A stretch of DNA of 64,000 nucleotides from Chloroflexota bacterium. Lineage in GTDB: Bacteria > Chloroflexota > Limnocylindria > P2-11E. Shown here one piece after another: positions 1 to 64,000 of this stretch. The position numbers were made by a program, and so were the translations under genes. The stretch's first letter is position 1. Each line of letters opens with the position of its first letter. Below the pieces are notes generated by a model. It did not search any database and had not been told where the DNA came from. It saw only the letters and a list, made by a program, of their open reading frames with translations. The DNA lies in NCBI GenBank assembly GCA_038040345.1, contig JBBPIQ010000009.1, positions 3,165 to 67,164 of the forward strand, given 5' to 3'.

Positions 1-2
1 CC

Positions 3-803
3 GTCCTCGTCAAGGTCATCGTGATTCCCAAGGCGACGGCGGTTCAACGTAAGCGGTATGGACAGGTGATCAACCAAATCGTCAAGGCAACTAACTGGCA
101 GAACCAGATCACGCTCTCCGATTTGCAAACCAATGACGACGAGCAAATTCGGCTCGAGCGAATCCTGTTGGAACACGACTACAACTACATTCGCCGTCGT
201 CAGTCGAGTACCGAGACGCAGCGCTTGCTACCGAGGAAGAGACGACCGAAGGTCGCCAAAGAGAAGTTGGCGCAGTACATCGCTGCATGCGAGTTAGATC
301 ATGTGATCGCTCAGGCGAAGAATCGTCTATTTGACGCAGACCACTACTCGCAAATTTTCAAACGGACACGAACCGCGGAGGAATACATCCTTTTCTATTG
401 GCTCGGCACCGCGGTTGAGTCGGCCGCGCGAAGGGTTCGCGAACGGCGATACGCAAAGTGGCTCGTGCTCGCGACGCTCTGGCGAAGGACCCCGATCCTC
501 CGACGCAGCGCGTTTCGTGAAGCATTCATACACCTGGCCGAGGCTGACAGGCGATTCCAGTCCGACCTCCTCCCGTTGCGCCGCGTCCTCGATGAGTATT
601 TCGAACTCGCGGCTGACGCGTTTCGGCGGACACAAAAACGCGAACCTGACCTGGATTTGCCGACATTCTTCAAGCGGGCGAACGCGGCCGCGGCTATCGA
701 CAAAGCGATTCAAGCGCGAGCAAATTCAGCCCGCAGATCCCGCCTCAGTCGATACCTCGCTGAGCTCGAACGGGGGCTGCGAGTAGAAGAGAAAGCTGCA
801 TGA
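3..803 (+). CDS. C-terminal part of an AIPR-like (abortive infection phage resistance) protein; 5' end outside the window
   Basis: The frame stays open from base 3, with no stop upstream of the listed start at 21. IVKATNWQNQITLSDLQTNDDEQIRLERILLEHDYNYIRRRQ resembles, from memory, the conserved AIPR core (atNsQn.v...DL.sND..Q..le..l...y.Y.rk). The rest is helical and Arg-rich with no other recognised motif. Confidence 0.4.
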   Translation, partial: VLVKVIVIPKATAVQRKRYGQVINQIVKATNWQNQITLSDLQTNDDEQIRLERILLEHDYNYIRRRQSSTETQRLLPRKRRPKVAKEKLAQYIAACELDHVIAQAKNRLFDADHYSQIFKRTRTAEEYILFYWLGTAVESAARRVRERRYAKWLVLATLWRRTPILRRSAFREAFIHLAEADRRFQSDLLPLRRVLDEYFELAADAFRRTQKREPDLDLPTFFKRANAAAAIDKAIQARANSARRSRLSRYLAELERGLRVEEKAA

Positions 804-902
804 GCGCTCCAGCGCGCAAGCGCACCCGTGTAGATTCATCAGGCGGTAAAGCCTCTCGAAGCCACCGACTCGAGGAACCCACCGCCTTACTCAATCGCAA
901 AC

Positions 903-930
903 ACGCGCGGTTATGCGAGGGAACCGCGCG
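903..930. repeat. Short hairpin motif ACGCGCGGTT-loop-AACCGCGCG, copy 1 (9-bp stem, 9-nt loop)
   Basis: cgcgcggtt (904-912) pairs perfectly with aaccgcgcg (922-930). The same arms recur at 1293-1339. The minus-strand reading RAVPSHNRA echoes the C-terminus RAVPLTASDQLSNRA of the 1291-2046 product. Confidence 0.5.
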
Positions 931-1290
931 AAGAGTACTGGGCTCGAGGCGACTCTTCATTCGGAGCTGACCGCGGCGAGATTGGGGCTAGTCGCAACGC
1001 CCTAACCGCTCCGGGCGAGCTGACTTTCTGTTCCGCCGTGAGGGCGTGGCGGTTTTCGTCCACGGTTGTTTCTGACATCGGTGCCCTGTTTGTTTGTCGC
1101 CGACCCCTTCCGGGTCGCCGTCGCTACTTCTGGCGTGGGAACAGAGCCAACCGCGCTCGCGATTGGCGAATCCGAGGGCGGTTGCGAGATTTGCGCGGGC
1201 GCACACTGGAGGTTTGAGGACACGATCCTCGACGGAGAAGCCCGCACGCACTGCGAGGCGCGTTGCGCGGACCAGTCGAGGTAGGGGTAA

Positions 1291-2046
1291 CTACGCGCGG
1301 TTGGACAGCTGATCGGATGCGGTCAGAGGAACCGCGCGCTGCACGATTCTCTTGAGGAAAGCCCGATTCAGCCAGAAACTCTTTCGGGTCACGGGCGTGA
1401 TGCCAGGAGTCGGGTCGACGTCGTCTTTGCCGCGGCCGTGCGGACGGACGTGGATGTAGCGCGTTTCGCTTTCGGCGGGAAGTTTGTTGGCCCCGCGTCG
1501 TTTGATGAGTGATCGGTACATCTCCCACTCGCCCTTCATTCCGGCCAGCTCGGCCCGGGTGGGGGTCCAGAAAAACGCTCCGGCAACCGTGTAGCGAGGA
1601 ATCGGGGCGTCCCGGCCAGCGGCGCGGAGAACGACGAGAAACATGCGCTCTGTCTCCTTGCGGAATGAGCTCGTTCTCCAGGTTTCCCGAACCAGGCGAT
1701 CACGGCGAAAAGCCCGGAAGGACATCTTTTCGAAAGGATGCAAGTCCGCAGATACGCGAACGGTCTTTACGGGAATCTGCCGAAGTTTGAACTGACGCAT
1801 CGCGGATGAAGCTCCCCCGGCGTTAAGCAACCTCCTGATGACCGCCGCACCGAAGTTCTTGGAAACCGCACCACCCTTTGGCACTCGCAACCCCTGTTCT
1901 CGGCCAATCGACCCGACCGTCCGCCCGAGATGTGGAGCGATATACCTGACGACACCCCTCTCAAAAAACTCTGCTGCCCAAGCGTCAGCACTCTTCTTTG
2001 AACTGTTCTCTCGCCTGCTATCAGTCTTGCTCATCACACTCGGCAC
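1291..2046 (-). CDS. MutH/Sau3AI-fold protein, apparently catalytically degenerate
   Basis: Aligns by eye along its length with E. coli MutH. GAAVIRRLLNAGGASS..RQFKLRQIPVKTVRV matches GWIGVLLEIWLGASAG..QDFAALGVELKTIPV. FFWTPTRAEL..EWEMYRSLI matches LLWSPNEEED..DWEELMDMI. YIHVRPHGRGKDD matches YLQIRPKAANAKA. TRKSFWLNRAFLKRIV matches LPRGFYLKKNFTSALL. MutH D70 and E77 align to Q and P, and only K79 is kept. Confidence 0.7.
   Translation of the reverse strand: MPSVMSKTDSRRENSSKKSADAWAAEFFERGVVRYIAPHLGRTVGSIGREQGLRVPKGGAVSKNFGAAVIRRLLNAGGASSAMRQFKLRQIPVKTVRVSADLHPFEKMSFRAFRRDRLVRETWRTSSFRKETERMFLVVLRAAGRDAPIPRYTVAGAFFWTPTRAELAGMKGEWEMYRSLIKRRGANKLPAESETRYIHVRPHGRGKDDVDPTPGITPVTRKSFWLNRAFLKRIVQRAVPLTASDQLSNRA
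1293..1339. repeat. Hairpin motif ACGCGCGGTT-loop-AACCGCGCG, copy 2 (longer loop), inside the 3' end of the MutH-like CDS
   Basis: acgcgcggtt (1293-1302) and aaccgcgcg (1330-1338) are the same arms as at 903-930. Confidence 0.45.
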
Positions 2047-2495
2047 GGGTGAGACGCCTTATCCGGGTCATCGCCTCTGCGCTACCTACCGAAATCAGAC
2101 AGTATCAGCTGGATTTCGGCACACACGCTGTGCTCGCGCTTCCCGCGATCAAGCTGTGTCTCGGCCGCGAGAAAAAGCTCGAGCGCCTAAGGGCACACCT
2201 AGTGGAGCGCTGGAAGTCGGTAGCAGTCGCGAGTTTGTTGGAAAACTCGCCAGCCGAGAGGATTGGGATTCTTCAGGTCATGTTCCTAGCAGTCTGCGAA
2301 TTCGCGCCTGAACGCAATCACGACGACACATGGTTATGACCAACGACAAATGGTTCACAAAGAAGGACGGCGAGCGGGCGTTTCCGTCCTCGCGGTGACG
2401 ATCAGAGGAATCCCAGCGAAGCGATAGACCGCTGATCTCCAGGCATCCGCCGTACAAAGCCCAGTCCCGGTGTGCACTGCGCTTTTCTCCGGAAC

Positions 2496-5400
2496 TCAGC
2501 ACGCGGGATGCCGCTCCGGGCTGGGGGCGGCCATCTCCTGGAAGAGACATAGAGCATTCGCCAGCCGCATCTGCTCAGGCGTCTTGCAGCGCACACGAAA
2601 GAGCGCAGGGCTAGCGACGACGATGGCCAATCCCTGCGCCCGGGAGATCGCGACATTCAGCCGATTGCGGCTGTAAAGGAAGTCCATCCCGCGGGGCGCG
2701 TCCTCGGGCGCCGAGCTGGCCATCGAATAGATCGCGACTGGTGCTTGCTGCCCCTGGAACTTGTCGACGGTCCCGACCATCGCGCCGTCCGGCAGGCGTC
2801 GCTTCAGTAGCTCGACCTGCGCGTTGTACGGGGCGACGACCAGGATGTCGCCGAGTGCAATACCGCGCGTACCCCGTTCGTCGGTCCACCGAGTGCCTAG
2901 GAGCTCGTCGATCAACGCGCGCACGCGGGTAGCCTCCTCCTCAGACTCGATCTTGTTTCCAGTGTGCTCGACAGCCTCGAACCGCAAGCCGTTCGTCCCG
3001 CTGGTGAACGTGCGGGCGCGTGCTGCGTCCACCGGTTCGAGTCGCGACTCATAGAACGCCTGGGACACGAAGTCGCAGATCTCAGGCCGCAACCGCTGCG
3101 TGCGGTCGAGGAATAGGCCAGCCTCCGTCGGAATCGTGACATGGTCACCCAGCATGTGCTCGAGCACCGATACGTCGGAGCCCGGCGGATGCGCGCCCTG
3201 CGACGGCTGCGCGAGCTGGTTCGGGTCACCGAGGAGGACGATGTTCTGAGCGCACGGGGCGACCGCGAGCGCGTTCGCGAGGGCGAACTGTCCGGCCTCG
3301 TCGATGAAGAGCACATCAATCGTGTCTTGCAGCTCCGCGCGGGCAAAGAGCCAAGCCGTCCCGCCGATTACATCCAGCCCTGACCCAAGCGCGCCATGCA
3401 CCGCCTTCGACTCGACGCGTTCGATCCGCCGGTCATGCGCCCCTTCATCTTCGTTGGCCCTCTGGGCGACGCGGACCGACGCTCCACGCGCATCCGCGCG
3501 TCGACAGATCTCGTCGAGGAAGTTGCCGATGACCGCGTGGCTCTGGGCAACCAACCCGACCTTCTTGCCGGCCGCGACGAGGTCGAGCGCGATCTCTGCG
3601 CCGGCGAACGTCTTGCCGGTCCCCGGTGGCCCTTGGATCGGCAGGCACCCGCCGTCCAGGCGAGGCACGAGCCGCCGAGCCGCTTCGATGGCGCTCTCGC
3701 CGGTCGATCGCAGCGGACCGGTGGACGAACGATCGAGCCGGGGCGGACGACGGAGCAGGATGTCGCGCGCGGCGCGCGCGTAGCCGGGTGCGTCGATCCC
3801 GTTCGCCACGACCCAGCGGGCCAGGCGCAGAAGCGACTCCTTCTGATCCTTCTCGAAGAACTCGACCGACGGCACCAGCGCGGCCGGCTGGGTCGGGGTG
3901 CGTCCGTGATTCAGCCGCAAGGTCCCGTGCCCAAGCTCGAGTATGGTGCCGGCCTTTTTCTGCGTGGCCGGATCGTGCGGGCCGTCCCCGACCTTGAGCC
4001 GATGATCCTGGTCAGCCGGGAAGCGATAGCTCTGGTGCCAGGACTGCACGACCTTTTGCGCTGGACCAACCGGCACGAGTCCGCCGATGGCTTGGCCGTC
4101 CTCGAACAGCTCGATCTCGTTCATGTCGCACCGGTCGAAGTACGCCCACCACTGCGACTTCTTCTCCCGCCGGTGATAGCCGAGGACCTGCGCCAGCAGC
4201 CAGCGCGCCTGCTGATCCGGTGTGCGGTCTTCCGCAGGGACCCCCGCGCAGAGCTCGGCGATGAGCCCAGCATTCTCATCTTCGGGCGCAAGCTCGCTGT
4301 CCTTCGGACGCGCCGGCACCGGCGGTCGCGGGACCTCGCCGAAACGCCCGATAGCCTCGGCGCGGCAGCCCTCGAGCCAGTCCCGCAGCTTCAGCGTCGA
4401 GACGCAGTCATCACGGTTGTAAGCCTCGATGTCGTCGAGGATCCGTTGGTCGTGCGTCTCCAGCCACGTTTCGTACGCGACGATGCTCCCGCCGGCATCC
4501 GCGATCGCGCCGGCCCGCGGCTCCATGTAGAGGGGCTCGAGCTTCTTGATCGAGTACGACTCCTGGGACACGGCGATGCCTTGACGAACGACGCGATACA
4601 GATCCACGAGCACGCCCTCCCGCAAGAGCGTGTCGATGGCGTCCTCGCGGGTCGCGTGGGTGCCCATGAGCCGCTTGAGAGCGGTCTCTTCGTAGGCGGC
4701 GTAGTGGTAGACGTGCAGGTCCGGGTAACGCAGCCGGAACTCGGTGACGAAGTCGATGAAGTCCTCGAACGCGCGCTTCTCGCCGGCGCGGTCGTGCCCC
4801 CAGAACGAGCGAAAGCGGATCTCGCCGCCTTCGCGCCAGGCAACACCAAAAAGGTATTCAAGGCCGTCATCGATGAGGGGGTCGCCTTCCATGTCGAAGA
4901 ACAAGTCGCCATCGGAAGGCTCGGGGAGGCGGGCGAGGCCGCGCTCCGGGCCCTCGGGCGGGAGCAGCTCGGATGTAACCCTGCCCGTCGTGCGCTGTTG
5001 GACTTGCAGCCGGGCCTGACGCTCGAGCCGGGCAAGGGTGGGATCACCGATGCCAGTAACGTGTGTCTCGGCCGACTCGGCGAGAGCCGTGAGCGTGGGA
5101 ATTCCGGCCACGCCGAGCTTGAGCACCTGTGCGCGCCCCAGGCCGGCGACGAAGATGAGATGGTCGTCGGCGCGCCACTGCGCGGTACAGCGGTCGGCCC
5201 AGCGGCAGACGTCGCAATGCTCGACTCGGTCGGGGTATGTGGTCGGTCCAGCCGCGATAGCCTCATCGAACTGTCGCTTTACGGCCCGGTAGTAGGCGGC
5301 GTAGTCCTCGAAGCGGAACGTCGCCGTCGATCGGTCGCCGAGCACCACGTGGATGTGCTCGGGGGCCCTCCCTTGAACTGCCGCGAGCTGCGACGAGTAC

Positions 5401-5876
5401 GCGCACGTCTGGAGCAGGGCAGCGGCCTTCGCGTGCCGTGCGAGCTTGGTGTCCGCGACCTCGTAGCTGAATGGGCCGAGGTCGCTGGGAATGTTGACTC
5501 GCAGGAGAAAGTCGGCGAAGCCCTGCCAGCGGCCGTCAAAGAACGCGCCTTGGTAGATGACGTCGGGCCCTGCTCGCAGGGCGGTGACGGTCCGTGCGTG
5601 GAGCTCTCTGAGACCCTCGAGGCCTGAGCTCTCTAAGGCGTCACGGTCTGCGCCGATGACGGTGATGGACCGGCCCTCGGCGCGCAGCTGATCGAGGTAG
5701 CGGGTCTCGTGCTCCATCCCCCGGCGGGCAAGGAGCGCGAGCTCGGGGTCGTCGCGCTCGGGCCGCACGAGCTCCCCCGCCATCGCTTTTCGCTCGAGCG
5801 TGAGTAAGTGATCACAACTGAGGTAGCCCGTCAGGTCGCTTGGGCTGAAGACTGGCACTCCTTCGACGATGCGCAC
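2496..5876 (-). CDS. Bifunctional RecB-like (TM0106-type, PD-(D/E)xK with Cys cluster) nuclease / RNase H-like domain / SF1 DNA2-Upf1-type helicase
   Basis: The N-terminus SPSDLTGYLSCDHL...GMEHE...YEVADTKLA plus CDVCRWADRC is typical of TM0106-family RecB-like nucleases. The FFDMEGDP block follows. C-terminal helicase motifs are IQGPPGTGKT, LFIDEAGQ, VDKFQGQQAPVAIYSM and NVAISRAQ. Confidence 0.85.
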   Translation of the reverse strand: MRIVEGVPVFSPSDLTGYLSCDHLLTLERKAMAGELVRPERDDPELALLARRGMEHETRYLDQLRAEGRSITVIGADRDALESSGLEGLRELHARTVTALRAGPDVIYQGAFFDGRWQGFADFLLRVNIPSDLGPFSYEVADTKLARHAKAAALLQTCAYSSQLAAVQGRAPEHIHVVLGDRSTATFRFEDYAAYYRAVKRQFDEAIAAGPTTYPDRVEHCDVCRWADRCTAQWRADDHLIFVAGLGRAQVLKLGVAGIPTLTALAESAETHVTGIGDPTLARLERQARLQVQQRTTGRVTSELLPPEGPERGLARLPEPSDGDLFFDMEGDPLIDDGLEYLFGVAWREGGEIRFRSFWGHDRAGEKRAFEDFIDFVTEFRLRYPDLHVYHYAAYEETALKRLMGTHATREDAIDTLLREGVLVDLYRVVRQGIAVSQESYSIKKLEPLYMEPRAGAIADAGGSIVAYETWLETHDQRILDDIEAYNRDDCVSTLKLRDWLEGCRAEAIGRFGEVPRPPVPARPKDSELAPEDENAGLIAELCAGVPAEDRTPDQQARWLLAQVLGYHRREKKSQWWAYFDRCDMNEIELFEDGQAIGGLVPVGPAQKVVQSWHQSYRFPADQDHRLKVGDGPHDPATQKKAGTILELGHGTLRLNHGRTPTQPAALVPSVEFFEKDQKESLLRLARWVVANGIDAPGYARAARDILLRRPPRLDRSSTGPLRSTGESAIEAARRLVPRLDGGCLPIQGPPGTGKTFAGAEIALDLVAAGKKVGLVAQSHAVIGNFLDEICRRADARGASVRVAQRANEDEGAHDRRIERVESKAVHGALGSGLDVIGGTAWLFARAELQDTIDVLFIDEAGQFALANALAVAPCAQNIVLLGDPNQLAQPSQGAHPPGSDVSVLEHMLGDHVTIPTEAGLFLDRTQRLRPEICDFVSQAFYESRLEPVDAARARTFTSGTNGLRFEAVEHTGNKIESEEEATRVRALIDELLGTRWTDERGTRGIALGDILVVAPYNAQVELLKRRLPDGAMVGTVDKFQGQQAPVAIYSMASSAPEDAPRGMDFLYSRNRLNVAISRAQGLAIVVASPALFRVRCKTPEQMRLANALCLFQEMAAPSPERHPAC

Positions 5877-6055
5877 GCGCCAACGTTACGGCTTCATGTG
5901 CCGCGGACGCTCCGCGTACGACGGCCGCTGCCGTGGCTACTTCTTTGCGAGCACCTTGAACGCGTCGGCCATCCTCCGCCATAGGGAAGTAGCCAAGCCG
6001 CAGGGTTGGATTCCGGAAAACTCAACCACTGCGTATCGCGGGCAGCGGCTCCCCC

Positions 6056-6688
6056 GTGCTATCCGAACCTCGTGAAGACGCTATACGGGATCTGTGGCAT
6101 GTAAGGAGGCCCTTCGGGACGCTCGGGTCGTTCAGGGCCACTCGCCGTCCGGGTTCTTGGACGGAAGGCCCGGAAGGACATCTTCTCGAAGGGTCTGAGG
6201 TCAGGCGCGACCCGGACCGTCTTGACCGGTATCCGCCGAAGATCGAATTGGTAGATGTCAGACCGTGCGCCTCCAGCGTTAAGAAGCCTTCGGACTACCA
6301 CGGCCGCATAGTTCTTTGGAACCTTGCCATGGCTAGGGAATCGAGCTCCTTCCGGGCCGACGTCCTCCGGCTGTTCATGGTTGTTCTCCGAGCCGGCAGC
6401 GAAACGATGCCGATGCCGCAGTACACACTTTCGCGCGCTTTCTTCTGGTCGCCAACCGATGGGCAGCTGCTCGACATCGGGCGCGAATGGAAGATGTACC
6501 AGGCTCACATCCGCCGTCGAGGAGCCGTAGCCCTACCTCGCGAGAGCGAGACTAATTACATACATATTCGACCGCACGGACGAGACAGCAAGGATTTGGA
6601 TCCGACGGCGAAAATCTTGCCGACTACCCGCAAGAGCTTCTGGCTGAATCGGGAGTTTCTGGCGATTATCGTCCGCCGACGTAGATAG
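6056..6688 (+). pseudogene. Second MutH/Sau3AI-fold paralog whose central 56 codons are inverted relative to the flanks; the ORF stays open in both orientations
   Basis: The plus-strand C-terminal half (from ~6338: RESSSFRADVLRLFMVVLRAGS...YIHIRPHGRDSKD...TRKSFWLNREFLAIIV) matches the 1291-2046 product. The matching N-terminal block (GKVPKNYAAVVVRRLLNAGGARSDIYQFDLRRIPVKTVRVAPDLRPFEKMSFRA) is encoded on the minus strand at ~6160-6333. The first ~30 plus-strand codons (..PFGTLGSF..) weakly match HLGRTVGSIG of the paralog. Confidence 0.7.
6167..6358. repeat. 12-bp perfect inverted repeats (GGCCCGGAAGGA at 6167-6178, TCCTTCCGGGCC at 6347-6358) bracketing a 168-bp invertible-looking segment
   Basis: Read directly from the sequence. 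The spacer 6179-6346 is exactly 56 codons, and both arms sit on codon boundaries of the 6056 frame (GPEG and SFRA). An 8-bp palindrome GCCATGGC at 6326-6333 lies near the homology junction. Confidence 0.8.
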
Positions 6689-6895
6689 GGGTCCGAACCA
6701 GGTTCATCTCCCGTCGCTGTGAGCCGAAGGCTATGCGGCCGGTCATGCCGGCCGGAGATTTCGTCGAACGATTGCGCGTTTGACGACGCCGACCGTCTTC
6801 CTTGCGTCGGCGATCTCGTGATCCAGATCTCTAACACGAAGCAACCGAGTGCGTTTGAGCGCCGTCCAAGATTGAACTGAGGCAACATCTCGCAG

Positions 6896-7759
6896 ATGGC
6901 GTCGCCTAAGGGAGTCGACGGAACCCGGCTCCTTTATCCCTACCTCCAGAAGGACTTGCTATCGAGCGATGTGTGGCTGTTCCAGATGCTTACCGCCCGT
7001 CTTGTCGTGGATCTGGGAATTTGGTTGCCTCCGATCGTCTATCAACGGCTGCCAGTCCTTCTTCCCTACGCTGTCCGGGATCCTGACTGCCGCGGCGATC
7101 CGAAGAACGGAATACCCGATCAGTGGGGGTCACCCAACAGCGCCGGCTTCTTTCGTGACGACAACAGTCTGGTGAAGGTCATGCCGCGGAGCCTGTCAAT
7201 CGAAAGCGAGAGGAGCGTCTACCGCTCTGCCCGGATGGACAAAGGCTTCGTTGCCGCTCACGTCTGGAGACGCCTTACTGGCGGCGCTTCGGCCGCCCGC
7301 GATAGGCTCACATACTCCTTCGTCCCGAACCTCGTGTGGTTGCCGAGCGACGTCGCGAGACTTACCGACCGAGAGGGCTCCTTCGTGCAGGCCTTCGTAC
7401 AAGCACTTGCGGTCAAGACCTACCGCGGGTTGCCCGTCGTGCCTTCGATGAAGCGATTCGTAGATCAGATTTGGGAAATGCTCCCGCAACCCCTAGGCAT
7501 CCCCCAGCAGGCTCTACCGGGGGTCGAGGATTTGAATTTCTTCTCAGTGACCCCAGCGTGGCTCGCTCGACGGCTCCAGAAGATCGTCGGTGTCCATGAA
7601 GCGTTCAAAGACCTACGGGCCGGGGCGCTCCATCGACCAAAAGTCATCTCCAGCCGATACACCACCGGATTGATCTCGATGAAGCCCGAGAGCGCACGGG
7701 TGCTGTACGAGGAACTCGACCTATACCGAAACTGTTGCGAGGACGCGGCCCGGGGATAA
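6896..7759 (+). CDS. Hypothetical protein, possible HNH_2-like nuclease fold
   Basis: GFVAAHVWR followed ~20 aa later by NLVWLPSDVARLTDREG loosely resembles the HNH_2 pattern (AAHI.P ... N.l.L...lH.lFD.g), but the second His is absent. Nothing else is recognised. GC is lower than the surroundings. Confidence 0.3.
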   Translation: MASPKGVDGTRLLYPYLQKDLLSSDVWLFQMLTARLVVDLGIWLPPIVYQRLPVLLPYAVRDPDCRGDPKNGIPDQWGSPNSAGFFRDDNSLVKVMPRSLSIESERSVYRSARMDKGFVAAHVWRRLTGGASAARDRLTYSFVPNLVWLPSDVARLTDREGSFVQAFVQALAVKTYRGLPVVPSMKRFVDQIWEMLPQPLGIPQQALPGVEDLNFFSVTPAWLARRLQKIVGVHEAFKDLRAGALHRPKVISSRYTTGLISMKPESARVLYEELDLYRNCCEDAARG

Positions 7760-7807
7760 GAACGATTCGCATTAGCGTGGCGAGAAGAAATTTTCGGGCT
7801 TGGCAGG

Positions 7808-8239
7808 CTATCCCGCTGCAGGACGGAGGTCGTTCACCAGAGATGCGAGGGCGAGAATCGTCGCGTCGCGGTCGTGTCGCTCGTACTCCAATACGAAGTC
7901 GATGCCTCCATTGGCGTACTCCTCGAGGATCCGAAGCATCTCATTTTGATTCGCGACCACCGCTGGCTCACCAGTCTCGGCGATGGAAATGGCTTGGACG
8001 AGCGGAACATCCTCCTGGGCACTGAACGAATGCCAGAACCCGACGTGTTGTCTGGGCCCCTTGGTTGCCAGCCGCCGCTTCTTCGCCCAGCCGACCGCGG
8101 CCGCGAAAAGAAAGGCGTCCTTCAACGTTGGAAACGGGGAGGTTTCGTCATCCTTGCCGAGGGCCTGAAAGAGATGATGTTTGTCTCTTTGGACGTAGAT
8201 GCGGCCGCCGCCCTGCTCACGCGGAGACTCGTCCGTCAT
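7808..8239 (-). CDS. Small protein resembling the 'DNA phosphorothioation (Dnd)-associated protein 4' family, last gene of the operon
   Basis: The start overlaps the upstream stop as ATGA. PFPTLKDAFLFAAAVGW..KRR and LRILEEYANGGIDFV resemble, from memory, the family that accompanies DndD-like ATPases. Confidence 0.4.
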   Translation of the reverse strand: MTDESPREQGGGRIYVQRDKHHLFQALGKDDETSPFPTLKDAFLFAAAVGWAKKRRLATKGPRQHVGFWHSFSAQEDVPLVQAISIAETGEPAVVANQNEMLRILEEYANGGIDFVLEYERHDRDATILALASLVNDLRPAAG

Positions 8240-10152
8240 TGAACAACCTCCACCGAGGTCTGGCTCGTATTGTCATTGAACCTCAATACGTATTCCCGGC
8301 CGATGTGCGGCTCGAGGAGCTTACGCGCGTCATCGTCGATTTCCCGGTCCGTCACCAACAACACGAGCTGCTTGGCGATCTTCGGGAGGGCCTCAACGAT
8401 GTTGTCAACAACCTCCTCCGACAACCGACCGAAAGGCGTGTCGATGACAAGCGGCGCCTCCTCGCCCGTCACTCTTGTGATTCCGGCGATGAATGAAAGG
8501 CTCAACACCTGGCGCTCACCTGCTGAAAGACTCACCAGCGAACCGGGGCCAAAACGATCTTCGACCTCGAGGCGGTAGTCCGGGGTGACCGTCACGCCGA
8601 CGAACGTCTTTTGTTTCAATGTCAGCTCACGGAAGATCTGGTCGGTACTCTGCTCGATACGTCCGCGCATATCCGTGCTGAACGCTTCCAAAACTCCCCG
8701 GGCCGCATCCCCTGTCTTGACAGCAAGCTCATACGCACGCTTGAGCTTTTGAGCCTCGCCCGTGCGGGCTTCGTGTGATTCGAGCTTGCTCAGGATATCT
8801 AGCAACTTACGTTTCGACTCCTCAATTTCCAGCTCGACTCGGCGAGTCTCGACACGAGTGTCAATCAGTCGGTTGTCGAACAGCTGGCGAGTACGCTCGA
8901 GTCCAGCGACGTCTTCGGAGAAGTCGCTGAGGAGCTTGAGGTGAAGCTCTTCTTCTCGGCGCTGGGTGTCAGCGATCTGCTCGCGGAGCGTTTCTCGCCT
9001 GGTAACAGCCTCGCTCAGCTCCCGACCGACTATCGCGGCCCGCACCTCAAGCCCGCGTACCTCTGTCGCAGCGGCGAGGACGGCATCGGCAACATCGCTC
9101 GGAACGACCGATTTGTGGCGGTTCTCTAAAGCAGACCGCGCGGCGTCGTCCAGGTGACGCCCGCAAATGCACAATCCCTCGCGGAGCAAGTCTTCGATCA
9201 ACTGCTGGCGCATTCCTGCGGGAATCTCGCCGCGCGCTCGCTTCTCTTCAAGAATCTCCTTCGCTCTCTTGACCGCACCCTGAGCTACGAGAGGACCCGC
9301 ACCTGAAACAGCTCGCCGGAGCACGACCGCCGCCTGCTCGTATTCTGCTTCGAACATCGAGAGGCTCTGGTGTACCAGCTTCTCCTCTGCCTGGACCGTA
9401 CGGAGTTCGGCCATCTGATCGAGCTTGGATCTGGTGGCCGATAGTTCATGCTCGAGCTGACTCGCTGCGTCACGGAGATCCTTGAGCCTTTCCTGGGCGG
9501 TGGTCATCTCGGTATTGACCGCCTCCCGCTCGGCAATGAGCGTTTCCTGCTCCTGGGTAAGGTGCCCGGTCTCCCTGAGCGCTTTCGCGGATTCACGCGA
9601 AACTTCGTCCAGGTGCAAGGCTGCGCGCTCGAGGACCTTCAACTTGAGCACGCTCCTAACAGCCTCTCGGACGTCGGCTTCATGCCCTACCCGCGATAGC
9701 TCATCGATCCTCTCGCCATCAAAGAAGAAATACCTGCGCGCATCCGCGGGAAGAATCACGTTCACACTCCGCGATGGGTCTGGAATCCGTACGACCCTGC
9801 CGCCAGTCTCGAGGCGGTCGAGCGTGAACTCCTCCTCCCGCTCGGTCCCTGACGGAGTCCGGACTTGAATCCGTCGCGCCACGTAGCGAGTGCCCTCGTG
9901 CTGGAAATGGAGTTCTACGCTCGCTTTTGCCAGCCGCTCCTCGCCAGCTACCGCTTTGTTTACTAGCTCGCCCTTTACAGCAGCGGCATCCCCATATAGC
10001 ACCCAGTTGAGTGCACCAAAGATTCCGGTCTTGCCCGCACCGTTCAGGCCTGTGATGACAGTGACGTTCTTATCGGTACCGAAAGCAAAAGTAAGCTCGT
10101 TATCGCCTCGGTACTGGCGGAAGTCCCTCAACTTCAGCCGTTGAAGAATCAC
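8236..10152 (-). CDS. DndD-like SMC/Rad50-type ATPase
   Basis: Walker A ITGLNGAGKTGIFGALNWVLYG. A long coiled-coil middle with a central CICGR hook-like motif. Signature LSAGERQ and Walker B PLVIDTPFGRLS. GTG start overlaps the stop of the 58-aa ORF (GTGA). Confidence 0.75.
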   Translation of the reverse strand: MILQRLKLRDFRQYRGDNELTFAFGTDKNVTVITGLNGAGKTGIFGALNWVLYGDAAAVKGELVNKAVAGEERLAKASVELHFQHEGTRYVARRIQVRTPSGTEREEEFTLDRLETGGRVVRIPDPSRSVNVILPADARRYFFFDGERIDELSRVGHEADVREAVRSVLKLKVLERAALHLDEVSRESAKALRETGHLTQEQETLIAEREAVNTEMTTAQERLKDLRDAASQLEHELSATRSKLDQMAELRTVQAEEKLVHQSLSMFEAEYEQAAVVLRRAVSGAGPLVAQGAVKRAKEILEEKRARGEIPAGMRQQLIEDLLREGLCICGRHLDDAARSALENRHKSVVPSDVADAVLAAATEVRGLEVRAAIVGRELSEAVTRRETLREQIADTQRREEELHLKLLSDFSEDVAGLERTRQLFDNRLIDTRVETRRVELEIEESKRKLLDILSKLESHEARTGEAQKLKRAYELAVKTGDAARGVLEAFSTDMRGRIEQSTDQIFRELTLKQKTFVGVTVTPDYRLEVEDRFGPGSLVSLSAGERQVLSLSFIAGITRVTGEEAPLVIDTPFGRLSEEVVDNIVEALPKIAKQLVLLVTDREIDDDARKLLEPHIGREYVLRFNDNTSQTSVEVVQ

Positions 10153-10325
10153 ACACGCTGTCCGCGACGGACTTGGGCGTCGATGATCTCCCGAATCTTC
10201 TCCTTGACACGTGGCCGGTCCATGTCAATGACCGCCTGTTCGGCCAATATCACGTCGGCGAGAATCTCGCGCACGTCGGGCTCCAGCTTTTTGAGGTAAC
10301 CAGACAGAAGATCTTGCACGCCCAT
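10149..10325 (-). CDS. Unlisted 58-aa ORF (below the 60-aa track cutoff), helical, function unknown
   Basis: My own translation is MGVQDLLSGYLKKLEPDVREILADVILAEQAVIDMDRPRVKEKIREIIDAQVRRGQRV. The ATG lies 2 nt after the helicase TGA (tgaacATG), and its TGA overlaps the ATPase GTG. It fills the only gap in the operon. Confidence 0.55.
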   Translation of the reverse strand: MGVQDLLSGYLKKLEPDVREILADVILAEQAVIDMDRPRVKEKIREIIDAQVRRGQRV

Positions 10326-10327
10326 GT

Positions 10328-12367
10328 TCAGATGTACTCCCCCACCAGGTGAATAAGGTTATACGCGTCAAGTATCGGCCAAATGACCGCCCTGGCGGCG
10401 TCGGGATTCATCGAGGATGCGGCGAAGTCAAGCACCCGGCGCAATTCCTTCTCGACGAGCTGCCGTTCGTATTCCCCGCGCAACTTCGGCACGACGACAT
10501 AGTCAACTATCCGGGCCCGGTTCTTTCCAGGGGCGAGCCGAAGCACTCTTCCGCGCCGCTGGATGAATTCCCTCGGATTGCCGCTGCTCGCCAAAATGTA
10601 CGCTTCGCGGGTCTCGGGGATGTCGACACCTTCATCAAGCGCCTTCATCGCAACAAGTGCAGGTATTCGCGCCGCGGCGAACCCCGAGAGCAGTTCTTGC
10701 CTCGTTGCGCTGGGTTCCTCCGCCGTGAAAGCCCGAGGGAGATAACCTGCCGCACGCAGAGTTTCGGAGACAGCATCGAGCTGTCGGCGGGACGCGCAAT
10801 AGAACAGCGTCCGGCTTGGAGGATCGAGAGCGATTGCCTCGCGGACCTTTTCTAACTTCCCCATTGCGCCGTTAAGGACGCGGACTCGCTCTTCTTCTAG
10901 GTGTCCCAGCCGAACTATGTCCCTTTCGCGAACGGCATGTTCGATTTCCTCGACCGTGTGGTCGTAGGTCTCGAGTTCGGACTTGTCGAGATCTACCAGC
11001 ACGGGTTCGTATCGGTACGGTGAGAGGCATCTAGCTGCGATTGCCGCCCGTACTCCGAATTCGTAGACAACTGGACCGAAGTACCTGAATAGTCGCGCCG
11101 TACCGGCCTCGTCCTCCCACCTAGCGGGGGTCGCGGACAGACCGAGACGGTAGGAGAATTTCTCATCCATAAGCGACTCGTGGTGCTCTGCGCCGAGGTG
11201 ATGAACCTCGTCTGCAATCAACAATGCCCGGCGCCCGTCGATTCGCCTGAGTACGCTCTGGAACTCCGACACGCCTGCGGTGCTGATCGTCGAAACGAGG
11301 CAAATGCTCCGGCTCCCGCCTGCAGCCTGCGTGTCGACGGCGTCCCACGCTTCGCGGCGCCAATCGCTTGTTCCGTAACAACGAACCGGACGCAAACCCC
11401 ACGCTGACGCACGGTCGACCCATTGATCAACGAGATGAATGAACGGGGTCACGACGACGAGCGCAAGTTCTCTTTTGACCTGGTCGCGGAGCCGGACAGC
11501 GCAGGCCAAGGACGTCTCTGTCTTGCCGGTGCCTGTGGCCATCGAAAGGATCCCGCGGCCACCGGCCGCCATCCAAGCGTTTACGGCGTCGTCCTGATAG
11601 GGGCGAAGTGTGAATTCGGCAGGCTGGTTAAAGCGACGCGTTAGGCGAACGGCTTCGCGGGCTACAACGGGTACCGATCGACGTGAGGAATTCGCGATCG
11701 AAACGAGCTCGGCGCGCACCGCTTGGGGGAGGGATATGACATCAAGGAGTGGGGTCTCATTGCGCCAAAGCGCTTCGAAGTTCCTGGTCTTTTGTTCGAC
11801 GCGGTCGGAGGAGTCATCCCAGGAGAAGAACACATCGATCGATTCAAAATTGCTCACGAGCCCGCCCACGGTCTCATTCGCGGACCCTGAGAATGCGACG
11901 GCGGAATCGACGTCGTCTCGGAATATTCCGACCTTCTCGTGGAATATCCCTGACCCCTTTCTGGGCACAGCAATTCTGATTTCCAGCCGATCGGCGGCCA
12001 CGAGCCAAGCCAAACGCAAGGCGCTGTCCTTCTTTCCTGCGCTCTCCCAGAGCGCCTCGAGAAGTCGCATCTCGACGATGTCGCTCTTGGCGGCCTCTCC
12101 CCGCTCGATCGCCGTCAAGTCGTCTTCTCTTAGCTGCGGACTCGCAACGAGACGCATCCGACCTTCGTGACGTTCGAAGACGTCAAGACCCTGGGCCGCC
12201 AAGGTCAACCCATCACCGGTGAAGTAGCCGACGGCGCGGTCATAACGGGTTGCTCGGGCCAGACAGGGAACATAGAAGTCGTCGACGATGTCGGACGAAC
12301 CCGAGCGGTACTCCTTCTTGAGCGACAAATCTCGCAAAGCTGAGGCGCCGGCCATCTGACTAGTCAA
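10328..12367 (-). CDS. Phospholipase-D-like (single HKD) nuclease domain fused to an SF2 DEAD/DEAH (ResIII-type) helicase
   Basis: HKD motif HEKVGIFRDDVDSAVAFSGSANET. Helicase motif I MATGTGKT, motif II ADEVHH, motif VI QRRGRVLR. The listed start at 12367 is TTG. An ATG at 12355 lies 4 nt after the upstream TAG and is the likelier start. Confidence 0.8.
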   Translation of the reverse strand: MTSQMAGASALRDLSLKKEYRSGSSDIVDDFYVPCLARATRYDRAVGYFTGDGLTLAAQGLDVFERHEGRMRLVASPQLREDDLTAIERGEAAKSDIVEMRLLEALWESAGKKDSALRLAWLVAADRLEIRIAVPRKGSGIFHEKVGIFRDDVDSAVAFSGSANETVGGLVSNFESIDVFFSWDDSSDRVEQKTRNFEALWRNETPLLDVISLPQAVRAELVSIANSSRRSVPVVAREAVRLTRRFNQPAEFTLRPYQDDAVNAWMAAGGRGILSMATGTGKTETSLACAVRLRDQVKRELALVVVTPFIHLVDQWVDRASAWGLRPVRCYGTSDWRREAWDAVDTQAAGGSRSICLVSTISTAGVSEFQSVLRRIDGRRALLIADEVHHLGAEHHESLMDEKFSYRLGLSATPARWEDEAGTARLFRYFGPVVYEFGVRAAIAARCLSPYRYEPVLVDLDKSELETYDHTVEEIEHAVRERDIVRLGHLEEERVRVLNGAMGKLEKVREAIALDPPSRTLFYCASRRQLDAVSETLRAAGYLPRAFTAEEPSATRQELLSGFAAARIPALVAMKALDEGVDIPETREAYILASSGNPREFIQRRGRVLRLAPGKNRARIVDYVVVPKLRGEYERQLVEKELRRVLDFAASSMNPDAARAVIWPILDAYNLIHLVGEYI

Positions 12368-12911
12368 AATTCTCCGGCTCGATTCCGATCAGCATCATCG
12401 GCCCCGGCACCATCCGCGGGAGACTGGAGACGAGCCGGACCATCTCGGCAGCAACCTGCTCAAAGCTCACCACGTTAGAGTCGATCGCGTTCGCGAACTT
12501 CTGGGTTGGAAGAACAAAGACAGCAAGCCGAACGATTCCCGTCGCGTATCCAAAAGCAACGCGAGTGACAAGGTTATAGGCGTAATACGACCGATTCCCG
12601 AATTCGAATATTGCGTGGACGCCCGTGCGCAACGTATCGGCGGTGACGCGCCTTATACGTATGTCATTTGTGGCTGACTCGGCTGCGAACAAGACGTCCC
12701 TCTTCCATTCCCGCTTCTGCAATTCCGCCCTCAGACTTCGAATCAAACCGGTCTGGTCGAAAACGTATTGCGGCTTTGCCTTGTGGCGCACCTGGCGTGG
12801 AGCTTGTGTGTTGCGGAGGACCTCGACAAGTTCCGAATACGTGCCGAAGATTTCGTTGTCCAAACGGAGCAAGTCAACGGCTCCAGCTAGCGGAGCATCC
12901 CTAATGATCAT
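12360..12911 (-). CDS. BglII/BamHI/BstYI-fold type II restriction endonuclease-like protein
   Basis: ADTLRTGVHAIFEFGNRSYYAYNLV...LAVFVLPTQKFANAIDSNVVSFEQV...PMMLIGIEP matches the remembered BglII-family layout (D..(8-9)..E.x..FGn, then ..vlI.P...l....g..sfe......vigi). The residue two after the putative catalytic E is F rather than Q or K. Confidence 0.55.
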   Translation of the reverse strand: MIIRDAPLAGAVDLLRLDNEIFGTYSELVEVLRNTQAPRQVRHKAKPQYVFDQTGLIRSLRAELQKREWKRDVLFAAESATNDIRIRRVTADTLRTGVHAIFEFGNRSYYAYNLVTRVAFGYATGIVRLAVFVLPTQKFANAIDSNVVSFEQVAAEMVRLVSSLPRMVPGPMMLIGIEPENFD

Positions 12912-12936
12912 TGCGATCAGAACGAATCCGCGTTGC

Positions 12937-13467
12937 TCAGAATCGCTCCATGGGTCGAATGCGAAAGTCTCCTCGACGTCGAGCGATCACTCGGCCGACC
13001 GTCCGTGCAACGCGTGGCGCATCGGTCAATTCGTGATCCCAAATCTCAACGACGACCCACCCTAACGTCCGCAGCTGCGAGCGCACACGAGCGTCGCGAA
13101 GCCGATTGCGGCGAAACTTCGACGACCAAAACTCACGATGGGATTTAGGAAGAGGCAGACGACACGTGGGACATCTGTGCCAAAAGCAGCCATGGACGAA
13201 GATGGCTACGCGCTCGGCACGAAAAGTCAGATCGGCACGGCCCGCGGGGGTGACGGCGTTTCGTCGATAGCCGGTCACATGCGCCTGGCGAAGGGCTCGT
13301 CCCAATCTGATCTCCGGGCCTGTGTGCGCGGGGCGGTTCGCTCGCATGACCGCGCGCGCAGCCAGCGACGATGGCGGCGGATTCCGGGGGTCTGTCGGGA
13401 TTAGCGGTCTAGGCACCTGTGAGAGTGAGCTGCTCGACCCCCGCTCTACGCGTACGCTCTCGATCAT
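12937..13467 (-). CDS. vsr: Very short patch repair (Vsr) T:G mismatch endonuclease
   Basis: MRANRPAHTGPEIRLGRALR...GRADLTF...VAIFVHGCFWHRCPTC...FWSSKFRRNRLRDARV...LGWVVVEIWDHEL are canonical Vsr motifs. The start is uncertain: the ORF opens at 13521, with Met codons at 13479, 13467 and 13347. Any early start overlaps the dcm 3' end, as in E. coli dcm-vsr. Confidence 0.85.
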   Translation of the reverse strand: MIESVRVERGSSSSLSQVPRPLIPTDPRNPPPSSLAARAVMRANRPAHTGPEIRLGRALRQAHVTGYRRNAVTPAGRADLTFRAERVAIFVHGCFWHRCPTCRLPLPKSHREFWSSKFRRNRLRDARVRSQLRTLGWVVVEIWDHELTDAPRVARTVGRVIARRRGDFRIRPMERF

Positions 13468-15292
13468 CCTTCGGCCCATACCTCTTAAGAGCGGCTTCGA
13501 AGAGTCGCGAGGGGTCGGCACCAGAATTCGAGCGGAGTTTTCGGACAGGTCGAGCTCGTAGGTTCGGTTGCCAAATCGCGGGAAGGTTCACCGCGCCCCA
13601 TGTGGTGCCGCTGTTCGCCAACGAGCATACGTAAGCAACTCCTACAAGAAGCGCCGCTGTGCTTGGGGCAGTCCACTTTGCCGAACGCGCGGAGTCTATG
13701 TAGACGACTGTTTGGGTGCTCGTGTATCGGCGACCAACGATTTCGGCGACGGCGTCAAGGATTCTGTAAGGAGTCGAACCGACTGCGACCTTTCCGGACC
13801 ACGCCGCTTGAAGCGTCGATGCATCCGGGACGATTGGGGGGAGGGTCTCTTGGAAATCAGCGATGAGTCGGCGGGCACGATCGAGTGACCGCGCGTCCGA
13901 GATCGTCAAAGCGAGTCTCTCGAGGGCGCCGCGCAAAGAGACCGACTCTGCCCGGACACGCTTTCCGGAGCCCCTGTAGAGGAGGGCCCGCCACTCGACC
14001 AGATGGGCCGGGTGCCGCCGTCCTTCCATCCAGAGAAGATTCGGTGAAGCCAACTTGCCCTGATTGTCGAAATCGATCCGGGAACTGCCGTGCTTTGATC
14101 CTCTGACGTGATCGCGGAACTTTCGAAGGAGCGAGTGAGACCTTCGGCGCTGACCTGTGAGTTCGATGTCCGGTGACGGCAGGATTCCCGTTGTTATGAC
14201 GTGCGGCTGCTCAGGTGAGGCTTCGCCAGCGAGAGCAAGGATTTCCTTGGCGATTGCGAAGGGCACCAGGGGCGGAACCGCGTTGCCAACCAGTTTGTAG
14301 CGCAGGCTCTCCGTCTTCGCCCACCATTGATACGTGATGGGGAATGACTGGACCGATGACGCTTCTCGCACCGTGAGCCGGCGATAGCCATCTTCGGTCG
14401 CGACGATGATGGCCTCGCGATTCGGCCGAAGCTGTGTCGCGACGACCGTCCGAGCCGGCCTATCAAGGGCATCTGGGAAGAGCATCTTTCCGTACCAAGA
14501 ATGCCCGGTCTTCGTTCGCCGGATTTCATCGACTTCGTCGTCAGTGAGACGCAGGGCAGTCGAGAAGTGGTCAGTAAGTTCGTGAGCGGGCACGCCAAAA
14601 TCGTAAATCGGATCCGTAATCACTTCGCCAAGCTGCGGCCGGCGCTCCGGAGCTGGAAGACCACCAATCACATCGCCGAGACTGCGCGATTCGGGCAACA
14701 GTCCCGGTCTCTGCGCATGCGTCGCTTCGGGTAGTGGAAAGTCACCCGAGAAGAGTCGCGCACGTCTCTGCGGAACGCCGTAGTCGGATGCGAGAAGTAT
14801 TTGTCTTCGTGGGATGCTCAGGGTGCCCTTTCCGCGGACTCCGAGCTTAGAAAGCGGCACTTCCTCAGGAAGAAACTCCAGAGTCCGCGGGACATTTTCC
14901 ATGATCCACCACTTTGGCTTCAGTTCATAAACGAATCGAAGAAACCGGTATACGAGTCGGAGCCCTGCCTCGATATCGCCACTCCCGCCCCGCTTCGCAA
15001 ACGAAAACTCAGTGCAGGGAGGACTTCCGATCAGGACGTCGACGTGACCGACCCGTTCGGGAGCATATGACAAGAGGTCCGCCTGTTCGACGGTCGTATC
15101 TGGATGGTTTACCCGGTGCGTTTCGACGGCCGCACGCCAGAAATCAACCGCGTGAACGACGCGAAATCCGGCTTGCCGGAAGCCTTCCGAGAATCCCCCT
15201 GCCCCGCAAAACAAATCCGCGCACGTGAGGCTCATCGGTACGACAGTACCGAACGAGGCCGACTCGCCGGTTCGTCGTCGTCGAACGAGCAC
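13409..15292 (-). CDS. dcm: DNA (cytosine-5)-methyltransferase with a ~250-aa C-terminal extension of unknown function
   Basis: Motif I DLFCGAGGFSEGF, motif IV GSPPCTEFS, ENV, QRRARLF and GNAVPP. A likelier start is the ATG at 15235 (MSLTCADLFCGAGG). No motif is recognised after ~aa 380. Confidence 0.9.
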   Translation of the reverse strand: MLVRRRRTGESASFGTVVPMSLTCADLFCGAGGFSEGFRQAGFRVVHAVDFWRAAVETHRVNHPDTTVEQADLLSYAPERVGHVDVLIGSPPCTEFSFAKRGGSGDIEAGLRLVYRFLRFVYELKPKWWIMENVPRTLEFLPEEVPLSKLGVRGKGTLSIPRRQILLASDYGVPQRRARLFSGDFPLPEATHAQRPGLLPESRSLGDVIGGLPAPERRPQLGEVITDPIYDFGVPAHELTDHFSTALRLTDDEVDEIRRTKTGHSWYGKMLFPDALDRPARTVVATQLRPNREAIIVATEDGYRRLTVREASSVQSFPITYQWWAKTESLRYKLVGNAVPPLVPFAIAKEILALAGEASPEQPHVITTGILPSPDIELTGQRRRSHSLLRKFRDHVRGSKHGSSRIDFDNQGKLASPNLLWMEGRRHPAHLVEWRALLYRGSGKRVRAESVSLRGALERLALTISDARSLDRARRLIADFQETLPPIVPDASTLQAAWSGKVAVGSTPYRILDAVAEIVGRRYTSTQTVVYIDSARSAKWTAPSTAALLVGVAYVCSLANSGTTWGAVNLPAIWQPNLRARPVRKLRSNSGADPSRLFEAALKRYGPKDDRERTRRAGVEQLTLTGA

Positions 15293-15931
15293 CCTGAGGA
15301 GGGCGCCAGCGGACGTGGAAGCGGCCGCTCAAGCACACCGGCGACGGTCGTCGCCAACGACATCAATGATAGTGGGTCGATCGGCTCCGACGCAGTGGCC
15401 TATTTGGTTGTGAAAAGATCGGGAGCCAAGGTGCCTCTCTTTCTCCGGGCCCGCACTTGGCCTAGGTCCATCCCTTTCTTGGGATGGGTGGCTGCTAGCG
15501 CCCGAGTTCTACGCCGCGGCGAAGCGGTGTAAACGGTCCGAAGCACGACTTGCGGAGCCTCGCGCAATACCGTGCTCACACCCCTACCCGCCTGCGCACC
15601 GAGGGACGTGCACGCTCTCCTGAGTCGGAGCGACCTGCTATCGAACTCTTCCGGCTAGTGCCAATCCTGGTCATCGAGCCGCATGACGCCGCACACTGCT
15701 TAGGACTCTCCGTCCACTTCGGGTCTCGAGACCGGGCAAACGCCGAAGTAGGCCTCCCCCGAAGATATCGTCATCCTCGGTATAGAGGTACCGGCGTCCG
15801 ACAGTCACCTGGCCGACTACGGTTGTCTTTGGGTCCTGCCGCAATTCAGCGACCTCGAATCGAACTGGCGACACATGGTTCTTCGGACCATTGCTCGTTC
15901 AACCGATCTCGAGGTGCCCAACGTAAGGGCA

Positions 15932-17131
15932 TCACCGGCACTGGGTCAGTCGGGCAGGGTTGACGATTCGGAGGTACTCCTCATAGCGGTGCCGCGCGTC
16001 GGCGAGCAGATCGGCGAACGTGCGGATCACGACCGCGGTCCGGTACTTCACGGTGCGCCGCACGTCCTCATTCATCGCCTGTCCGACGAGCGCGGCAGTC
16101 CAGCTGATGCCGCGGGTGTGCTCCTCTGCCAGCACGAGGTAGCGCTCGGCCTGATTCAGGTCCGCGAGCGTGAGGCGATGCGCAGGCCGCTTGATCTCGA
16201 TGATGACGCCCTGGAGGCCGAGCTGGACACACGCGAAGTCCGGTCGCCGCGCCGCCTCGGCGCGGCGCTCCTTCTGGATCGCCCGGCCGATGAGCGTCCG
16301 GAGGGTGCGGTTGCTGCTCATGAGCCAGTACCGCTCGTCCACCAGCCACATCGCGCTCTCGAGCACGCGGTGGATCGAGCGGTCCCCTTTGAGCTCGTAC
16401 GTCTTGTCGTCGAGGACGAGTTTCTCGAAGAGGTCGATCGTCTCGAGGCGCTGGCGGATCTGGCCCACGAGCTGGATGATCTGATGGAGCGACCAGGACT
16501 CAAGAAGGCCCTCCAGCTTCGCAAGCGCCTCGCCGCCCTCGGCCGGGAGGCGCTCGATGAGTGCCCGGTAGGCCGCGAGAAAAGGCCGGCCGAGCTTGGC
16601 CTCCTGACGACTGATCCGTTCCACAAGCGCGACCGCCTCCGGCGACCAGGCTTCTACGGCTCCTTCGGCGGGATCCGAAGCTAAAACTTCGCGCGCGAGT
16701 TCCGGGTTTTGACGGACGAGCTCGCGCAGCTCGTTCTTTCCAAGCGCCGCTGCCGGGAGCGCGCTGCGGGTCGCGAGGGTTTTCCACCCAAGACTCGGGC
16801 CGAAGTCGCGCTCGACGATCTCGCGCACGCGGGTCCATTGCTCGGGCGTGGAGATGTGCAAGCTCGGGCTTCGTCCGGCGCTGCCCGGCCACCATTTCGA
16901 AAGCGTGATCCGCGGGTGGGGCTCGCCGAAGCGCTCATTCGACTTCGTGATCTGGACCTCGAACTGCTTTGTAACCTCGCGGCGCGCGAGCACCCAGGGC
17001 GGAGCGAGGCGCGCGCTGCCGCACGTCGCGCAGATCTTGGCATCGGGCTTGTTCGGGGCGCCGCACTTCTTGCAGATCCGCGCGCCCTGAACCGGAGCTG
17101 CGGCAGGGTCTTCGGTCTTCCGCACCGGCAT
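15932..17131 (-). CDS. Shedu-like (SduA / DUF4263) PD-(D/E)xK defence nuclease with an N-terminal zinc ribbon
   Basis: CKKCGAPNKPDAKICATCGS zinc ribbon. C-terminal HRVLESAMWLVDERYW...PDFACVQLGLQGVIIEIKRP...QAERY fits the DUF4263 D..E.K core. The listed ORF start at 17509 is an Arg-rich extension, and the ATG at 17131 (MPVRKTEDP) is preferred. Confidence 0.6.
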   Translation of the reverse strand: MPVRKTEDPAAAPVQGARICKKCGAPNKPDAKICATCGSARLAPPWVLARREVTKQFEVQITKSNERFGEPHPRITLSKWWPGSAGRSPSLHISTPEQWTRVREIVERDFGPSLGWKTLATRSALPAAALGKNELRELVRQNPELAREVLASDPAEGAVEAWSPEAVALVERISRQEAKLGRPFLAAYRALIERLPAEGGEALAKLEGLLESWSLHQIIQLVGQIRQRLETIDLFEKLVLDDKTYELKGDRSIHRVLESAMWLVDERYWLMSSNRTLRTLIGRAIQKERRAEAARRPDFACVQLGLQGVIIEIKRPAHRLTLADLNQAERYLVLAEEHTRGISWTAALVGQAMNEDVRRTVKYRTAVVIRTFADLLADARHRYEEYLRIVNPARLTQCR

Positions 17132-17220
17132 TGGCGCTCGCTTTAAATCTCGCGCCGAAGAACGAGTGGAGGCAGAGGCCGTGGCCCGGCGGCGCTTTGA
17201 TCCCGGGCTCTTCCCTCGTT

Positions 17221-18096
17221 TCACGCGCCGCTGCTCTCTCGACGCTCGACTGGGACGTCCACCACGGTCACGGGGACGTCGATGAGCGGGAAACGCCCGG
17301 TTCGACCGGCGACCTGCCAGATCTCGCCGAAAGGTCCGACGCTCCCACGAAGCGCATCGAGAGATGTAAACCGGAACGCCCTGCTTATCCGTGAGGCCTC
17401 CGTTCGGCCGCTGAAGATGGCTTCGGTCGCTCCGCGGAGCGCGCTCGAGCGCCGCTCGGTCCGCGTCACCGTGAGGATGAGCGGCCAGACCGGAAGGCGC
17501 ACGCGCCACGAACCGCCGCGATAGAGGTCCAGATACCGCTCGATCTTGCGTCCGAAAAAGCGGCTTCTCTCGCTTCCGCGATCGGCCTCGATGAACGCAT
17601 GGATGCGGCGCTGTGCGGTCTCATAGATAAAGCGTGCGTCCGGAGCGACCGGCTGGCGTCCAAGGCTCTCGGCCACCTGCCAATCGCACTCCCAGATGAG
17701 CGCGTCACCGTCGCGATGAGCGCGAGCCTGGCGGAGGAAGGCGAGCGCGATCTCCGCGACCATGAGGGCGTGCGCCAAGAGAAAGGTCCCTTCGACGCGC
17801 GGACGCCGCAGCGGGAGGCCAGGCTCGAGCGCTCCGAAGACCCTCCGGCCTGAAGCTGTGAGGAAGTACGCGATACGGGTGGGCATGCCGTCGGGATCGC
17901 CCGCGAGTAGCGCGTTGGTCGTGATGAGCTGGCGTTGTCGTAGGCGCCGGAGGATTCGCCAGGTGCCGACCTCGCGGGAGTGAGCGCTAAGCGGGGACTC
18001 GCCGAGGACGAACTCCTCGATCTGGGCGCGGCTCAGAAAACGATACATCCCGAGGTACCGGAGCGCGTCCATCTCGCGGGAAGATCCTTCGATCAT
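17221..18096 (-). CDS. Replication-relaxation (Replic_Relax) family protein
   Basis: MDALRYLGMYRFLSRAQIEEFV...RILRRLRQRQLI...PDARFIY......AFIEADRGSE fits the family pattern. Candidate starts are ATG 18096 or ATG 18072, and the listed 18201 start adds a low-complexity extension. Confidence 0.65.
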   Translation of the reverse strand: MIEGSSREMDALRYLGMYRFLSRAQIEEFVLGESPLSAHSREVGTWRILRRLRQRQLITTNALLAGDPDGMPTRIAYFLTASGRRVFGALEPGLPLRRPRVEGTFLLAHALMVAEIALAFLRQARAHRDGDALIWECDWQVAESLGRQPVAPDARFIYETAQRRIHAFIEADRGSERSRFFGRKIERYLDLYRGGSWRVRLPVWPLILTVTRTERRSSALRGATEAIFSGRTEASRISRAFRFTSLDALRGSVGPFGEIWQVAGRTGRFPLIDVPVTVVDVPVERRESSGA

Positions 18097-18271
18097 CTGC
18101 GAATAACATGACGCGGAAAAACTCCCGCCAGCCGGCGGCTGGTTTCCCGCACGAATCGGGGCTCTTGAGTGTGGTGGCCGACCACCGCGTGACCCACACA
18201 CCGCACAACACTTCGCGCGGGCCTCGACTCGGAATGGATCCGCCCTCTGGCCGCCGCCCGGAAGACCACGC

Positions 18272-20554
18272 TCACGGCTGGACCACCCCGACCTGTTCCT
18301 CCGTCTTCGCGGTGCTGCCCTTGCCCAGTGCCGCCTCGAGCGCAGCGTCGATCTCGGCGACGGGTTTCCCGTGGCGCTCGCGTGAGGCAGCCACGATCTC
18401 GTCGCGAAGCGAAGGTTCCTCGACCACGGCCGCTGGCAGGGTGCGCAAGGTGAAGGGCGCGGAGGTGTGTCCGCCGATCGAAAGACGCGCCGCCGCCTCG
18501 AAACGCCCTAAGGAAAGGAGCGCGGTCGCATCGAGCGGCGCGAACTCCCGGGCAAGTGTCGCGGCATCGTCGTGGCCGCACTGGAACACCAATCTGCTGC
18601 GGGCGTTGGCGCGCACCGCCTCGCGCAGCTCCCGCGGCAGCTGGCCCAGATGCTGGTTGGCGATGATCAGCGAAAGGCGCAGGCTCCGGGCCTGAGCCAA
18701 GGCATCCCCGAACGGACCCGCGATACCCAGGAAGTTCTGGAACTCGTCGATATAAAGGAAGAAGTCGCGACGGTCGGCTTCTGGAATGCGCGAGCGTCCG
18801 AGCACCGCCTGCCAGAGCCGGGCGACGAGGAAGCTGCCGACAAGCGCGGCCGCGGTCTGGCCCCAGCGGCCGACGTTGAGATCGGCGAGCAGGATCTGCC
18901 CTGTGTCGACGACGGTGCGCAGATCGACCTTCGAGTGTGGCTGACAGAGCAGATGCCGCAGCCGCGGACGGATCAAAAAGTCGCGGAGCTTATTGAGCAC
19001 CGGTCCGATGGCTTCGCCGCGCTGACCCTCGCTGAGCCCTTCGAACCATATCCAGAACCCCTCGAGGCCTAGGGGGTCGTGGAGCCCTTGAGTGATCCTC
19101 CGGCGAAAGCCCGGATCTGTGAGCAGCACCGGGATGTGGGCGAGGGTCGGCTCCGGGGTGCGGAGGAGGGTGAGCAGCGAAGACTTGAGGATGTCGTCGG
19201 TGCGCATGCCCCAGAAGCGCTCGTAGATGCGTTTGAAGATGGTGAGCGTGTTTTCGGCGACGAGCTCCTGGTCGTCGCCCGGTGCGAGCTCGAGCGGGTT
19301 GAGTCCGACCGAGGTATCCAGATCGTCCGGGGTGATGAGAACCACGTCCTTGACCCGTGCGGCCGGGATGCGCGCGAGGACGCCTTCCACGAGATCGCCC
19401 TTGGGATCAAGCACCGCGACCCCGCGACCCGCCGCGATGTCCGCGACCGCGAGGTTGAGCATGGCCGTGGACTTCCCGGTGCCGGTCGCACCCAGAAGAT
19501 GCAGGTGCTGACGCGAGTCCGGAATCGAAAGACCGACCGGCACGTTCTCGCCGGCCCAGGTCGAGACTCCAAGTCGTCGCTCGCCCTGCTGCACCCCGGC
19601 TGGCGGCGGAACCTTCGGCGAGCGGATGAGCGCAAGCGACGGCAGCGCGGCGTGCGGCGGATGCCAGAGACCCGCGAGCTCGTCGGCGCAGAGGATGAAA
19701 CTGCCGAAAAGCGGGAACCGCCGGGCGCGCGAAGGATCGCGAGGGCGCGCGGCGCCGGCCGGGCCGAAGGCGAACTTGTTGTCGCCGGCGTAGACACCGA
19801 AGCCCGCAGCGACTCCGCGGAGGAGCTCAGCCGAGCGCGCGCGGCTCGCGCTCGCCGCGTGCACCTGGAGCACGCAGTCGAACCCCGGGCTCGCCGCCTT
19901 CCCCTCGATCGACGCGGCGTGCCGGCGCTCGAACTCCCAGGTGCGCCCCCCGATCACACCCGGCAGCGGAAGTGCCGTGCCGGCGCGGCCATCGCGCAGG
20001 CGCTGCGCTCGGGCGATCGCGCGGCGCTCCCAGTGCTCGCTCTTGGGACGGACCAAGAAATCCAGCGAGAGCTCCTCACCCTCGCCGGCGCGCGCGGCCG
20101 CCGCGATGAGCGCGGCCAGCGGCTCGTCGGCGAAGCGCGTCTTGATCGGAAGGAGGTCGCCGCGCGCGAGGCGCGCCCGCATCACGGCGTGATTGCGGGT
20201 GGCGAGCGCGGGCTCGCCGAGCGTGGTGAGCTCGACGCCGGGGTACGCCCCGCGCAGCACTCCCAGGACGAAGTCCGCGTGCCCCTGCGGGATCCAGATG
20301 CGCAAACCGACCTGCCGCGCGCGGCTCGTGAGGCCGAGCGCGATGAAGGGCTGACCCGCGATCAGTCGCTCGAGCTCGGGACGCAAGAGGCCGTGGAGAC
20401 CGATGAGCAGCTGCCCCGGTGAACCGCTCGCCGCGGGCGCGGTCACCTCGTAGGTCTGCCCCGCGAAGCGACGGAGCCGGCCGCGAAACGCAAGCATGAG
20501 CACGACGAGGACGAGCGGCACGATGATCGAAGCGGCGGTCGCGGCGATCTCCAT
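18272..20554 (-). CDS. Type IV coupling protein (TraD/VirD4/TcpA-like ATPase)
   Basis: N-terminal TM MEIAATAASIIVPLVLVVLML, Walker A LLGATGTGKST, Walker B FFLYIDEFQNF, and ANQHLGQLP. The listed 963-aa ORF includes ~200 aa of Arg-rich out-of-gene extension overlapping the CHAP gene. Confidence 0.8.
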   Translation of the reverse strand: MEIAATAASIIVPLVLVVLMLAFRGRLRRFAGQTYEVTAPAASGSPGQLLIGLHGLLRPELERLIAGQPFIALGLTSRARQVGLRIWIPQGHADFVLGVLRGAYPGVELTTLGEPALATRNHAVMRARLARGDLLPIKTRFADEPLAALIAAAARAGEGEELSLDFLVRPKSEHWERRAIARAQRLRDGRAGTALPLPGVIGGRTWEFERRHAASIEGKAASPGFDCVLQVHAASASRARSAELLRGVAAGFGVYAGDNKFAFGPAGAARPRDPSRARRFPLFGSFILCADELAGLWHPPHAALPSLALIRSPKVPPPAGVQQGERRLGVSTWAGENVPVGLSIPDSRQHLHLLGATGTGKSTAMLNLAVADIAAGRGVAVLDPKGDLVEGVLARIPAARVKDVVLITPDDLDTSVGLNPLELAPGDDQELVAENTLTIFKRIYERFWGMRTDDILKSSLLTLLRTPEPTLAHIPVLLTDPGFRRRITQGLHDPLGLEGFWIWFEGLSEGQRGEAIGPVLNKLRDFLIRPRLRHLLCQPHSKVDLRTVVDTGQILLADLNVGRWGQTAAALVGSFLVARLWQAVLGRSRIPEADRRDFFLYIDEFQNFLGIAGPFGDALAQARSLRLSLIIANQHLGQLPRELREAVRANARSRLVFQCGHDDAATLAREFAPLDATALLSLGRFEAAARLSIGGHTSAPFTLRTLPAAVVEEPSLRDEIVAASRERHGKPVAEIDAALEAALGKGSTAKTEEQVGVVQP

Positions 20555-20586
20555 GAGGTGATCGAGGACGGCGAGCGCGGCTGACG

Positions 20587-21066
20587 TCAGCCCGTCTCCG
20601 CGTCGCTCCGCGGGATGAACCCCTGCACATCCGGATCGGGCCAGCCGATTACCCGCGTGCTCACCCGCCCCCAACCGGCGGCGGCGTTCATCTCGCTCAC
20701 GGTGTACTGAGAAGGCGTGACCGCGACCACGATGGCGACGTGCCCGAGCGGGCTGTACCGTCCGCCGGGCCAATAGACGACGATCGCGCCGAGCGAGGGC
20801 TCCGCGCTCGTGGGCACGCCCATCGCGCTCGCGTTTGTGAGCCAGTCCCCCGCGTTGCCGCCCCAGGTGACGCGACGGTTGTATGCCGCCCACCAGGTGC
20901 ACTGACCGAAGGGAAAGCGGTTCGGGAAGCCGCCCGAGGGGACCCATGAAAACGGCGGCTCGACGGGCGCGGCTCGCGGCGCGACCGCCACGGCGGCGAC
21001 CGGCGCTCCGATGACCGCAGGGACGATGAGCAGAAGAAGCAACGGCGCGGCGAGCGCGAGCTTCAT
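20587..21066 (-). CDS. Secreted CHAP-domain peptidoglycan hydrolase
   Basis: Signal peptide MKLALAAPLLLLLIVPAVIG, catalytic Cys context FGQCTWWAA and His context GHVAIVV. The ATG overlaps the VirB4 TGA (ATGA). Confidence 0.8.
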   Translation of the reverse strand: MKLALAAPLLLLLIVPAVIGAPVAAVAVAPRAAPVEPPFSWVPSGGFPNRFPFGQCTWWAAYNRRVTWGGNAGDWLTNASAMGVPTSAEPSLGAIVVYWPGGRYSPLGHVAIVVAVTPSQYTVSEMNAAAGWGRVSTRVIGWPDPDVQGFIPRSDAETG

Positions 21067-23312
21067 GTCGCGCGCCCGCCCGCGATGAGGCGCGCCTCCT
21101 CGGCCGTGGCCACAACTTGAAAGGGGACGCGCTTCCCTTGCGCGACGAGGAGCCCTTCGCCACGCGCCGCGCCGAGCAGCCAGCTCTGCTCCGCGCGGGT
21201 CAGCCGGAAGAGCTCGGCCAGACGCGGCATGGCCTGCGGCGCCTGCTTCATCAGCACCTGGAGCGCGGCGTTGGCGATGACCGCCTCGCCGTCGGGACTC
21301 GCGAGCACATCGCCGACGTCCTGCGTCACGAGGGTGAGTCCCGCGCGGCGCTTGCGCGCGGTCTTGACCAGCCGGAAGAGATACGCCGCGGTGTCCGCGT
21401 GACGCATGAGCCACCAGGCTTCGTCGACCACGACGAGGGTCGGGCGGCTCGAGTCGGCGAGGCTCGACCAGATCGCATCGAGCACTAGGAACATCGCGGC
21501 GGCGCGCTCTTCCTCCGGCAATCCCGCGAGCACGTACACGACGCCGAGCCCATTCGTCGTCCCCGGTGGCGAAGTGTTCTCGTCTCGAGAGAAGAGCCAT
21601 CCGCTCGCACCGCTCACGTACGGGGAGAGCCGCCGCGCCAGGTCCTCGAGCGTGGCCGTACCCACCAGACACGCGCGAAGGTCCGCGAGGTTCGGTGCGC
21701 GCAGGGCGGTCGTGGCTCGGCCGTCGGCGAAGCCGGCACGCGCGTATATAAAGGAGAGCGCGCTCGCGATCGCGGCGCGCTCGCCCGGAGCGAAGCCGCC
21801 GACGAGCAGCGCGACGAGCGTCTCGAGCACGGCGATGCGACTGGTCAGCGCACCCGGCGAAGCGTCGGCGACCGCGAACGGGTCGAGACCCATCGCGGCG
21901 CCGGGCCGCAGCGCGACGAGCGAGACCCCGAGCTGCGTGAGCAGCGGCGCGTATTCGCCCTCGGGATCGATGACCAAGGCGCGGTGCCCCGCGAGTAGCG
22001 CGCGGGCGAGTTCCACTTTGACCAGATACGACTTCCCCGCGCCGCTCGTCGCGAAGACGACGGCGTTGTGATTCTCCAGGGCGAAGCGATCGAGGAACAC
22101 CGGACTGCGCGTCGCGGCGTTCACTCCGTAGAGCAGACCGGCCCGCGCAGCGAGGTCCGTGCCGGTGAAGGGAAAGCTCGCCGAGAGCGCGCCCGTCGAG
22201 AGGACACGGCGCACGGCGACCGGCTCGATCCCGAGGGGGAGCGATGAGAGGAGCCCGCCGCGCATCTGAAAGAGGAGCCGGTGGGTCTGCATGATTCGCG
22301 TGCCGAGGAGCGCCTCCAGACGCAGCGTCGCCGCGTCGAGCTCGCCCGGGCTCCGCGCCCAGAGCGTGAAGTACAGGCCGACGTCGAAGAGCCGCTCCGT
22401 CCCCTGCGCCACACGATCCTGCAGCTCGAGCGCATCCTGAAGCGCGGCGCGCCGATAGGGATCGCCGCGTCCGCCGGATTGCTCGATCAGGCGGACCGTC
22501 GAGGAGAGCTCGGCGACCCGCCGCTCCAGGAACGCCATCACCGCGGGGCCCGCGCTCGGACGAAGGTGCAGCGCGACATCGAGGTCGCCGTCGAACGCTT
22601 GAAGGTCGCCGAGCCAGCCCGGCTCAAGGCGCGCGGGATACCGAGTGAGCGCGACGGTCCGCGCGAAGCGCTCGCTGACCCCAACCCATGCGGCGTGCTC
22701 AACGAACCCGGCGGGGGCCACGAGGTCGGCGGCATCGAGGACGCTCGCGCCGGGCGCGAGCGGCTGCTCGAGCGCAACCGGATCGAGGCTACGGCGGAGG
22801 AGGTCCGCGAGCTCCGGATCCGGAAGGCGGCGCGGCTGGAGATCGAGGCGGCGGAGGGATCCCTCGATCCAGCGCACACGCTGTTCCAGTGCGGCGAGAC
22901 CCTCCGCCGCATTCGACCCGCGGTGACGAGAAGCGTCGTCCCAGGGGACGACGACGTAGAAGCGGCGGTCCACGATGCGCCGCTCGCTCGCGAGCTCGCC
23001 GAGGAGCCTCGCGTAGGACGCACTGAATGGCGCGCGCCGCTCATCACTGGGTGCGGAGAGCGGCGGCAGCGCCCGTGTGTCGAGCGCTCGCGTGCGGATG
23101 ACGATCTGGAGCGGGTGCGCGAGCGAGTTGAGGAGAGCGGCCCAGCCGTCAACGATCGCGCGCTGCTCGGCCTCGCCCTTGATGCCGAAGGCGAGCGTCG
23201 GGCATTCGAGGATCGCGCGCAGGCCGCCGTCTCGCAGACACAACGCGTCGGCGGCGATCGCGGCGAGCGGCACGAGCTCGCGCGTCGGCCGCCGCCGGTG
23301 CGGGAGCCTCAC
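21063..23312 (-). CDS. VirB4/TrbE-family conjugal transfer ATPase
   Basis: Walker A VVFATSGAGKSYLVK and Walker B TLVVVDEAWWLM, with LVTQ downstream. The GTG at 23312 overlaps the PrgI-like stop (GTGA), and the listed start at 23522 overlaps that gene. Confidence 0.85.
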   Translation of the reverse strand: MRLPHRRRPTRELVPLAAIAADALCLRDGGLRAILECPTLAFGIKGEAEQRAIVDGWAALLNSLAHPLQIVIRTRALDTRALPPLSAPSDERRAPFSASYARLLGELASERRIVDRRFYVVVPWDDASRHRGSNAAEGLAALEQRVRWIEGSLRRLDLQPRRLPDPELADLLRRSLDPVALEQPLAPGASVLDAADLVAPAGFVEHAAWVGVSERFARTVALTRYPARLEPGWLGDLQAFDGDLDVALHLRPSAGPAVMAFLERRVAELSSTVRLIEQSGGRGDPYRRAALQDALELQDRVAQGTERLFDVGLYFTLWARSPGELDAATLRLEALLGTRIMQTHRLLFQMRGGLLSSLPLGIEPVAVRRVLSTGALSASFPFTGTDLAARAGLLYGVNAATRSPVFLDRFALENHNAVVFATSGAGKSYLVKVELARALLAGHRALVIDPEGEYAPLLTQLGVSLVALRPGAAMGLDPFAVADASPGALTSRIAVLETLVALLVGGFAPGERAAIASALSFIYARAGFADGRATTALRAPNLADLRACLVGTATLEDLARRLSPYVSGASGWLFSRDENTSPPGTTNGLGVVYVLAGLPEEERAAAMFLVLDAIWSSLADSSRPTLVVVDEAWWLMRHADTAAYLFRLVKTARKRRAGLTLVTQDVGDVLASPDGEAVIANAALQVLMKQAPQAMPRLAELFRLTRAEQSWLLGAARGEGLLVAQGKRVPFQVVATAEEARLIAGGRAT

Positions 23313-23599
23313 CCGAGATCTCCGGTCACGAGGACCCGCGCGCGGAGAACGTAGGCCCCAACGAGCCAGACCCATTCGCGCAGGGCCCGCTCGCGAAGGC
23401 GCGGGATCCCGAACGCGAACCCAAGGGCCGCCGCAGGTACGGCTGTGACGACGCGCAGCGCGAACGGGTCCGGCACCGCCAGATACAGCCACCATCCGAG
23501 CGCGACCCCGGTGACCACGCACACGAGATCAGACGCGCCCAGGCCGAAGGCCACGACATCGTTCAGATCCAGGTGCTGCGGAACCTTCACCGCTTTCAT
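23309..23599 (-). CDS. PrgI-family small membrane protein of conjugation systems
   Basis: MKAVKVPQHLDLNDVVAFGLGASDLV followed by two TM helices, positioned directly upstream of virB4 as is usual for PrgI. Confidence 0.6.
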   Translation of the reverse strand: MKAVKVPQHLDLNDVVAFGLGASDLVCVVTGVALGWWLYLAVPDPFALRVVTAVPAAALGFAFGIPRLRERALREWVWLVGAYVLRARVLVTGDLG

Positions 23600-23614
23600 G
23601 GCGCCAACGCTCCT

Positions 23615-24472
23615 TTAGAAGAGCGCGCGCGTGGCGCGCGCGGCGATCGCGACCGGCTGTGCGAGCGGCCCCTGGCGGATCGTCTGCCGGAAGGCCCAGT
23701 GGTACGCGACGAAGGGCAGCTTCACGAGTAGATAAAGGAGCGCGATGAGCATGAGCCCCGAGACCAGATCCGACGCGGCGCCGCCCAGCCAATCGCTGCG
23801 GCGCAGGAGCTGCAGCGCGACCAGGACCAGCACAGCCTGCACGACCTGGACGAAGAGCAGCCCGACGAACGCGCGCACCCAGAGGCGCGCGATCTCGTCG
23901 GTCTGCGGCAGCGCGTATGTCGCGAGCGCGAGCGGCGCGGCGACGGTCGCAAGGAGCAGCGCGAGATCCCGTCCGATGTACAGCGCGACGAGGAACATGG
24001 CGAGGACCGCCGCCCAGAGCGCGACCATGACCGACACGTACTGGTTCACCGGCTCCGCGCCGTGCATGGCGGCGGAGAGGTCGGCCACCGTGCGTGCGGC
24101 GGGATCCGCTCCCAGGAGTCCGGCGACGAGCGCGTTGTCGAGCTGGATCAAGGCACCGGTGAGCGCCAGGCTCGCGTTCGCCGCGACCGCGGCGAGGGCG
24201 AGCCGGCTGACAAGGAGCTTCGCGGAGTAGCGCGACTCGATCGTTCCCGAGGCCATCACCATGATCCCGGCGGCGAGGATCGCCAGGACGAAGAGCGAGT
24301 CGGCGATGCCGAGGACGAGCGACCAGGTCGCTCGCACCTCGGGGATCTGATCGAGTGCCGGGGTGGAGAAGAGCAGCGCGCCGACCGCCGCGAACGCCGC
24401 GCTGGTGAGCGCGGTCGCGACCGTCTGGAGGAATGCGGTGATCGCGTCGATGATCTGCGCGGTGAGGTCCAT
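23615..24472 (-). CDS. Polytopic membrane protein, VirB6/TrbL-like
   Basis: About 6 hydrophobic helices, located between the pilin-like and PrgI-like genes. No enzymatic motif. Confidence 0.55.
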   Translation of the reverse strand: MDLTAQIIDAITAFLQTVATALTSAAFAAVGALLFSTPALDQIPEVRATWSLVLGIADSLFVLAILAAGIMVMASGTIESRYSAKLLVSRLALAAVAANASLALTGALIQLDNALVAGLLGADPAARTVADLSAAMHGAEPVNQYVSVMVALWAAVLAMFLVALYIGRDLALLLATVAAPLALATYALPQTDEIARLWVRAFVGLLFVQVVQAVLVLVALQLLRRSDWLGGAASDLVSGLMLIALLYLLVKLPFVAYHWAFRQTIRQGPLAQPVAIAARATRALF

Positions 24473-24802
24473 CTATGTACCGAGGACCCGGCGCAGGATG
24501 TCCACGAGCAGCGGCGAAAGCGCCGCGAGGGCGTAGCCGATGAGCGCCGACTTGATGGCTTCCTTTCCTTCTTCGGCGGTGCGCTGGTTCCCGCCGGCGG
24601 TGAGGTAGCGGACCCCGCCGATCGTGAGGAAGAGCGTGGCGAGCGCAGCGAGCAGGCCCGCGACCCAGTTGCGGATGCTGTCTATCACCCCGTTCAGATC
24701 GCCCAGTGCGTACACCGGAAGGGCGAGCGTGACCGTGAAGGCGATAGCCGTCGCGGTCGCGGCCAGGAGCGACCGGCCGAAACGGGGTCTACGGACCTGC
24801 AT
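24473..24802 (-). CDS. TrbC/VirB2-like pilin
   Basis: Signal-like N-terminus, two hydrophobic helices, and a conserved-looking GGVRYLTAGGN loop. First gene of the module. Confidence 0.55.
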   Translation of the reverse strand: MQVRRPRFGRSLLAATATAIAFTVTLALPVYALGDLNGVIDSIRNWVAGLLAALATLFLTIGGVRYLTAGGNQRTAEEGKEAIKSALIGYALAALSPLLVDILRRVLGT

Positions 24803-25090
24803 AACTTCTCAATCGGCGATGGCTTGCGCCCCGCTCACCGCTCGATGCGAGTGCGCATGTCAGGGGATCTGGTTCGGCGGCAGCGGAAGGCATCGCAGCG
24901 CGGTCACACAATCTCAACCAAGGACCGCGGCTCCCGGTGACGGTTCCGTCCGAGACCGTGAGGCATAGAGAGCGTCCTCCGCAGATTCGGGCGGGCATCG
25001 ACAAAATCGGTCGCGCAAGGCGTGTCGCGCGCCCGGTCTGGCGCCGCTTTTAGTGCCCGAGCTGGCGATACGGCAAAATGAAGTCAAGCG

Positions 25091-27784
<2,694 letters not shown>

Positions 27785-27815
27785 GGCTACGCGCCAACCG
27801 ATGTGGCGAGTGAAT

Positions 27816-28232
27816 TTAGATCGGGGCAACTTCGGGTAGGGCCATGCGAGCGCTCTCTATCCACTTTCGAACCCGGTCCTCCGTCGGTGGCGCCTCGACG
27901 AGTTGACGCACGCGGTTCATGTCACGGAGATCCTCGGTGAGAACTTTCGCGTCTTTGTTCACAAGTGCGTCACGGTTTTGGACTCCAACCTCGTAGAGAA
28001 GCTCTGCAACGCCGATATCGACCTGGTCGCCGTAGAGCTGGCGTAGCCGAAGGAGAATCGCCCAGCGTTCGACCAGATGAGGAGCGATGTTGAGATGCGC
28101 GGCGAGGATCTCACGCTCCGCCGCAGTTCGAGTCCGCAAATGCAGCTTTTCGACAGAGTCGATGCCGCGCGCGCTGAGCGCGTCGGCCAATTTCGCCCCG
28201 ACCAAACCAATGCGCGCGAGCGGACTACCCAA
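27816..28232 (-). CDS. DUF4332 (helix-hairpin-helix) domain protein; may really be the C-terminus of the upstream ORF
   Basis: LARIGLVGAKLADALSARGIDSVEKL fits the DUF4332 start. It has only a TTG start and overlaps the 27959-30286 ORF by 274 nt in another frame. Confidence 0.5.
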   Translation of the reverse strand: MGSPLARIGLVGAKLADALSARGIDSVEKLHLRTRTAAEREILAAHLNIAPHLVERWAILLRLRQLYGDQVDIGVAELLYEVGVQNRDALVNKDAKVLTEDLRDMNRVRQLVEAPPTEDRVRKWIESARMALPEVAPI

Positions 28233-30286
28233 AGCACCAGGCGCTTCGGCTTTTCCGCCCTCCCTGCCCAGCGAATGAGGACCGCCCTGAAGTCATCGGG
28301 TCTTGCGCGTTCCAGGGCGACAAGGGCCGGATCGCTCGTTGCTTCTTCGGCTTCTTCCGCCGTTCTGACGCCGTAGCTGAGTTCGGTCAGCGCGCGGTCA
28401 AAGTCGCCCGCCAATGAGAAGTAGCTCGCAAGGTCGTAACGCACGTTCGGGGGCAAAGCCTCGAAACCTCCCCGCTCCTCGACGAGTTTGTCGATTAGGA
28501 CATTTGCCGCTCGGGTCCCAGAGACCGCACGGGCGAACGGTTCAGGCAGCGGAGTGCAGTCGGGCGGGATCGCGGTGCCCGGCCCCATCAATTGCCACGT
28601 GCCAGCAAGCAATGCGACCGCCGAGTCCCGGATCGTGCGCAGGAATGTTCGTAAGCCGGCGGCGTCCGCACGAGGAGAATCAGAGTCGCTTCGGGAGACC
28701 ACCGCGATAGCGCAGCGCTCGGCATCAGCAAGCCAGGCGGCGCGATCAATCACGCTCGGATGATCGCGGAGGGTCGCCTCGACGAGAAAGAGCCCGAGGT
28801 TGAAGCGGATGCGGTACCAGGACCTATCCGCTACGTCCCGATCCGGCTGCGTCTCGGTGAGTCTCTTTCCTTCCCGGAGGAGCTCGACGGCTCGCTTTCG
28901 CCGCTCCTTGGCAGTCTCCCGATCGGTCTCTTGATTGGTCTTCTGCAGGCAGGCGAGATTTAGGAGAGACGCGAAGTTCGCTGGATCGCGATCCAGCGCC
29001 TGCTGATACAGCCTCGTCGCACGCCCTTCATCGTCCGCGTCCTGCCAACTCACCGCGACCCGATGTAGCGCGTAGCTGCGCCAGACGGCCGAGACGTAAC
29101 CGGATGGAGGATCTCCCTCGGGCACCAGGGGCGGCTGGTAGATCGCCCAAGAAGCCGCGGCCAACGCGAGTCGTCGGTACGCCGCAACAACAGGTACCTC
29201 CGGCAACTCCACTTTCGCGCCGAAATCTGGGTCGTAATCGCTCTCCCAGAATGACTCGCTGGCCGTAATCGTGCCGCTCGGATCTGCGATCGCGACGGTC
29301 AAACCGACGCCACGTTCGCCTTTTGGATGCAGGGTTCCGGAGATAACGAAAAGGCGGTTAGGAACGAGCCCAAGGAGCGTCAACACAAGGCCCGCCTGAC
29401 CAGGAAGCTCTTTCACCGCATCTGGTAGGGGAAGGGCGGCATCGGGCGTCCTCGTCACCGAAAGACTCGAGCTTCCGCCTTCCGATTTGAGCCGACGGAG
29501 CTCGTCCTCCACGATCACCGCCAACGTTTTACCGAGCTCCTGGCCGTCGGTGACCTTCTCCTCGTCGAAACTCTTAACTTGCACGCGTGTCGTGAAAACT
29601 CTGCCGAAGATCGGTACAAGGATCAGAAAGATCACGAGCAACGCCACAGCCACCAGCAACACGTCCTGGAAGGCGATGGCGCTCCGGGTTTGAACGTTTT
29701 GGACTGGTTGCGCGTCGCGGAGAAGCTGCCCATTGAGGTAAGTCAGCTGCGGCGGCAGCGTGCGGTACGGGTGCTGCTGCAGCTGCTGCTTAGCCAGAGT
29801 TGCCGCCTGCTCATCGAAACCGGCCGCGGCAAGGGCTAACGCTTCGCCAAATACGTCGTCGACGATCGCCCGTACCGACGCCCCGGGACTGTGCGCTGGA
29901 TCGGCCAAGATCGCTTTCTTCACAGCATCGATTGCGTCGCTCCGCAGACCTAGCTCGGCGAAGCGCTCCGCAGCCTGGAACAAGTCGGGTGTTGAGCTCG
30001 GGGCTGGCGTGGGCGTCGGGGACGAAGACGCGATCGCCGACAGCGTTGCCGGTCCGAGCGTGCGTGCGGGGTCAGCCTGAATCGCGGCCTTCGCAGCTGC
30101 CACGGCATCCGTACGTAGGCCCACCTCGGCCAACTTTTCAGCGACAAGGAATGGATCAGGGGTTCGGCTCGCGCTGGGAGTTGGCTCCTCAGCCCCCACC
30201 TGTGGGGTTGAGTCAACTACGGAGGTGCCTAACGCTACGAGGGCAAGACTGATCGACAGCCCAAGGATCGAGGCCCTCCCCAGCAC
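27959..30286 (-). CDS. Secreted/membrane protein with a duplicated N-terminal motif, one TM helix and a TPR-like C-terminal region
   Basis: Signal peptide, then a 33-aa motif PDPFLVAEKLAEVGLRTDAVAAAKAAIQADPA repeated as PDLFQAAERFAELGLRSDAIDAVKKAILADPA. TM helix VLLVAVALLVIFLILVPIF. Helical repeats follow (YQQALDRDPANFASLLNLA). The last ~90 codons look like off-frame reading of the DUF4332 gene. Confidence 0.55.
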   Translation of the reverse strand: MLGRASILGLSISLALVALGTSVVDSTPQVGAEEPTPSASRTPDPFLVAEKLAEVGLRTDAVAAAKAAIQADPARTLGPATLSAIASSSPTPTPAPSSTPDLFQAAERFAELGLRSDAIDAVKKAILADPAHSPGASVRAIVDDVFGEALALAAAGFDEQAATLAKQQLQQHPYRTLPPQLTYLNGQLLRDAQPVQNVQTRSAIAFQDVLLVAVALLVIFLILVPIFGRVFTTRVQVKSFDEEKVTDGQELGKTLAVIVEDELRRLKSEGGSSSLSVTRTPDAALPLPDAVKELPGQAGLVLTLLGLVPNRLFVISGTLHPKGERGVGLTVAIADPSGTITASESFWESDYDPDFGAKVELPEVPVVAAYRRLALAAASWAIYQPPLVPEGDPPSGYVSAVWRSYALHRVAVSWQDADDEGRATRLYQQALDRDPANFASLLNLACLQKTNQETDRETAKERRKRAVELLREGKRLTETQPDRDVADRSWYRIRFNLGLFLVEATLRDHPSVIDRAAWLADAERCAIAVVSRSDSDSPRADAAGLRTFLRTIRDSAVALLAGTWQLMGPGTAIPPDCTPLPEPFARAVSGTRAANVLIDKLVEERGGFEALPPNVRYDLASYFSLAGDFDRALTELSYGVRTAEEAEEATSDPALVALERARPDDFRAVLIRWAGRAEKPKRLVLWVVRSRALVWSGRNWPTRSARAASTLSKSCICGLELRRSVRSSPRISTSLLIWSNAGRFSFGYASSTATRSISALQSFSTRLESKTVTHL

Positions 30287-30684
30287 CGCCGCAGTCTGCG
30301 CGCACCGTCAAGCCCACCGCCCGCCAACACGTCCGATGACACGGTCGCCGTATCTCGCGTCGCGCGCCAGCCGGTAACGCCGCGACGCCCATGGCATGAG
30401 CCTCGTTTTGGGGAGGAGCGGCTTGGGCGACTGCGGACACGCAGTTCACCGCGAGCACCGCGACCGAGAGCACACGCGCAACCGCGTAACCAACGCCCAA
30501 GCCGCTTCAGCCTCACCCCTTACCGACAACAGGGCAAAGGCTTGGCGCCCACTCAAAGAGCCGCTATTCGAAGATGAATTCGGAATCGGCGAAGGCCAAT
30601 TACCGCGCGTAATGTGCGACCGCTGGGTGGGTGCCTTCCGCCTCCCGGAGTGGCGACCCGGCTACCCGTCCCCCCACCGCACGA

Positions 30685-30717
30685 GGAGCCCCGCCCACGC
30701 CCATGGCGCGGGGCTCC
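30685..30717 (-). terminator. GC-rich stem-loop immediately after the S41 peptidase stop (10-bp perfect stem, 13-nt loop, no U tract)
   Basis: ggagccccgc (30685-30694) pairs with gcggggctcc (30708-30717). Confidence 0.4.
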
Positions 30718-31767
30718 TCAAACCAACACCAAGCCGCGCAGATAACGCGACGCAGCGTCGACAGCATCGACGGATTTCGTCTCGATGTCCGGCTTCACGC
30801 CAACGCCGTTGTAGATTTCTCCGTTCGGTCCAGTGATCACCGCCACGTTCACACCAACTCTTGCCTCGTCCGAGAGCTCGATCACGTCGATCCTGCCCAC
30901 GAAACCCGCGGTGCGCTCGCCGATCACGGTGGCGCGGCCATGCTGTCGTAGCCCGAACACGAAGATCTCTGACGCGGACCAAGTACCGGAGTCGACGGCG
31001 ATCGCGATGGGCAGCTGGTATTCCGTGGGTAGACGAAGTGATCGATCCGGCTGCGTGACTTCGACCCGCCCGTCCCGATAGGTCGCACGAAATACCGGGT
31101 CTCCATCAAGGAACATCGCCGCCGCCAGAGCCCCGCCCCCACCGCCGTGATTGCCGCGCACATCGAACAGCCACGCCTTTGCCCCGTCGCCCAGAAGTGC
31201 ATCCAGTCGCGCGCGGAGCTCCGTCACGATGTCGAACTTATCGGTGCGTACCCAGCCGCTCCAATAGACGTAGCCAATCGCGCCGGGGAGGAGCTCGGAG
31301 CGGACCTCGCACCGACCTTCGGCAAGGTCGCGTATCGGCGCGTCCGCCCAGACCGGCCAGTACCGGGTGTGGCCGTCCGGATGGATATTGACCATCGCAT
31401 CGATAGCCGCGTCGCGGAGCTCGTTCGTCGCCACGTCTGGCCGCGCGCTGACGATCTCGTCGACCGCCGCGTTGAAACGCGCCTGATCGTCCGCGACGAC
31501 GTCAGCAACGTCGGAGAACACCGGCATGGGAACCGACGATCCGGCTCGCGATCGCATCGCTTCGAACGCCGCCTCGAGTATTTGCCGACTGGTCAGGTTG
31601 TCGACGTGTTTCGTCGCGAAGAGCCGGTACGCGTCCTCGATGTCGCGGCGCCACGCAGCCTCGACGGTCTCCCCCACGGCCGGGAGGATAGTCGCGTCCA
31701 GGAACCGCGCGCGCGTCGGCGAGGCGGTGAGGAGACGGAACAGGTTGGCCCAGCGCGCCCACCCCAA
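30718..31767 (-). CDS. S41-family (C-terminal processing type) peptidase
   Basis: LFDVRGNHGGGG, a catalytic Ser context DSGTWSASEIF, and GERTAGF. Confidence 0.7.
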   Translation of the reverse strand: MGWARWANLFRLLTASPTRARFLDATILPAVGETVEAAWRRDIEDAYRLFATKHVDNLTSRQILEAAFEAMRSRAGSSVPMPVFSDVADVVADDQARFNAAVDEIVSARPDVATNELRDAAIDAMVNIHPDGHTRYWPVWADAPIRDLAEGRCEVRSELLPGAIGYVYWSGWVRTDKFDIVTELRARLDALLGDGAKAWLFDVRGNHGGGGGALAAAMFLDGDPVFRATYRDGRVEVTQPDRSLRLPTEYQLPIAIAVDSGTWSASEIFVFGLRQHGRATVIGERTAGFVGRIDVIELSDEARVGVNVAVITGPNGEIYNGVGVKPDIETKSVDAVDAASRYLRGLVLV

Positions 31768-31929
31768 CCCTGCCGACGCACGCGGTCATGACTTCTTACC
31801 GCGTGCGCTCGCTGGTGGTTCAGGTCGGTCGAGAAGTGTTGCGCGGTTGACTTTCGCCGACGCCCGCCGGGCGTGCCAGTGAAGATCATGTCGCCGGGGT
31901 AGAGTCTTCGACCTGGGCGCGGTGCGGGC

Positions 31930-32667
31930 GTGAGCAGCGTGATCGTCACGGGCGCGGCAAAGGGCATCGGAGCCGGCATCGCGGAAGCGTTCGCGCGCGC
32001 GGGCTGGTCCGTCGTGGCCGTCGACCGCGACAAGGCACCGCTCGAGCAGACCGCGAAGCGCATCGGAGGCACGGTCGTCACCCTCGCCGGCGACGTGACG
32101 GACCGGGCCACGAACGACGCGGCCGTGAAGCTGGCCGTCGATCGCTTCGGCGGTCTCGACGCGGCGGTCGGCAACGCCGGCGTGGTACTGGCGAAGCTCA
32201 TCGACGACAGCACGCCCGAAGAGTTCGATCGGATCTTCGCCGTCAACGTGAAAGCGCTCATGTACCTCGCGCAGGCCGCGCACCAGGCCCTCGCGAAGAG
32301 CAAGGGCAGCCTGACCGTGATCGCGTCGAAGACCGGCCTCGTGGCGCAGCGCAATTCGCCCCTCTACTGCGCAACGAAAGGCGCCGCCATCCAGCTCGCG
32401 CGCGCGCTCGCGCTCGATTGGGCGCCGGAGTGGATCCGGGTGAACGCCGTCTGTCCCGGGATCGTGGACACGCCGATGCTGCAGCAGTTCTACGACGCGA
32501 TGCCCGACCCTGCGGCCTTCCGCCGCCATGACGAGCTTGCGCAGCCGCTGGGGCGCCTCGCGTTGCCGGCGGAGATCGCCTCTGTGGTGCTCTTCCTCGC
32601 AACGCCGGCCGCGGGCTTCATCACCGGGGTCGCGCTTCCGGTCGACGGCGGGTTCACCGCGGAATGA
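31930..32667 (+). CDS. SDR-family oxidoreductase
   Basis: VIVTGAAKGIGAGIA, GNAGV and YCATKGA. Confidence 0.85.
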   Translation: MSSVIVTGAAKGIGAGIAEAFARAGWSVVAVDRDKAPLEQTAKRIGGTVVTLAGDVTDRATNDAAVKLAVDRFGGLDAAVGNAGVVLAKLIDDSTPEEFDRIFAVNVKALMYLAQAAHQALAKSKGSLTVIASKTGLVAQRNSPLYCATKGAAIQLARALALDWAPEWIRVNAVCPGIVDTPMLQQFYDAMPDPAAFRRHDELAQPLGRLALPAEIASVVLFLATPAAGFITGVALPVDGGFTAE

Positions 32668-33440
32668 GCAAGGGACGTCTCGATAACAAGGTCTCCGTTA
32701 TCACGGGCGCCGGCTCGGGCATCGGCCGCGCGAGCGCGCTGCTCTTCGCGCGCGAGGGCGCGTGTGTTGTCGTCGCGGACGTCGATCGGGCCGGCGCCGA
32801 CGAGACGGTGAAGCAGATCCGGGCCGAAGGTGGCACGGCGACGACCGTGATCGCCGATGTCGCGGACCCTGACGGCGCGAAGCACATCGCCGAAGAGGCG
32901 ATCAAGGCCGAGGGCCGCATCGACGTGCTCTTCAACAACGCCGGGATCAGCGGCGTGGGCACGGCGCACGAGACCTCGGTCGAGCTATGGGACAAGGTCA
33001 TGTCGGTGAACGTGCGCGGCGTGTTCCTGGTGAGCAAGTTCGCGGTGCCGTACATGATCGAAAAGAAGAAGGGCTCGATCATCAACATGTCGTCGACGAT
33101 CGCCGAGATCGGCCTCGCGCAGCGCGCGAGCTACGCCGCGTCGAAGGGCGCGGTCCTGGCGCTCACGCGCGCGATGCAGGTGGACTACGCGCCGTTCGGC
33201 ATCCGCGTCAACGCGCTCCTGCCCGGCACGATCCACACTCCGTTCGTGGAGAAATACCTGCGCGAGTCGTACCCGAATCGTGAGGAAGGCCTGAACCAGA
33301 TCCGCAAGCGCCAGCTGACGCGCGAGCTTGGACAGCCAGAGGACGTGGCGTCCGCGGCGCTCTTCCTCGCGTCGGACGAATCGAGCTTCGTGATGGGGAC
33401 GGGCCTCTTCGTCGACGGCGGCGTTCGCGGGGGGAAGTGA
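32664..33440 (+). CDS. SDR-family oxidoreductase
   Basis: VITGAGSGIGRA, NNAGI and YAASKGA. Overlaps the upstream stop by 4 nt. Confidence 0.85.
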   Translation: MSKGRLDNKVSVITGAGSGIGRASALLFAREGACVVVADVDRAGADETVKQIRAEGGTATTVIADVADPDGAKHIAEEAIKAEGRIDVLFNNAGISGVGTAHETSVELWDKVMSVNVRGVFLVSKFAVPYMIEKKKGSIINMSSTIAEIGLAQRASYAASKGAVLALTRAMQVDYAPFGIRVNALLPGTIHTPFVEKYLRESYPNREEGLNQIRKRQLTRELGQPEDVASAALFLASDESSFVMGTGLFVDGGVRGGK

Positions 33441-34339
33441 AGCCGCTCGACATCGCGACCCCCGCGCTTCTGCGCGTCCGCGGCGAGGGTCGGACGTTTC
33501 TCGCGCTCTGGCGCGATGAGCGTCTCTGGGACCTGAACCCGCTCACGCTCGACGCGCTTCTTCGACTGCCGCTCGACGGGATCCGCGCCGGTCTGGGCGC
33601 CATCATCGGCCCCGAGCTCGATCTGGCCCAGGTCGAGCTCGCCGCGCCGGCCGAATCGCAGGAAGTCTGGGCCGCGGGCGTCACCTACCTGCGAAGCCGG
33701 GAGGCGCGCCTGGAGGAAGCGAGCCAGAAGACGATCTACGAGCACGTCTATGAAAGCGATCGGCCGGAGCTCTTCTTCAAGGCCGCGGGCTGGCGTGTGG
33801 TGCCGGACGGCGGCGAGGTCGGCGTGCGCGAGGATTCCACATGGGACGTGCCCGAGCCGGAGCTCGCCGTCCTCTCGAACTCGCGCGGCGAGGTCGTCGC
33901 GTTCGCGTGCGGCAACGACATGAGCTCGCGGAGCATCGAGGGCGAAAACCCGCTCTTCCTCCCGCAGGCGAAGGTCTACGACCGGAGCTGCGCGATCGGT
34001 CCGGCCGCCGTGCTCGCGTGGGACGTCGACGTCGCGCGCGCCGGGATCCGAATGACGATCGAGCGCGACGGGAAGTCCGTCTTCGACGGCACCGCCACGG
34101 TCACCGACATGACGCGCGAGCCGGCGAAGCTCGCCGCGGTGCTGTCTTCCTCGTACACGCTTCCGGTCGGGGCGTGGCTCCTCACCGGAGCGTCGCTCGT
34201 ACCGCCGGAGCCGTACACGGCGAAGCCCGGGGACGTCGTGCGGATCGCGATCGACGGGCTCGGGGAACTGAAAAACACCGTGTCGCTCGTGAAGCACAGC
34301 GGCGCGGAAGCGAAACCGACACGTCTCGCGAAGCGCTAG
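33437..34339 (+). CDS. Fumarylacetoacetate hydrolase (FAH) family protein, KdaD-like 2-keto-3-deoxy-sugar-acid dehydratase type
   Basis: VWAAGVTY, ELFFKA, EPELAVL, GNDMSSRSIEGENPLFLPQAKV. GTGA overlap with the upstream gene. Confidence 0.7.
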   Translation: MKPLDIATPALLRVRGEGRTFLALWRDERLWDLNPLTLDALLRLPLDGIRAGLGAIIGPELDLAQVELAAPAESQEVWAAGVTYLRSREARLEEASQKTIYEHVYESDRPELFFKAAGWRVVPDGGEVGVREDSTWDVPEPELAVLSNSRGEVVAFACGNDMSSRSIEGENPLFLPQAKVYDRSCAIGPAAVLAWDVDVARAGIRMTIERDGKSVFDGTATVTDMTREPAKLAAVLSSSYTLPVGAWLLTGASLVPPEPYTAKPGDVVRIAIDGLGELKNTVSLVKHSGAEAKPTRLAKR

Positions 34340-34350
34340 CGTCAGCCGCG

Positions 34351-35433
34351 GTGGCCGACACGCAGCTCTTTCCGCCGGAGCAGCTAATCGAATTCTCGGT
34401 GCGCGTCTTCCGTTATCTCGGCGTCCCCGAGGACGACGCGAGGACCGCCGCCACCGTCCTGCAGGCGGCCGACCTGCGCGGCATCGACTCGCACGGCGTC
34501 GCGCGGCTGCACTCCTACTTCGACATGCTCAAGCTCGGCCGCATCGATCCGAAAGCGAACGTCACCATCGTCAGGGAGTCGCCGAGCACCGCGACTGTCG
34601 ACGGCGGCAACGGCCTCGGCCTGGTCGTCGGTCCGAAGGCGAACGCGATCGCGATGGAGAAGGCGCTCGCCGTCGGAAGCGGCTGGGTGAGTGTCCGCAA
34701 CACGAACCACTACGGCATCGCGGGCTACTACGTGCTCGAGGCGCTCAAGCGCGATCTGATCGGCTGGTCCATGACGAACGCGACGAAGACCGTGGCGCCG
34801 CTCTGGGGCGCGGAGCGGATGCTCGGCACGAATCCGATCGCAATCGCGTTCCCGGGGCTCGAGGAGCCTCCGATCGTCATCGACATGGCGACCTCAGCGG
34901 CCGCGTACGGAAAGATCGAGATCGCGAGACGCGTTGGGAAATCGATCCCGTTGGGATGGGCCGTCGACCGGGACGGCGCTCCGACCACCGACCCGAACGC
35001 GATGATCGACGGCGGAGCGCAGCTGCCGCTCGGATCGGATCGCGACGGCGGGGGTCACAAGGGCTACGGCCTGGCGGTGATGGTCGACGTGCTGTCCGCA
35101 GTGCTTTCCGGCGCGAACTGGGGACCGTTCACGCCGCCGTTCGCCCTTCAGCAAGAGATGCCGGCGCGCTCGGTCGGCAAGGGCATCGGGCATTTCTTCG
35201 GCGCGCTGCGGATCGACGCGTTCATCGACAAGGACGAGTTCAAGCGGCAGATCGACGACTTCGTCCGGACGCTGCGGAAGACTCGCCCGGCGCCGGGTAC
35301 CACGGGGCCACTCATCCCGGGCGATCCGGAGCGCGAGGCCGAGGCGATCCGCCGTCGTGAGGGCATTCCGCTCGTGACAGCCGTGGTAGAGGAGCTGCGC
35401 GACATTTCGCGAGAGACAGGGATTCCCCTCTAG
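34351..35433 (+). CDS. Ldh_2 family (malate/L-lactate/sulfolactate type) dehydrogenase
   Basis: LRGIDSHGVARL, NGLGLV, VRNTNHYGIAGYY, GTNPIAIAFP and GGHKGYGLA. The GTG at 34351 is preferred, because the listed ORF start at 33841 is off-frame overlap with the FAH gene. Confidence 0.8.
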   Translation: MADTQLFPPEQLIEFSVRVFRYLGVPEDDARTAATVLQAADLRGIDSHGVARLHSYFDMLKLGRIDPKANVTIVRESPSTATVDGGNGLGLVVGPKANAIAMEKALAVGSGWVSVRNTNHYGIAGYYVLEALKRDLIGWSMTNATKTVAPLWGAERMLGTNPIAIAFPGLEEPPIVIDMATSAAAYGKIEIARRVGKSIPLGWAVDRDGAPTTDPNAMIDGGAQLPLGSDRDGGGHKGYGLAVMVDVLSAVLSGANWGPFTPPFALQQEMPARSVGKGIGHFFGALRIDAFIDKDEFKRQIDDFVRTLRKTRPAPGTTGPLIPGDPEREAEAIRRREGIPLVTAVVEELRDISRETGIPL

Positions 35434-35703
35434 ACCTGCGGCCCTCGTCTCCTCCTCATACGAACGAGATTTCCGTCCCAGCCGGCGCTCTTGAGATCGA
35501 GCATGTCTCGACGCGACCGGGCTCCGACCAGCGCGCGCAGCGCGAAATCGGATCGTTGTGTAGTCCGCGCTCGTCCCAGTCCCGGAACTGTTCGCGGCAG
35601 CTCGCGCATTGCCATCGACCGACCGCGGGCCGACGGCCCACCGTAAGCATGTGTCCGACGCGCTGCTGGCACGGCGAGGAGGGTCCCGGTATCGATGGAA
35701 CAC

Positions 35704-35721
35704 TATACCTCTTCAGGTATA
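35704..35721. promoter_or_regulatory. Perfect 7-4-7 palindrome TATACCT-CTTC-AGGTATA 9 nt upstream of the XRE-HTH start; operator-like
   Basis: Read directly from the sequence. It lies in an AT-richer intergenic stretch before the ATG at 35730. Confidence 0.45.
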
Positions 35722-35729
35722 TTGGCAGC

Positions 35730-36231
35730 ATGAATGTAGGCGAGCTGATCCGAGATGCCCGCATCGGGGCGAAGCTCTCGCAGGTCGCACTTGCCGGCCG
35801 AGCCAAGACTTCACAGCCCGCCATAGCGCGCTACGAAGCGGAAGCGGCATCGCCTTCCCTGGGGACGCTCGAGCGGATCCTCGCGGCGTGCGGTAGGTCA
35901 CTTCAGTTAACGGCTCCCCCACGGCGACGCCCCACGCCACCTTCTCCGGGCCCGCGCCTAGCGCTTGTTCGCCGGCGACGGAGCCGACTCAACGAGGCGG
36001 CACGGCGTGCGGGACCTTCGCGTATTCGGCTCTGTCGCTCGCGGAGACGAGACTCCCGAGAGCGACATCGACCTTCTGGTCGAGCTCGACCCTCGACGGA
36101 CGCTCCTGGATGTGACCGGATTTCAGCAGGAGGCAGAAGACATTCTCGGCGTCGGCGTCCACGTGGCCGTGCCTCGGATGATTAAGGGGCGGGTTCGCGC
36201 TCGCGCATTCCGCGAGGCTCGCCCCGTTTGA
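35730..36231 (+). pseudogene. XRE-HTH / MNT-type nucleotidyltransferase fusion interrupted by a +1 frame change near 35990-36010
   Basis: Frame 0 reads MNVGELIRDARIGAKLSQVALAGRAKTSQPAIARYEAE...LVRRRRSRLNEAARR and then Arg-rich nonsense. Frame +1 reads RRHGVRDLRVFGSVARGDETPESDIDLLVEL. The two halves join into a familiar single protein layout. Confidence 0.55.
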
Positions 36232-36300
36232 TCCTGCACCCCCGGTTTGCGGGTGCGGGTGCCCTTGCGTAGTTAACCAGATTGATACAGAATATCTGTC

Positions 36301-37278
36301 ATGAATCGGTCAGGTAGTCAGCAACGCTATCTCGGAGAGCGGTTGTTCCTGGTCTTGGTTGGGGCAGATCGTCCGCTCTCATTGCGTGAGCTAGCCCACG
36401 CGGCCGCGTTGTATGACAGCTCGGCGCGTTACGCGCTTCGACGTCAAGTCGAGCGCGCCCTCGTGCGCCACACCGAAGAGGGGTACGCACTCGCCATCAG
36501 TGGAGAGGTTCTCGACCACGAGATTCGGCAGGCTGTTCGGGTCCTCGGGATCGTCGAGGCCCTGCGTCTGATCGCGGCGCCGAACAGGTCGATCGCTTTT
36601 CTCTCAGCACGCGCTCGCGGAGAGGTCGCCGAGGCTGTGCTCTCCGAAGTCATCGATACGCATGAGGTGCTACGGCTACGCGATCTTGCGAAGCGCTATC
36701 TCAACCTTGCGCTGAACGAGCATGAGTATCGCGCGCTTCTCGGTACGACCGTTGACGATCAGGCCGCGTTGACGCGGTTGCGTCAGGTGCTGGCTGCGGG
36801 GCGGCCTGTGAAGGGCGATCTTGGCCAGTTGCCGCGGCCGGGCGTGCGCGGTGACTTCACGCGAGCGCGGCCGCTACACCGGCCCCATCCACAACTGCCG
36901 CGTTTGTCGCGGCGGTTCCTGCAGCGCCTCGCCCGTCGGTACGAATTCGCCGAGCTGGCGGTCTTCGGGTCAGCCGTGAGACGTGACTTTCGGCCGGACA
37001 GCGATGTTGACGTGCTGGTGCGCTATCGACCTGGAGTGCCGCGCACGATCGCGTCGAGCAGTGGCTTGCGCCAGGAGCTGAGCGCGCGTCTCGGTCGCAG
37101 AGTCGACCTCGTTGATGAGCGCGCCCTCTATCCCGAGCTTCGCACAAACATCGACCGCGATATCGTCAGGCTCTATGGCCGATCGCGAGCGAGTTCGTTG
37201 GCATCTCGAGCAAGCAAAGAAGAACGCGCACGAGGCGATCGAAGGGCGCGCACGACTCGGCAAGGACTGGGCTGCTGA
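36301..37278 (+). CDS. MNT-type nucleotidyltransferase (antitoxin-like) with a ~200-aa N-terminal extension
   Basis: FGSAVRRDFRPDSDVDVLV near the C-terminus. The N-terminal part is unassigned (possibly a winged helix). The 3' end runs ~100 nt into the HepT gene. Confidence 0.6.
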   Translation: MNRSGSQQRYLGERLFLVLVGADRPLSLRELAHAAALYDSSARYALRRQVERALVRHTEEGYALAISGEVLDHEIRQAVRVLGIVEALRLIAAPNRSIAFLSARARGEVAEAVLSEVIDTHEVLRLRDLAKRYLNLALNEHEYRALLGTTVDDQAALTRLRQVLAAGRPVKGDLGQLPRPGVRGDFTRARPLHRPHPQLPRLSRRFLQRLARRYEFAELAVFGSAVRRDFRPDSDVDVLVRYRPGVPRTIASSSGLRQELSARLGRRVDLVDERALYPELRTNIDRDIVRLYGRSRASSLASRASKEERARGDRRARTTRQGLGC

Positions 37279-37516
37279 TCCTGTCACCAAGGCCGGACTG
37301 ACGAAACTTGTCGAGACCACGGCGGAGTACATGGGGAATGTGCCGCTCGAGATTCGGGAAAAGTTCCCGGGAGTCCCGTGGACCCTGATGGCCGGCATGC
37401 GTAACCTCACCTCGCACGAATACCACCGGCTGGATGTGGAGATTGTCGAGAACACCGTGCAGGTCGATCTTCCGAAACTCATCGGACAAATCGACCAGAT
37501 GCTTGCGGGTATCTAG
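37175..37516 (+). CDS. HepT/DUF86 family toxin (HEPN RNase)
   Basis: R-x4-H motif MRNLTSHEY. Size and position after an MNT gene fit. The ATG at 37175 (MADRERV) is preferred over the listed 37112. Confidence 0.7.
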   Translation: MADRERVRWHLEQAKKNAHEAIEGRARLGKDWAADPVTKAGLTKLVETTAEYMGNVPLEIREKFPGVPWTLMAGMRNLTSHEYHRLDVEIVENTVQVDLPKLIGQIDQMLAGI

Positions 37517-37526
37517 CGCGGGGAGG

Positions 37527-38195
37527 CTACGAGGCCCGCTCTAGCGCGCGGCGGCGGCGCCCACTCCGAGCGCCATGCACCGCGCGCAGCGGACCGAGCA
37601 CGAAATAGAACAGGCCGGCGACGAGCGGCGGGGCGCCAAGCAGCGCGAGCGCGATGCTCCCAAGGCCGGTCCCGATGTTGATGACGTCCGCTTCGATCGC
37701 GTAGCGCGCATCGAACAGGTCGAGTCGCGTCAGGTGCAGCACATGCCGCTTCCGAAGGGCGTAGAGGTACATGAGGAGGAAGACGACGAACACAGCGACG
37801 TAGCCGAGGCCGTAGATGACGATGAGCTGCGAAAGCTGGCCGGGCTCGATCGCAGCGAGGTTCGTTGGATCGACGAGCGAGCCGAGCACGAGCGTCGCAA
37901 GGAACTTCAGCGGATACACATAGAGGAGTACGACGAAAAGAAGGAGCGCGTTCAGGACGACCATTGGTCCATCGCCGAGGCCGTACCGACGGAAGAACTC
38001 CCGGTGCAGGTACCAGATCCAGATGAGCGCCGCGAACGACGGCGCGAACGCGACGAAGCTGCGCAGCGTGTGAACGAGCTCGTCGTACGAGCTCGGAACC
38101 TGGAGCGAGACGACGAGCAGCGTGAGCGCGAATGCGAAGACCGCGTCGGAGAAGCCCTCGAGACGCGACGTTTCGGCGCGCCGCTCGCTGGCCAC
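37527..38195 (-). CDS. TMEM175/DUF1211 family potassium channel
   Basis: RLEGFSDAVFAFALTLLVV signature and six hydrophobic helices. Confidence 0.75.
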   Translation of the reverse strand: MASERRAETSRLEGFSDAVFAFALTLLVVSLQVPSSYDELVHTLRSFVAFAPSFAALIWIWYLHREFFRRYGLGDGPMVVLNALLLFVVLLYVYPLKFLATLVLGSLVDPTNLAAIEPGQLSQLIVIYGLGYVAVFVVFLLMYLYALRKRHVLHLTRLDLFDARYAIEADVINIGTGLGSIALALLGAPPLVAGLFYFVLGPLRAVHGARSGRRRRALERAS

Positions 38196-38207
38196 TCGGC
38201 CGGGATG

Positions 38208-39380
38208 CTAGTCCCCGGGCGCCTGAGCCCCGCCAAGAAACGGATCGGTGTGCTCTTTCGGGATGAGCGCGAACGACAGGACCGCGGCGATCGCCTCGAG
38301 CCCGACGGCGCCGAGAAACGCCAGCTCGAGCGAGACCGGCGCGACGGCGCCGCCGAGCGCTGAGCCGACCGGGAAACCGATGAAGTTGAGTGACATCGAG
38401 ACCGCGAACGCGCGGCCCAGCCACGCGGGGTCGGTGCGGCGCTGTCGCAAGGTGAAGAGGACGACGTCGAACGGGCCGGTCGACAGTCCGATGAGCGCCA
38501 TCGCGAGCGCCGCGAACAACAGGTTCGGCGAGAGCACCACGAGGCCGTAGCCAAGTCCGGTCAGGAGCATGGCGCCGGCGAGGAGCGGCCGCTCGCGACC
38601 CTCGGTCCGCACGCGCCCCACGAAGATGACAGAGACCGCGGCGGTGACGCCCATGAGGGCGAACATCTGGCCAACCTGCGCCGCGCTGCCGCCGAAGCGC
38701 GAGAGCACGAGGACGGGCAGCCCGATGAAGAACAACCCATTTGCGATGTTCGCGGTCGACACCGAGATGCCGAGCCCGCGCAGCGACGCGTTGCGCCACG
38801 TGTAGACAAGCCCCGCCCAGGCGTCGGCGAGCAACGCGCCATGTGGAACGCGACCGAGCGGATCGCGCAGCCGGACCGTGACGATCGCCGCGATGACGTA
38901 CATCGCGGACGTCAGCGCGAGCGCCCAGAGACTGCCCACAGTCGCGACGAGAGCACCAGCGATCGCGGGACCGAAGATGCTTGACACGACATACCCGTTG
39001 CTGTCGATCGCGTTCGCTCGCTCCCAGAGCGGCCGCGGGACGATCAGCGGGAACATCGTGCGAACGCCGGTCGTGGACAGCGGGAACGTGAGCGACATGA
39101 CCGTGACGATCGCGAGCAGCGGCGCCTCCGAGAGCAGATCCGTCGCACCGAGCCCGACGATGAGCGCGAGCGCCGCTGCGGCCACGATGTAGTCGACGAC
39201 CATGAGCTTCACGCGGCCATGCCGGTCGAGGAGCGCGCCGGCGATCGGACTCATGAGCAGACCGGGTGCGAGCGCGAGGAACGTCACCGCACCTGCGAGT
39301 CCCGCCGAGTGGAATCGCTCGAGCGCGAACAGGACGAGGACGAGCTCGACCATCGTCGTCGCGGTCCGCGCGAGCAGCAT
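38208..39380 (-). CDS. MFS transporter
   Basis: About 12 TM helices. An MFS-like N-terminal sequence (SYRQLLQIPGLPRLVGS) continues in frame upstream of the ATG at 39380 without a canonical start codon, so the true start is unclear. Confidence 0.75.
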   Translation of the reverse strand: MLLARTATTMVELVLVLFALERFHSAGLAGAVTFLALAPGLLMSPIAGALLDRHGRVKLMVVDYIVAAAALALIVGLGATDLLSEAPLLAIVTVMSLTFPLSTTGVRTMFPLIVPRPLWERANAIDSNGYVVSSIFGPAIAGALVATVGSLWALALTSAMYVIAAIVTVRLRDPLGRVPHGALLADAWAGLVYTWRNASLRGLGISVSTANIANGLFFIGLPVLVLSRFGGSAAQVGQMFALMGVTAAVSVIFVGRVRTEGRERPLLAGAMLLTGLGYGLVVLSPNLLFAALAMALIGLSTGPFDVVLFTLRQRRTDPAWLGRAFAVSMSLNFIGFPVGSALGGAVAPVSLELAFLGAVGLEAIAAVLSFALIPKEHTDPFLGGAQAPGD

Positions 39381-39510
39381 GCTCCCGACGAGACGCGGGA
39401 GGCCCGGTATTTGGAGGAGCTGCCGATAGCTCGGTGGCGCCTTGGTGACGAGTTCGGTTATCGAGCGACTCTACCGAACGAAGCGGAACGTAGCTCTCAG
39501 CACATTCGGG

Positions 39511-39939
39511 CTACGGGGTCAGCGCGTCCTCTATCCCTCGCGCGATGGCTGCGGGATCGTACGAATGCCGTACCCACTGCCGGTACACGCCGAGACCCAT
39601 CGTTCGGAAGATGCCGTCGACGAACTTATCGCGATAGCGGCGGTCTGCGCGCAAATGTGACCGGTCGTCAAGTTCAACGGCGAGCACCGGACGAAACGTC
39701 GTGGCGTCGCAGAGCACGAAGTCGACATGCTTGGACGAGACCTTGTTGAATGCGCGTGTATCCGCCCAACGGTCCAAGTCCTGACAAAGGTCCGCGAGCC
39801 GGACCTTCGCGAACACGACATACCGCCGGCCTGCCGCGAGCAGAAGGGCGCCGTAGAAGGCCGCTTCGGAGGCGGTGAGCAGCGACTGGGTGAGCTTATA
39901 TGGATAGAGTTCGAGGTCCTCTGCCTTCGTGAGAGCCAT
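39511..39939 (-). CDS. DUF2726 domain protein (endonuclease-like fold)
   Basis: EAAFYGALLLA...VFAKVRLADL...FNKVSSKHVDFVLCD...VLAVELDDRSH...RDKFV matches the DUF2726 pattern. Confidence 0.7.
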   Translation of the reverse strand: MALTKAEDLELYPYKLTQSLLTASEAAFYGALLLAAGRRYVVFAKVRLADLCQDLDRWADTRAFNKVSSKHVDFVLCDATTFRPVLAVELDDRSHLRADRRYRDKFVDGIFRTMGLGVYRQWVRHSYDPAAIARGIEDALTP

Positions 39940-40031
39940 GGTGCGACTTTACGAAACGCTCAAGCGGCGGCGGGAGCATTCGGAGAGAGTTCAGGCGTCG
40001 AGCCGAGATCAATCCGCCGGGCCATCATCGA

Positions 40032-40589
40032 TTATTCGACGACTGATTTGATTCCGAACAACCGCTCCCAGTCTTCGCGCAGGACCTCGGACATCCAGAC
40101 GTCGTGCCAGCGGCCGTCGCGATAGAACTCTTCGCGGAGGATCCCAGCCTCGCGGTAGCCGGCCTTCTGAAGCGCGCGCTTCGACGCCTCGTTGTCCATG
40201 AACGCGCGTGAACGGACCTTGTGAAGGTTTAGCTCGCGAAATGCGAAGCGCGTGCGCAGGGCCATCGCTTCGCTGGCGACGCCCTTCCCCCACATCGATT
40301 TGTCACCGATCGTGATGCCGCTCTCCCCGGTGCCGTGGCGGTGATCGATGCCGCCGATGCCGGTCATTCCGACAACCTTGCCGTCCACCTCGATCGCCCA
40401 CGTGACGCCTTTCGGATCCTCACCGACGCGCTTGAACCACTCCTCCTCTTGCGAGTCCGACAACGGGCCGATCCCCGGCATGAAGCGGAGCACATCGACA
40501 TCTTCGAACCATCGTTGGTAGGTCGTCAGCTCTTCCTTTCGCGGCGGCCGCAGCGTGCATTTCTCGCCGCGAAGGACGGGACCGAACAT
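40032..40589 (-). CDS. GNAT family N-acetyltransferase (RimJ/RimL-like)
   Basis: LRPPRKEEL...WAIEVDGKVVGMTGI...WGKGVASEA...FMDNEASKRALQKAGY. The ATG at 40589 shares one base with the upstream TGA. Confidence 0.8.
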   Translation of the reverse strand: MFGPVLRGEKCTLRPPRKEELTTYQRWFEDVDVLRFMPGIGPLSDSQEEEWFKRVGEDPKGVTWAIEVDGKVVGMTGIGGIDHRHGTGESGITIGDKSMWGKGVASEAMALRTRFAFRELNLHKVRSRAFMDNEASKRALQKAGYREAGILREEFYRDGRWHDVWMSEVLREDWERLFGIKSVVE

Positions 40590-41383
40590 CAAGGGATCGC
40601 GAGGTATCCGGGCCCTGGGCGCTGCAACCGACGCGTCGCGATGAGATCCGCCAGCAATGGCCATTCGACCGGCCAGCTGAACCACTTCGCCACTTCATCC
40701 TGGTGCGCGAGCACCGCGGCGCGGACGCCGATGAGCACGAGCTCTGCGAGCGCCTGCTCGTGATTCGCCTTCCAGGGTTTGTTCCAGACCTGGTCCCATC
40801 GCGCGAGCTCGCTCGTGTGACGATGCGCGCCCTTCGCGTCCTCGACCACGGTGTCACGCGAGACCACCGCGCCGACCGCCTCGAGCTTCTCGCGCACCTT
40901 CCGCATCGCGGGCGCCGCTAGCCCGAGCTCTTCCTTGACGTCGTCGAGCTTCGACGGGCCGGCGGAACGGAGATGCCTAAGCAGACGCGAGCCGTCGTCG
41001 CCCGCGGCGTCGGCTTCGGCGAGCGCCGCACGGGCGAGTGGATCGATCGCGCGCATCGCGGCCTGGTGAGAGAGGAGGACCTTCCCGCGATGCACCTTGA
41101 GGGAGTGCACGCCGGGCCGTGACGCAAGCTCGCCGCCCCACGGCCACTTCGTCTTCGGCCACGACCCGAATCCCGCGGCGCCAGCCTTGTACGCCTGTTC
41201 ATGAGTGGCGGCGAACAGACTCGGGAGCGCGGAATCCTGCGTCAGCGTGAGGACGCCGCGGTCGACGAGAAAGGCCTCGGCCTCGTCGAGCGTCTCGAGC
41301 TTGCGATCCGCCGTAAGACGGCAGTCGTGCAGCCGCTTCTGGCGCAGCTCCGCCACGGAGTTCATGGGCGCGAGCGGAGCCAT
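40589..41383 (-). CDS. Hypothetical protein (possible winged-helix DNA-binding protein)
   Basis: Protein-like composition and translational coupling to the GNAT gene. No motif recognised. Confidence 0.4.
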   Translation of the reverse strand: MAPLAPMNSVAELRQKRLHDCRLTADRKLETLDEAEAFLVDRGVLTLTQDSALPSLFAATHEQAYKAGAAGFGSWPKTKWPWGGELASRPGVHSLKVHRGKVLLSHQAAMRAIDPLARAALAEADAAGDDGSRLLRHLRSAGPSKLDDVKEELGLAAPAMRKVREKLEAVGAVVSRDTVVEDAKGAHRHTSELARWDQVWNKPWKANHEQALAELVLIGVRAAVLAHQDEVAKWFSWPVEWPLLADLIATRRLQRPGPGYLAIP

Positions 41384-41453
41384 CGCTCAATCACTCGGCG
41401 TCAAAGCCCACGAAACCGTGCAATAACCGCGCAACTGCCCTTAGTCTCAACTC

Positions 41454-43823
41454 GTGCATTCCCCCACGCGGACGCTCGCACGAGAGCGCCTGCGGGTTAT
41501 CGCTGTCATCGCTCTCGCGTTCCTCCCTCTCGTGCTCATCGAGACCGCAATCATCGGCCAACAGGCGCAAGCCGGCCGCGAGAGTATCGAAGCTGGGCGT
41601 TTGGCATTGGTCCGCTCCGCCGCGGGCGCGGCCGACGGCTTCGTGGCGGGCAACCTCGCGACCCTCCACGCCCTCACCCAGACCCGCTCCATCCGCGCGG
41701 CCGACGCCGATACGGTGAACGCCGTCCTCCGGCCGATCATCCAGAACGACCCGAACTGGCTCACGATCGCGCTGTCCACAACGGATGGCTGGAACCTCTC
41801 GAGCCTCACGACGGCCGCGCATAGCGTGAACATCGCCGACCGCGACTACTTTCAGGCCGCGGTCGCGGGCAATGACGGCGTCGGCTCCGTGCTGGTCGCG
41901 CGCGGCACATTGAAGGCGAAAACGATCGTCCTCGCTGTCCCGGTCGCGTTCGACAACGGAACGAAGGGCGTGCTCTCGGGTGCCCTATCGCTCGGAAACA
42001 TCGAGAAGCAGCTGAGCGACCTGGTGCCGGGCACCGCGATCGACCTGCGGGTCATCGACCGCCTCGGCCACCAGTTCATCGGTCCAGGCAGCGAGGGCGA
42101 CACGCTTCCCGATCAAAACGCGCTCCCCGAGGTCCAAGCCGGCCTCGCGGGGACGTCGAACGCGATCGTGTCGAACGACACGGCCGGCCGCGAGAGCCTC
42201 ATCGCCGGCGCGCCCGCGACGCAAGCGGGCTGGGTCGTCGTCCTCTCGGAGCCCACGTCTTCCGCATTCGCTCTGCCCGATGGGCTGACCCGCGCGGCGG
42301 TCCTGCTCACGCTCGTCGGGCTTCTCGCCGCGCTCGGCATCGCGTGGTACTTCGGCGGGCGCGTCGCGCGCTCGTACGTCGCGCTCGACGGGGCGCGCGC
42401 GGAGACTGAAACCGAGCGGTTCCGCCTCTACGAGGCGCTGCGGCACGCGCCAGCGCGCGTGGGCATGCTGCTCGGTCCCGATCTGCGCTTCGCGATGGTG
42501 AGTCCGGCGCAGCTCTCCGAGATGGGACTTGCGGAGAAGGACGTCATCGGCCGTCCCTTCCGCGACCTCGACCCCGACCCGAGCCATCGCGCCGTGCTCG
42601 AGCAGGTCTATCGCACCGGTGAGCCGCACGTCTCCCGGGAGTCGCCTACGCGAGCCCGCCTGTCGACGGGTGCGACCGTCGATGGCTACTTCAACAGCAC
42701 GATCGTTGCGACGCGCGACGCGTCGGGCGCGATCGACGGGGTCATCTACTTCGCGGCGGATGTGACCGATCTGGTTGTGGGTCGCAAGCGCGTGGAAGAG
42801 CTCGCCGCGGCTGTCTCGGGAGAGCGCGATGAGCTCCAGCACATCCTCAACGAGCTCCCCGAAGGCGTCGTCGTCATGCGTCGCGACGGGGCGGTCACAC
42901 GAAACCGCGTCGCCGATCAGCTTCTCGGCACGCGATACGACGTCCGCGACTTCCCGATCATGCGCGCGCTCGAGGGTGAGGACGTGCGCGGCGAGGAGAC
43001 GGTGATCCACAACCCAGCGCGCGGCGAGGATCTGAACGTGCTCGTGAGCGCCGCGCCGGTGCGTCGCGATGGCGAGATCGTCGCGGCCGTCTCGGTGTTC
43101 CAGGACATCACCCAGCTGCGCGCGTTCGAACGTCAGCGCACCGAGTTCTTCAGCATGGCGAGCCACGAGATCCGGACGCCGGTCACCGCGATCCTGCTGC
43201 AATTGGACCTCGCGCTCCGGCAGATCTCGCGCGGCGACAGCTCGAACACTGAGGAGATGCTCCGCAAGGCGAGGCAACGGACCAAAGGGCTGACCGCCCT
43301 CATCAACGACCTGCTAGACGTCTCGCGCCTCGACGTCGGCAAGTTCGCACTCGAGCTTGAGGATCTCGATATCGCGGCGGTCGTGCGACAGGCGGTCGAT
43401 GACTACCCCACCGACGAGAACCACACGATCCGGGTCATTTCGAGCGGCGGGTCGTTGCCGGTCCGCGGAGATGGGCGCCGCGTCGTGGAAGTGCTCGAGA
43501 ACCTGCTGAGCAACGCGGTGAAGTACAGCCCGAATGGCGGTGCCGTCACGGTCGAGATCGGACGCGACAAGGACGACGCGGTCATCCGCATCCGCGACGA
43601 GGGCCTCGGCGTTCCGAAGGCCGAGCGCGGTCAGATCTTCGAGCGGTTCTTCCGAACGAGCGTCGCGAAGCCATACGGCGGGGTCGGGCTCGGCTTGTAC
43701 ATCAGCCGCGAGATCGTCACGCGTATGGGCGGGGACGTACAGCTCGAGGCAGGCGGCGATAAGGGCAGCGTGTTCCGCGTGACCCTGCCGCTCCAGCGAA
43801 TGCCCGCGACCTCAGCGAAGTAG
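41454..43823 (+). CDS. Sensor histidine kinase with extracytoplasmic Cache-like domain, PAS domains, HisKA and HATPase_c
   Basis: Two TM helices flank a ~250-aa periplasmic region. H-box FFSMASHEIRTPV, N-box LSNAVKYSP, and G-boxes DEGLGV and GGVGLGLYISREIV. Confidence 0.85.
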   Translation: MHSPTRTLARERLRVIAVIALAFLPLVLIETAIIGQQAQAGRESIEAGRLALVRSAAGAADGFVAGNLATLHALTQTRSIRAADADTVNAVLRPIIQNDPNWLTIALSTTDGWNLSSLTTAAHSVNIADRDYFQAAVAGNDGVGSVLVARGTLKAKTIVLAVPVAFDNGTKGVLSGALSLGNIEKQLSDLVPGTAIDLRVIDRLGHQFIGPGSEGDTLPDQNALPEVQAGLAGTSNAIVSNDTAGRESLIAGAPATQAGWVVVLSEPTSSAFALPDGLTRAAVLLTLVGLLAALGIAWYFGGRVARSYVALDGARAETETERFRLYEALRHAPARVGMLLGPDLRFAMVSPAQLSEMGLAEKDVIGRPFRDLDPDPSHRAVLEQVYRTGEPHVSRESPTRARLSTGATVDGYFNSTIVATRDASGAIDGVIYFAADVTDLVVGRKRVEELAAAVSGERDELQHILNELPEGVVVMRRDGAVTRNRVADQLLGTRYDVRDFPIMRALEGEDVRGEETVIHNPARGEDLNVLVSAAPVRRDGEIVAAVSVFQDITQLRAFERQRTEFFSMASHEIRTPVTAILLQLDLALRQISRGDSSNTEEMLRKARQRTKGLTALINDLLDVSRLDVGKFALELEDLDIAAVVRQAVDDYPTDENHTIRVISSGGSLPVRGDGRRVVEVLENLLSNAVKYSPNGGAVTVEIGRDKDDAVIRIRDEGLGVPKAERGQIFERFFRTSVAKPYGGVGLGLYISREIVTRMGGDVQLEAGGDKGSVFRVTLPLQRMPATSAK

Positions 43824-44965
43824 TGCGTACTGTTTCCGGCGTGCCTCGACCCGGTGGCTGGGCGCCCGAATACCTTGCGGCGATCATCGACTCGACCGAC
43901 GACGCGGTGATCGGAAAGACGCTCAACGGCACGATCATCAGCTGGAACAGGGGCGCCGAGCGGATCTACGGGTATTCCGCGGATGAGGTCAACGGACAGC
44001 CGATCTCGATTCTCATCCCGCCGGACCGGGCCGACGAGCTGCCGGCGATCCTCGCCCGCGTCGCTCGGGGGGAACGCATCGACCACTACCTGACGAAGCG
44101 CGCTCGGAAGTCTGGGGATGTGATCGACGTCTCGGTCACGATCTCGCCGGTCCAGGACGAGACCGGGAGGATCGTCGGCGCGTCCGCGATCGCGCGAGAC
44201 GTCACGGCACAACAGGACGCGGTAAAGGAAGCTCTTCGCATCCGCGAAGAATTCATCTCGGTCGCCGCCCACGAGCTGCGTACGCCGCTGACGACCTTGT
44301 ACGCGCGGCTTCAGCTCATCGAACGCCGCCTCGCGCGGCAGGACCTCGACCCCGCGATCGTCCTGCGCGACGTCACGCTGGTGCGTCAGGCCGCGGACCG
44401 CCTCAAGACCCTCATCGACCGACTGCTCGACGTCTCGCGCATCAAGTCCGGACAGCTTCAGCTCGAGCGTGAGACGACCGACGTCGCTGCCATGGTCGAG
44501 TCAGTCGCGTCGATGCTGGCCGAGACGTCCGGCCGCGAGATAACGATCGGGGCGTCGGACGCACCGGAGAGCTATCGCATCGCCGTGGACGCCGTGCGAA
44601 TGGAAGAAGTCGTCGTGAACCTGATCGACAACGCGGTGAAATACAGCCCGCGCGGGACGAGGATCGATGTCGAGCTCACCTCAACTCTCGAGGCGATCCG
44701 GATCGCGGTGCGCGACCACGGGCCGGGCATCCGCGATGAGGAACGCACGCGCATCTTCGAACCGTTCCACCGCTCGTCGGCCACCGCGCCGGGTGTCGGG
44801 CTCGGCCTTCACATCGCGATGGAGATCGTCGAGCTGCACGGAGGAACGCTCATCCTTGAGGCGCCCGTCGACGGCGGAAGCCGCTTCGTCGTGACGATTC
44901 CGCGAAACTCGGGCAACGGATCTGGTGACGCGACCTCGCGCGGCTCGTTTGGCACGAGGGAATAG
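43823..44965 (+). CDS. Cytoplasmic PAS-histidine kinase
   Basis: PAS region IIDSTDDAVIGKTLNGTIISWNRGAERIYGY, H-box FISVAAHELRTPL, NAVKYSP, DHGPGI and GVGLGLHIAMEIV. The GTG overlaps the upstream TAG by 1 nt. Confidence 0.85.
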   Translation: MRTVSGVPRPGGWAPEYLAAIIDSTDDAVIGKTLNGTIISWNRGAERIYGYSADEVNGQPISILIPPDRADELPAILARVARGERIDHYLTKRARKSGDVIDVSVTISPVQDETGRIVGASAIARDVTAQQDAVKEALRIREEFISVAAHELRTPLTTLYARLQLIERRLARQDLDPAIVLRDVTLVRQAADRLKTLIDRLLDVSRIKSGQLQLERETTDVAAMVESVASMLAETSGREITIGASDAPESYRIAVDAVRMEEVVVNLIDNAVKYSPRGTRIDVELTSTLEAIRIAVRDHGPGIRDEERTRIFEPFHRSSATAPGVGLGLHIAMEIVELHGGTLILEAPVDGGSRFVVTIPRNSGNGSGDATSRGSFGTRE

Positions 44966-45127
44966 AGTGCGCACCGGCCACGGGAAGGGCCGCTCATGCA
45001 CCGGCACGGTCTATCGCGACGAGGGGCGTCGTCAACGTCCGCCGCAGCCAAGTCCGGCACGCCGACACCGGTACCCGCAAATTCTGAGTGCGGCCGGCTC
45101 CACATCTAGAGAGTCGATCCTTCGATG

Positions 45128-45354
45128 GAGCCTTCCGCGATCGGCGTCCCGGCGGCGAGCGGTCAGATCTTGAGCAGTTTTTCCGAACAACTGTCGCGAA
45201 ACCATACGGCGAAGTCCGCCTGGGTCTTTACATCAGTCGGGAGATCGTTACGAAGATGGGCGGAGACATCGTGCTCGAGTCGAGCGCCGCGGGTGGCAGC
45301 GTCTTCCGCATGAGCCTCCCGCTCCAGCGAGTGCCTGTGACCTCTGCGAAATAG
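45128..45354 (+). pseudogene. Relic of a third histidine-kinase gene (HATPase_c C-terminal fragment only)
   Basis: FFRTTVAKPYGEVRLGLYISREIVTKMGGDIVLESSAAGGSVFRMSLPLQRVPVTSAK parallels the last ~60 aa of the 41454-43823 product. DNA identity is roughly three quarters by eye, with indels upstream. Confidence 0.7.
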
Positions 45355-45433
45355 CTCGCTCGCTTCGCAACGGCCCGTTGCGCCGAGTGCTATACCCCCC
45401 GCGGGTTATCAGCGCTGAAAGAGGGGGGTGGTC

Positions 45434-45961
45434 ATGAAGCAATTGTGTAGTCGCGCGGTCATCGTCGCCGCTTTCGCAATCAGCACACTTCTCGCGTCGC
45501 AATCAGCCGCGTACGCATCAGGTCCGAGAGTGAGCGGGGGTGGAATCGTCGACGGCGCCCTCGGGACGACATCGCAGCTCGGATTCACCGCATCGTCGTC
45601 GGGCGGAGAGTTCCTCTGCGTGATGGCGGGTCGCTCAGGCGGATTCCCGTTTGGGCCGTGGGCCAGCGTCCAGCAGATGCAGGTAAAGGGATCGGTCACC
45701 AGCCCGGTCACGCTGTCCGGCGGGGTCGCGAGCTTTAGCGGAACGGCGACGATCCACGTCGTGGGAAAGACCTCCACGGGTGACGTCATGACCGCCACTG
45801 TTCCGAACGTCCCGTATACGTCGCGGCAGACGGCCGGCGGAGCCGGCGTCGCAACCCATCGGCTCGAAGTGGTCCTGCCGGGCTTCGGAGCGATGTCGTT
45901 CCCGAGCGGTCTCGGCACGATGGCGACACTCCGATCGGGCCACATCACGATCAGGCAATAG
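45434..45961 (+). CDS. Secreted hypothetical protein
   Basis: Signal peptide MKQLCSRAVIVAAFAISTLLASQSAAYA and a Gly/Ser/Thr-rich beta-type sequence. A GAGGGGGG Shine-Dalgarno sits 6 nt before the ATG at 45434. Confidence 0.6.
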   Translation: MKQLCSRAVIVAAFAISTLLASQSAAYASGPRVSGGGIVDGALGTTSQLGFTASSSGGEFLCVMAGRSGGFPFGPWASVQQMQVKGSVTSPVTLSGGVASFSGTATIHVVGKTSTGDVMTATVPNVPYTSRQTAGGAGVATHRLEVVLPGFGAMSFPSGLGTMATLRSGHITIRQ

Positions 45962-45986
45962 CGAAAGACACTTTGGGAGGTCTCTC

Positions 45987-46595
45987 ATGAAGAGATTCGC
46001 AGCGATCCTCGCGGTCCTCGCGCTCGTACCGGCGCTCGGCGGCGGGGCGCAAGCATCTAGCGACAACCAGTCGGCGATGTTCGATTACCACATCTCGGAT
46101 GCGTTCATCCAGTCAATCGGTGAGCCGGCGCAGACCGGCGCCAAGGCAACAGCAACGATAGGAGGCGATCAGGTTCGCGTGGTCGGCACGGGGACGTTCA
46201 ACACCGCCGCGGGGAGGGCGACGGGTGGCGGCACGTTCGTCCATACCAACGCGGGCGACGTGATCGTCGGCTTTGGAACCTGGACGGCGACGAGCCTCGT
46301 TAGCTTCACCTCGTACGGCTGTGGAGTCCGCGGCGGGGAGCCGGTACCGGCGAACTTCTGCGGCGGATTGGCCACGATGACAGTCCACATCAGCGCCACG
46401 CTGGTAAATCCTGCGGCTGGCCACGTGGAGACCGACGCGATCCTCGTCGTGGACTGCAAGCTAGGCACACCACCGCCTACTGCTCACGAGGGGATCAAGC
46501 TCGACGCCAGGCCCTTGGCGCCGAACTTCGACATCACCAACGACAGCGGGCACGGTGAAACGCTCTTCCTTTCGCGGAGTCACTCGGGCGGATAG
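45987..46595 (+). CDS. Secreted hypothetical protein
   Basis: Signal peptide MKRFAAILAVLALVPALGGGAQA, with a GGGAGG Shine-Dalgarno upstream. Confidence 0.6.
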   Translation: MKRFAAILAVLALVPALGGGAQASSDNQSAMFDYHISDAFIQSIGEPAQTGAKATATIGGDQVRVVGTGTFNTAAGRATGGGTFVHTNAGDVIVGFGTWTATSLVSFTSYGCGVRGGEPVPANFCGGLATMTVHISATLVNPAAGHVETDAILVVDCKLGTPPPTAHEGIKLDARPLAPNFDITNDSGHGETLFLSRSHSGG

Positions 46596-46621
46596 TCGCG
46601 ACCTCGCAACGTCGCATCAAG

Positions 46622-46649
46622 GAAGACCCCCGGTGATCCGGGGGTCTTC
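46622..46649. terminator. Bidirectional intrinsic terminator hairpin between convergent genes (12-bp perfect stem, 4-nt loop)
   Basis: gaagacccccgg-tgat-ccgggggtcttc followed by tctat. Confidence 0.7.
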
Positions 46650-46650
46650 T

Positions 46651-48162
46651 CTATGCGGCGGTGCCGTTGAAGTACGACTGTGCCTTCACCCACGCCGCTC
46701 GCGCGGCGAGTCGTCCGGTCGCCCGCGCGTCGAGATCGCCTTGCTCGAAATGGATCCCGCCGTAGCGCCGCGATAGGCCCGCCTGGTCAGCCGCGTCGGA
46801 GAAGGTGTCCCACGAGAGCGTGATGTCGCGCGCCGGCGCGAGACCCGGCTCGACCGCCGAGCTCCCCGCCGCGAACGTGACCGATGCCCCGAAGCGATCG
46901 CTTCCCGTGAAGAGCCGGAGGATCTCCGCGCCTGCGGCGCTGAAGTTGCTGTGCCCGGACGAGTATTCCGGGAAGGGCGGCGTCGGGAATGTCCGCGTCT
47001 GGTACGGGAACCAATCGTCGCCTCGAATCATCCGCGTTCCCTGGCCTGGGCCACCCCACGCACGGACCTGTTTGCCGTGGAAGAGATAGCGGATCGCAGT
47101 GATCGGGCGCACCGACGCGAACGCGCACTTGTTGTCCCAACCGCAAATGCCCGCGTCGAAGATCGCGTTGGTCAGCGTGAAGAACAGCTTCGCCGCTTGA
47201 TCGAGATCCCGCTCGCTGTCGCCGAAGTGGTCACGATGCGCGACCAGCTGTGCGAACAGGTTCCAGTGGCCGGGCGGAAGCTCGGACCGCGGCCCGTCGG
47301 CCCAGTAGAGCGCGATCACCTTCTGCTCGTCGGTGAGGCTCGCGCTCAGGTCGAGGAGCGCCTCAGCCTGGCCGACGAATTCGGTCGAGCCGTACCGCGC
47401 GGGACCAGTCGGCGAGCGCTGCTGTGCGCTCGAGGTGAGGGCAAAGGGGGCGACACGCTGCCATTGCGCGCCGACAAAGCGCGGCGTGACCACCGCGCCG
47501 CTCCCGTCGACGTAGCGCAGGGGCTGCCACAAGTTCGGGTGGCTCACCGTTGAGAGATCGAATGGGAACCGGATGTCCATCGGCGCGTTCAGGGGAACGA
47601 ATCCGGTGTAGTCGGAGTACGCGACGCCCAGTATCCCGCCCGGCTCGTCGCCGAGCTGATTCGCGCCGTCGTGATGCCGGAACGCCAACACGGCCTGCGA
47701 GGTGAGGTTGCCAATACCGGTAGGAGTCCTCGGGTTCAGGGAGTTGTCGGCCGCATCGAACCCCAGGCTCGTCATCAGCGGACCGAAGACGGTCGCTACG
47801 CTGGCCGGAAAGAGATCGGCTGCCGCGCGGTAGGCAGCGAAGCTGATCGCTTGCTCCTTGTTCGAGAGCGATCGCTCCCGGGCTGGACGTCGCAGCGCCC
47901 CGCCCAAGCGCGTGCCGACGGCGAGGCGGTCGTACGCAGCCCACGCGTCGAAGATGCAGGTATGCCCGATGGCGAGCGCCCGTGAGACCATCGGGGGACC
48001 CAGCTTCGAGTCACGCACGCCTTGCAGGAACGCGTCGTTCCATCGCAAGAGCACGTTCCCGCGTTCCGTCTTCGAGGCCGCCGCTTGGAACGGGTTGAGG
48101 AGAACGAGGCCGCCCGCCCCGACGGTCCCCAAGAATTCACGGCGCGAGATTGCGTAGCGCAA
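46651..48162 (-). CDS. Tat-exported PAP2 / vanadium-dependent haloperoxidase-like protein
   Basis: Twin-arginine motif SRREFLGTVGAGG. C-terminal PAP2-type motifs PEYSSGHS and SRRYGGIHF. The TTG at 48162, preceded by GAGGGGGAGGGG, is preferred over the listed 48264. Confidence 0.7.
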   Translation of the reverse strand: MRYAISRREFLGTVGAGGLVLLNPFQAAASKTERGNVLLRWNDAFLQGVRDSKLGPPMVSRALAIGHTCIFDAWAAYDRLAVGTRLGGALRRPARERSLSNKEQAISFAAYRAAADLFPASVATVFGPLMTSLGFDAADNSLNPRTPTGIGNLTSQAVLAFRHHDGANQLGDEPGGILGVAYSDYTGFVPLNAPMDIRFPFDLSTVSHPNLWQPLRYVDGSGAVVTPRFVGAQWQRVAPFALTSSAQQRSPTGPARYGSTEFVGQAEALLDLSASLTDEQKVIALYWADGPRSELPPGHWNLFAQLVAHRDHFGDSERDLDQAAKLFFTLTNAIFDAGICGWDNKCAFASVRPITAIRYLFHGKQVRAWGGPGQGTRMIRGDDWFPYQTRTFPTPPFPEYSSGHSNFSAAGAEILRLFTGSDRFGASVTFAAGSSAVEPGLAPARDITLSWDTFSDAADQAGLSRRYGGIHFEQGDLDARATGRLAARAAWVKAQSYFNGTAA

Positions 48163-48313
48163 CCCTTCCCCTCCCCCTCGGTCCCGCGCGCATCCTACTC
48201 GCCGCCAGGACCGGGATTCGGAGCGCGAGTCGTCGCGCCGCGCCTCTGTCGATCGCCCAATCAAAGGTGCTGCGTCGGAACACTGATCGTTGGTTAGACC
48301 TGGGAGGAAGCGA

Positions 48314-48496
48314 CTACGGCCGGGGTTTGTCCTCCAGCCACTGACAGCCCATCGAGCGGCAATCGTGCGCCTGGTACGTCGAGTGGCGCGGGTGCCACAA
48401 CATCATGAGCAGCCCGACGGCGGTCAGCACCACGAAGGCGAGGACAAAAGCGATCTGACCTTCAACGGTGAGCATGTCGAGAAGAGCGTTTCCCAT
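48314..48496 (-). CDS. Possible 60-aa single-TM protein upstream of the haloperoxidase gene
   Basis: Hydrophobic helix IAFVLAFVVLTAVGLLMMLW. No homology recognised. Confidence 0.25.
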   Translation of the reverse strand: MGNALLDMLTVEGQIAFVLAFVVLTAVGLLMMLWHPRHSTYQAHDCRSMGCQWLEDKPRP

Positions 48497-48596
48497 TCCC
48501 TGAACCCCTTGCGTCTTAGAGCGGCACTCGCTTGCGCCGGACTTCCTCGCCGAAACTTTACCGCGCTCCGCGGCGAGCTTTGGTGTCAGGCGGCGG

Positions 48597-51500
48597 TCAG
48601 CGACCCACGCGTTTGCGTGCGTAGGCTCGTGTGTCTGCGTTCTCGACGAGCGCTTCGGCAGTGCGGCCGTCCATCGGATACGAGGACACGCCCCACGAGC
48701 GCGCCGGCATCTTTATCGCGCCGCCGCCGGGCAGCTTTACGTCGGTTGCGTCGAGGATCTCCATCAAACGGATGACCACTTTCTCGGCCTCTTCGCGCGC
48801 CGTGTCGGGCATCACGATCGCGAACTCGTCGCCGCCATACCGGGCCGGCACGTCCTCGGTCCGCACCCGCTCCGTGATGGTCTGCCCGAGCATCCGCAGC
48901 ACCTCGTTGCCGGCGAGGTGGCCGTAGGTGTCGTTCACCTTCTTGAGCTCGTCGATGTCGAAGAAGGCCACGGCCAGGGCCGACTGGCGCCGCTCGGCGC
49001 GCGCGACCTCCTCCTCGAGGCGGTCGTAGAAGTAGCGGTAGTTGTGGATTCCGGTGAGCGCGTCGGTGTTCGCCGCCCGCTTGAGCCGCTCGTGCAGCTC
49101 CGCAACCTCGATCTGGGCCGCGATCTGGGCTCCGACCGTCTCCATGAGCGTCAGGTCCCGCTTGCTGAAGGCGGCGACGGCGGGGTGGCTCAGCACGAGT
49201 ACACCCACGGCCTGCCCGCGCGAGACGAGCGGGACGATGAGCTCGCTTCGGACCCGCGGGTCGCCGATGTAACGAGGGTCGGCACGAACGTCGTCGACGA
49301 TCTGGCCCTCGCGGTGGGTGAAGACCCAGCCGGAGATGCCGCGGTCGCTCGCCATGCGCGCGGGCGAATCGATGGTGGTCCACGCGCCGGCGACCGCACG
49401 TGAGACGAGCTCGTCGGACTGCTGGTCGTGCAGCAGGATCGTGAGCGACGCGCCAGGCACGGCGCGCAGGAGCACGACCAGCGTGCGGTCGAGGAGCTGC
49501 TGCAGGTCGAGGATCGTGTGGAACTCCGGCGTGAGCTCGGACAGGATCGAGAGCTCGCGGCTCGTCGAGGCGACGTCCTCTTCCGCGGCGTGGATGATCC
49601 CGCGCGCCTCGACCATCGAGACGAACGCGTTCACGACTGTCGGGTCGTAGTACGTGCCGGCGAAGCCCTTGATCTCGGCGAGCGCCTGATCCTCTCGCCG
49701 CGCGGGCCGGTACGGTCGCTCGGCGAGCATCGACTCGAACGCGATCGCGACGGCGAGGATGCGCGCCGTGAGCGGGATCTGGTCGCCGATGAGCGCATCC
49801 GGGTAGCCAGTGCCGTCCCAGCGCTCGTAGGCGTGGCGGACGATCGGCACGACCCCGCGCAGGAAGCGGATCGACTCGAGGATGCGCGCACCGAGGATCG
49901 GGTGCTCCTGCATGATCTTTTTCTCTTCGGGCGTGAGCGGGCCGGCCTTCGACAGGATCGCGGCGGGCACACCGATCTTGCCGAGCGAGTGGAACAGCGA
50001 CGCGTAGCGCAGGTCGCGGAGCTCGTGCTCGCTCATCTCGAGACGCTCGCCCACGGCGACCGCGTCCGCTGCGATCTTCCGCTGGTGGTCCTCGCGGTAG
50101 TGGTCCCGCGCGACGATCGTGGACATGAGCGTCGAGACTGTCGATAGGTAGGCCTCATCGAGCTCGCGATACAGGCGAATCGACCGCATCGTCGAGGCGC
50201 CGACGCCCGCCAGGATGCCGATGAGCTCGCGCTCCTCGTCCGTGAACACATGCGGCTCGTGCCAGGTGACGAAGAGGACGCCGATGGTCTGGTCCGCCGA
50301 GCGCAGCGGGTGGACCAGAAGCGCATCGTGCCCGAAGCGCTCGAGAAGCTTGCGGGTCGACTCGGGAGAGTCCACCCGGCGAGAGAACGCGACGGGCTGG
50401 CCCGTCTCGAGCACCCGCGAGATCACCGGCGAGGTCTTCGGCAGCGAAAGGACGTCGCTCGTCGCCTTTCCGGTGGTGAACGCGAAGTCGAGCGTATCGC
50501 CGCCCTTGTCGACGTACACGGCGGAGACGGCGGGCTTCAGCAGGTCAACGACCGATTCCGCGAGGAGCTTCGTGACCTCGACGAGCTCGGTCTTCTCCGA
50601 GATCGCGAGGCCGATGCGATGCAGCTCGAAGAGCCGACGGGATAGCGTCGCGGTGCGGTCGTACAGGGTGGCGCGCTCCAGAGCGATCGACGCCTCGTTC
50701 GCGATCGCGGCGAGAAGCTGCAGGTCGCCCTCGTCGTAGGCGCTGGGCCGGCGGCTCTGCGCGGAGATCGCGCCCACGAACGTGTCGCGCTGCTTGAGCG
50801 GCGCGACGATGATCGACTGCTCGACGATGGCGCCCCAGGACTCGAGATCGGGCATTCCGAGCCGTCGCGCGTCGCGCTCGACCTCCTTTAATAGGAGTGG
50901 TCCGCGTTCGATGGTCGCGCCAACGAGCGTGCCCTCCTTCGGACGCTCGACCGGCTCGAGCTCCTTGCCGCCGTCCATGAGGAACCGGTAGCGCACGGTC
51001 GCTCCGTCGGGGCTCAGCGTGGCGACGAAGAAGTTGTCGGCGTCCATGACCGCGGCGACCTGGCGATAGACGTTTCGGAAGACCTCCTGCGGATCGAGCG
51101 ACGCGCCGACGGCGTGGCTCACCTCGACGAGCGTGGCGAGGAGACGCGCGCGGCGCTCCGCGACGAATCGCGCACGGATGTCGAGGTACCCCAGAAGGAA
51201 CAGCGGCACCGCGGGGAGCAGGAACCACGGCTGGATGAGGACGATCTCGATCGTGATGACCGCGGCAAGTCCCCAGAGGAGCTGCGCTCGTCCGGTACGG
51301 CCGATCCAACTCAAGGTCGATCTGGTGAGGCGCTCCGTGCCGAGGATGAGCTGCAGCGCGATGATCTGTCCGAGGTCGAGCAGGACGAGGGCGATCGCGG
51401 CGATCGCGCCTGCGACGATGACCTCGCCGATCGTCCCGGTGACCCGGTCGACCATCGACATGATCACGAGCTGGAAGGACATCGCGGCGACGCCCGCGCT

Positions 51501-51836
51501 GATCGCCTGCGCGGCGGAGTTGCGGAGGATGCGGATGGGCGACTTCCGCGTCACGAGGTCGTTGACGAAGCGGGCGGATCCCGCGACGAGCGCGAGCGTG
51601 CCCGGCGGGAGGAGCACGACGCCGGCGAGGACGGCGACTTCGGACGCGGAGAGCTCGACGTTCGTCGCGATGCGGATCGGCCGGAGCGAAAGCAGAACGC
51701 AGAGAGCCCAGATGTAGAAGGCGACGGTCGGCGGCTCGTCCCCGAGCACGTCCTGGACCCCGAGCGCGACGAACGGAACCGCGACAAGGCAGGTGATCGC
51801 GATGAACACGTATGCGCGGGCGGGGATCGGTCTCAT
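48597..51836 (-). CDS. Membrane-anchored multidomain c-di-GMP protein: TM region, GAF, HD-GYP, GAF, GGDEF
   Basis: HD-GYP motifs HSLGKIGVP, HPILGARILE and HAYERWDGTGYP. GGDEF motifs DALTGIHNYRYF, FDIDELKKVNDTYGHLAGNEVL and YGGDEFAIV. Confidence 0.85.
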   Translation of the reverse strand: MRPIPARAYVFIAITCLVAVPFVALGVQDVLGDEPPTVAFYIWALCVLLSLRPIRIATNVELSASEVAVLAGVVLLPPGTLALVAGSARFVNDLVTRKSPIRILRNSAAQAISAGVAAMSFQLVIMSMVDRVTGTIGEVIVAGAIAAIALVLLDLGQIIALQLILGTERLTRSTLSWIGRTGRAQLLWGLAAVITIEIVLIQPWFLLPAVPLFLLGYLDIRARFVAERRARLLATLVEVSHAVGASLDPQEVFRNVYRQVAAVMDADNFFVATLSPDGATVRYRFLMDGGKELEPVERPKEGTLVGATIERGPLLLKEVERDARRLGMPDLESWGAIVEQSIIVAPLKQRDTFVGAISAQSRRPSAYDEGDLQLLAAIANEASIALERATLYDRTATLSRRLFELHRIGLAISEKTELVEVTKLLAESVVDLLKPAVSAVYVDKGGDTLDFAFTTGKATSDVLSLPKTSPVISRVLETGQPVAFSRRVDSPESTRKLLERFGHDALLVHPLRSADQTIGVLFVTWHEPHVFTDEERELIGILAGVGASTMRSIRLYRELDEAYLSTVSTLMSTIVARDHYREDHQRKIAADAVAVGERLEMSEHELRDLRYASLFHSLGKIGVPAAILSKAGPLTPEEKKIMQEHPILGARILESIRFLRGVVPIVRHAYERWDGTGYPDALIGDQIPLTARILAVAIAFESMLAERPYRPARREDQALAEIKGFAGTYYDPTVVNAFVSMVEARGIIHAAEEDVASTSRELSILSELTPEFHTILDLQQLLDRTLVVLLRAVPGASLTILLHDQQSDELVSRAVAGAWTTIDSPARMASDRGISGWVFTHREGQIVDDVRADPRYIGDPRVRSELIVPLVSRGQAVGVLVLSHPAVAAFSKRDLTLMETVGAQIAAQIEVAELHERLKRAANTDALTGIHNYRYFYDRLEEEVARAERRQSALAVAFFDIDELKKVNDTYGHLAGNEVLRMLGQTITERVRTEDVPARYGGDEFAIVMPDTAREEAEKVVIRLMEILDATDVKLPGGGAIKMPARSWGVSSYPMDGRTAEALVENADTRAYARKRVGR

Positions 51837-51915
51837 CGTCGCCCTTCCAGCACTCCGAACCGTATTACCGGGCGATTTCGGCCAGGAATCAGGCGGCTAT
51901 CAGTCGACTAGGAAA

Positions 51916-52359
51916 TCAGGATTGGCCTTCGGCAGCGGGCTCCCGGAACCATCGCACGACGATCTTCTCGGGCCGATCGACCTGTTGGTCGATCTCCCAC
52001 CCTGCTCTTACTAAACGTTCCACGTCGTTCTGGTATTTACGGACGTCGGCGTACTCGCGGACCATCGTCTCGCGCTGGCCGGAACGACCGGGTCGCAGCT
52101 CGCTCGGCGCGAGCGCGCCGCCGATCTTCGCCCAAAGCGACGGTCGCCGCTTCGGGTCGACGGGCGTCGTCGTTCGCTTGAGCCGCTCGTCGATCGAGTA
52201 GCGCTGCATCGGTATGCGCGGCTTCGGCGCGGTCACCGTGAACGGTTGACTCGTGTTTCTGGGCACGTCCCTCCCGCAAAAGCGGCAGAGGATCGCGGCA
52301 TCCTGGATCTGTTCGGCGCAGTAGGGACAAGCACGCACGGCCGTAAGGCTAGCGCTCAT
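51916..52359 (-). CDS. Zinc-ribbon domain protein
   Basis: CPYCAEQIQDAAILCRFCG at the N-terminus. The rest is unassigned. Confidence 0.5.
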   Translation of the reverse strand: MSASLTAVRACPYCAEQIQDAAILCRFCGRDVPRNTSQPFTVTAPKPRIPMQRYSIDERLKRTTTPVDPKRRPSLWAKIGGALAPSELRPGRSGQRETMVREYADVRKYQNDVERLVRAGWEIDQQVDRPEKIVVRWFREPAAEGQS

Positions 52360-52363
52360 CGCG

Positions 52364-52513
52364 TTAGCGCGAGCGGAGCCACCTCTCGCCGAGAAGGATA
52401 GCGATGAACAACGCGGCGATACCGAGGAATTCGCCGAGGCCGCCGCGGTCGATGGCCGGGCGGATCACCGCGACGAAAAGGAGGAGCGTCAGGACCGCAG
52501 CCGCGGTCGCCAT
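52364..52513 (-). CDS. Possible 49-aa two-helix membrane peptide downstream of sdhB (below the track cutoff)
   Basis: My own translation is MATAAAVLTLLLFVAVIRPAIDRGGLGEFLGIAALFIAILLGERWLRSR. No homology recognised. Confidence 0.2.
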   Translation of the reverse strand: MATAAAVLTLLLFVAVIRPAIDRGGLGEFLGIAALFIAILLGERWLRSR

Positions 52514-52530
52514 GAACACCACACGCACGG

Positions 52531-53316
52531 TCACGCGGACGGCGGCTCCGGCTCGGGTGGCGCGAACTCGTCCTTCTTCCCGCGGATGCGGCGTAGCGCC
52601 CAGGCGATCGGGTCGTAGTGCGCGCTCACGACGCGCTCCTTCAGCGGGATGATCGCGTTATCGGTGATGTGGATGTCCTCGGGGCACACCTCGGTGCAGC
52701 ACTTGGTGATGTTGCAGAAGCCGAGGCCGTGCTTCGCGCGGATGAGATCGATGCGCTCGTTCGCGTCGAGCGGATGCATCTCCAGCGCGGCGAGCCGCAC
52801 GAAGAACCGCGGGCCGGAGAAGCTCTGCTTATTCTCCTCGTGATCGCGGATGACGTGGCAGACGTCCTGGCAGAGGAAGCATTCGATGCACTTGTGGAAT
52901 TCCTGCACTCGCTCGATGTCTTCCTGGTACATGCGCCGCTTGCCGTCGGGGTCCTTTGGCTTCGGCTTGAACGGCGGGACGGTCTTCGCCTTCTCGTAGT
53001 TGAACGAGACATCGGTGACGAGATCTTTGATCACCGGGAACGTCTTCACCGGCGAGATCGTGATGTGCTCGTCCGGCGCGAACTCATTCATACGCGTCAT
53101 GCACATGAGCTTCGGATGGCCGTTGATCTCGGCGCTGCACGAACCGCATTTTCCCGCCTTGCAGTTCCAGCGCACCGCCAGATCCGGCGCCTTCTCCGCC
53201 TGGATACGGTGCACGACATCGAGCACCACCATGCCCTCGTCGGCCGCGACCTTGTAGGGCATGAAGTCGCCGCCCGAAGCGTCGCCCCGCCACACCCAGA
53301 CCTTGACGTCGGGCAT
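52531..53316 (-). CDS. sdhB: Succinate dehydrogenase/fumarate reductase iron-sulfur subunit
   Basis: CKAGKCGSCSAEING, CIECFLCQDVC and CNITKCCTEVCP. The ATG at 53316 shares a base with the sdhA TGA. Confidence 0.9.
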   Translation of the reverse strand: MPDVKVWVWRGDASGGDFMPYKVAADEGMVVLDVVHRIQAEKAPDLAVRWNCKAGKCGSCSAEINGHPKLMCMTRMNEFAPDEHITISPVKTFPVIKDLVTDVSFNYEKAKTVPPFKPKPKDPDGKRRMYQEDIERVQEFHKCIECFLCQDVCHVIRDHEENKQSFSGPRFFVRLAALEMHPLDANERIDLIRAKHGLGFCNITKCCTEVCPEDIHITDNAIIPLKERVVSAHYDPIAWALRRIRGKKDEFAPPEPEPPSA

Positions 53317-55163
53317 CAGTCGTCCCCTGCCGCGACAGCAGTCTTCACACCCGTCGCGGCCTCGCCGGAAGGCTTGTCCTCGCCGAGGAGCGCGCTGAGC
53401 TCGGCGGGTACCTTCGGGATCGGCTCGGTGCTGATCACGAGGCGGCCGTCGCGCTTTCGGGTGACGACGTTCTTGGTGCCCCACTCCGGATCGGTCTTCG
53501 GAAAGTCCTCGCGGGTGTGGCCGCCGCGGCTCTCCTCGCGGATCAGGGCGCTCCGGGTCACCGCCTCCGAGACGCCGACGAGGTTCTCGAGATCGAGCGC
53601 GAGGTGCCAGCCCGGGTTGTAGATGCGAGAGCCCGTCACGCGGGCCCGAGCCGCTCGGGCGCGGAGCCGCTCGAGTCCAGCGAGCGCCTCCTCGAGCTCG
53701 TCTCGGCGCCGGATGATCCCGACGAGCGACTGCATCATGTCCTGCAGCTCGGAGTGGATCGCGTACGGGTTTTCATCGCCGCCTTTTTCGAACGGCGCTT
53801 CCATTCGCTGCGCGAACGCGCTCATCTGCGTGTCGTCGACCTTCGTCGCGCGCGCACGTTTGCTGTACTCGGCCGCGGCCTCGCCGGCGCGGCGTCCGAA
53901 GACGAGCAGGTCCGAGAGCGAGTTGCCGCCGAGACGGTTCGCCCCGTGCATGCCGGCCGCTACCTCGCCCGCCGCGTAGAGCCCCGGCACGGTCGCGGCC
54001 GCCGTGTCCGGGTCGACGCGAATGCCGCCCATGATGTAGTGGAGCGTCGGGCCGATCTCCATCTGCTGCTTCGTGATGTCTACGTCGGCCAGCTCCTTGA
54101 ACTGGTGGTACATCGAGGGAAGGCGGCGCTTGATGTAATCGGCGGACCGTCGCGTCGCGATGTCGAGGAACACGCCGCCGTGCTCGGTGCCGCGTCCCGC
54201 CTTGACCTCGGTGTTGATTGCGCGCGCGACCTCGTCGCGCGGGAGGAGGTCGGGCGTTCGGCGGTTGTTCTTCTTGTCCTCGAACCACGCGTCCGCCTCC
54301 TTCTCGGTGTCGGCGGTCTCGGCGCGGAAGAACGCGGGGACGTAGTTGAACATGAAGCGCTCGCCCGATTTGTTGCGAAGCGTCCCGCCGTCGCCGCGCA
54401 CCCCCTCCGTGACGAGAAGTCCGCGGACCGACGGCGGCCAGATCATGCCGGTCGGGTGGAACTGGGTCATCTCCATGTCGATGAGGTCGGCGCCGGCCTC
54501 GAGCGCCATCGCGATCCCATCGCCCGTGTACTCCCACGAGTTCGAGGTGACCCGCCACGCTCTACCGACCCCGCCCGTCGCGAGGACGACGGCCTTCGCG
54601 CCGAACGCGACGAGCTTGCCGGACTGACGCCAGTAGCCGATCGCGCCCGTCACGCGCTCGCCGTCGGTGAGGAGATTGCGCAGCGTGCACTCCATGAAGA
54701 CGTCGATGCCCTCAGCGACGGCCGCGTCCTGGAGCGTGCGGATCATCTCGAGGCCGGTGCGGTCACCCACGTGGGCGAGCCGTGCGTATCTATGTCCACC
54801 GAAGTCGCGCTGCAGGATGAGACCGTCCTTCGTGCGATCGAAGAGCGCGCCCCACTCCTCGAGCTCGAGCACGCGGTCCGGCGCTTCCTGCGCGTGCAGC
54901 TGCGCCATGCGCCAGTTGTTCAGGAGCTTCCCGCCCCGCATGGTGTCGCGGAAGTGGACTTTCCAGTTGTCCTCGGGCCACACATTGCCGAGCGCCGCCG
55001 CGATGCCGCCCTCGGCCATCACCGTGTGCGCTTTGCCGAGGAGCGACTTGCAGACGATCGCGGTCTTCGCGCCGCGCGCGTGCGCCTCGATCGCGGCGCG
55101 CAGCCCCGCGCCTCCCGCGCCGACGATCACGACATCGTACTCGTGACGCTCGACATCGGCCAC
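53316..55163 (-). CDS. sdhA: Succinate dehydrogenase/fumarate reductase flavoprotein subunit
   Basis: DVVIVGAGGAGLRAA, SHTVMAEGG-type AHTVMAEGG, HPTG and RLGGNSL. The GTG at 55163 abuts the sdhC TAG. Confidence 0.9.
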   Translation of the reverse strand: MADVERHEYDVVIVGAGGAGLRAAIEAHARGAKTAIVCKSLLGKAHTVMAEGGIAAALGNVWPEDNWKVHFRDTMRGGKLLNNWRMAQLHAQEAPDRVLELEEWGALFDRTKDGLILQRDFGGHRYARLAHVGDRTGLEMIRTLQDAAVAEGIDVFMECTLRNLLTDGERVTGAIGYWRQSGKLVAFGAKAVVLATGGVGRAWRVTSNSWEYTGDGIAMALEAGADLIDMEMTQFHPTGMIWPPSVRGLLVTEGVRGDGGTLRNKSGERFMFNYVPAFFRAETADTEKEADAWFEDKKNNRRTPDLLPRDEVARAINTEVKAGRGTEHGGVFLDIATRRSADYIKRRLPSMYHQFKELADVDITKQQMEIGPTLHYIMGGIRVDPDTAAATVPGLYAAGEVAAGMHGANRLGGNSLSDLLVFGRRAGEAAAEYSKRARATKVDDTQMSAFAQRMEAPFEKGGDENPYAIHSELQDMMQSLVGIIRRRDELEEALAGLERLRARAARARVTGSRIYNPGWHLALDLENLVGVSEAVTRSALIREESRGGHTREDFPKTDPEWGTKNVVTRKRDGRLVISTEPIPKVPAELSALLGEDKPSGEAATGVKTAVAAGDD

Positions 55164-55933
55164 TAGAACACGATCCTTGGGTCCTGCAGCACGCCCATCG
55201 CGAGGAGTCGGATATAGGCATCGGTGCTGCCGACGACGAGGAGACTCGCCCACGCCCATCGCGCGTGGCGTGCGTTCAGCCAGTTCGCCCAGCTCCAGAG
55301 GCGGAACCGCAGCGATTTGCCGTGGAAGCTGTCGAGGTAGCCGCCGACGAGGTAGCGCAAGGAATGGCAGCTCGCCGAGTAGCCCGAGAGAAGGATCACG
55401 TTGACGAGCATGAGGATCGATCCGAGCCCGACGCCGAAGTGGCCGTTGAAGTTGAACGCGAGGAATACGTCCCACCACAGGAAGATGAGAAGCGCCGTCG
55501 CGAAGATGAGCGCGTAGCGATGCAGGTTCTGGATGAGGAACGGGAAGCGCGTCTCGCCGGCGTAGCTCTTGCGCGCGTCAGGGACCACGCATGCCGGCGG
55601 CGACCAGAAGAACGCGCGGTAATACGAGCGGCGGTAGTAGTAACAGGTGGCGCGAAAGGCGAGCGGGAACGCCACGATGAGGATCGCGGGCGAGAGATTC
55701 CAGTACGAGCCGATGATCGGGAGCGTCGGATGCACGCAGTTCGCGGTGAGGCAGGGGGAGTAGAGCGGGGAGAGGTACGGCTCGAAGAAATAATTCGTAC
55801 CCACCAGCCCCGCGTACGCCGAGTACACGACGAACGCGCCGAGAACGGCGACGATGACGACGGGTTCGACCCACCAGAAATCCGTTCGCTCGTGCGCGCG
55901 ATCGCGGACCTTGACCGCCGACGCTTGTGCCAC
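55163..55933 (-). CDS. sdhC: Succinate dehydrogenase membrane anchor / cytochrome b subunit (actinobacterial Sdh1-type single anchor)
   Basis: Five or six TM helices with conserved His residues. First gene of the sdh operon. Confidence 0.7.
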   Translation of the reverse strand: MAQASAVKVRDRAHERTDFWWVEPVVIVAVLGAFVVYSAYAGLVGTNYFFEPYLSPLYSPCLTANCVHPTLPIIGSYWNLSPAILIVAFPLAFRATCYYYRRSYYRAFFWSPPACVVPDARKSYAGETRFPFLIQNLHRYALIFATALLIFLWWDVFLAFNFNGHFGVGLGSILMLVNVILLSGYSASCHSLRYLVGGYLDSFHGKSLRFRLWSWANWLNARHARWAWASLLVVGSTDAYIRLLAMGVLQDPRIVF

Positions 55934-55937
55934 CGCT

Positions 55938-56954
55938 TTGGATGGTGGGCGTGCTAGGGTCAGAACGCAAAGGTCTCAAGGCGCTCGCCCTGATAGCGGT
56001 AGGCTATGTGGCATCGAGCTCCACCAGCTCCGCTATTTCGTTGCCGTGGCCGAGGAGCGGCACTTCACCAAAGCCGCGCGCGGCCTGCGCGTCGCGCAGC
56101 CTTCGGTGTCCCGCGCGATCCGCGTGCTCGAAGAGGAGCTCGGCACTCCCCTGTTCCACCGCATGAAGGGCAACGTCGCGCTGACTCCGGCGGGCGAGAT
56201 CTTGCTGCCCTGGGCTCGTCGCGTCCTCGTCGACGTCGACGGCGCCACCGGAGAGGTCCGCGAGCTCGCCGATCTCCGGCGCGGACGGCTCGCTGTGGGC
56301 GCGACGCCGTCGCTCACCATCACGCTTCTCCCGCCGGCGCTCGCGAAGTTTCACGCGGCGTTCCCCGGTATCCACCTCGTCGTGCACGAAGCCGGATCGC
56401 GCGACCTCGTCGCGGAGCTCGAGCAGGGCGCTCTGGACGTCGCGCTCGTGATCATGCCGCTGCGCCATGAGGCGCTCGAAACCGCACCGCTGCTGCGCGA
56501 GGAGCTCGTCGTCGCCGTCCCGCACGACCATCCGCTCGCGTCGCGGAAGACGGTGCCGATCGCCGAGCTCAAGGGCGTGCCGCTCGTGATGTTCCGCGAC
56601 GGGTACGACCTGCGGGCGGCGACGGTCGCCGCGTGCCGGCGAGCCGGGTTCGATCCCATCTTCGCGCTCGAGGGCGGCGAGATGGACGGCGTGCTGCGTT
56701 TCGCGGCGGCAGGCCTCGGCGTTGCCGTCGTCCCGAGCCTGGTGATCGATCCAGCCGGACCGTTGCGTGCGGTCCGCCTCGCCGAGCCGCTGACGCGCAC
56801 CATCGGTTTCGCGAACCGCCGCGACCGCCACCTGTCGCGCGCGGGGCGCGAGTTCGTTGAGACAGTCCGCGGACTCGTGCGGGGGCGCGATTGGCTGCGC
56901 GCGCGGCCGCCGGGGCTGACCGTGCTCGACGCGAAAGGGATGAAGCCGTTCTAG
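55938..56954 (+). CDS. LysR-family transcriptional regulator, divergent from sdhCAB
   Basis: IELHQLRYFVAVAEERHFTKAARGLRVAQPSVSRAIRVLEEELG. The conserved N-terminus begins at ~56013. The only canonical in-frame start is the TTG at 55938, so the start is uncertain. Confidence 0.8.
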   Translation: MDGGRARVRTQRSQGARPDSGRLCGIELHQLRYFVAVAEERHFTKAARGLRVAQPSVSRAIRVLEEELGTPLFHRMKGNVALTPAGEILLPWARRVLVDVDGATGEVRELADLRRGRLAVGATPSLTITLLPPALAKFHAAFPGIHLVVHEAGSRDLVAELEQGALDVALVIMPLRHEALETAPLLREELVVAVPHDHPLASRKTVPIAELKGVPLVMFRDGYDLRAATVAACRRAGFDPIFALEGGEMDGVLRFAAAGLGVAVVPSLVIDPAGPLRAVRLAEPLTRTIGFANRRDRHLSRAGREFVETVRGLVRGRDWLRARPPGLTVLDAKGMKPF

Positions 56955-57064
56955 GCGGCTTGTTCGGGCAAGAGACACGCGATCCAAGCAGCCACTCGCT
57001 TCGTAAGGTCGATAGACTTCGCGCGCTCGCACACGCCGTCGCGATCTTCAGGGGGAGGTCCCAG

Positions 57065-58927
57065 TTGAGGCCAGCTTTCATTGCGGCCGCGGTACTCGCG
57101 ATCACGCTCGTCGCGCCCAGCTTCTCCGCAGCCCAGCCGGCGAACGTTCGGCTCACCAACGACAGTCCCACCGCGAGTGGTTACGTGAGTGCGTACACGA
57201 TCGCCACCGGCAACGCATACACCGACGACGTTCTCAAGGAGTGCAGCATCGCGCGCGGACGGCAGAACGAGCCCTCCGTCGCGGTCGACCCACGCAACAC
57301 GCAAGTCATCCTTGGCAGCTCGAACGACTACTGCGGTGTCTATCAGCCGTTTGGCGCCACGGTCCAGTCGGCCGTAGGCCCCATCTGGATGGGTTACTAC
57401 CGCTCTGAGAACCAGGGCGCGAGCTTCGTGAGCTCGCTCATTCCGGGCTATCCCGGGGACACCTCACCGTACGCGGCGAACGTGCATATCCGCACGGCAA
57501 GCTCCGGCGATCCCGTGATCGCCTGGGACAGCCACGGCCGCGCCTTTTTCGGATCCGAGAGCTCCGACGATCCCGCCGGAACGAAGAAGACCTTCGGCGA
57601 CGTGTGGGTCGCGGTGTTTGACAACCCGAACGGGCCGAACAGCACGATCCTCGCGGACGATGGAAAGCGCTTCGTCCGATCCGAGGTCGTCGCAAAAGGC
57701 ACGTCCGCCCCGAACCTCCTCGGCAAGTTCAACGACAAGACGGCAATCGAAGCCGACCGCAGCGGGTCGAGCTGCGACGGCAACGTGTACTTCGCGTATT
57801 CGCGGTTCACCGGCAACGGTGGCGTCGCGATCTACTTGTCGCGCTCGACCGACCACGGTGCGACATGGTCGTCACCCAAGAAGCTATCGAGTGCCAGTGA
57901 CGTCCAGTTCCCGGACATTTCCGTGACTGGAAACGGCCACGTGTACGTGACGTGGCGCACGTTCATGGCGAAGAAGCACGACGCCGACTCGATCCAGATC
58001 GCGAAGTCCACGGACTGCGGCGCAACCTTCGCGCCGCCGAACACGATCGGCACGTTCATCCCGAACGACGCGGTCGACCGGGCCGATCCGCAGCCGACGC
58101 CGACGCAGAGCGCCGCCGACGATCCGGTGTCCGCGGAAGGTGCGGTTGCATCCGGGTCACTGGCGCGCGACTGCGGTGACTTCGCGAACGCATGCCAGTC
58201 GGGCTACACGTTCTTCCGCCGCGACACACAAGTCCGCTCGACGGCAGATCAGAACGACAAAGTCCGCGAGACCATCTACCTCGTGTACGACGCGACCAAG
58301 GCTGGGACCGAGACCGCAACCGGCACCACCTACGGGACGAACGGGCCGGGTACCGCGGGCGTCGCGCGCACGTTCTTCTTCACGTACAACGGCGCGACCG
58401 GCGCGACCACGACCCCGGTGATGCTCGATGACCCGGCGACGGGCCACCAGGTCTTCCCGGACATCTCGGTCGATCAGGGCTTCGCCTACGCGATCTGGTG
58501 GGACAGCCGCAACGACGCGGCATATTCGGTGATGCGGCCGATCGGCAACATGGCGAACGGGACCGTCACCGCCTCGCTGGACGTGTACGCGCGACGCTCC
58601 GCGGACAGCGGCGCGACGTGGGGCACGACCGAGCCGCTCACAGACTTCACCTCGAATCCGAACTACGAACAGTTCTCGAACCGCACCGTTCCGTTCGCGG
58701 GCGACTACCTCTGGGTGAGCAACGTCGCCGGCTTCGCATACGCGACGTGGACGGACTGGCGGAACACGGTGGCCGGCACGGATCCGCGCGAACGGACCGC
58801 CGAAGACAACGACGGCGCGGACGTCGTGCAGTGCCGCACCGTCAGCAGCACAGGCGTATGGAGCGGGGACCTCTGCCCGCACGCGGGCGGCCTCGACCAG
58901 GACATCTACGGAGCCAACGTTCCCTAG
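57065..58927 (+). CDS. Secreted BNR/Asp-box repeat (sialidase-like beta-propeller) protein
   Basis: Signal peptide LRPAFIAAAVLAITLVAPSFSAAQP after a TTG start with a GGGGGAGG Shine-Dalgarno. Asp-boxes SRSTDHGATW, KSTDCGATF and SADSGATW. Confidence 0.7.
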   Translation: MRPAFIAAAVLAITLVAPSFSAAQPANVRLTNDSPTASGYVSAYTIATGNAYTDDVLKECSIARGRQNEPSVAVDPRNTQVILGSSNDYCGVYQPFGATVQSAVGPIWMGYYRSENQGASFVSSLIPGYPGDTSPYAANVHIRTASSGDPVIAWDSHGRAFFGSESSDDPAGTKKTFGDVWVAVFDNPNGPNSTILADDGKRFVRSEVVAKGTSAPNLLGKFNDKTAIEADRSGSSCDGNVYFAYSRFTGNGGVAIYLSRSTDHGATWSSPKKLSSASDVQFPDISVTGNGHVYVTWRTFMAKKHDADSIQIAKSTDCGATFAPPNTIGTFIPNDAVDRADPQPTPTQSAADDPVSAEGAVASGSLARDCGDFANACQSGYTFFRRDTQVRSTADQNDKVRETIYLVYDATKAGTETATGTTYGTNGPGTAGVARTFFFTYNGATGATTTPVMLDDPATGHQVFPDISVDQGFAYAIWWDSRNDAAYSVMRPIGNMANGTVTASLDVYARRSADSGATWGTTEPLTDFTSNPNYEQFSNRTVPFAGDYLWVSNVAGFAYATWTDWRNTVAGTDPRERTAEDNDGADVVQCRTVSSTGVWSGDLCPHAGGLDQDIYGANVP

Positions 58928-58949
58928 TAATCCCGACGCGATCGTCAAA

Positions 58950-58977
58950 GAGAGGGGCCGCGAAAGCGGCCCCTCTC
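58950..58977. terminator. Bidirectional intrinsic terminator hairpin between convergent genes (12-bp perfect stem, GAAA loop)
   Basis: gagaggggccgc-gaaa-gcggcccctctc followed by gttat. Confidence 0.7.
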
Positions 58978-58982
58978 GTTAT

Positions 58983-59375
58983 CTAGGCCGTCGGTGTAGG
59001 AAGCGGCGCGAAGAGATCGACGGCGTTGTCGTCGGGGTCGATGACCTGCGCGTAGCGCTGGCCCCAGAAGGCGTCGAATGGTTCCTTTTTCGAGCGAAAG
59101 CCCGCCGTGACCACGCGCGCGTGCGTCGCATCGACGTCGCCGGTCGAGGAGCACTGAAAGGCGAGGCCCATGCGGTGCCCCGCCGGTTCGGTCCAGTCGG
59201 GGTCGAGCTGCTGGATCAGCTCGAGCGTGTCCCACATGAGCGCGATGCCGCCGGGCAATGTGACGTCGAGATGGTCGCCGCTCGGGTCGGGCACGTCGAT
59301 GCCGAGCAGCCGGTAGAAGCGGACGGACTCCTTCATGTCCTTCGTGACGATGCCGATCGCGGCGAGAGCGGGCAC
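58983..59375 (-). CDS. VOC/glyoxalase-bleomycin resistance family protein
   Basis: 130 aa with a typical VOC beta-alpha-beta pattern (IGIVTKDMKESVRFY..LG, FWGQRYAQVIDPDDNAVDLF). Confidence 0.7.
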   Translation of the reverse strand: MPALAAIGIVTKDMKESVRFYRLLGIDVPDPSGDHLDVTLPGGIALMWDTLELIQQLDPDWTEPAGHRMGLAFQCSSTGDVDATHARVVTAGFRSKKEPFDAFWGQRYAQVIDPDDNAVDLFAPLPTPTA

Positions 59376-59384
59376 GATCGAAGC

Positions 59385-59558
59385 CTAGCTAGAGATGCCG
59401 TCGGCGAGCGCGTCATCCCAAGCGCTCAGATCGGGATCCGCCTTTGGTCCGGCGCGACGATAGGCAACGTCGGCAGCCTCGAATACCTGCTCGAGCCGGT
59501 AGCGCTCGGCGGCCTCGGCGAGAAGATCCGGGATCGGTCTGCGCTTCTGCTTCGCCAT
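59385..59558 (-). CDS. Possible 57-aa ORF (below the track cutoff)
   Basis: My own translation is MAKQKRRPIPDLLAEAAERYRLEQVFEAADVAYRRAGPKADPDLSAWDDALADGISS. No homology recognised. Confidence 0.2.
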   Translation of the reverse strand: MAKQKRRPIPDLLAEAAERYRLEQVFEAADVAYRRAGPKADPDLSAWDDALADGISS

Positions 59559-59572
59559 CTGCCTTCAGAAGC

Positions 59573-61072
59573 CTAGCTGAGCGTGAACACCTGGATCGCG
59601 TTCGCCTTGCCCTTCACGTGCGCTTCGCCGAGCGGCCGCAGGCCTATGCCGTCGTAACGGAGCCGCGAGGCCGTGTCGCTCGACACGATGGAGTCGACCT
59701 TGAACTCTTTCGTGAGCGTCTCCATCCGCGAGGCCGTGTTCACAGCGTCGCCGATCGCGTCGTACTGCGAGCGCTCGGGTAGACCGATCGCGCCGACGAC
59801 CACGTCACCGGTGTGCAAACCCATGCCGAACTGGACGACGACCTCGCCGCGCGCGGCTCGCTCGACGTTGAGCTCGCCGATGCTTCGGCGCATCGCGAGC
59901 GCGGCACGCGCCGCGGCGAGAGCGCCATTCGTCGGATCGCTCATCGCACCGAAGATGGCCATGACGCCGTCCCCGGTGAACTTGTCGAGGATGCCGCCGT
60001 TGTCGAGGACGGACCGCGCCATCGCGCGGAGGTAGGTGTTCACCGCGGCGATCGTCTGCTCGGGCGTGAGCCGCTCCGCGAGCGACGTCGAGTCGCGGAG
60101 ATCCGTGAACATGATCGTGACGGTCTGGCGCTCGCCTTCGAGCCGAAGCGGATCGCCTTGGATGACGCGCTCGACGACCGTCGCCGGAAGAAAGCGCTCG
60201 AGCCCGCGGCGCCGGTCGAGCTCGAGGACGAGCGCGCCCATCGCCAGAACGACCGCGCCGAGCATGAGCCCGTGGTACTCCCACCACGATGGCGTCCAGA
60301 TCGGCCCGAGGAACTGCGAGATCTGCGCTTGCGCGAGCAGGACATACGCGACGGCGAGCGCGCCCTGGAGCGGCAACCCCGTTCGAACGAAGTCGCGGCC
60401 CTGCGCGACGGCGGAGTAGCCGTAGAGCACGATGACCGCGGCGACGATCACGAAGGGCACCCAGCCCGAGCCGCCGGTGATGTCGCCGGTGGCAGAGGTG
60501 CCGTAGCCGTAAGCCGACGGCTGGTACCCCGCGGCGGCTCCCCCCGACGACAGGACCCAGCGCGCGATCCCGCCGAACTCGTTCGGCCATCCCAGTCCGA
60601 CGACGGCGTAGAGGCCGAGCAGCGCGACTACCGCGCTCGTGAGGATGCCCGGCCGCAGTCGCCGCTCGAGCCATGCCGCGAGTGAGGTGTACCGGACCGC
60701 GAAGAACACAGCGGCCACGGCGAGCGCGAGCTCCGCGGACACGCCGAGAACGAGCTGCGCCGGCGCCTCGCGGTCGCCCTGCTGCAGGACCCCGGGCGTA
60801 GAAAGGCCGTGCACCGCGAAGATCGCGGCCATACATGCAAAGCCGAGCGCGACGAGAAGTGCGCGGTAGTGGCCGACACCGAGCGCCGCGCGCGCGACGA
60901 GAAATGCCACGAGCGCCGCGACGACGGAAACGTTCGAGGTGATGACGAAGTGCTCGAGCCGAATGTCGATCGGCTGGTTGCGGGCTGGATCGCTGAGATA
61001 CCACGCGAGCAGGGCCGTGGGCAGGAGCGCCGCGACCATCACCGCGAGCGGCCGGACGGGCCACGCCCTCAC
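59573..61072 (-). CDS. Membrane-bound class III adenylate/guanylate cyclase
   Basis: About 8 TM helices followed by TIMFTDLRDSTSL, KFTGDGVMAIFG, and GLHTGDVVVGAIG. Confidence 0.8.
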   Translation of the reverse strand: MRAWPVRPLAVMVAALLPTALLAWYLSDPARNQPIDIRLEHFVITSNVSVVAALVAFLVARAALGVGHYRALLVALGFACMAAIFAVHGLSTPGVLQQGDREAPAQLVLGVSAELALAVAAVFFAVRYTSLAAWLERRLRPGILTSAVVALLGLYAVVGLGWPNEFGGIARWVLSSGGAAAGYQPSAYGYGTSATGDITGGSGWVPFVIVAAVIVLYGYSAVAQGRDFVRTGLPLQGALAVAYVLLAQAQISQFLGPIWTPSWWEYHGLMLGAVVLAMGALVLELDRRRGLERFLPATVVERVIQGDPLRLEGERQTVTIMFTDLRDSTSLAERLTPEQTIAAVNTYLRAMARSVLDNGGILDKFTGDGVMAIFGAMSDPTNGALAAARAALAMRRSIGELNVERAARGEVVVQFGMGLHTGDVVVGAIGLPERSQYDAIGDAVNTASRMETLTKEFKVDSIVSSDTASRLRYDGIGLRPLGEAHVKGKANAIQVFTLS

Positions 61073-61099
61073 GGCCGTGATGCTAGTAGCGCGGCGGGT

Positions 61100-61489
61100 T
61101 TAAGCGGCGGAACAGACGCGCGCGATCTTCGGGAGGAGGTCCGCGAGGTCGAATGGTTTTTCGATGATCTCAGCGGCGGAGAGCGCCTTGGCGTGGGTCG
61201 GAAGATCGCGTGCCGCGGAGAGAAGAACGAGCGGGATGTCCTCGTCGCGCGCGCGCAGCTCCTGCGCGAACTGCCATCCGTCCATCACCGGCATCATGAG
61301 ATCGAGCACGATCACATCGGGTCGGAACGTCTGGATGATCGCCAGCGCCTCCTGGCCGTTCCCAGCGGGAACGACCTCGAAGCCCTCGTCCTCTAACGCC
61401 GTGAACAGGAGCTCCCGGATGTCGGGATCGTCGTCCACGACCAGCACACGTTTCCCAGCCACTCGCGCCGTAGATTGCCACACGTTCAC
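61100..61489 (-). CDS. Single-domain response regulator (REC)
   Basis: KRVLVVDDDPDIRELL, VIVLDLMMPVMDG and EKPF. The start is uncertain (GTG around 61489), and the listed 61585 start adds non-REC sequence. Confidence 0.75.
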   Translation of the reverse strand: MNVWQSTARVAGKRVLVVDDDPDIRELLFTALEDEGFEVVPAGNGQEALAIIQTFRPDVIVLDLMMPVMDGWQFAQELRARDEDIPLVLLSAARDLPTHAKALSAAEIIEKPFDLADLLPKIARVCSAA

Positions 61490-61509
61490 GGGTCGGCGTT
61501 CAAGCGAGC

Positions 61510-62004
61510 CTAGTGCGAGCTGCGTAGTGAGAATGCGAAGACGGCCGGAATGAGTACGAAGCCGACCGCAAACAGTGCGACCCATAACAAAAGCGCGTCA
61601 AGGTGGCACGAGACTCCGGGTGCACAGCCTTCAAGGGACCGGGCGCGCTCGACGAGCAGTAGCGGCAGGCTTCCTGGAGACGCGACGACGGAAGCGGCCG
61701 CGAATGTCGTTGCGATCGTCGCGAATCCGCGTTCAATTCCCCCAGCGCGACGGTCGATGACACGCGCCTGCCACCTGGCCCATACGAGCGCGACAAGAGT
61801 TGTGACCGCCGCGAGCGCGAGAGAGAACGGAAACCGCTCGTCAAAGGGGCGGTCTACGAATCGTGGCAATGCGAGCTCGATCAGAGTTAAGGCGGCCCAG
61901 TAAGCCAACTTGATCGTGGTGATGCGACCGACGAGGAGCGCGAGGGTCTTGTGCCGAGGGAGCGGGCGCCGCTCACCCTCCCTCAGCGATAACTGGTCCA
62001 CCAC
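61510..62004 (-). CDS. Hypothetical membrane protein
   Basis: Four predicted hydrophobic helices. No motif recognised. Confidence 0.4.
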   Translation of the reverse strand: MVDQLSLREGERRPLPRHKTLALLVGRITTIKLAYWAALTLIELALPRFVDRPFDERFPFSLALAAVTTLVALVWARWQARVIDRRAGGIERGFATIATTFAAASVVASPGSLPLLLVERARSLEGCAPGVSCHLDALLLWVALFAVGFVLIPAVFAFSLRSSH

Positions 62005-62093
62005 TTCTGCAGGAAGTACATGGCGGCGATCAGGATGAACACGGTCACGAGGACCATGTAGAACTCGTTGGCTTCGCTGACCTCTGTGATCAC
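61983..62093 (-). CDS. 36-aa single-TM peptide translationally coupled to the cytochrome c gene
   Basis: The GTG overlaps the cytochrome c TGA (GTGA). The product is VITEVSEANEFYMVLVTVFILIAAMYFLQKWWTSYR, and the listed 125-aa ORF is mostly off-frame overlap. Confidence 0.45.
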   Translation of the reverse strand: MITEVSEANEFYMVLVTVFILIAAMYFLQKWWTSYR

Positions 62094-63211
62094 TTCAGGC
62101 TCTGAAGATACTCGATGATGGCGCGGATCTGCGCGTCGCTCAGGGAACCACCGGCGGCGGTTCCGAACGCGGGCATCACCACGCCGGGCTTGACTGAAGC
62201 CGGGTTCTGGATCCAGTGGAGCAGGTAATCGGCGTCTCCGCCGGCCTGCTTCGCCTTGTTCTCGTTGTTCAGAGGCCCCTGCGTACCGTAGTGGCCGAGG
62301 TTCGGTGCCGTCGGCAGCGCGCTCGGCGTGTTCGGGTCGAAGCTGTGGCAGCTCACGCACGCCGCCTGCGGGTTGCTCAAGGTGAGCTGCTTACCGAGGT
62401 CGATGCCCGAGAGCACTTGGGGCTTCGGCGGATTGGGCTCGAGCGGGAGATGCCCGTCCTCGGCGCCGGAGCTGTGCAGCCGGACGGTCACGACGTCGGC
62501 CCAGTCCTGATCGGTGCCGAACATGATGAAGTTCACGAGCTGCGCGACCTGCTCGTCGTTCAGCGATCCGCCCTCGTGGTCGCTCCAGGCCGGCATCGAG
62601 ATGCTCCCCGGAGGCTTCGCGCGGCCGCGCTCGATCGTGAGGGTGATGAGGTCCTCGGTCGCCTTGAGCTTCACCGGATCGTTTTTGATGTTGTCGTACT
62701 TGAACGCCGGCTTGTTCAACGGAAGCCCCGGCAGGTCCTGGCGGGTCGGGTCGGTGCTGCCGAGTCCGGTCTTGCCGTGGCAGTCGAAGCAGAAGTTCGC
62801 GTAGAGGTTGCGGCCGCGCTCGATCGACTTCTCGAGCTGCTGCTCCGTGGCGACCTTGTCGCGCCACCGCTCGCTGCTCGCGTCCGCGCGGACGACGAAG
62901 ATCGTGAAGAAGTAGCCGCCGACAAGCGCGAAGACCGCGAAGAGCATTCCGGCGCCGACGAGAATTTTCCGGTCGAGGTTCGCGCTGATCTCGAGCGGGT
63001 CCGGTGCCGCCGGGATCGGCGCGACGTAGTACGGCGTCGGCTGCTCGATCGTCTCGCCGGCCGCGTAGTGCTGCTCGATGAGCTCGGCCCCGGTCTTCTC
63101 CTTGGGCTCCATCGACTGCTGGTGGAAGATCAGGTAGCCGAAGAACGCGAGGAACCCGACGAACATGAGGATGCTGACCGCGGCGAGGACGAAGTTGAGG
63201 TCGAGCTGCAT
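62090..63211 (-). CDS. Membrane-anchored diheme cytochrome c of a bc-type complex
   Basis: Two CxxCH motifs (CFDCHG, CVSCHS), two N-terminal TM helices, and Met ligand contexts (SMPAW, VMPAF). Confidence 0.8.
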   Translation of the reverse strand: MQLDLNFVLAAVSILMFVGFLAFFGYLIFHQQSMEPKEKTGAELIEQHYAAGETIEQPTPYYVAPIPAAPDPLEISANLDRKILVGAGMLFAVFALVGGYFFTIFVVRADASSERWRDKVATEQQLEKSIERGRNLYANFCFDCHGKTGLGSTDPTRQDLPGLPLNKPAFKYDNIKNDPVKLKATEDLITLTIERGRAKPPGSISMPAWSDHEGGSLNDEQVAQLVNFIMFGTDQDWADVVTVRLHSSGAEDGHLPLEPNPPKPQVLSGIDLGKQLTLSNPQAACVSCHSFDPNTPSALPTAPNLGHYGTQGPLNNENKAKQAGGDADYLLHWIQNPASVKPGVVMPAFGTAAGGSLSDAQIRAIIEYLQSLK

Positions 63212-63756
63212 TACTCGGTGATCTCCAGGACTTTCGAGTCCCAGACGTTCGCCTGGCGGTCGATCACGTTAAGCGGGTTGGTGTCGACGACGAGCGTGCC
63301 GCTCGCATCCGCGACGATGTGGAAGAGCTGCAGCGGCTTGGGCGCCGGCCCGCCCTTTACAACCGCGGTGTGCTTGTCATAGAGCGAGCCGTGGCAAGGG
63401 CAGTGGAACTGGTCCTCAGCCGCGTTCCACGGAACGCTGCACCCGAGATGCGTGCACTTTCGGTACGCGGCGACTATGCCGCCCGGTGGATGAATGAGGA
63501 AGAACTTCCCCTCGAGGTTGAGGATCGGCACGTCGTTCGTTGTCTTGAACGTGGCCAGGACGCTGTCCTTCGTGCCCACCGCGATCTTTGCCCCGAGGCC
63601 GAGGATCTTGTTCGGCTTGTAGAAGGGGACCACCAGGGCGGTGATCTCGGTCACCGCGAGGAGCGTGCCTGCGAGAAATCCGAGCCGGAACAGATGCCGG
63701 CGCTTGATGCGGCCGATGAGCCCCAGCGGGGTCGAGTCAGTGTGCGGCCGGATCAC
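63211..63756 (-). CDS. Rieske 2Fe-2S subunit of a bc-type complex
   Basis: CTHLGCSV and CPCHGSLY. The GTG at 63756 overlaps the cytochrome b TGA (GTGA). Confidence 0.85.
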
Positions 63757-64000
63757 GACGACGGCTCGAAGCACTGATGCGTCGCCGGGACTGCCCACGG
63801 CGCGAAGAGATCCATCCCGGGCCCGCGCATGGAGGTACCCACGACGACAAGGACCAGATAGACGGCGACGAATCCGGTGTAGACCGCGATCATCCACTCA
63901 CGCGTGTTCGCGCCCCAGAGCCGTTTCACGAGGAACACGAGCAGGAACGTGAGGCCCAGCATGGTCGCGGTCGGGATCACGTAGTTCGGCAGCAGCTGCT
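63753..64000 (-). CDS. Cytochrome b (C-terminal, subunit-IV-like part); 5' end outside the window
   Basis: The frame stays open to the window edge. It has hydrophobic helices and sits upstream of the Rieske gene. Confidence 0.6.

Follow-up and report, generated by a model that had tools for sequence, protein, structure and literature searches.

A probable one-off rearrangement scar with an inverted segment in a MutH-like gene of a Chloroflexota defence island

Spontaneous inversions in E. coli were reportedly found between short inverted repeats, down to 12 bp, by Schofield, Agbunag and Miller (Genetics 1992). Where replication switches template between imperfect inverted repeats of short length, or within a quasi-palindrome, the spacer ends up inverted and the arms become perfect (PMC8604942). 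The recoding intragenic invertons of Chanin et al. ('Intragenic DNA inversions expand bacterial coding capacity', bioRxiv 10.1101/2023.03.11.532203) are defined by reads in both orientations, and neither form is obviously truncated; the responsible invertase need not adjoin the segment that it flips, and a locus that is fixed in a single orientation may no longer be capable of inverting (bioRxiv 10.1101/2023.03.11.532203).

Here we analysed a locus at 6056-6688 of a 64,000-nucleotide stretch of a Chloroflexota bacterium contig, the whole of which is referred to as the window. The first-pass annotation of this stretch had noted a segment between inverted repeats inside a MutH-like gene and had offered two readings, an invertible switch between two isoforms and a fixed inversion that killed the gene. 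Our data favour the second and do not support the first. The locus is best explained, with a probability of about 0.72, as a fixed, recombinase-independent micro-rearrangement scar with a deletion in a redundant paralog, leaving the gene dead.

The MutH/Sau3AI family and the rearranged copy

The label MutH-like holds for the family, as judged by the Pfam MutH match of the paralog in the window (25.2 bits, curated cut-off 23), by comparison of a family profile with the PDB and by Foldseek. The profile matched Sau3AI (4PXG) with an E value of 3e-34 and MutH (2AZO) with 1e-28, and the AlphaFold model of an intact ortholog (pLDDT of 92.4) gave a TM score of 0.82 to MutH and also superposed on Sau3AI-C. 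This ortholog, P0001, is a protein of 215 aa encoded at 194-841 of a JGI soil-type metagenome contig (locus L004). About 955 relatives belong to the family, many of them two-domain proteins of the size of Sau3AI. The catalytic residues of MutH, D70, E77 and K79 in a D-(X)6-E-X-K triad, align with Q...P-[VI]-K in the window copy (6155-6346), in the paralog and in the ortholog; some other family members keep E...E-x-K at these positions. The three copies that read Q...P-[VI]-K are probably DNA-binding modules without catalytic activity, comparable to the C-terminal domain of Sau3AI. Positions 1-192 of L004 contain the 3' end of an HNH-type nuclease gene, the stop of which lies one base before the P0001 start codon, an arrangement that suggests a two-gene unit of an HNH nuclease and a catalytically degenerate MutH-fold partner. 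Neither window copy is adjoined by such an HNH gene.

The features of the two window copies are as follows.

1291-2046, minus strand: intact paralog P0003, 55% identical to the ortholog, Pfam MutH
6056-6688, plus strand: ORF of 210 codons as sequenced, a mosaic and not a family-like protein
6103-6166, plus strand: left flank, reading RRPFGTLGSFRATRRPGSWTE, a degenerate look-alike of family residues ~80-95 (RPFEKMSFRAFR)
6106-6200, no strand: imperfect palindrome of ~95 nt centred near 6155, the left junction zone, which contains the left arm
6155-6346, minus strand: inverted block, well preserved, profile positions 37-94 (6328→6155), ortholog residues ~27/31-91
6167-6178, no strand: left 12-bp arm GGCCCGGAAGGA, the minus-strand reading of which, SFRA, is the conserved 'MSF[PR]AF' site of the family (site 1)
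6338-6685, plus strand: C-terminal block in the original orientation, profile positions 102-217, 71% identical to the ortholog
6347-6358, no strand: right 12-bp arm TCCTTCCGGGCC, the plus-strand SFRA of which is the second S-[FL]-R site of the family in its original orientation

The arms are exact reverse complements, as had been claimed, with 168 bp (56 codons) between them, and each is codon-aligned in the 6056 frame; on re-translation the two translations quoted with them proved correct, and the 8-bp palindrome GCCATGGC reported at 6326-6333 is present. The proposal that the interior is an inverted segment of the family was borne out by tblastn with the ortholog and by the family HMM, both of which divide the match between the strands. 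Residues 27-91 of P0001 match the window from 6358 down to 6161 on the minus strand (79% identity, E 1e-32) and residues 102-215 match 6341-6685 on the plus strand (71% identity, E 4e-59), and a profile built from 21 family members is split in the same way, the minus strand carrying positions 37-94 (6328→6155) and the plus strand positions 102-217 (6338-6685). Compared as DNA, the paralog aligns with 6162-6323 in one direction and with 6410-6653 in the opposite one; its identity to the inverted block is only 68%. A stretch of ~190-210 bp, corresponding to family residues ~27-91, is reversed between a poorly conserved left flank and a C-terminal half that looks intact. Neither the ORF as sequenced nor the arm-flipped ORF reaches any Pfam family, and gene callers in the public collection call only the last 119 codons of the ORF (6329-6688, P0002).

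Members of the family contain the motif S-F-R-A / S-[FL]-R-x at two sites, in direct orientation and 14 residues apart, the second site being SLRS in the ortholog and SFRK in the paralog. Since the minus-strand reading of the left arm is the conserved 'MSF[PR]AF' site and the minus-strand homology runs past it, the left arm lies inside the inverted block. The annotation had cautioned that homology extends beyond the left repeat, rightly so, as the minus-strand match (SFRA-FR) continues for 6-12 nt past this arm, to 6155-6161. The right junction falls at ~6343-6349 and overlaps the palindrome GAGCTC (6343-6348), and a CGAGC/GAGCTC microhomology can be read at this junction. The locus does not fit an inversion of the unit between the repeats with flanks colinear with the gene, because homology extends across the left repeat, the left flank does not correspond to the N-terminus of the family and, beyond the right repeat, 18 residues are lacking.

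Within the palindrome of the left junction, 6107-6119 pairs with 6184-6196, 6128-6139 with 6167-6178 (10/12) and 6145-6152 with 6157-6164. As DNA, 6106-6200 folds into a long imperfect hairpin with a z score of −2.66, and 1 of 200 shuffles folds as well. The left flank holds a third SFRA 12-mer at 6128-6139 (10/12), and its similarity, ranked against 5,420 other 64-nt windows, has an empirical p of 0.003 to the ortholog, 0.006 to the paralog and 0.0004 to the window's own inverted copy. It also has a weak 13/14-nt in-frame match to the N-terminal 'TVGS' of the paralog. The stretch of 27 nt at 6140-6166 resembles the family linker whichever way it is read (p 0.0025-0.01), a test of orientation that does not discriminate because this 27-mer is a small palindrome. 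The left flank is ~70% complementary to the inverted block, and such a palindrome cannot be a recent perfect fold-back that has decayed, since the blocks show little divergence or decay. The left flank may be the gene's own diverged N-terminus, a relic duplicate or quasi-palindrome-corrected sequence. A palindromic junction is the kind of trace expected of replication template switching or fold-back and not of a site-specific invertase. A minus-strand ORF of 149 aa (6059-6508), together with an upstream VLRH match, was considered as a minus-strand gene and rejected, since it lies antisense to MPQY codons that are conserved on the plus strand, and tblastn gave no match there.

Profile positions 1-36 and 95-101 are absent from both strands in HMM searches with all filters off, and the N-terminus of the gene was not found in any strand or frame by tblastn, sensitive blastn or the unfiltered HMM. 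The N-terminal 36 profile positions form two helices in the model of the ortholog, and the missing positions 95-101 include W100, the sole invariant column among the 21 family members. The locus has lost parts that are conserved in all functional relatives, namely positions 1-36 and 95-101 with W100. In order to fix the breakpoints, three reconstructions were scored against the ortholog. The junctions that the flipped states would have are given below.

6167-6178 onwards, arm flip, left junction: GGCCCGGAAGGA then GCTCGATTCCCTAGCC
up to 6347-6358, arm flip, right junction: CCCTTCGAGAAGATG then TCCTTCCGGGCC
6140-6346, wide model, junction: AGGGCC then GCTCGATTCC

Flipping the segment between the arms leaves a gap of 18 residues (ortholog residues 90-107) and, further upstream, an insertion of 6-13 residues, the size of which depends on the homolog aligned. 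With the best alternative, a flip of 6140-6346, 5 residues are still missing; the alignment score to the ortholog was 659-666 for this wide flip versus 621 for the arm flip. The gap falls in the SF.AF..xL..E.WE.S.LR segment, the length of which is constant in 16/16 natural members aligned (31-55% identity to the ortholog). Mapped onto the ortholog model, the arm flip would cost the protein the end of strand 85-90, helix 92-97 and half of helix 104-109.

Neither the ortholog nor the paralog contains an inverted repeat that reaches 11/12 at any point; in these two genes the 12-mers that correspond to the arms show 4-7/12 complementarity, and the two S-F-R sites agree at 7-8/12 positions. The repeat pair is not conserved in orthologous genes, for which one ortholog (L004) and the paralog were compared, and because it is absent from both of these intact genes the perfect repeat is a property of the rearranged copy alone.

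Chance expectation, orientation and genomic setting

Perfect 12-bp inverted repeats with a gap of 20-300 nt are present as 4 distinct pairs in the window, versus ~5.8 expected from first-order Markov simulations of the window. The 12-mer of the arms occurs elsewhere in the 64 kb only at the SFRA site of the paralog, with 1 mismatch. By itself the repeat pair is within chance expectation, and it is meaningful only through its coincidence with the inversion proven by homology. That the 210-codon ORF is open in both orientations, as the annotation had noted, is true, with the qualification that an antisense codon-aligned frame of 56 codons stays open with a probability of ~0.46 at the codon usage of the island. 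Phase is preserved because both arms are codon-aligned copies of one peptide motif.

Other repeat pairs were also seen in the window. A perfect 13-bp inverted pair, CCCTCGGGATCGA, lies at 21958-21970 and 22225-22237 with a gap of 254 nt; a second, AGCGGCTTGGGCG, lies at 30417-30429 and 30494-30506 with a gap of 64 nt, between an ORF ending at 30286 and an ORF starting at 30718; a further 12-bp pair is found at 44192/44429.

Contigs from three sequencing runs, SRR28961249, SRR28961251 and SRR28961252 (1.4, 7.3 and 28.9 kb), match the window at 100% identity throughout the locus and pass straight through both arms with no break at the repeats. Every sample therefore displays one majority orientation, these being consensus assemblies of a single project in which a rare minority orientation would not show. 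The general concern that repeats can mislead assemblers is the sole point in favour of an inversion created by the assembler, and we rejected this explanation, which has a negligible probability given that the matching contigs come from three different runs; a 12-bp repeat is shorter than the usual assembly k-mers and cannot create ambiguity in the graph. In a collection of 5.8 billion protein clusters no protein of the flipped state was found, the search matching only P0001, P0003 and P0002, the 119-aa call made in the present orientation. A search for the locus of the ortholog in GTDB genomes and JGI metagenomes returned no related loci, and a degenerate DNA pattern for PFEKMSFRAFR had no match in JGI metagenomes or IMG/VR. 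Among 80 loci around homologs of the neighbouring helicase (L005-L084) none has a MutH-like neighbour, so that they allow no comparison of orientation and the pairing of MutH-like gene and helicase is local to the window. We found no publication naming run SRR28961252.

The homologs of this RecB-nuclease/helicase (40-58% identity) occur widely in soil MAGs of Chloroflexota, Actinomycetota, Acidobacteriota, Proteobacteria and other phyla. The best matches are from Chloroflexota (58%) and Limnocylindrales (53%) and hint at the phylum of the window without fixing it.

Bases 1 to ~24,800 of the window have a lower third-position GC than the rest and, on account of this and of the gene content listed here, this stretch is a defence island on a conjugative element.

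window 1-24800 / L001 1-3164 upstream: NERD+AAA_22 gene, low-GC3 island
window 1-24800 / L001 1-3164 upstream: AbiU/AIPR gene, low-GC3 island
2496-5876: Mko-like RecB-nuclease/SF1 helicase, 1126 aa
7808-8239: dnd-associated gene, 143 aa
8236-10152: PbeC
10328-12367: PbeA
12360-12911: BglII-like endonuclease
13409-15292: C5 methyltransferase
17221-18201: relaxase
18272-21163: VirD4-like
21063-23522: VirB4/TraC-like
23615-24472: TrbL-like

A scan of ORFs in the 64-kb window and of the genes called over the preceding 3.2 kb yielded neither a serine nor a tyrosine recombinase, in agreement with the earlier remark that no invertase is visible, and the window contains no tRNA gene or integrase. Between the MutH-like remnant and the Pbe genes lies a plus-strand ORF of 287 aa (6896-7759) with no Pfam or PADLOC match, which is present in all three Logan contigs that reach that far.

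Compared with the ortholog, the inverted block has a dN/dS of 0.063 and the C-terminal block one of 0.098 (synonymous sites are saturated), and neither block contains stops or frameshifts. Non-synonymous changes in the inverted block amount to a divergence of 0.088 in total, and we infer from this value that neutral drift of this block would be capped at less than ~9% divergence. Since the blocks are intact and purifying selection is strong, either the rearrangement is young compared with the divergence from the ortholog, or selection still acts on the pieces; the strong purifying selection on the blocks is the main point for a residual function.

Explanations for the rearrangement

Inversion of a segment carrying only the first copy of the motif would turn the direct repeats of the family into an inverted repeat. 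We propose that a template-switch-type event, single or two closely linked, took place in the redundant paralog and that the nascent strand may have returned at the downstream SFR copy, which would delete the linker in the same event. The candidate paths would be an arm flip with an 18-codon deletion or a wider flip of 6140-6346 with a 5-codon deletion, and the product would be a dead gene with a C-terminal half that is still called as an ORF of 119 aa (P0002). Such a template switch would account for the perfect arms, the preserved phase, the missing linker and the palindromic left junction, and loss of this copy would be tolerable owing to the intact paralog 4 kb away. The locus has perfect arms around a reversed spacer where its homologs have imperfect arms around a forward spacer, as is characteristic of a micro-inversion of this kind. 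A microhomology is seen on the right and a quasi-palindrome on the left, and no single switch-and-return path reproduces every feature. The hairpin loops usually discussed for template switching are shorter than the spacer in this case (168-207 nt). Several observations count against a scar. The blocks show no decay, which means that the event is recent or that selection on the pieces continues. The two SFRA sites agree at 12/12 positions, against 7-8/12 in the homologs, and this calls for homogenisation or a lucky coincidence. The complementarity of the left flank is just ~70% whereas a recent simple fold-back would be perfect, and part of the junction is unexplained. The material compared consisted of consensus assemblies from one project and of one ortholog.

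A rival explanation is a mosaic, in which a 5'-truncated plus-strand remnant comprising residues ~80-215 (6103-6166 plus 6347-6688) received an inverted fragment with residues ~27-91 from another gene copy, either by recombination between two copies on the mobile element or by a fold-back inverted duplication followed by loss of one palindrome arm. The plus strand at 6103-6166 does resemble residues 80-95, in frame and colinear with the C-terminal block (p 0.0004-0.006), the region folds as a long imperfect hairpin, and taking out ~177-180 nt joins W-T-E to S-F-R-A roughly as in the family. However, this look-alike has lost the near-invariant Glu (PxE to PFG) and has two indels although the adjacent C-terminal block is intact, it overlaps the alternative 13/14-nt match to the paralog N-terminus, no family residues 1-78 are found upstream on the plus strand by tblastn or HMM, and no donor copy is known, the paralog being just 68% identical to the inverted block. 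We consider the mosaic unlikely. An active recoding inverton, in which an invertase encoded elsewhere flips 6179-6346 to give two in-frame products or an ON/OFF switch, appears quite improbable, and we regard as very improbable that a live recoding or ON/OFF inverton is flipped at low frequency by a recombinase outside the window, with the assemblies displaying the majority state. Inverted repeats do lie inside the gene and match at 12/12 positions, codon-aligned around 56 codons that are open both ways, no decay is seen in the inverted block, the setting is a defence island, in which phase-variable restriction systems are frequent, and documented recoding invertons often have no adjacent or identified invertase (bioRxiv 10.1101/2023.03.11.532203). 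Against this, ~6 such repeats are expected per window by chance and the open frame is equally within chance expectation. The flipped product would lack the family N-terminus and 18 residues of a segment of constant length, including the invariant Trp; the homology of the family crosses the left repeat, which is itself absent, with its partner, from the ortholog and the paralog. The window offers no other candidate inverton site, the 12-mer of the arms recurring only with 1 mismatch at the paralog, and the searches for a recombinase (64-kb window and 3.2 kb upstream), for a second orientation (window and three run assemblies) and for a flipped protein (5.8 billion clusters) were all negative.

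Comparison with described systems

Read as a scar, the locus is a cautionary case, as a codon-aligned perfect repeat around an inverted open segment mimics a switch and repeat-based inverton predictors would call it one. It also offers a clean natural example of an in-frame micro-inversion within a defence island that coincides with a quasi-palindrome and an internally repeated peptide motif (SFRA...SFRx), and it bears on the breakage and reshuffling of defence genes on mobile elements. If flipping were seen in reads, recoding invertons would be extended to a restriction-type nuclease fold.

In hsdS shufflons the swapped units are complete alternative target-recognition domains. The shufflons, or 'epigenetic invertons' (PMC7672463), resemble our locus in that they affect defence genes and that partial gene copies on the plus and minus strands share short repeats; at our locus no recombinase and no alternative complete cassette were found, and the fold is MutH/Sau3AI instead of hsdS. 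As in the recoding intragenic invertons of Chanin et al. (bioRxiv 10.1101/2023.03.11.532203), a repeat pair lies inside the frame and the inversion keeps the frame open and recodes the codons. Unlike them, the locus is seen in one orientation and neither orientation encodes a complete family member.

With respect to the MutH/Sau3AI family (Pfam PF02976; PDB 2AZO, 4PXG and 7XM0), the ortholog, the paralog and both blocks of the locus are members by profile and fold. The paralog by its Pfam match and the ortholog by its model agree with the MutH/Sau3AI fold over the whole domain, whereas the locus at 6056-6688 does not and encodes ~80% of the domain as two pieces on opposite strands (positions 37-94 minus, 102-217 plus). 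The locus differs from described template-switch mutations and short-repeat inversions in the deletion of 5-18 codons and in its degenerate third copy of the motif, and here the mechanism is deduced from the product only. It shares with them a short repeat around an inverted spacer, arms that are imperfect or absent in the homologs, a quasi-palindrome at the junction and the dispensability of a recombinase.

Follow-up and report, generated by a model that had tools for sequence, protein, structure and literature searches.

Within the 64 kb stretch of DNA that we analysed (the window), seven minus-strand ORFs were confirmed at the coordinates that a first-pass annotation had assigned to them, and its claim of tight co-directional packing, with overlaps or gaps of 25 nt or less, was borne out. 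From upstream to downstream these ORFs encode a C5-cytosine DNA methyltransferase (dcm, 13409..15292), a very-short-patch T:G mismatch endonuclease (vsr, 12937..13521, overlapping the dcm 3' end), a 183-aa PD-(D/E)XK protein of the BglII/BstYI/BamHI family (12360..12911), an HKD (PLD-family) nuclease fused to an SF2 (ResIII/DEAD) helicase (pbeA, 10328..12367), a 58-aa protein lying between pbeA and pbeC (pbeB, 10149..10325), a coiled-coil ABC ATPase of the CxC (zinc-hook) clade (pbeC, 8236..10152) and a 143-aa 'DNA phosphorothioation-associated protein 4' (pbeD, 7808..8239). The dcm stop overlaps the longest vsr ORF by 113 nt, an overlap that shrinks with a vsr start at ATG 13479 or GTG 13416, one of which is probably the true start. 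A gap of 25 nt separates vsr from the nuclease gene, which overlaps pbeA by 8 nt if the latter starts at TTG 12367 and leaves a 4-nt gap if it starts at ATG 12355; pbeA and pbeB are 2 nt apart, and the pbeB/pbeC and pbeC/pbeD pairs each overlap by 4 nt. No promoter or terminator was recognised in simple scans of the locus. On the plus strand, a further gene of 287 aa (gene 8, 6896..7759) converges on pbeD, 48 nt separating both stop codons. The locus is one operon joining an ordinary cytosine-methylase restriction module to PbeABCD, a known four-gene set whose usual partner is sulfur-modified DNA; the arrangement is compact, conserved and rare but not a new class of system.

Profile matches and motifs showed that the domains initially called for Dcm, Vsr, the BglII/BamHI-family nuclease, the PLD-SF2 helicase and the DndD-like ATPase were essentially right. 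Dcm matched PF00145 over profile positions 2-323 of 324 (E 3.5e-42) and PADLOC MTase_II (3.3e-53), and its FxGxG, PPC, ENV and QRR motifs are all intact. Because homologue alignments begin there, ATG 15235 is the more likely dcm start; counted from this codon the MTase domain is complete (aa 1-~335), and the protein carries a C-terminal domain of ~270 aa that is conserved among cassette homologues. This domain gave an AF2 model with a pLDDT of 89, which found no match in a fold search against PDB and BFVD. Vsr matched PF03852 (4.5e-14), TIGR00632 (3.5e-27) and PADLOC Vsr (3e-15), its translation shows a FVHGCFWH motif, and the gene is kept in all cassette loci.

As judged from their sequences (PADLOC, TIGR04095, TIGR04062), the four distal genes, for the helicase, the 58-aa protein, the ATPase and the 143-aa protein, correspond to PbeA-B-C-D in the canonical order. 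This corrects the earlier view that no canonical set has such a gene content. PbeABCD was first described experimentally in 2019 (PMC6459918) and later re-annotated as a CxC-ABC ATPase/DndE-anchored system (PMC10853773). PbeA matched its PADLOC profile over almost its full length (E 1.8e-216), TIGR04095 dnd_restrict_1 (1.3e-127), as well as ResIII, Helicase_C and PLDc_2, with intact nuclease (HxK + GSxN: HEK...D at 143, GSAN at 161) and helicase (GTGKT, DEVH, QRRGR) motifs. PbeC matched PADLOC PbeC (E 2.5e-125) and, under the cut-off, TIGR03185 DndD (2e-65); it has a Walker A at 35, LSAGE at 542 and C328-I-C330 in the middle of its coiled coil, a central CxC that we found in 65 of 66 PbeC proteins and in none of 25 DndD proteins across the surveyed loci. 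PbeD scored just under the TIGR04062 cut-off (E 1.6e-17, 64 bits vs 74.25), its orthologues in two other cassettes (L001 and L004) carry a precomputed PF27807 dnd_assoc_4 annotation, and its FAAA...IFEEYANGG motif is conserved across 31 sequences. The literature treats PbeD as a clade-2 DndE (double RHH), the DNA-binding partner of PbeC; our profile-profile comparison with DndE returned a probability of 3.9% (E 0.011). The 58-aa PbeB had no match in the Pfam, PADLOC and NCBIfam libraries, and shares 49-53% identity with ORFs of 60 aa that occupy its place in L001 and L004. An HMM made with these sequences finds small ORFs in phosphorothioation (PT)-linked Pbe loci (L010, 4e-9; L024, 5e-5), and an ORF is present in 55 of 67 pbeA-pbeC gaps (median 57 aa), with a common ...E..LH...PR(V)..I motif.

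From its sequence, the 183-aa protein is predicted to act either as the nuclease of a type II pair or as a reader of the site. Its profile matched BstYI (1sdo) at E 2.2e-7 and BamHI at 0.92; the protein scored 7e-4 against PF09195, under the cut-off, and all its homologues carry a precomputed PF09195 annotation. These homologues form only five clusters in 5.8 billion proteins, one being the window's own protein, and on every sufficiently long contig they lie inside the cassette, so the Dcm-Pbe cassette is the only known setting of this nuclease clade. Where relatives have D ... E-x-Q/E, the window's protein reads D92 ... I101-F-E103: all five members have Ile at the position of BstYI E128, whereas a 33%-identical stand-alone relative (L094) has Glu (AIFEFGN vs VEVEFGN), and the register agrees in the alignments to both BstYI and this relative. 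Since the canonical metal-binding Glu is replaced, nuclease activity is uncertain.

Four other independent metagenomic lineages share the gene order at 49-69% amino-acid identity, L001 and L004/L005 with complete loci and L002 and L003 with loci cut by contig ends; with the same order in all of these, the arrangement is not due to chance. Each gene, gene 8 included, divided the loci into one and the same pair of subclades ({window, L002, L003} and {L001, L004}), and the genes flanking the cassette differ among loci. The cassette genes are therefore a single conserved, co-inherited unit, as had been proposed for the seven ORFs, but one to which an overlooked eighth gene belongs. In L001, L004 and L005, genes of matching position and orientation show 62-66% identity to gene 8 (tblastn), and a jackhmmer search over all ORFs of 96 loci found gene 8 only in Dcm-type cassettes. 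It had no match in Pfam, PADLOC, NCBIfam or PDB sequences; an HNH_2-like motif (AAHVW...NLVWLP..VARLTDRE) was seen by eye only, and hhalign gives no support for it. PbeA relatives at 33-45% identity (80 loci) are mostly PT-linked, with dnd genes in 26 and Ssp-like sets in 11 of the 41 that have at least 8 kb of flank, at least two further Ssp-like sets being found; none has an adjacent Dcm.

Genes on one side of the cassette encode a Replic_Relax protein, a T4 coupling protein and a VirB4-like ATPase, those on the other side a Sau3AI-like nuclease, a RecB-like/SF1 helicase and a fragment of AIPR, in agreement with the suggested conjugative element carrying other defence genes. The GC content of the cassette is 0.595 vs 0.696 for the element backbone; that of the host bacterium is roughly 66%. 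An HMM search of the 64 kb window found no DndB, DndC, DndE or Ssp-like genes. The statement that Dnd genes are missing holds for the sulfur-transfer genes but not for the family as a whole, PbeC being a sister clade of DndD and PbeD being treated as a DndE cognate.

We consider it probable that the cassette is a horizontally mobile eight-gene defence unit, in which two known modules share one operon and m5C replaces phosphorothioate as the Pbe self-mark. Methylation as self-mark, already put forward in the first-pass annotation, is the best current reading, drawn from the presence of Dcm alongside no phosphorothioation genes. Dcm would mark a specific site of the host DNA with m5C, Vsr would mend the T:G mismatches that arise from m5C deamination, and the BstYI/BglII-family protein would read Dcm's site when unmethylated. 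PbeC, a zinc-hook ATPase, and the DndE-like DNA-binding PbeD may load onto DNA and scan it, PbeA may then translocate and attack it through its HKD nuclease and SF2 helicase, and PbeB could be a small adaptor or regulatory subunit. With Dcm's own m5C taking over as self-mark, the site-specific nuclease or the ATP-driven Pbe machine, or the two of them, would thus restrict phage or plasmid DNA that enters unmethylated. We infer that Pbe reads m5C and that the two modules co-operate, and gene 8 may have a role as well. The Dcm target possibly contains GATC; palindromes with a GATC core are not avoided within the window, so this guess has no support from composition. The literature searched contained no experimental link between m5C and Pbe activity and no test of a methylase-linked Pbe/CxC system.

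Alternatively, a complete type II R-M system (Dcm, Vsr and the BglII-family nuclease) and a solitary PbeABCD, functional or not but in either case indifferent to m5C, could be independent and merely co-travelling, their packing reflecting selection for compact mobile islands. Related long Dcm proteins do have MutH/Sau3AI-like or BglII-family nucleases as partners at loci that lack Pbe, plasmids of Lactiplantibacillus (L. plantarum) and Bacillus (B. thuringiensis) carry PbeABCD by itself, and 165 PbeAC pairs have no modification gene nearby (Xiong 2019, PMC6459918); both modules are self-sufficient elsewhere, and co-inheritance could therefore be co-mobility, not co-function. We nevertheless regard such independence as somewhat unlikely: the modules have stayed fused, without being swapped, while diverging to roughly 50% identity, all genes give congruent subclades, in all five lineages the nuclease gene either overlaps pbeA or ends at most 13 nt from its start, the nuclease clade was never found outside the cassette, and the published PbeABCD needed a host DNA mark (PMC6459918), of which the window encodes no other.

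We give a low probability to a single ATP-dependent, m5C-gated machine, in which the BglII/BstYI-family protein is an ex-nuclease site reader whose binding to an unmethylated target licenses PbeA. The Ile for E128 fits such a reader, as does a protein otherwise highly conserved (72% mean column identity) and found only upstream of pbeA, fused in the operon. However, PD-(D/E)XK enzymes can relocate their catalytic Glu (Cfr10I PD-XXK-E, EcoO109I EPD-XXK; PMC3424549) and the invariant E78, upstream of D92, could substitute; the AF2 model (pLDDT 41) is too poor for active-site inspection, and Vsr with a complete Dcm is equally consistent with ordinary R-M. A categorically new seven-gene system, resembling BREX, DISARM, Dnd or Hma only in logic, is very improbable. 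Our searches of accessible texts found no description of the complete eight-gene set with Vsr, the BglII-family protein and gene 8, but PbeA and PbeC are full-length, high-scoring members of their families, the PbeB and PbeD positions are filled and methylase-linked versions are already published as predictions. PglZ, BrxC and DrmA/B, reported missing from the start, were indeed not among the top PADLOC matches, nor was Hma. A new core was rejected on the PADLOC/NCBIfam matches and the published systems (PMC6459918, PMC10853773): four of the seven genes belong to an already described system, and so largely does the methylase linkage, because both papers report Pbe/CxC systems adjoining cytosine methylases instead of phosphorothioation genes, though not all seven genes are covered.

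Dnd (DndABCDE-DndFGH) and Ssp (SspABCD-SspE/FGH) have a common logic with the cassette, self DNA being marked and unmarked DNA attacked; unlike them, the window has no DndA/B/C, SspA-D, DndFGH or SspE, and PbeC differs from DndD by its CxC hook. The DndCDEA-PbeABCD system of haloarchaea (Xiong et al. 2019, Nat Commun; PMC6459918), in which defence requires the host phosphorothioate mark and modified virus escapes, shares the four-gene order and sizes (PbeA ~680, PbeB ~60, PbeC ~640, PbeD ~145 aa). Here, in contrast, the host is bacterial, a conjugative element carries the cassette, dndCDEA and other phosphorothioation genes are absent from the 64 kb, and Pbe lies downstream of Dcm, Vsr and the BglII-family nuclease with a convergent gene 8. 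In the same study, 320 of 553 PbeAC pairs lacked dndCD, 155 of these being near an MTase. Stand-alone type II R-M loci with a long Dcm (560-640 aa; L094/L095, L007, L008) share the window's Dcm family, including its C-terminal domain, at 45-55% identity, and have Vsr nearby and a partner nuclease of the BglII (L094) or MutH/Sau3AI (L007, L008) family; they differ in having no Pbe genes and, for the L094 partner, E-x-E where the cassette clade has I-x-E. The best-fitting published description, a computational one, is that of the CxC ABC-ATPase/DndE-anchored conflict systems (Krishnan et al. 2020; Rakesh/Aravind NAR 2024, PMC10853773, Fig. 4A-iv), which likewise combine, without PT genes, a cytosine-5 methylase with the CxC ATPase, its reported DndE cognate, the HKD + SF2 helicase and a small protein, and which include an 'MTaX1' domain gene but, in the text and searchable supplement, neither Vsr nor a BglII-family nuclease. 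New here are the recurrence across lineages with congruent divergence of every gene, the stand-alone R-M pairs without Pbe among relatives of the methylase, the mostly PT-linked state of the 80 related Pbe loci, the eighth gene and a cassette-restricted nuclease clade with Ile for the metal-binding Glu.

The seven minus-strand ORFs reported in the first-pass annotation were all found at exactly its coordinates, with their junctions packed as it described: dcm (13409-15292), vsr (12937-13521), the gene of a BglII/BstYI-family nuclease-like protein (12360-12911), pbeA (10328-12367), pbeB (10149-10325), pbeC (8236-10152) and pbeD (7808-8239). The longest vsr ORF shares 113 nt with the 3' end of dcm (less if an internal start at 13479 or 13416 is used) and is followed after 25 nt by the nuclease gene, the stop of which either overlaps the pbeA start by 8 nt (TTG at 12367) or lies 4 nt before it (ATG at 12355). 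The pbe genes then follow one another with a 2-nt gap (pbeA-pbeB), a GTGA overlap (pbeB-pbeC) and a 4-nt ATGA overlap (pbeC-pbeD). The count of seven held for this strand but not for the unit as a whole, which includes an eighth conserved gene (gene 8, 6896-7759, plus strand) convergent with pbeD, 48 nt separating the two stop codons. The eight genes form a cassette of ~8.4 kb, with a GC content (0.595) lower than that of the rest of the window (0.663) and of the neighbouring conjugation genes (0.696). On motif inspection, the expected catalytic motifs of the cassette enzymes (Dcm, PbeA and PbeC) were complete, and Rfam, tRNA, promoter/terminator and RNA-fold scans of the cassette region revealed nothing notable.

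The last four minus-strand genes encode a PbeABCD module. PbeA matched its PADLOC profile at E 1.8e-216 (residues 11-659 on profile positions 2-669 of 672) and TIGR04095, 'DNA phosphorothioation system restriction enzyme', at 1.3e-127; it joins an HKD (PLD) nuclease domain to an SF2 helicase (PLDc_2, ResIII and Helicase_C matches), with the HxK/GSxN motifs and helicase motifs I, II and VI present. The 58-aa ORF between pbeA and pbeC has no library match and was assigned to PbeB by position; it is 49-53% identical to its cassette orthologues, the corresponding HMM also matches small ORFs of phosphorothioate (PT)-linked Pbe loci, and a PbeB-like ORF with a common motif fills the pbeA-pbeC gap in 55 of 67 surveyed loci. 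PbeC (PADLOC 2.5e-125) has C328-I-C330 midway along its coiled coil and reached 2e-65 against the DndD equivalog model, which at 221.5 bits is under the 245.85 cut-off. Across the collected loci, the central CxC was present in 65/66 full-length PbeC proteins vs 0/25 DndD proteins, in agreement with the diagnostic published for this clade. PbeD, encoded directly after pbeC, matched TIGR04062, 'DNA phosphorothioation-associated protein 4' (1.6e-17; 64 bits, just under the 74.25-bit cut-off), and its orthologues are annotated as PF27807. Its relationship to DndE, as a double-RHH cognate, is taken from PMC10853773; direct comparison of the PbeD and DndE profiles gave an hhalign probability of 3.9% (E 0.011), and PbeD had no match in the PDB.

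Upstream of this module, Dcm is a complete C5-cytosine methylase (PF00145 positions 2-323 of 324, E 3.5e-42) in which the FxGxG, PPC, ENV and QRR motifs are all found, and it is the sole modification enzyme encoded in the window; vsr matched TIGR00632 at 3.5e-27. The methylase also bears a C-terminal extension of ~270 aa (13412-14233, minus strand), for which AlphaFold2 gave a confident model (pLDDT 89, pTM 0.86). The extension has no Pfam match, a fold search with the model returned no match in the PDB (best E 0.59) or BFVD (best E 0.14), and a word-index search with the domain alone found nothing. A full HMMER scan retrieved 48 representatives of 50%-identity clusters, which with few exceptions are long Dcm proteins (560-640 aa) that occur both with and without Pbe; the domain is thus neither Pbe-specific nor a stand-alone family. 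The Dcm family is itself broad, with proteins of this length in bacteria and archaea, and relatives at 45-55% identity reside in ordinary restriction-modification (R-M) contexts without Pbe. Among the comparison loci without Pbe, a Dcm relative adjoins a MutH/Sau3AI-like nuclease in L007 and L008 and is flanked by two BglII-family genes, plus an HNH_2 gene, in L094/L095; in L009 it stands alone in a TIR/SLATT island.

A survey of gene neighbourhoods found the order Dcm, Vsr, nuclease, PbeA, 60-aa ORF, PbeC, PbeD repeated elsewhere. Nuclease homologues formed five clusters only among 5.8 billion proteins, the window's own included, and wherever the contig is long enough the homologue lies in this same gene order, complete in metagenomic loci L001 and L004/L005 and cut by contig ends in L002 and L003. 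By pairwise identity, R-M genes, Pbe genes and gene 8 all divide the loci in one and the same way, into the subclades {window, L002, L003} and {L001, L004}, indicating that the block has been inherited whole, down to roughly 50% identity. The flanks differ: a carboxyltransferase gene lies beside the cassette in L001 and L004, and a conjugative element in the window. Gene 8 (287 aa) is 62-66% identical to genes in the same place and orientation in L001, L004 and L005. When all ORFs of 96 loci were searched iteratively, it was confined to Dcm-type cassettes and absent from PT-linked Pbe, solitary Pbe and stand-alone Dcm R-M loci. It had no match in Pfam, PADLOC, NCBIfam or PDB sequences. A stretch of the protein, GFVAAHVWRR...PNLVWLPSDVARLTDREG, looks HNH_2-like by eye, but neither hhalign against an HNH_2 protein nor a Pfam scan of the segment supported this likeness, and the motif is a visual lead only.

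The 183-aa nuclease-like protein has a weak single-sequence Pfam match, and a profile built from it and its four homologues matched BstYI (1sdo) at E 2.2e-7 and BamHI at 0.92. In this register, D92 corresponds to BstYI D119, I101 to E128 and E103 to Q130; the same register was obtained for the five cassette nucleases from two alignments, one with BstYI and one with the stand-alone L094 protein (33% identical), which reads VEVEFGN where the cassette clade has AIFEFGN. The motif is therefore D92...I101-x-E103, vs D...E-x-Q/E in an intact PD-(D/E)XK site, and the canonical metal-binding Glu is replaced by Ile in every member of the cassette clade (n=5). This substitution points to a possible loss of activity, and we leave it at that because PD-(D/E)XK enzymes such as Cfr10I and EcoO109I are able to relocate the catalytic Glu (PMC3424549) and an invariant E78 lies upstream of D92 in the cassette nucleases. 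AlphaFold2 run on the 5-sequence alignment gave a pLDDT of 41, which made the model unusable. BglII, BstYI, BamHI and the Sau3AI/MutH partners all cut GATC-core sites, and for this reason the target of Dcm and the nuclease may contain GATC. GATC-core palindromes are not avoided in the window (observed/expected 0.88-1.02), so that this target remains a guess. The most depleted 6-bp palindromes of appreciable expectation were AAGCTT (1 observed vs 7.2 expected) and AGTACT (1 vs 5.2), counts of low statistical power as they come from 64 kb only.

Neighbouring genes on both sides supported the proposal that the cassette sits on a conjugative element that carries a defence island. One flank carries Replic_Relax, a TrwB/DUF87 coupling protein and a VirB4/TraC-like ATPase, and the other a Sau3AI-family nuclease, a TM0106 RecB-like nuclease with SF1 helicase, and an AIPR fragment; an AIPR gene is nearby in L001 as well as in the window. 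Between the cassette and the Replic_Relax gene lies a 525-aa protein with a zinc ribbon (15932-17509, minus strand), the C-terminal region of which weakly resembles BbrUII/HgiDII-family restriction enzymes (6.2e-7). On the other side, a 1126-aa protein (2496-5876, minus strand) combines the TM0106 RecB-like nuclease/RNase_H_2 domain with the SF1 helicase (AAA_11/AAA_12) and has PADLOC matches to MkoA and MkoC; because a protein of L007 shares 83% identity with it, the source of L007 is probably a close relative of the window's host. Further out, a second Vsr-like fragment (834-1217, plus strand; HMM E 2.4e-8) adjoins a 251-aa Sau3AI-family/MutH-like nuclease (1291-2046, minus strand; NF040973 1.1e-22). 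The window holds no second methylase for this pair (834-2046), which may be what is left of an R-M system, or else a GATC-type nuclease that the cassette Dcm protects. A 210-aa ORF (6056-6688, plus strand) directly precedes gene 8 on that strand; it is not kept in the other cassettes, and its C-terminal ~110 aa are weakly like the MutH/Sau3AI-like Dcm partners of L007 and L008 (tblastn 1e-15; NCBIfam 3e-3). The carboxyltransferase gene (methylmalonyl-CoA decarboxylase alpha-like; L001 11916-13499, L004 9433-10911, L007 8195-9778) adjoins the cassette in L001 and L004 and a stand-alone Dcm + MutH-like R-M system in L007, which suggests a chromosomal hotspot exchanging different R-M cargo.

Elsewhere, Pbe modules were mostly found beside PT genes. 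We collected 80 metagenomic PbeA relatives (33-45% identity), 41 of which had at least 8 kb of flank: dndB/C/D/E genes were present in 26, an Ssp-like set (PAPS reductase, DUF4007, ~1200-aa protein, cysteine desulfurase) in 11, and neither set initially in the other four; later examination of non-dnd loci added at least two more Ssp-like sets. Dcm was adjacent to pbe in none of the relatives examined. Scanning reference-genome contigs with PbeA returned a single locus, L006, a canonical dndBCDE-pbeA; on plasmids, Pbe is PT-linked in Arthrobacter and Rhizobium and solitary in L. plantarum and B. thuringiensis. Altogether, the cassette is a rare arrangement in which an m5C R-M module of conventional type is fused to a Pbe module, the closest relatives of which use phosphorothioate.

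Two side observations concern these relatives. The 45.8-kb conjugative L. plantarum plasmid (L091, NZ_CP040377.1) carries a complete solitary PbeABCD in identical tandem copies at 415-5222 and 7980-12787. In L041, L057, L058, L060, L064, L070, L071, L075, L082-L084, L087, L088 and L092, several of them from human-gut metagenomes and L092 from a Rhizobium plasmid, dndBCDE is replaced by an Ssp-like four-gene set (PAPS reductase of ~575 aa, DUF4007, ~1200-aa protein, class-V aminotransferase), suggesting that Pbe pairs with SspABCD-type phosphorothioation in these loci.

How the two halves of the cassette work together can be read in several ways. We consider it rather probable that Dcm would put an m5C mark on self DNA, Vsr would hold down the mutational cost of that mark, the BglII-family protein would recognise unmethylated sites and PbeABCD would use that m5C mark in place of the PT used by its relatives. 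The main rival, to which we give a smaller yet appreciable weight, is that an R-M system and PbeABCD are two independent systems that co-travel. It is unlikely, though worth stating, that Pbe has taken over a BstYI/BglII-family enzyme as its specificity or sensor subunit, with gene 8 as a further effector or regulator; here a non-catalytic protein would read unmethylated sites and hand them to a PbeC/PbeD scanner and to PbeA. The Glu-to-Ile replacement in all five cassette nucleases speaks for such a site reader, and the mobility of the catalytic Glu in PD-(D/E)XK enzymes (PMC3424549), together with the invariant E78, speaks against it. Were it true, the cassette would represent a new class of restriction system, ATP-dependent and gated by m5C, and provide the first mechanistic handle on mark reading by Pbe modules.

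With one methylase and no sulfur chemistry, plus a nuclease-like protein whose active site is unusual and one conserved partner of no known family, the cassette is a compact, self-contained candidate for testing a non-PT mark. If m5C gates Pbe, as in our preferred reading, the CxC-ABC/DndE scanning core would be a general DNA-mark reader and not a PT-specific device; if it does not, the locus is a stacked defence island to be annotated as 'type II R-M plus PbeABCD'.

As to class, the first-pass interpretation was partly supported. Its absences were borne out: an HMM search of the whole window gave no DndB/C/E or Ssp-like match, and in a PADLOC scan of the seven proteins no BREX, DISARM or Hma signature was a best or near-best match. 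BREX, DISARM, Hma and MADS were rejected for lack of PglZ, BrxC, DrmA, DrmB, HmaA-C and Mad proteins, the only matches being generic (DrmMII and DruM to Dcm; BrxHI, 3.5e-6, to the helicase core), and the view of PbeA as a type IV (methyl-directed) enzyme was discarded, since a methylase is encoded within the cassette itself. Its statement that the genes match no canonical set fails, since PbeABCD is known by experiment and methylase-linked versions were already predicted (PMC6459918, PMC10853773). In haloarchaea, where the module was defined, PbeABCD with dndCDEA phosphorothioation blocks virus SNJ1; PT-modified SNJ1 escapes, and DNA degradation was not detected (PMC6459918), whereas later computational work argued that the HKD nuclease must cut. 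The same study found 320 of 553 PbeAC pairs without dndCD, 155 of these with an MTase within 10 kb, and proposed pairing with methylation as possible (PMC6459918). Aravind's group re-annotated the module as a CxC ABC-ATPase/DndE-anchored system, comprising PbeA as HKD nuclease and SF2 helicase, PbeB as a fast-evolving small protein, PbeC as the CxC ATPase and PbeD as a clade-2 DndE, and described some members in which the PT genes give way to cytosine-5 or N4 methylases together with an 'MTaX1' gene (PMC10853773). Gene 8 and the Dcm C-terminal domain, neither with a library match, are candidates for MTaX1. Both papers count PT-less, methylase-linked members within the class and pose the use of a non-PT mark by Pbe as an open question (PMC6459918, PMC10853773); we found no experimental test of a methylase-linked Pbe system in the literature. 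In searchable texts we did not find described, for such a cassette, Vsr and a BglII-family protein whose active site is altered, the cassette-specific gene 8 or the strict co-inheritance. The locus is a methylase-linked PbeABCD as predicted in the literature: unlike haloarchaeal PbeABCD, it has no adjacent dndCDEA, and it differs from canonical Dnd/Ssp in that the window lacks the DndC/SspD PAPS-reductase-like sulfurtransferase and the cysteine desulfurase.
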